Position numbers and translations under genes: made by a program. A stretch of DNA of 20,039 bases from contig NW_021824075.1 of NCBI RefSeq assembly GCF_006345805.1, forward strand, positions 1 through 20,039. Direction: 5' to 3'. The stretch comes from Octopus sinensis. Taxonomy: Eukaryota. Under the pieces are notes generated by a model, which saw only the letters and a program-made list of their open reading frames with translations, was not told where the DNA came from and did no database searches. Below are positions 1-20,039 of the stretch, in pieces; position 1 is the first letter of the stretch, and each line of letters starts with the position of its first letter.

Positions 1-300
1 GAAAAGAAGGGGGCAAAGAAACAAAGAGAGAGAGAAAGAGGGACGAAGGCACAAAGTGGGGAGAGAAGAGAGAGAAAGAAGGAATTAAAGAGGGGAGAAG
101 AAAGAGTGCGTGCCAAGGATTGGCTAGTGAGTGCAAAGTGAGAAAGACAGAGAATTGTGAGAGAGTGGGGGGAAGAGTAGACCAAAGAATCAGAGAAAAG
201 GAGGAGAAGTAGCGAGAGAGGGAGAGAGAAGGGGACAGATCAAAGTAGAATGCAAATATATATATACATACATACATACATAGATTACATTCATATATTA
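1..300. repeat. GA-rich purine tract followed by (TA)/(TACA) microsatellite
   Basis: Almost purine-only on + for 1-240, then atatat and acatacatacata. Confidence 0.85.
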
Positions 301-343
301 CATCAGTATACAAGATTCTTGAGCTAAAAGTGTTTTAAACATT

Positions 344-428
344 GGATTTCACAAAAAGATTCTGAATTATTTCTAATGCAGATCGGATTTCACAAAAAGA
401 TTCTGAATTATTTCTAATGCAGATCGGA
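344..428. repeat. Perfect 41-bp tandem duplication
   Basis: ggatttcacaaaaagattctgaattatttctaatgcagatc occurs at 344-384 and 385-425, followed by gga. Confidence 0.95.
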
Positions 429-605
429 AATATTTTGTTTCCGAAGTTTTATCTATGATTTAATGTAAGCGGAGACTCTTTGCTACGACATTAAATCCAG
501 AAAATAAGATAAAAATAAGATTTTAAAATATTTGGTATACAGTTATACGTAAGTCGTATAGAGTCGTCTTTGGATTTTGTTTTCATTGATCTTTGATGCA
601 CGATC

Positions 606-609
<4 letters not shown>

Positions 610-636
<27 letters not shown>

Positions 637-838
637 GTGTGTTTGTGTGTGTGTGTGCATGTGTGTGTGTGCATGTGTGTATCTGTATGTTTTTGTGTGT
701 GTGTGTATATAATCATGTATATAAATATATGTATATGTATATTTATATATTGCTATATATTACATATTGTATATACGTATATATATTCAATATATAATGT
801 ATATGCATGTATGAGCATATGTATTTGTATAAGCATGC

Positions 839-880
<42 letters not shown>

Positions 881-925
881 TATATGTAAATACATTATAT
901 ATATACATGTGTGTATGTGTAGATG
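610..925. repeat. Compound (TG)n/(TA)n microsatellite
   Basis: Visible directly; accounts for the CV/YI-rich ORFs in the track. Confidence 0.95.
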
Positions 926-931
926 GGTGTT

Positions 932-1052
932 GAAGGCGCATGGCTCAGTGTTAGGTCGTGAGATCGATTTCCAGAGGCGCTCTGTGTCCTTGAGCAAGAT
1001 ACTTTATTTCACGTTACTCCTGTCCACTCAGCAGACAAAAATGTGTGTGTGT

Positions 1053-1107
<55 letters not shown>
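932..1107 (+). mobile_element. Partial tRNA-type SINE followed by (TG)n
   Basis: A-box-like TGGCTCAGTG, degenerate B box (gatcgatttcc), core gtgtccttgagcaagatactttatttcac. A related core lies at 3535-3595 (gttcgactcc...cttgagcaaaacacttcattgcac). (TG)n runs 1042-1107. Confidence 0.65.
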
Positions 1108-1112
<5 letters not shown>

Positions 1113-1205
1113 GGAGTGAAAGAATCCTCATGTTCCAACTCAATAAAATGTGGGTTTTATGTACTTATTCAGTCATTTATTTATTTTATTTTTTCTTCAT
1201 TTTAG

Positions 1206-1314
1206 CCTTCTTCCTTCTCCAAGACGGCAAACGAGATATTATCCATACCAGCTTACAGATCTCGCTTTGGATCCACTCTTGCTGTCGCCGATTTTGATAT
1301 GGATAAACATAACG
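1206..1314 (+). CDS. Integrin alpha subunit, first exon in window (start of penultimate FG-GAP blade)
   Basis: Pyrimidine-rich acceptor ttttcttcattttAG (ends 1205) and donor GTaaga (1315). Translates PSSFSKTANEILSIPAYRSRFGSTLAVADFDMDKHN(D), an FG-GAP motif (FG..LAVAD) with a Ca-loop-like DxDxD. Ends in phase 1 and joins exon 6572 in frame. Confidence 0.88.
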
Positions 1315-1819
1315 GTAAGAGAAAAGTCATAATGTAGTTTCTATTTCAGTAGTTAAAAGCACCAGATTTTCGAGAGGCCGAAGTCGTGATAGTGATTTAC
1401 GTTCACAAATAAAGATTTTTTAGATTTTAGTTTTGAAATTTGAAACGATATTGCAAGATTGCAGAATATTTTGGTCTGGAATTTATTTTCCTACAGTACT
1501 CAGCTCTAGTATAAATTCATTGAGCTGAAGACCAGCATTTGTAAAAAGAGAGAAAATACATCTGCATAACTTTTTATGTTGCAGGTGACTCGGAACATTA
1601 GCTTTTAACGGGGATCAAGTAACGGTATTTTATTCAATAGAAGTCAACTTACATCATATAAATATAAGGTTAGGTTTTAAGTTACTGGTTAACGGTGCTT
1701 CAAGGAAGCTCAATAAAGTTGATACTCCTGAAAACAGGACTAATTAACCACTGATGAAAGCAACTGATGGTAAAGCTGTTTGTCACCTTCTTTTACGATG
1801 ATGTATGAATATTTATTAA

Positions 1820-2020
1820 TGATTGATTGATTGAGTGAGTGGGTGAGTGACAGCTGTATTAGTGAAGTACATTCAGCTAGCCTGGTAATACTGTTTGATG
1901 AAAACGTGTGAATAGTGATTAAAGATTGACTCCTTGGTGTTAAAGATTGATTCGTTGGTATTAACCGTATTAGTGAAGTGCATTTTGTTGACGATTTGGC
2001 AATACAGCATGGTAACACAT
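1820..2020. repeat. Degenerate short tandem repeats
   Basis: (TGAT)/(TGAG) run; gtattagtgaagt at ~1856 and ~1967; adjacent 21-mers ttaaagattgactccttggtg and ttaaagattgattcgttggta. Confidence 0.6.
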
Positions 2021-2254
2021 AGCGTAACATAATTCTTAAAGAGGATCACAATGGCAAAGGTGGATCTTAGAATTACAAGTACAGTCCATCCGACGGGCTT
2101 CCATACAATTTCTATCTAATTTGATTCTCGCGACTCAGGTCAATCTGAAGTTTATGGTAAATGTATTTCACCGAGATTGAACTCGAAGCTTCACGTTGCG
2201 AAGTGACTTTTCTTCAACCGATAACCCACTTTGGAGTCTTTTTAAAGACACATT

Positions 2255-2660
2255 TTATCTTTTATATTTTTCTTGTTTCAGTCATTAGCCTGCGGTCATC
2301 CTGGAGCACCGCCTTGAATTTTTAGTCGAATGATTCGACCCCTGTTCTTCTTTTTTAAGCTTGGTACTTATTCAATCGGGTTCTTTTGCCGAAGCGCTAA
2401 GTTACGGGGATGCAAAACACAACCAACACCAGCTGTCAAGTGGTGGCGGTGAGGGGTACAAACAGACAGAAAGATACATACACGTAGATATATGTATCTA
2501 CGTGCATATATTTATATAAACGACGGCTTTCTTTCAGTTTCCGTCTGCCAAATCTACTCACAGGGCTTTGGTCAACTCGCGGCTATAGTAGAAGACATTT
2601 GCCCAAGGTACCACACAATAGTACTGAACCTGGAACTATGTGGTTGGAAACAACCATATA
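2255..2660 (-). mobile_element. Composite SINE (tRNA-like head, internal microsatellite, 3' tail)
   Basis: Reverse complement reads ...gttccaggttcagt...accttgggcaaatgtcttctactatagcc...gaccaaagcc...acggaaactgaaagaaagccgtcg-(TA/AC repeat)-...ccgtaacttagc...aagtacc...gtcga...aaggcggtgctccag...tgactgaaacaag. The same organisation occurs on + at 4915-5425. An older related fragment may lie at ~2050-2230. Confidence 0.75.
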
Positions 2661-3171
2661 CATATTAATAGCCTGAACTTATTAACACGCACACACACAC
2701 AATAACTACCCAGGTAAGAAATATAGTATCATGTAACAGGATTCGGAAAAAGGACGAAGTTTATTTCTTACGCTACTCCATTATAAAAAGTGTTTGACAT
2801 ATATACGGCTATCAGAGATAACTGGTTAGTAGGTTAGTATTTTTTATGATTTAACACATTAATGATGCTGTTAAATTGATTTACCCAAATGTTAGAATTG
2901 GGAGAAAATATTATTAGTTTATAAGCTGACCAACGTCTGCCTAATCTGTTCTTTTTCTAGTATTTTAGCAAACTTACACATTCAAAATTTTTTCTAAGTT
3001 CTTTTTTCTGCATCTAATTTGTTGTCAGTTTTCGATGCCTGTGGGTTTTTGTAAGATTTTCTGAGTCAATAGATTGATGGATTTTGCTGCAGTTGTCTCA
3101 TACTATTTCTCTTTTCCGCCTCTGTTTCTCTCGTGAAACTCGAATAAAGCAAGTAGTTTTTTTGTTGAAAG

Positions 3172-3172
<1 letters not shown>

Positions 3173-3218
<46 letters not shown>
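3173..3218. repeat. (TG)n(CG)n alternating purine-pyrimidine tract
   Basis: Visible directly. Confidence 0.9.
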
Positions 3219-3219
<1 letters not shown>

Positions 3220-3289
3220 TTCTCTTCTTTTCTCATTTGACTCTCAGTCTGTCTATTGCTCACGCATTTGCACATTAATACAATCAATA

Positions 3290-3480
3290 TACGAGAGAGT
3301 GTGGAAAAGTCCCTGCCTTTGGCTAAAAGAAAATACAAGAGGATCAGTTAATTATGATTTTATTCAACATATTCCTCTCTCAGATTCACACACTTATTGC
3401 AGCGGTCCTTCAGTTTTACAAAACTCTGCAACAGAACGCAGAAGGTTGGGCCTCCAATCAGGCCTTTCGTGACACTCTCA
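3290..3480 (-). mobile_element. Mariner (Tc1/mariner) 3' end: terminal inverted repeat plus transposase C-terminus
   Basis: TA at 3288-3289, then TACGAGAGAGTGTGGAAAAGT, a mariner-type TIR (tacgagg...aaaagt). The minus frame ends FVKLKDRCNKCVNLREEYVE-stop (3360), matching the mariner C-terminal 'KL..RW.KC....GDYVE' motif. The other end is not seen. Confidence 0.75.
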
Positions 3481-3509
3481 AAGCCAGAAACTCTAGTGGC
3501 TAGAGTGTG

Positions 3510-3745
3510 GCGCACAATATTGCTAGATTGTGTGTTCGACTCCTGGAGCAGATGACGCGTTACATTCTTGAGCAAAACACTTCATTGCACGTTGTGTTTT
3601 GCGAGTGGGAGAGTGGCAGAATCGTTGACGCGTCGGCAGAGGTACTTTATAATATAATATATCTTCGGCTCGCTACATTCTAAGTTCAAATTCCACCTAC
3701 CTAGAGAGGGCAACGGAAAACCACTCCAGTATTCATTCCAAGTCT
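3510..3745 (+). mobile_element. Adjacent degenerate SINE fragments
   Basis: B-box gttcgactcc; a second head with tggcagaatcgtt and aagttcaaattcc; then gggcaacggaaaaccactccagtatt, which resembles the RTE-derived SINE tail motif ggcaaaccactccagtat (recalled from memory). Confidence 0.5.
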
Positions 3746-4487
3746 AGCCATGAATGGCCAAAGTTCAAATAATCTACTTAACGGCAGCAGGAAAGGGTAC
3801 GGGCTCTTCCATATCTTATAGAGTGTGCTGGAGAAGATCTACATGCACTGGAACTGTCCAATGGCAGTCCACCACTAGGCTAGATCTATAGATGTATTAT
3901 GTCGTGTTTCTCGCAGGAAAGGAGTAAATTCATGGCCCTCTCCAGACTGCATAATCTGCACTGAGTAGAGCATTTAAAAAACGGAAGGTTGCATAGACGA
4001 AAAACGAAATAGATATTCATGAAAAGAACGGGCCTTTTATAGGCTTATGATTTTAATACAGAATTCGGTCGTATTTCCCAAACAAGTTGATCAATTATAA
4101 CTGTTGGATCTTATCCTAATCTCTGTTAGAATCAGTTATATTTGCACAGGCTACCACCGTCTCATTTTTGTATACATGAAAAGTGTAAGCTGGCACGCGT
4201 GTGTATAAACGTGTGTGTGCGGATGTGCTTGCCTTTGTGTGTAACAGAAGCCAATAATAGCAGTCGTCGAAAAAGTTATTTTCATTGATTTTCTGGTCAC
4301 ACATATTAGAATTTTGCAACTGTCTTTTAGAGAAGAGTTCAAGTAAACTTCTTGAACTGCTTTATCATTTTACATTTGAAATGCTTCGCACAATAAAGAA
4401 ATTTATTTGTATAATTTCCACCGACTTATTCGTTTGTATTTGTTTTGTTGCCGTTTAGTTTTAATCGTGTATCTGTGTAAGGTATAT

Positions 4488-4557
4488 AGATAGGTAGACA
4501 GGCAGACAGACAGATAGACATACATACAGACAGACAGGCAGGCAGGCAGACAGGCAG

Positions 4558-4591
<34 letters not shown>

Positions 4592-4700
4592 AGATGGAGA
4601 GAGAGAAAGTGTGTGTGAGCGACAGAGAGTGCGTGCATGTGATAGTGTGAAAACGTGTGTGTGTGCATATGCGTATGTGTGTGTGTGTGTGTGTGACTGT
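4488..4700. repeat. Compound (AGAC)/(AGGC)/(TG)n microsatellite
   Basis: Visible directly. Confidence 0.9.
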
Positions 4701-4914
4701 TTGTGCAGTTAATTTTGTTGCTGAGCAAAGGAATACGCTGAACGTCTTCATTCCACATTATGCAAGCTACTATTATCAAGTGACTAAAAGCGAGGTATCC
4801 AATTCTCTTTGCTTTAGGTTGTATTCCAACAACATAAGGTTTCTATTGAGTTTGGTGTAGTGATACGAAACCGTATAAGTCATGTTGAATAAATACTTTT
4901 GAATAATTTACTGA

Positions 4915-5425
4915 AGACGGTTGATCTGTTTCGACCCCACTGAATGGCATCTTGGGCAGGTGTTTTCTTCTATAGCCTCATGACCGACCACTACTTTTTA
5001 AACAAATTTGGTAAACCAAAGCCGCATGGAAGTTCATGTTATGTATGTATGTATGTATGTATGTATGTATGTATGTATGTATTTATGTATGTATTTATGT
5101 ATGTATGTATGTATGTATGTATGTATTTATGTATGTATGTATGCATGCATGCATGCATGCATGTATGTATGTATGTACGTACGGACGTACATATGTATGT
5201 GTGAGTGTATGTATGTGCATGTGCCTGTACCTATGTCTGTTTTTACGATGATGCCAATTGACGGTGACTTTAGCCCCGTAAGCTAGTGGTGCGGCAAAGA
5301 GAAAACGCCTCCATAAGTACCAGACGTATAGCTAAGTACCAGGGTCGACGAGATTTACTATAACCCTTTGAAGGTCGTGTCCCAGCATGGTCATAGTCTA
5401 ATGACGGAAGCAAATAGAAAAAATA
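4915..5425 (+). mobile_element. Composite SINE of the same family as 2255-2660, with an internal (ATGT)n expansion
   Basis: cttgggcaggtgttttcttctatagcc...gacc; (ATGT)n at 5040-5220; then ccgtaagctag...ataagtaccag...gggtcga...gaaggtcgtgtcccagcatgg...aatgacggaagc. Confidence 0.7.
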
Positions 5426-6197
5426 TATATCTAGGTCGATGAAGAGTTTACAATACTGTTTCAATAACTGACCGTATACGTGCTGTGTACAGCAGATTAG
5501 TAGCAAAACGGCATATGGAGAGCTTATCCGTTTCACCAGTCTACTGGACTTGTGTCCATTACACTTTTGTTACGTCACGACTTTGAGAAAGTCATGAACG
5601 TGACAAATTCCATTTCAAAGTTAATAAAAAAAAATGTTTTAAGCCTTCAATAGACTTAATAGATTCTACTGAGTGTGAATATTGAAGAATCTAGTACTTG
5701 GTACTATCTCATAAGCATGTAACTTAAATAATATACATAATAGGATATTTCTGTTTAATAGTTAACACATCGAGATCGACGAAAATATTACCAATAATAT
5801 ACAGTGGGTGAAGTGATCGATTATTCTCTTCCTTTAATAAAGAAGAGTCTGTTATTAAACACAGAAATTCATTACAACTTCACATATTCAATTTTAAAAT
5901 TTGGGATCAAAATGAAATTATGCAGTAACCCTGTCGTTTGCAACTACGAACGACACTTTACTTTGGTAATTATTTCAACTCTGAGGAAGGAAAGAAGGAA
6001 TAGAAGAACAAATGAAGAACAGTTGAAAGGGACAGAAATGGAAAGGAATTGTTTATATTTCGACGTTTCAAAAGTTCCTACGAAGAACAACATTCATTTC
6101 ACTGGTTTATTGAAGTCGGGCAGTTTTTCAAACTGGATTTTCTCGACGAGATTTTTTTTTACTGTTAATACCTAATACTACTCAACAATAGATCTAA

Positions 6198-6380
6198 GTT
6201 GTTGATGTTTAACCTCAAGTAAGCCCTGATCAGAGACATTCGAATAGTGGCTATACTATCTTTTTCATACATGCAGGGGGTCCTGGATACATTATCCAAC
6301 ATATCCTTTTCGAAGGTGGTCCTTTGAATGAAATTTGATGAATTTCTCGCTGACTGAACGACCTATAAAGGCTTCTTCAC
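6198..6380 (-). mobile_element. Old fragment of the interspersed repeat also at 9787-10010
   Basis: Starts gttgttgatgtttaacctcaagtaagccctgatc...gacattc, parallel to gttgttgctaagccgcaggtcaa...gatcaaagacattcc at 9790. Confidence 0.45.
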
Positions 6381-6571
6381 AGATTTGTAGTATCTAAATT
6401 ATTAAAAATGGTGTTGTTTTGTGGTTGTTGTTTTTTGGGAGTTCTTTTCGTGTTAATAAACATTCAGTACATATACTGCCTTATAATGAACAAGTAAATA
6501 AATGGACATAGTTTTCTCAAAGACACACTGGTAACGTATCGTAAAACAATGTCGCAACGTTTATTTTCCAG

Positions 6572-6757
6572 ATGTCCTAGTTGGGGCTCCTTACGAAAAT
6601 GATGGCATCGGTTGTATCTATTTATTTAACAGTGACGGAAAATTACTTAAGAAAACACCCTCACAAAGAATTGAAGGTACTAAAATAAATAACAACATCA
6701 GATCTTTTGGAATATCTTTTTCCCGCACCGTTGATATTGATAAAAATGGATACCCAG
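6572..6757 (+). CDS. Integrin alpha subunit exon (FG-GAP blades 6-7)
   Basis: Acceptor tttattttccAG and donor GTaaga; 186 nt, phase 1-1. Translates (D)VLVGAPYENDGIGCIYLFNSDGKLLKKTPSQRIEGTKINNNIRSFGISFSRTVDIDKNGYP(D): GAP motif, the SQRIEG linker typical of integrin alpha chains, and a canonical DIDKNGYPD Ca loop. Confidence 0.96.
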
Positions 6758-7588
6758 GTAAGAAATGTATTATTATTGTGTAGGTTACATAGGTTAGAAA
6801 TACGGCAAAGTTTTTTACTGCTTATGTCACTCTAGTTTTTTGTGTCACTACTAACTTACCCAAACATTACTAAAATATCTTGCCAACTTCTCGAAATACT
6901 CTTAAGATCAAATTGATGTCGACGCTGTTACCACAATGTAGGTTGAATTTGATCAGTCTCACTGATCTTAGTATATAACTCTTTAGAACATGGTCATAGA
7001 TAACACGTTATTTACTACAGCTAACTGATATAATCAGCGAGAAAGGTGCAAATTTAGAAATGTAACATTGCACCGTTTATTATGCATTCTCCTTTAAGTT
7101 GGAATTGTGTTTGAGACATTCACAGCACAAATTTGTTTCAACTAGTTTCCTTGTCATTATAAGAAAATGCGTGGACTTGATATGGATGAACACGGCAGAA
7201 AATTTACTAACTTCAAGATGAAAACCTAATTACTATTTGCTTAAACACAAATTAAATGAATGGATAGAAAGTCTGAAATCCAATGAGCTTTTATTTATTG
7301 AATGTCTTTAAAATAAGAAAGCTTGGTGGGAGGACAGAACGGCAATAACAAGGTATGACACAAGGAAGTTCTTGCAAATAGAAAAAAAATAGTAAGAAAG
7401 TATCTCGTAGTTTTCACTATGATACATCAGATAAAAGAAAATAATATCAACTATGTTTTACTCATATCATCGAAGAATAGGCTGAAGTATTAAAACTTGC
7501 AATCCACTTCTAAATCGCATGTAGAATGTAATAAGACAGTTAATGGGCTCTAATTTTCATAGACGTGCAAGTATGTTAGGTTTCAGAG

Positions 7589-7693
7589 ATTTGGCCCCTC
7601 AGATCACCCGAACTAGTTATTGCTGTTGGAGCTTACCTTTCGGATCAAGCTGTCGTACTTCAAAGCCGGCCAGTCATCAAACTATTTCTATAG
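7589..7693 (+). pseudogene. Truncated tandem duplicate of integrin exon 3 with its acceptor
   Basis: 7617-7682 matches 8333-8398 at 63/66 nt, and the ~28 nt upstream of the AG match with 4 mismatches. Reads (V)IAVGAYLSDQAVVLQSRPVIKLFL-stop (TAG 7691-7693). Confidence 0.9.
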
Positions 7694-8008
7694 GATCTCG
7701 TTAGAACCAAGAACTGGGAGAGAAACCAGGCCACACTGAAACATTAAGAGCTGTATATTTACTTAAAATTTTTCAGTCAGGCACTGCAGAAGCCAAAACT
7801 TGCACATGTATTCACCAGTTCTTTCAGGCGTGAAACAGTTCCAGTTCTCTGGGAGTGTGTCATTTGTCATTCGCAAAAAGCAGACAAGCCTAAAAGAAAA
7901 AAACATAAATATTGCAATTACCGTTCATGACTACGTACACTTAAACCTTTAAAGAAATTCCTAAAGGGCGGCGGTTGAATAACCACGAAGATAGCCATAA
8001 TCTTCATA

Positions 8009-8112
8009 CGAATTTTGTCGTGACCGACTTTACTCTTTTCATCCTACAATAGCTTAATAAAACAACTCAAACTTTTGAGTGTTTTGAAGCGATTGTACTC
8101 CACTTCTGCAAT
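8009..8112 (+). repeat. Intronic block duplicated at 8786-8887
   Basis: Manual alignment gives about 22 mismatches plus a 2-nt gap over ~103 nt, mostly transitions. The 777 nt offset is close to the 716 nt offset of the exon-3 copies. Confidence 0.85.
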
Positions 8113-8290
8113 CATCATCAATAGCGATCTACAACCGTATTAAGTATTTTTATTTAATAGTGTGTTTACAATAAGCAAGCATGATATTCGATGTTTCTTT
8201 AAATCATAAGTACTAATTCTAACTCAACTTCATATTTTTTCCAGTAATTTTTATCATGTTCAATAATGTTTACAAGAAAAACTTATTTAA

Positions 8291-8332
8291 ACTAACTTTT
8301 CTGTATTTTGCCACTCAAATCACCTGAACTAG
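8291..8332 (+). promoter_or_regulatory. Branch point (aCTAAC) and AG-free zone of the exon-3 acceptor
   Basis: CTAAC at 8292-8296 is followed by a T-rich run, with no AG until the acceptor at 8331-8332. Confidence 0.55.
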
Positions 8333-8527
8333 ATATTGCTGTTGGAGCTTACCTTTCGGATCGAGCTGTCATACTTCAAAGCCGGCCAGTCATCAAACCA
8401 CATAAGAGTCTGGTAGTTACACCAAAAATACTGCAATCCTTTTTGGATCCGATTTGGCAGACAAATGGGGACATAATAGTAAATGTTACCCTTTACATGT
8501 TCTTTTCCGGTGGAAATTATGATTTAG
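8333..8527 (+). CDS. Integrin alpha subunit exon (end of propeller, start of thigh domain)
   Basis: Acceptor gaactAG and donor GTgagc; 195 nt, phase 1-1. Translates (D)IAVGAYLSDRAVILQSRPVIKPHKSLVVTPKILQSFLDPIWQTNGDIIVNVTLYMFFSGGNYDL; SRPV marks the propeller/thigh boundary in integrin alphas. Lies inside track ORF 8308..8646. Confidence 0.95.
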
Positions 8528-8912
8528 GTGAGCTTGTTGAGATTGCTTTTCTTTTTATTTTATTCTTTGTCATCAATGTAAACGCTAAAAAACAAAAAAA
8601 GACTTCTTTTTATATGGGAAAAAATTCAAACCTAGTTTACAATTAGTTTCATTAAAATCTTTTTTTTTTTAGCATTTTATGTTTAAACGTGTTATTATTT
8701 TCAATGTCTGTTGGGGATTCTGAGTTGGCAGAAATCGTAGATGAAGTGCTTTCACCGTATTTAGTTTCTTTTTTAATTTTTCGTTCGAATTCTGCTGTAA
8801 CTGATTTTGCTTCTTTCACCCTACAAGCTTAATAAAATAACTAAAATTTTCGAGTCTTTTGAAGTAACTATATTCTGCTTCTGCAATTTGTGTTAATATA
8901 CGAAGTGAAATG

Positions 8913-9057
8913 AAGGCGGCGAGATGGCAAAGTCGTTTGCAGCATTTCACGTTCTGAGTTCAAATTCTACCGAGGTGGACTTTACCTTTCATACTTTTGG
9001 GGTTAATAAGATAAGTACCAGTTGAGCACTGGGGTTGATGCAATCGACTTAGCCCGT
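8913..9057 (+). mobile_element. tRNA-derived SINE (family also at 11075-11310 and 15896-16036)
   Basis: ggcggcgagatggcaaagtcg (A box), gagttcaaattc (B box), core cctttcatacttttggggttaataagataagtaccagttgagcactggggttgatgcaatcgact. Confidence 0.8.
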
Positions 9058-9336
9058 TTATTCCACTTGTGGTTACTTGGAACAGAATAATAGTGGTACG
9101 TCAACGAAAGAGGTGTTCTCTTTCCGTCCTGCATCTAAATATGTTTTTGTTTACTTGATGTGTGTAATGATCTTAATTCACGAACAATAAATTGAATACG
9201 GGAGAATGACTTAGAAATAAATGAACTTTAAAAGAATAGCAACCTAATGATAAATTTGCTAATTCTATATACAATATTGCCTAAGAAGGAAAGAAAAACT
9301 ATCAACAAAAATATAATGAAATATTTTTCTCTTTAG

Positions 9337-9479
9337 TTATGAATACAAATTTAAAAGTGGATATTGGAGAACCTGCGAGAAGAAAACGAGTCTATTTGGA
9401 GAATAACCAGAAAGAATACACCAGTTCAGAAAAAATCAAGACGAGTTTTTACGGAAAAGTTTACCAAATCTACGTAAAG
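9337..9479 (+). CDS. Integrin alpha subunit exon (thigh domain)
   Basis: Acceptor tttttctctttAG and donor GTacgt; 143 nt, phase 1-0, open. Translates (V)MNTNLKVDIGEPARRKRVYLENNQKEYTSSEKIKTSFYGKVYQIYVK and links the phase of the flanking exons. The L.VD....RR.F/Y pattern fits the thigh domain. Confidence 0.86.
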
Positions 9480-9786
9480 GTACGTCAAAAATAGTATTGT
9501 TTTATAATGAAGATTTGTTGTGCTTTAAGAACATTGTGTTATTGTATTAAATTCGCGTTGAGAATGTTGAGACAATTGACTTGCAATATATGTCGATTTG
9601 AATCCCTTAACTCAACATAGAAGTGTGGTTTTTAAGAACCAGAATAAAATGTATCGGAACTTTTAATGGATAACTGACTTCCCACAAAATACTTTATTTT
9701 CGGAGAGCCAGTTAGTATGTTATGAAGCAATCCCTCTTCGACTGTAAAGGTACTCGAGTTTATAACAAATAGTTAAAATATAATGA

Positions 9787-10010
9787 TTGTTGTTGCTAAG
9801 CCGCAGGTCAATTCACATTTAGCAGGTCTGTGATCAAAGACATTCCAGCTTTGACCGACCCGTCAGTTTTTCATACATTGTGCATTCAATACCTCTAATT
9901 ATCCAATTTAGTCTTAGATATCACCTTCTTAAGACGATAGGGTGTGATTTAACGGACATTTGGCTGCTATTTCTAGCAGATCGAACCATCACGTAGATAC
10001 TCCTTCATTG
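9787..10010 (-). mobile_element. SINE-like interspersed repeat
   Basis: Minus strand contains ctgctagaaatagcagccaaatgtccgttaaatcacaccctatcgtcttaag and ends in a caacaacaa tail. A related fragment lies at 6198-6380. Confidence 0.55.
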
Positions 10011-10249
10011 AACCGTGCAAAATATAATAGCTTCTATACCCAGTAAAAGCTATTTCATTGCATCGTTAATGTAAAAAAAAATCTATCTCAAAAGCTAAAA
10101 AGAAATCTTTTAGTTTATCTAGATATGATTCCATATTTTTATAAATAGAAAATGTGTTATGATTCCGAACATTTAGAAAATATAATATATTATAGTTCTG
10201 AACGCATAGTTTGTCATATAAATCTGGCTGCTGCTTATTCGTAACTTTT

Positions 10250-11038
10250 CTAATCTTGCATTTTTGTCAGTGGATTCTGAAGACTACAATTTCTTGCATG
10301 GATGATAAGTCAGGGATTATTCTATTGTAACCGTCTTGAGATACCACATCTTTTCGATTTTAATAAGCAAATCTTTATATTTTCTGAGTTAGTCAAATTC
10401 TTTTTCCGAGATATTATGATCACAAGGAATGTTCATGTCGATCAATAAACATACTTTATTATTTTGATCTTTCGTGACAATATCCGGTTTATTAGTTTTG
10501 ATGGTTCTGTCAGTATGTTGTGGAAATTCATAAAGAATCGTTACATTTTCTCCCTCAGTTACAGCCTCAGATGGTGCTTATACCATTTGTCAGCACTTTT
10601 GATTTTATAATGCCGACATATTAACCAGTGTAAATATTGGCCCTACTCCATCATGCCTTGATTGATAATCTATAGGTGCTAGAACTTTACATCCAGAGAT
10701 TAGGTGGTTCACCGTTTCAATTTCATCGTTGTAGTATCGGCATTTCGGGTCTACTCTATTTTTCATTACATTCGCTTGGTAATTTCGGGTCAATATGTTC
10801 TGATCTTGAGCAGCTAAGATGAAACCATCGCTCTCTGCTTTTAGCCCTGAGCTTTGTAGCCACTGATGGGTGTGCTTCTGGTCTACATCAGCTTGTTTGC
10901 TACGGGTGATATATTTGCCATGTAGGGGTTTTTGTTCCCACCTATCAGCCAATTGTTCATACGCTTGTTTTCTTTGCCTTGGATTTTAACTTCCTTGCAA
11001 CAACAGCTGACGCACTTCTATCTTGCTGTTCAACCTGG
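10250..11038 (-). mobile_element. Element A: old 5'-truncated R4/Dong-type RLE non-LTR retrotransposon (C-terminal part)
   Basis: W..KPLHGKY, GLKAESDGFILAAQDQ, decayed CCHC (CRYY...ETVNHLISGC), RHD at 10650-10658, and KYKDLLIKIEKMWYLK near 10330-10390. The 5' junction abuts ttattatt at 11039-11046. Confidence 0.85.
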
Positions 11039-11074
11039 TTATTATTCATGAACTCAGGTGTGCGAGCTAGTAAA

Positions 11075-11310
11075 AGCGGTGAACTGGCAGAATCGTTTGG
11101 ACGCAGAACAAAATGCTAAGCAACGTTTCGTCCTTCTTTATGTCCTGAGTTCAAATTCTGCAGAGGTCGAATTTGCCTTTCATCCTTTCGGGGTCGATAA
11201 CTTAAGTACCAGTTGAGTACTGGGTGAATATAATCTACTGTCCACCTCCCGCAAATTTTAGGCCCTGTGCCTAACAGATTGGATAATTATTATTGTTGTT
11301 GTTGTTGTTG
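11075..11310 (+). mobile_element. tRNA-derived SINE with (TTA)/(TTG) tail
   Basis: A box TGGCAGAATCG (11085-11095), B box GAGTTCAAATTC (11147-11158), core gcctttcatcctttcggggtcgataacttaagtaccag, tail attattattgttgttgttg. Confidence 0.85.
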
Positions 11311-11730
11311 AGTGAAAGAGCAGTGCATGCCATCAAAGTGACACTGGGGTAAAATATACGAAACCCAGCATACCCATCATTAATACCCGTCTGATAAGGG
11401 TACACTAGGCACATGCATCACAACCATATGTGCACGAAATGGTGATCTCATATCAATATTCAAACCCCAAAGAATTCCTCTCTCAACACATGGCTATGAT
11501 GCTCTCCCGCTACTTCTGCTTGTGATCAGAGATGCACATATTATCAGCCACAAAGGGACATGGTCAACTGGTTATGGTCAAACAACTGACAACCAAATCT
11601 GTGGTATTGAGCAGAATATTTGCTGTAGCCCATCTTTTATACCAAGACAAAACAATGTACATGATAACACTTCCAATCAGTTAAGATCAGCAGCCATGGG
11701 AGCCACTGCCTGGTACTGCATCAGGGCATT
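11311..11730. mobile_element. Element X copy 1: non-coding repeat with an internal ~138 bp deletion
   Basis: Colinear and highly similar to 16331-16875 but lacks the segment equivalent to 16478-16615. Flanked by (TTG)n on the left and (TTA)n on the right. Confidence 0.88.
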
Positions 11731-11762
11731 TATTATTATTATTATTACTATTATTATTATTA

Positions 11763-11820
<58 letters not shown>

Positions 11821-11885
11821 TATTTTATTTTTATAGCGTTATTATTATTATATATTATTATTATTATATTATTATTATTATTATT
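11731..11885. repeat. (TTA)n microsatellite
   Basis: Visible directly; lies between X copy 1 and element B. Confidence 0.97.
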
Positions 11886-14800
11886 CTATGTTTGACTTTT
11901 GCTTTATATTTGTACAAGTTGGCTCCAAGTCTCACCCAGAGACCTCAAGAGACAACAGGTTGGAAGTTCATGTTGTTGTTATGCCTAGTGTGCCATATAT
12001 TTGGGGGGTGGGATGTTGTACTAATGAATGTCTAAAAAAAAAGTTTTTTTTTTTTTTTTTTTTTTTAAACCGAAAATTATGTTTGTTTTAAACCTTGAGA
12101 TTACATAGAGAGTATTTTGCGTAGGATATGAGCAGTTCCCATGAGCACTATCTTTTGAACTTCTGCCATTTTTGGGTTTCCTGGTATCTGAGTTAGGTAG
12201 CTATCAGCCCCTTTTGCTATCATTCCCAGGGCACCTATGACAACAGGTATTGTTTTAGTCTTCAGCTTCCACATTTTGCTGATTTCTATTTCAAGATCTT
12301 TATATTTGCTCAGTTTTTGGTAGGTCTTGACAGATACGTTTATATCGATTGGGACAGTCATATCAATGAGGAGGCATGTTCTTTGTTTGAAGTCTTTCAA
12401 TATGATGTCTGGCCTATTTGCATCTATCTTCCTGTCAGTTTGAATGGTGAAGTTCCAGAGGAGTGAGATGTGGTCATTTTCAAGCACTGGGGGTGGTTTG
12501 TGTTCCCACCAGTTTTTTTCATGGGGCAAATCCAGGTTTTTACAGATTACCCAGTGAATATATTGTGCAGCTCTATCGTGCCTGTTGAGATACTCTGTAG
12601 GCGCTAGAAGACTGCACTTGGAGACCACATGGTCAATGGTTTCATTTTGTTGCTTGCATACACGACACGTTGGACTGCTTCTGATCTTTAATATGTTGGC
12701 CTGGTAGTTTCTTGTTGGTAGGCATTGATCTTGAGCTGCTATGATAAACCCCTCTGTTTCAGATTTAAGCCAGAGCCATTAGCCATTGATGGGTCAGGGC
12801 TTTGTCGATATCTGCATTATTCGCTCTCTTTGGGTATTTGCCATAGAGAGGTTTTTCTTGCCATTTATTATTCAGAATATCTAAGGCCGCAGTTTTGGCA
12901 CGGTTTTCATGCGCCTAGCTTTTTCTGTGCTTGTTTCTTGTATATCTATCTCTAATTCCGAAATTGGTTGTATTCGGAATTCACTTAGATATTCCTTTGC
13001 CTGTTTTGTGACTGAGTATGATGCTTTCTTGTTTTCATGTTTTGAGACAAGTTTTAACATCCAGTCCTCAGAGTTTTTCAGGTAGGTGTCTAGGCCAATT
13101 GTAGCAATCTTCATTGTTATTGCCAGTTGCAAAAGACCACGGCCTCCCTCTTTTCTTGGCAGATAGAGTCGTTCTGTATCTGCCTTAGGGTGGTGCATTC
13201 TATGCATTGTCAACAGTTTCCTTATTTTTCTGTCGAGCTGACATATTTCAGTAATTGACCAGTTAACAATATTGAAACTGTAAGTCACGACTGGTATAGC
13301 TAATGCATTGATTGCTTCGATCCTGTTTCTTCTTGCATTCAGCTCTGTCTTGAGTATTGCTCTCACTCTTCGATAGCATTCTCTCCTGATCCTTTCCTTC
13401 ATCTCTGAATGCCTTATTCCGTTCCCTTCAATTACCCCTAGGTACTTGTAGCTCTCCGCTGGGTCTAGTTCTTTTATGACATTCTGTGTGGGTCGGTTAA
13501 CGTTAGATGTTTCTGTCATTTTTCCTTTGATAAAGGTAGCCTTTGCACATTTATCGAGGCCGAATTGCATTCTGATGTCGTCACTGAATTGTTTGACTAT
13601 CGCTAGTAAGCCCTTGAGTTGTTGATCATTTTTTGCAAAAAGCTTTAAATCATCCATGTAAACGAGATGATTTATATTTTTATCAAACATTTTATACCCG
13701 TACTGCGCGTCATTGAGCAGCTTTGAGAGAGGTATTAAGGATAAACAAAAGAGGAGTGGTGACAGTGAGTCACCCTGGAAAATGCCACACGAAATTTTTA
13801 CATCACCAGCATTTAGGGATTCACTGTCACTGTTCAGGTTAGTGTGGTTCTCCATGATCTCATACTTACAGTCAAGAAGTTTCGCAGAGTTGGTGCTATC
13901 TTATACATTTCAAGGCATTTCCTAATCCAGCTATGTGGTAGGCTATCAAAAGCCTTTTTATAGTCTATCCAGGCTATTGATAAGTTTTTGTGTCGTTTGT
14001 GACAATCTTCTAAGATCATCTTATTGATGAGTAGTTGGTCTTTACAGCCGTAGGATCCACGTTTACATCCTTTCTGTTCATTAGGGAATATGCTGCTGTC
14101 TGTTAAAAAACTATAGGTATATTCCGTCAGGACAGATGTTAGTGTTTTGTACATAGTTGTTAAGCAGGTTATGGGTCTATAGTTTTTTTGGTTCATTTGT
14201 TTCTTCACTTTTTGGAAGCAGGAATGTTAACCCATTAACTAGCCAAGGAGGCATCCTACTAGGGTGTTGCAAAGCATCATTGTACAGTTCTGTTAGCAGT
14301 TCATGGCTCTCTGGGAAGGCATTCAGCCAGAAGTTAGGATTTTATCCTTTCCTGGAGACTTCCATTTGCTTGACCTCCTGAGAGCAGATCTTATATCTTC
14401 TACCTTGACACCCTCCCACTTTTGCTCTTCTAAGGGGTCCAGTTCTGTAGATATTCTGTCAATCCAGGGGGCCTTTTCGTTGTGTGTTTTTTCTTCTGCC
14501 CAGATTTTATTCCAAAATCTCTGCACTTCTTCTTTTGATGGTACAGACCCTGCAGTAAACGCTGTTTTTCCTATCTTCCTGTAAAAATTCTTGGTGTTAT
14601 TTTTGAACATGTTGTTGTCCTTGAAAAATCTAACACGCTTTTCATACCTCGCTATGCGGGCAGCTTTGGCAGATACCTTTTGTTTGATGGTTTCTATGGT
14701 GGCATCAATATCAAGTATAGTTTTCATATTGTATTTTTTCAGTAATTTTTGGGTTTTTGTAGGTTTGGTAGTCTTGTGAGCCTTAAGGTTTTTCAAATAT

Positions 14801-15749
14801 TCAATGTCAGATCTAAATATTTTAATTTGTTGTTGCAGACGTTCTTGCCAAGAAGGCTTTTTGTGGGACTGTTGCCGTTTCTAATCTTTACACCACACAT
14901 AGGATCGTTGAGATTTTCGCGGATGCATAGTATAGGTGGTTGAGGTTTGTGATATCAACATCATTAACTGAAATTATATCCTTAAGTGCAAGCCGGATTT
15001 TACCAATTATTTTCATGTTTTGGTTAGAGTTGCGGATTTTAGGAAGTGTATCATCACGCTCATCCATGCTGGTTTCTTAATTTTCAGCCATTCAATCATG
15101 ATTTGATTTTTTAGCTCATGTAGTTCTGTTGGGTCAATATTTGTGTGACTTTCTTTATCTATTTGATGCTCATCTGTCTTAGTGTTTATGATTGGTTCAG
15201 GGCGTATTTCACTTTGCCTATCACTTATACTAACTCTTTCAATCCTCTCTTCGTTTTTATCCGCCCTGGGCTGGTCTATAATCATTTCCTCTGTATTATC
15301 TTCTCTAGCTGCAGCTTCGTTCATTTTCCGATATTGCTTGCCTAACCTGATCAATCTCTACTTCAGTCAGTAATTTCTTTTTTATAATGTTTCTTCTAAT
15401 ATTGGCAAGCTTGTTACTGTCTATGTAGGGTCTTACTTCAGGGTGTTTCTGTCTGTCTCCAGTTTAAGTATGCTTGTACAGTGCTAGACTTATCTGTGGG
15501 GAAATATATGGCATGGTAGAAGGCCTCAAGAACTTCTTTATTACCTTCCCTAGACCATTTTTCCTTCTTTTTCTTTTGATTATTTGGTGATGAGCATGGA
15601 TGGCCATCTGTTGGAATATTCCGGTTGTGGGGGGTCCGTCCAGCTCCTGTGTGTTGGGAAGATTTGGATCCAGTAACTGATTTTTTCAATCAGGATTTGG
15701 TTCAATTTTCGGGTACGTGGTCTTTGTAATCCGCGCAATGACCAATGCG

Positions 15750-15750
<1 letters not shown>
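11886..15750 (-). mobile_element. Element B: near full-length (~3.9 kb) R4/Dong-type non-LTR retrotransposon, frameshifted
   Basis: One ORF broken into track ORFs 15438-15689, 15013-15354, 14323-14796, 13834-14208, 12881-13855 and 12101-12628. N-terminal KWSRE.NKEVLEAFY motif; RT motifs NYRPITCL, KKAFDS, GIFQGDSLSPLLF and YMDD (13649-13660); CCHC knuckle CRVC-x7-H-x4-C; RLE motifs RHD (12575-12583), NRPDI, IDMTVP and KLSKYKDL. ~215 nt 3' UTR; (TTA)n on both sides. Confidence 0.95.
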
Positions 15751-15789
<39 letters not shown>

Positions 15790-15895
15790 TATTATTATTA
15801 TTATTATTAATTATTATTTATTATTATTTTATTATATTATTATTATTATTATTATTATCATCTTATCATCATCATCATTATTATTATTATTATTA
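15751..15895. repeat. (TTA)n/(TCA)n microsatellite
   Basis: Visible directly. Confidence 0.97.
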
Positions 15896-16034
15896 TCGTC
15901 GCTACGTTCTGAGTTCAAATTCCGCCGAGTTCGACTTGCCTTTTATCCTTTAGGGGTCGGTAAGTTAAGTAACAGTGAAACACAAGAGTCGATGTAATCG
16001 ACGAGTCCCTTCTCCCTAAATTTCAGGCCTTATG

Positions 16035-16091
<57 letters not shown>

Positions 16092-16110
16092 CATCATCAA
16101 TATCATTATC
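15896..16110 (+). mobile_element. 5'-truncated tRNA-SINE with long (TTA)n/(TCA)n tail
   Basis: B box gagttcaaattcc, core gccttttatcctttaggggtcggtaagttaagta, end aaatttcaggccttatgc, tail from 16036. Confidence 0.82.
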
Positions 16111-16330
16111 ATTTTCATTATCATCTTTCAATTCTGTTTCAATTTCTTGCCAAATGTCTTCCAGGAACCTAGAAAAAAGCACTGTATACATTGGTAGGCC
16201 ATTAAAATAAACACGCCAGATTGTTCATTTACCAATCATGCGATAGAGGAAAAAGGGAATAAAGACAGAGAGAAAAAGGGAAAATAAAACATAAAAAAGT
16301 TAACAAAGAAACATTAATATTATTATTATT

Positions 16331-16872
16331 GGGTGAGAGAGCAGTGCATGCCATCAAAGTGACACTGGGGTAAAATATACGAAGCTCAGTATACCCATCA
16401 TGACTACCCGTCTGATAAGGCTGCACTGGGCACATGCATCACAACCATATGTGCGCGAAATGGTGATCTCATATCAAGATAAACAGTGCATGACCTTGCA
16501 GGTGGGGCCCATTTAGAATTTTCTTCCAACCGAGTAGCCCATCCTGCTAAAAAGGTCCCCGAATAAGGGTTGTTTAAGGATGTTGAACGAAACACCCATG
16601 TTTCCAAAGGTAAATTATCCAAACCTCAAAGAATTCCTCTCAACACATGACTATGATGCTCCCCCACTACATCTGCTCGTGATCAGAGATGTACATATCG
16701 TCAACCACTAAGGGACATGTTCAACTGGTTAAGGTCAAACAACTGACAAGCAAATCTGTGGTATTTGCTGTAGCCCATCATTTATACCGAGACAAAAAAA
16801 TGTACATGATAACACTTCCAATCAGTTAAGATCAGAAGTCATGAGAGCCACTGCCTGATACTGCATCAGGGC

Positions 16873-16875
<3 letters not shown>
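16331..16875. mobile_element. Element X copy 2: ~545 bp non-coding repeat between (TTA)n tracts
   Basis: Same termini as copy 1 (gagagcagtgcatgccatcaaagtgacactgggg ... actgcatcagggcatt). No convincing ORF, TIRs or pol III boxes seen. Confidence 0.88.

Positions 16876-16933
<58 letters not shown>
16876..16933. repeat. (TTA)n microsatellite
   Basis: Visible directly; lies between X copy 2 and the 3' end of element C. Confidence 0.97.
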
Positions 16934-19361
16934 GCCTTCGCACAGCTTCTAACGTTGTAGGTGTACCACAGTGTCAGCTGTTCACTACCACTGAACTAAG
17001 GTAACACCTTATTTTTCGAGCACTTTCCGGAGTATTCGAGTGGTTCTAAGCAGTGCTGTTTTCTGCAAGCGCTCCACACTTATTGCAGCCCCTATTTGTT
17101 CCGCGTACTTCTCGAGATTTTTGCTCACTGTTCCCAGTGCTCCGACAATTATTGGTACTACTGCTACCGTTTTCATCGACCACCACTACTCAACTTCCCA
17201 AGCTAACCTGTCATGTCTTTCAACTTTTCTTTCTTCCTTATCGCATACCTTGTTGTCTGCTGGGCATGCTATATCTATGATCCAGCATAGTTTTTTCTTT
17301 CTCAATAAATACTATGTCCGGCTTCCTATTCTATATCTCATGGTCACACTGAATCATAAAATCTCATAGGATCTTTGCATTTCTATTCTCGACGATGTCT
17401 TCGGGTTTGTATTCGTACCAATATTTTACTCTGGCAAGTCCATACTTGTTGCAGAGTGTCCAATGGACAAGCCTGGTTATATTGTCGTGGCGTCTCTTAT
17501 ATTCCTTCTGTGCTAGTGGCGTACATTGGTTGGTAATATGCCATACGGTTTCACCGTTTTGTCCACAGATTCTGCACTTATCACTTTCTGATGTGTAGTC
17601 TATTCTGTATTTTATGTAATTTGTTCTTAGTGCTTAGGACAGCACAGATTATAGCCTCCGTTTCCGGTTTTAAATCACTTTTAGTCATCCACAGCTATCT
17701 TTTTTCTCTGTCTATCTTATCTTCAATATCCCTATGAAATTGACCTCCATTCTTTTCTTTACCGATCTATTTTCAGTTTCATTCATTTTTAAATTCTTGT
17801 ATAGTACTTTATTTTTGCAATCTTTCATCCTACTCAGGCCTGATCTTCCTACTTCTAATAATAGCAGTTCTGTGGCATTTTTTAAATACCATGCTATGTT
17901 GTTTTCTTCTGATCTAATACTGTGTTCGCATCCAGTAAGTCCTCTTCCCCCTCTTTTTCTTGGTACATACAGTCTGTCTGTGTCACTTTTTGGGTGGAGT
18001 GACCCATATCTAGTTAGCAACTTCCTTGTCTTTCTGTCTAAGCTGTTTAGTTAACTGTCTACTGTCCATGCGATTACCCCTGCTCCATATCTAAGGAATA
18101 AAACCGCCCAGGTATTGATAGCTTCGATCTTATTCCGTCCATTTATTTTCGACTATAGGATCAATCTCAGTCTGCGCAAGTACTCCACGTTAAATTTTCC
18201 TGTCATTTATTTCTCCATCAATTTATCCATTTCCCAAATCCCCAAGTACTTATAGCCCGTCTCTTCTATCTGCTTCACAACCTCCCCCGACGGTATCGAT
18301 AGCCCATTCATACATTTGATTTTGCCTCTCTTGAAGACTAACACACCACACTTTCTCAGCCCGAACTCCATTCTGATATCAGCACTGAAGTTATACATCG
18401 TATCAGCGAGGGAACTGACTTGGGTTTCATTTTTACCATAAAGTTTGAGGTTATCCATGAATAACAAATGGTTGACGTTTTGCTGGCGGCTTTTGAATAC
18501 AGACCTAGCTTTTGCTTTCCTCAATATCAGTGTTAGTGGTATCATGCACAGTACAAAGATCAGTGGGGACAGGCAGTCTCCTTGGAGATGGCCCTCCTGA
18601 TTTCTACTGTCCCCAAACTTCTTCCGTATCTGTCAGGTCCGTCCTCCAATTCGCCATACTTTTTCCAAACAATCGCTCAATATTCGATGCAATATCAAGT
18701 AGGTTCATGCACTCCATAATCCAAGAATGTGGGATCATATCGTACCCCTTACGATAGTCGATCCATGACATGGCTAAGTTACTTTCCCTCCTTTTGCAGT
18801 CTCTAAATACAGTTTTGTCTATCAGGAGTTGGTCCTTGGAACCTCTGCACCTACGCTTGTAACCCTTCTGCTCATGTGGCAGGACTCCATTTTATTTCAG
18901 ATGTTCGTACATTGACTCTGCAAGTATTCCAGCCAATAATTTCCACATAAGTGGCAAACAGGATATCGGCCTGTAATTGTCTACCGTATTGCCTTTTGCT
19001 ATGATTTTCAGGCACATCGCTGTCCTACCCAATGTCAACCACTCTGGTGTTCCTTGGATGGCATTTAATAAGGTGTTGATTTGCGCAGCTATTCGTGCAT
19101 GACATTCACCAAATCTTTTGATCCAGTTGCCTTTAACTCCATCTGGTCCCGGGGCCTTCCAGTTGCTCATTTTTTCTTGATTTACTTCACTTCCTTAACT
19201 TAAGTAACTAGTTCTGCCTGTTTTGGAGAGACTACTGTTTGTTTCAGTTCTTGCAACCATTCAGCATCCTTCTTGTGCTCCTTGTCTTTGCACCAGATGT
19301 CACTCCTAAACCTTTGACTTTCAATGTTATCAGGTATCAACTTTTCATCTGTACACTCTCC

Positions 19362-19365
<4 letters not shown>
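16934..19365 (-). mobile_element. Element C: 5'-truncated (~2.4 kb) R4/Dong-type retrotransposon of a different subfamily, decayed
   Basis: [24 protein letters not shown], catalytic motif mutated to FMDN (18450-18461), GYKYLG, DTDRLYVPRKRGGRGL, CRIC-x7-H-x4-C, RHD (17484-17492), KPDIV, IDIACP. ORF ends RILRKVLEK-stop with a ~90 nt 3' UTR unlike that of B. (TTA)n on both sides. Confidence 0.93.

Positions 19366-19399
<34 letters not shown>
19366..19399. repeat. (TTA)n microsatellite just upstream of the exon-5 acceptor
   Basis: Visible directly. Confidence 0.95.
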
Positions 19400-19441
19400 T
19401 TAATTTTTGTTATTACTTTTTTCTTAATCTTATTTTCCCAG

Positions 19442-19561
19442 AATAAGATTAATTCGCTGAAGCCAATAAAGTTTGTCCTTGATTACCATCTTCAAAATAA
19501 TGGCTATGGTACATGGTGTAACTTGTGCCCGCTTCTAAAGAATGGAAGTCTAAACGCAACG
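19442..19561 (+). CDS. Integrin alpha subunit exon (end of thigh domain)
   Basis: Acceptor cttattttcccAG and donor GTaagt; 120 nt, phase 0-0. Translates NKINSLKPIKFVLDYHLQNNGYGTWCNLCPLLKNGSLNAT, matching the 'DKLxPIxhxhxYxL...CxxCPhL' segment of invertebrate-type integrin alphas. Has N-glycosylation sequons NGS and NAT. Confidence 0.9.
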
Positions 19562-19862
19562 GTAAGTATTTTCCTTTAACAAGTTAACATGTAACAGGTA
19601 TTTTAATACTTCTCAGCCCTTCTGAAGTCATGAACTTCTTTACTTTCGTAATAATTTGAAATGTATTTTAACAATATCTTTTAAATAAAAATTCAGTACA
19701 AAGGAAAATATCCACGAGATCAGGTGTTTAAAGAAGCATGTTAAAAGGAAGAACCGCCAGGTCACCTGGCTTGGCAAATGAATGTGTCTGTTTCTCACAC
19801 GCTGATACGAAGGGCTTTGGTTTTACAATTTAGAGTGAATGAAGGAATTTATTTCCAATGAA

Positions 19863-19964
19863 TTTATGATCAACTGGCAGGTACTAGAGTTTGTTATTAA
19901 GGTGGGATGTACCATTTCAACTCTCTCTCTTGTGATGGCCAAAGAATTGCTATTGATACGTGCA
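19863..19964 (+). mobile_element. Decayed reverse-transcriptase fragment, possibly HERO-type RLE LINE
   Basis: Frame from 19863 reads FMINWQVLEFVIKVGCTISTLSLVMAKELLLIRA-stop, resembling the 'T.WQ.LE.GI..GCTIS.LLF..AM' RT segment I recall for HERO-like elements. The true extent is unclear. Confidence 0.55.
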
Positions 19965-20039
19965 TAAAGTTTCAAAAATATCAAGAGGCACTTTGCTGTT
20001 TGGCAAGTTCATACATGGTGTTATGAGTAAGGCTTTTTT

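What the first reader, a model, noticed from the sequence alone, without database searches (positions are those of the whole stretch)
10250..19399. Chain of three different R4/Dong-type retrotransposons docked in (TAA)n tracts, all in one orientation
Seen: elements A, B and C are RT-CCHC-RLE elements with clearly different protein sequences, and B and C have different 3' UTRs. All are on the - strand, and every intact junction abuts a (TTA)n tract, read as (TAA)n on the element strand. Known: Dong elements of the R4 clade are described as targeting TAA microsatellites. Inference: several lineages repeatedly reused this target, each insertion leaving TAA tracts on both sides as new sites. This would create a self-renewing hotspot; these repeats account for roughly 8 kb of a ~10 kb intron. 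The shared orientation would then come from target-strand specificity, not only from selection against sense insertions.
Basis: partly seen in the sequence, partly recalled or inferred. Interest (0 to 1): 0.75.

Follow-up and report, generated by a model that had tools for sequence, protein, structure and literature searches.

The report
Dong-type LINE chain in TAA repeats
Three dead copies of different Dong-type (R4 clade) jumping genes sit head-to-tail in one (TAA)n microsatellite region, which is the ordinary, already described behaviour of this family.

Summary
Window 10323-19415 holds three minus-strand RT-CCHC-RLE LINE copies: A 10323-11056, B 11886-15750 and C 16934-19367. They share 30-45% amino-acid identity. 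All four intact junctions, both ends of B and of C, touch a (TTA)n tract, which reads (TAA)n on the element strand. A distance tree with published reference sequences puts B and C with Bombyx and Aedes Dong, with Ascaris R4 as sister (both groupings 100% bootstrap), apart from R2, NeSL, HERO and CRE.

In 81 related loci, (TAA)n lies on the sense strand 3' of the element in 26 cases against 4 with (TTA)n, and 5' in 19 against 1. All 11 loci with both flanks visible are concordant. Same-orientation chains of mixed Dong lineages separated by (TAA)n also occur in other genomes.

- Two SINE-like copies lie on the opposite strand and carry (ATT)n tails.
- Two copies of a 420-550 bp repeat (R') have unresolved orientation.

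The intron claim could not be checked. This is a new member of a known kind, of low to moderate interest.

The parts
10323..11056 (-). LINE A. A Dong-type fragment holding only the CCHC and RLE parts, broken at both ends. It has no 3' UTR or tail. Its 5' side abuts the head of SINE1.
   Evidence: tblastn with P0013 and P0002 covers 10979/10952->10323. A is 45% identical to B and 30% to C, and its best matches (55-60%) are proteins from the B-query list. Pfam gives a weak zf-RVT match.
11057..11310 (+). SINE-like repeat, copy 1 (11057-11283), with an (ATT)3(GTT)6 tail (11284-11310). It faces the opposite way to the LINEs.
   Evidence: Three copies lie in the window at 8951-9033, 11057-11292 and 15903-15976, 83-84% alike. 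A B-box-like GAGTTCAAATTC motif lies on the + strand. Rfam and ARAGORN find no tRNA. My recollection that this is the abundant octopus SINE is unverified.
11311..11729 (.). Repeat R', copy 1, flush with (ATT)/(GTT) repeats on its left and (TTA)n on its right. Orientation unresolved.
   Evidence: 87-93% identical to 16322-16874, with a 135-base gap relative to copy 2. Neither covariance model matches it.
11730..11885 (-). (TAA)~52 tract on the element strand. It is the 3' tail of B and the flank of R'1.
   Evidence: TRF: period 3, 52.7 copies, 85% matches.
11886..15750 (-). LINE B. A near full-length Dong-type element with about 7 frameshifts or stops: N-terminal Myb-like motif, RT, CCHC, RLE and a 215-nt 3' UTR. 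The UTR holds an internal A23 run (12044-12066) and a conserved double-hairpin motif (11887-11951).
   Evidence: Frame maps. RVT_1 at E 4e-28. Alignment to R2 structures through the RLE. tblastn residues 81-1244 of P0002. Covariance model R2 hits at E 2.8e-6, with B not in the training set.
15751..15896 (-). (TAA)~49 tract lying between the 5' end of B and the 5'-truncated start of SINE2.
   Evidence: TRF; sequence.
15897..16121 (+). SINE-like repeat, copy 2. It is 5'-truncated (15897-16035) and carries an (ATT)~28 tail (16036-16121).
   Evidence: Alignment to copy 1; TRF.
16122..16310 (.). 189 unassigned A-rich bases, possibly original host sequence between two tracts.
   Evidence: No match within the window or in any fetched locus.
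16322..16874 (.). Repeat R', copy 2, preceded by (ATT)4 (16311-16321).
16875..16933 (-). Pure (TAA)~20 tract. It is the 3' tail of C and the flank of R'2.
   Evidence: TRF: 100% matches.
16934..19367 (-). LINE C. A 5'-truncated Dong-type element from a second deep lineage (RT, CCHC, RLE, 78-nt 3' UTR) with many frameshifts.
   Evidence: tblastn residues 430-1217 of P0122. 74% nucleotide identity over 2467 nt to L086, which also ends in (AAT)n. The C group has 100% bootstrap support.
19368..19415 (-). (TAA)~16 tract at the 5' junction of C.
   Evidence: TRF; junction sequence.

Best explanation
A (TAA)n.(TTA)n microsatellite region was hit repeatedly by site-specific Dong-type LINEs of the R4 clade. 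These elements encode RT, a CCHC motif and a restriction-like endonuclease in a single ORF.

Inferred from the published R2/Dong mechanism: the endonuclease nicks the (TTA)n strand. The (UAA)n 3' end of the element RNA pairs with that strand and primes reverse transcription. Every copy therefore ends up with (TAA)n on its own sense strand on both sides. The 5' tract is the remaining target and the 3' tract is the copied tail.

Because the repeat is strand-asymmetric, all Dong copies in one tract must point the same way. Each new tail is also a fresh target, which produces chains.

Shown here:
- clade membership of B and C;
- the junctions in this window;
- the polarity rule in 81 relatives;
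- the same kind of chain in other genomes.

Inferred, not shown: which strand is nicked, and the order of insertions.

Three families (A, B, C) landed here and all are now dead. The same tracts also took in two SINE-like copies with (ATT)n tails in the opposite orientation and two copies of R'.
For: - **Domains.** RVT_1 and zf-RVT matches, and an RT-to-RLE alignment with R2 structures. RPD...D...K motifs are readable in A, B and C.
- **Tree.** The Dong group and the R4 clade are both at 100% bootstrap. The B group is at 98% and the C group at 100%.
- **Junctions.** Four of four intact junctions lie at tracts.
- **Relatives.** L001 is flanked by (TAA)n on both sides. Flank counts are 26:4 downstream and 19:1 upstream, with 11 of 11 loci concordant. 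(TAA)n association runs across the whole Dong group in the tree.
- **Chains elsewhere.** L002 holds 3 elements and L084 holds 5-6. L083 holds 3 on the + strand and 2 on the - strand, each with matching tract polarity. L012 holds 2.
- **Literature.** Dong targets (TAA)n in insects, molluscs and cnidarians (PMC3812793, PMC7998251).
Against: - No copy from the source genome other than this window could be examined, and no empty orthologous site.
- The nicked strand and tail-primed annealing are taken from R2/Dong literature and were not tested.
- A has no intact junction.
- Three LINEs sharing one orientation would happen by chance 25% of the time in this window alone.
- The relatives come mostly from short metagenome contigs that break at repeats, so many flanks are unseen.
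Confidence: 0.85

Rival explanations
1. The elements are not target-specific. (TAA)n is only the 3' tail made at reverse transcription, and the 5' contacts arise because AT-rich tracts are general landing pads.
For: Other repeats (the SINE-like copies and R') also sit in these tracts. Some relatives end in poly(A), (AT)n or other repeats.
Against: Upstream tracts are sense-strand (TAA)n 19:1, and loci with both flanks are concordant 11 of 11. 5'-truncated copies start at the tract itself: C, L034, L078 and chain members. Non-(TAA)n tails are confined to particular subclades.
Confidence: 0.04
2. The chain was assembled by segmental duplication or unequal crossing-over between (TAA)n tracts, not by separate insertions at one site.
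For: A block of SINE-like repeat, R' and (TTA)n recurs at about 5.0-5.16 kb spacing.
Against: - The LINEs next to the two blocks are only 34-36% identical in protein, so they are not duplicates.
- The two SINE-like copies are about 84% alike and differ in truncation.
- The R' copies are 87-93% alike and differ by a 135-base indel.
- The spacers between the repeats also differ.
Confidence: 0.05
3. The shared minus-strand orientation reflects selection against sense-strand insertions in a host intron rather than target polarity.
For: Antisense bias of LINEs in introns is a general finding (my own knowledge). Three of three copies in one orientation is not significant on its own.
Against: Host gene and intron could not be identified here. 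In relatives, orientation always matches tract polarity, including opposite orientations side by side in L083. The SINE-like copies in the same interval face the other way.
Confidence: 0.04

Closest known systems
Dong (Bombyx mori), DongAg/DongAa (mosquitoes) and DongBg (Biomphalaria glabrata): the (TAA)n-specific LINEs of the R4 clade
   Same: Single ORF with RT, CCHC and RLE. (TAA)n lies on the sense strand at both ends. B and C group with Dong at 100% bootstrap. B is 39.5% and C 30.6% identical to Bombyx Dong over 550-565 aligned positions. An N-terminal Myb-like motif is visible by eye in B, as PMC7998251 reports for Dong.
   Different: B and C belong to two deep marine-invertebrate lineages that are separate from the insect Dong pair, a split with 72% bootstrap support. 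The 5' HDV-like ribozyme shown for Bombyx Dong (PMC3774820) was not detected at the 5' end of B.
R4 (Ascaris lumbricoides)
   Same: Same clade and the same domain order. R4 is sister to the Dong group at 100% bootstrap.
   Different: R4 targets 28S rDNA, not a microsatellite. It is 31% identical to B and 25% to C.
Dong-R4 families annotated in octopus genomes (PMC13282606, PMC8967140)
   Same: They belong to the same RepeatMasker class. If my unverified recollection of the SINE is right, the window comes from a cephalopod. In those genomes Dong-R4 is abundant: 5 recently active families and 1129 insertions in O. vulgaris.
   Different: No octopus consensus sequence was available for comparison. 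The best database relatives reach only 63% (B) and 59-70% (C) identity and are unnamed.
R2 (Bombyx, Drosophila, zebra finch)
   Same: RLE-type LINE integrated by target-primed reverse transcription at a fixed target in a fixed orientation. The solved R2 structures align with B from the RT through the RLE.
   Different: R2 targets 28S rDNA and has N-terminal zinc fingers. It is only 17-22% identical and forms a separate clade.

Membership tests
R4 clade / Dong group of RLE LINEs | RT phylogeny places the element with R4 and Dong and apart from R2, NeSL, HERO and CRE. | tested here: met
   Neighbour-joining tree on 567 columns with 300 bootstraps. B, C and 14 database relatives group with Bombyx and Aedes Dong at 100%. 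Adding Ascaris R4 also gives 100%. References come from PMC5678591, supplement 10. A has no RT, so it was placed only by its CCHC-RLE similarity to B-group proteins.
R4 clade / Dong group of RLE LINEs | Single ORF with RT followed by a CCHC motif and a PD-(D/E)xK restriction-like endonuclease, and no APE endonuclease. | tested here: met
   RVT_1 and zf-RVT matches. Alignment with R2 proteins through the RLE. C-x2-C...H-x4-C and RPD...D...K motifs can be read in A, B and C. The ORFs are broken by frameshifts.
Dong | Insertion into (TAA)n, with (TAA)n on the sense strand at both the 5' and the 3' junction. | tested here: met
   B and C meet this at four of four junctions. Relatives give 26:4 downstream, 19:1 upstream and 11 of 11 concordant. 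A is not testable because both its ends are broken.
Dong | HDV-like self-cleaving ribozyme at the 5' end (PMC3774820). | tested here: inconclusive
   Rfam finds nothing at 15560-15800 or at the 5' ends of 12 relatives, but the Rfam models for this ribozyme type are narrow. B may also lack its true 5' end. C-group relatives share a conserved 5' helix whose nature is unknown.
Dong | No N-terminal zinc fingers, and a diverged Myb/SANT-like N-terminal domain (PMC7998251). | tested here: inconclusive
   Pfam finds neither a zinc finger nor a Myb domain in the N-termini of P0002, P0122 or B. A KW(S/T)RE...EAFY...W motif is seen by eye in all three.
R2 | 28S rDNA target and N-terminal ZF/Myb domains. 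| tested here: not met
   The flanks are microsatellite, not rDNA. Identity to R2 is 17-22% and R2 forms a separate clade.

The most novel reading that the evidence does not exclude
One (TAA)n.(TTA)n tract may be exploited from both strands by two guilds of opposite polarity. On one strand sit (TAA)n-tailed Dong LINEs. On the other sit (ATT)n-tailed SINE-like elements, perhaps with R'. The second guild would be driven by an (ATT)n-specific Dong sublineage such as the one seen in L035, L037, L039 and L076. A single microsatellite would then seed a bidirectional, self-extending island of repeats.
Probability: 0.2. Interest if true: 0.5.

Novelty: new member of a known kind. Interest (0 to 1): 0.25.

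Why it matters
The window is a clean example of how a site-specific LINE family turns a microsatellite into a growing stack of repeats with forced orientation. Chains mixing Dong lineages turn out to be common in invertebrate genomes. This helps repeat annotation, because (TAA)n-separated same-strand RT fragments should be read as separate insertions rather than one element. It also bears on models of microsatellite growth. It does not change what is known about Dong.

Tried and rejected
- **Source contig.** An exact look-up of a 324-aa window ORF, meant to find the source contig and organism, found nothing on record.
- **SINE core in papers.** Searching papers for the SINE core sequence gave no hits, so the cephalopod origin rests on my recollection only.
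- **tRNA in the SINE head.** Rfam and ARAGORN found none.
- **HDV-like ribozyme.** None was found at the 5' end of B or in relatives.
- **N-terminal domains.** Pfam found neither a Myb domain nor a zinc finger.
- **R' orientation.** Covariance models R1 and R2, built from the Dong 3' UTR motif, do not hit R'. An ad hoc hairpin pattern does hit R'2 on the minus strand, but it has a null expectation of 0.62 hits per window, so I make no claim. A-richness on the + strand hints the other way.
- **R' and the unassigned 189 bases.** blastn against all fetched loci gave no match.
- **Host exons.** ORFs in 1-10300 showed nothing recognisable.
- **Literature.** Xiong & Eickbush 1993 is not held. No paper I found describes Dong chains explicitly.
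- **Tree building.** The first bootstrap run timed out and was redone with a faster distance routine.
Full report
**What is in the sequence**

Tandem Repeats Finder reports five period-3 (TTA)n tracts on the + strand: 11730-11885, 15751-15896, 16036-16121, 16875-16933 and 19368-19415. It reports none anywhere else in the 20 kb window.

Between the tracts, the minus strand carries long but broken reading frames. tblastn with intact database relatives gives objective limits for three elements:
- C runs 19367->17012 and matches residues 430-1217 of P0122. It is 5'-truncated, and its first coding base is adjacent to the tract at 19368.
- B runs 15653->12104 and matches residues 81-1244 of P0002. 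Its 5' end is at 15750 and its 215-nt 3' UTR reaches 11886.
- A covers only 10979/10952->10323 and matches residues 987-1196 of P0002. It holds the CCHC and RLE parts, and lacks its last ~49 residues, its 3' UTR and its tail.

Both ends of B and both ends of C touch a tract, so all four intact junctions do. The T23 run at 12044-12066 lies inside B's 3' UTR and is not a tail. Relatives L003 and L008 have similar internal A runs.

A direct repeat recurs at 11139-11729 and 15903-16874. It resolves into two different units.
- The left part is a SINE-like repeat with three copies on the + strand: 8951-9033, 11057-11283 and 15897-16035.
  - It carries a B-box-like GAGTTCAAATTC motif.
  - Copy 1 ends in (ATT)3(GTT)6.
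  - Copy 2 is 5'-truncated. It starts flush with the tract 15751-15896 and ends in (ATT)~28.
  - These copies therefore face the opposite way to the LINEs.
- The right part, R' (11311-11729 and 16322-16874), is 87-93% identical between copies, with a 135-base indel. Both copies are flush with (ATT)-type repeats on the left and (TTA)n on the right.
  - Its orientation is unresolved.
  - It is A-rich on the + strand.
  - By eye it has a Dong-like 3' hairpin on the minus strand, but neither covariance model detects that hairpin. A simple pattern for it is expected 0.62 times per window by chance.

Bases 16122-16310 are unassigned. The stretch 10323-19415 thus holds at least seven inserts, nearly all of it repeats plus tracts.

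I recognise the SINE core as the abundant octopus SINE. That is recollection only, because neither a look-up of a window ORF nor a text search of the sequence confirmed the host.

**What the LINEs are**

Pfam gives RVT_1 for B (E 4e-28) and C (E 7e-19), and a weak zf-RVT match for A and B. B aligns with solved R2 proteins from the RT through the endonuclease (9nl3, 9dou, 8gh6; E down to 1e-28). The C-x2-C...H-x4-C and RPD...D...K motifs are readable in all three elements.

Each of B and C has more than a thousand database relatives. Nearly all are unnamed, the best reach 63% and 59-70% identity, and the two hit lists differ.

For a clade test I took the RLE-LINE reference alignment from supplement 10 of PMC5678591. 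It covers R2, R8, R9, Ascaris R4, Bombyx and Aedes Dong, CRE, HERO, NeSL and Utopia. A neighbour-joining tree on 567 columns with 300 bootstraps gives the following support:

| Grouping | Bootstrap |
|---|---|
| B, C and 14 database relatives with the two Dong references | 100% |
| The above plus Ascaris R4 | 100% |
| B group | 98% |
| C group | 100% |

Identities over the RT-to-CCHC region:

| Pair | Identity |
|---|---|
| B - C | 36% |
| B - Bombyx Dong | 39.5% |
| C - Bombyx Dong | 30.6% |
| B - R4 | 31% |
| B - Bombyx R2 | 21% |

A is 45% identical to B and 30% to C, and its best matches (55-60%) are B-group proteins. Three distinct Dong-type families is therefore correct.

**Is (TAA)n a target or only a tail?**

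I fetched 80 related loci from metagenome contigs, plus L001. The flank counts are:

| Flank | Loci evaluable | Sense-strand (TAA)n | (TTA)n |
|---|---|---|---|
| Downstream (complete C-terminus and at least 100 nt beyond it; first tract) | 53 | 26 | 4 |
| Upstream (at least 100 nt before the protein match; nearest tract) | 48 | 19 | 1 |
| Both flanks visible | 11 | 10 TAA/TAA | 1 TTA/TTA |

All 11 loci with both flanks are concordant. Copies that are 5'-truncated start right at a (TAA)n tract (L034, L078, L062). L001, the closest relative of B, has (TAA)12 upstream and (TAA)n downstream. L086 and L087, the closest relatives of C, end in (AAT)n. On a tree labelled with flank types, (TAA)n runs through the whole Dong group.

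It could not be tested in the source genome itself.

**Chains elsewhere**

Longer genomic loci show the same architecture:
- L002: (TAA)57, a full element, (TAA)30, a C-like element truncated at residue 479, (TAA)29, then a B-like element, all on the + strand.
- L084: five or six elements of both lineages on one strand, separated by (TAA)n.
- L083: three elements on the + strand with (TAA)n and two on the minus strand with (TTA)n.
- L012: a C-like element, (TAA)4, then a B-like element.

Orientation follows tract polarity in both directions within one region. Selection inside a host gene cannot do that.

**Mechanism**

Published work states that Dong inserts in (TAA)n in insects, molluscs and cnidarians (PMC3812793, PMC7998251). 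It also states that R4/Dong elements have RT plus a restriction-like endonuclease.

From the R2 paradigm I infer that the endonuclease nicks the (TTA)n strand and that the (UAA)n RNA end pairs with it to prime reverse transcription. This fixes orientation and leaves (TAA)n on both sides, so each tail is a new target. The polarity rule and the chains are shown here. The nicked strand and the order of events are inferred.

**Side observations**

- *3' UTR motif.* Dong-group 3' UTRs share a two-hairpin motif.
  - A covariance model built from six loci finds it only on the sense strand, in the 3' UTRs of 15 or more loci.
  - A second model hits B's 3' UTR at E 2.8e-6, although B was not used to build it.
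  - 90.9% of cells pair, against at most 57.5% when partners are slid, and 13 of 14 pairs show compensatory changes. The alignment was fitted to the model, which favours the structure.
  - C's UTR differs in sequence and is not hit. By eye it keeps the first hairpin, with a compensatory change in L087.
- *Other target repeats.* One subclade has (ATT)n, (AT)n or poly(A) at its ends. A basal subclade has (ACTT)n or (ACAT)n.
- *Conserved 5' helix.* C-group 5' ends share a conserved helix of unknown nature.

**Verdict**

The phenomenon is established biology of Dong. This is a new set of members of a known kind, with a modest extra: the same tracts also hold opposite-strand (ATT)n-tailed repeats. 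The intron statement remains unchecked.

Noticed in passing
window 11887-11951 (-); loci L014, L018, L020, L022, L025, L054, L017, L044, L013, L001 and others, in their 3' UTRs: Dong-group LINEs share a two-hairpin 3' UTR motif. The first part has consensus ACCCUUAGGuCcuUGGUUagGaCCCGGg. About 12 nt later comes ACC-stem-loop-stem-GUGAA, which lies 10-50 nt before the (TAA)n tail. Covariation supports it: 13 of 14 pairs show compensatory changes. It is a likely recognition site for the element's own RT.
   Followed up: partly
L035 (both ends); L037, L039, L076 (3' end); neighbours L047, L044, L051, L034: One subclade of Dong-like LINEs carries (ATT)n on the sense strand, the reverse polarity of Dong. 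Its neighbours carry (AT)n or poly(A) tails. A basal subclade (L061, L068, L079) carries (ACTT)n or (ACAT)n. Target repeat and polarity have therefore changed within the clade.
   Followed up: partly
window 11057-11310 and 15897-16121 (+); third copy 8951-9033: SINE-like repeat with (ATT)n tails, docked in the same tracts but facing the opposite way to the LINEs. Its 3' part gives weak covariance-model hits on the + strand at homologous positions (11182-11233, E 2.8; 15945-15984, E 2.5). It includes ACCAGU..ACUGGGUGAAUAUAA, which resembles the second Dong UTR hairpin. These hits are not significant.
   Followed up: partly
window 11311-11729 and 16322-16874: Repeat R' (420-550 bp) is present twice. 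Each copy is flush with microsatellite on both sides and lies next to the 3' tail of a LINE. Its strand and kind are unknown. Copy 1 lacks 135 bases that copy 2 has.
   Followed up: partly
L014, L016, L018, L020, L022, L025: first ~70 nt after the upstream (TAA)n: C-group full-length elements share a conserved 5' start, UAGCGCCAGUGG.... A 7-bp helix (nt 3-9 with 48-54) encloses a variable hairpin that shows covariation. No Rfam ribozyme matches it, but it could be the counterpart of the Dong HDV-like ribozyme.
   Followed up: partly
L015 and L026: first ~80 nt after the upstream (TAA)n: The sequence right after the tract looks tRNA-like (GGUCUAGUGGU...GGUCCUGAGUUCGAUUCCC). ARAGORN calls no tRNA there. 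It may be a tRNA-derived leader, or a SINE docked upstream in the sense orientation.
   Followed up: partly
window 7589-8112 and 8305-8887: A roughly 720-bp tandem duplication, with segments 81-93% identical, lies upstream of the finding.
   Followed up: no
window 611-1107, 3174-3206, 4496-4695, 5040-5216: Dense (TG)n, (TA)n, (AGAC)n and (TATG)n microsatellites. The weak Rfam miRNA hits in these stretches are low-complexity artefacts.
   Followed up: no
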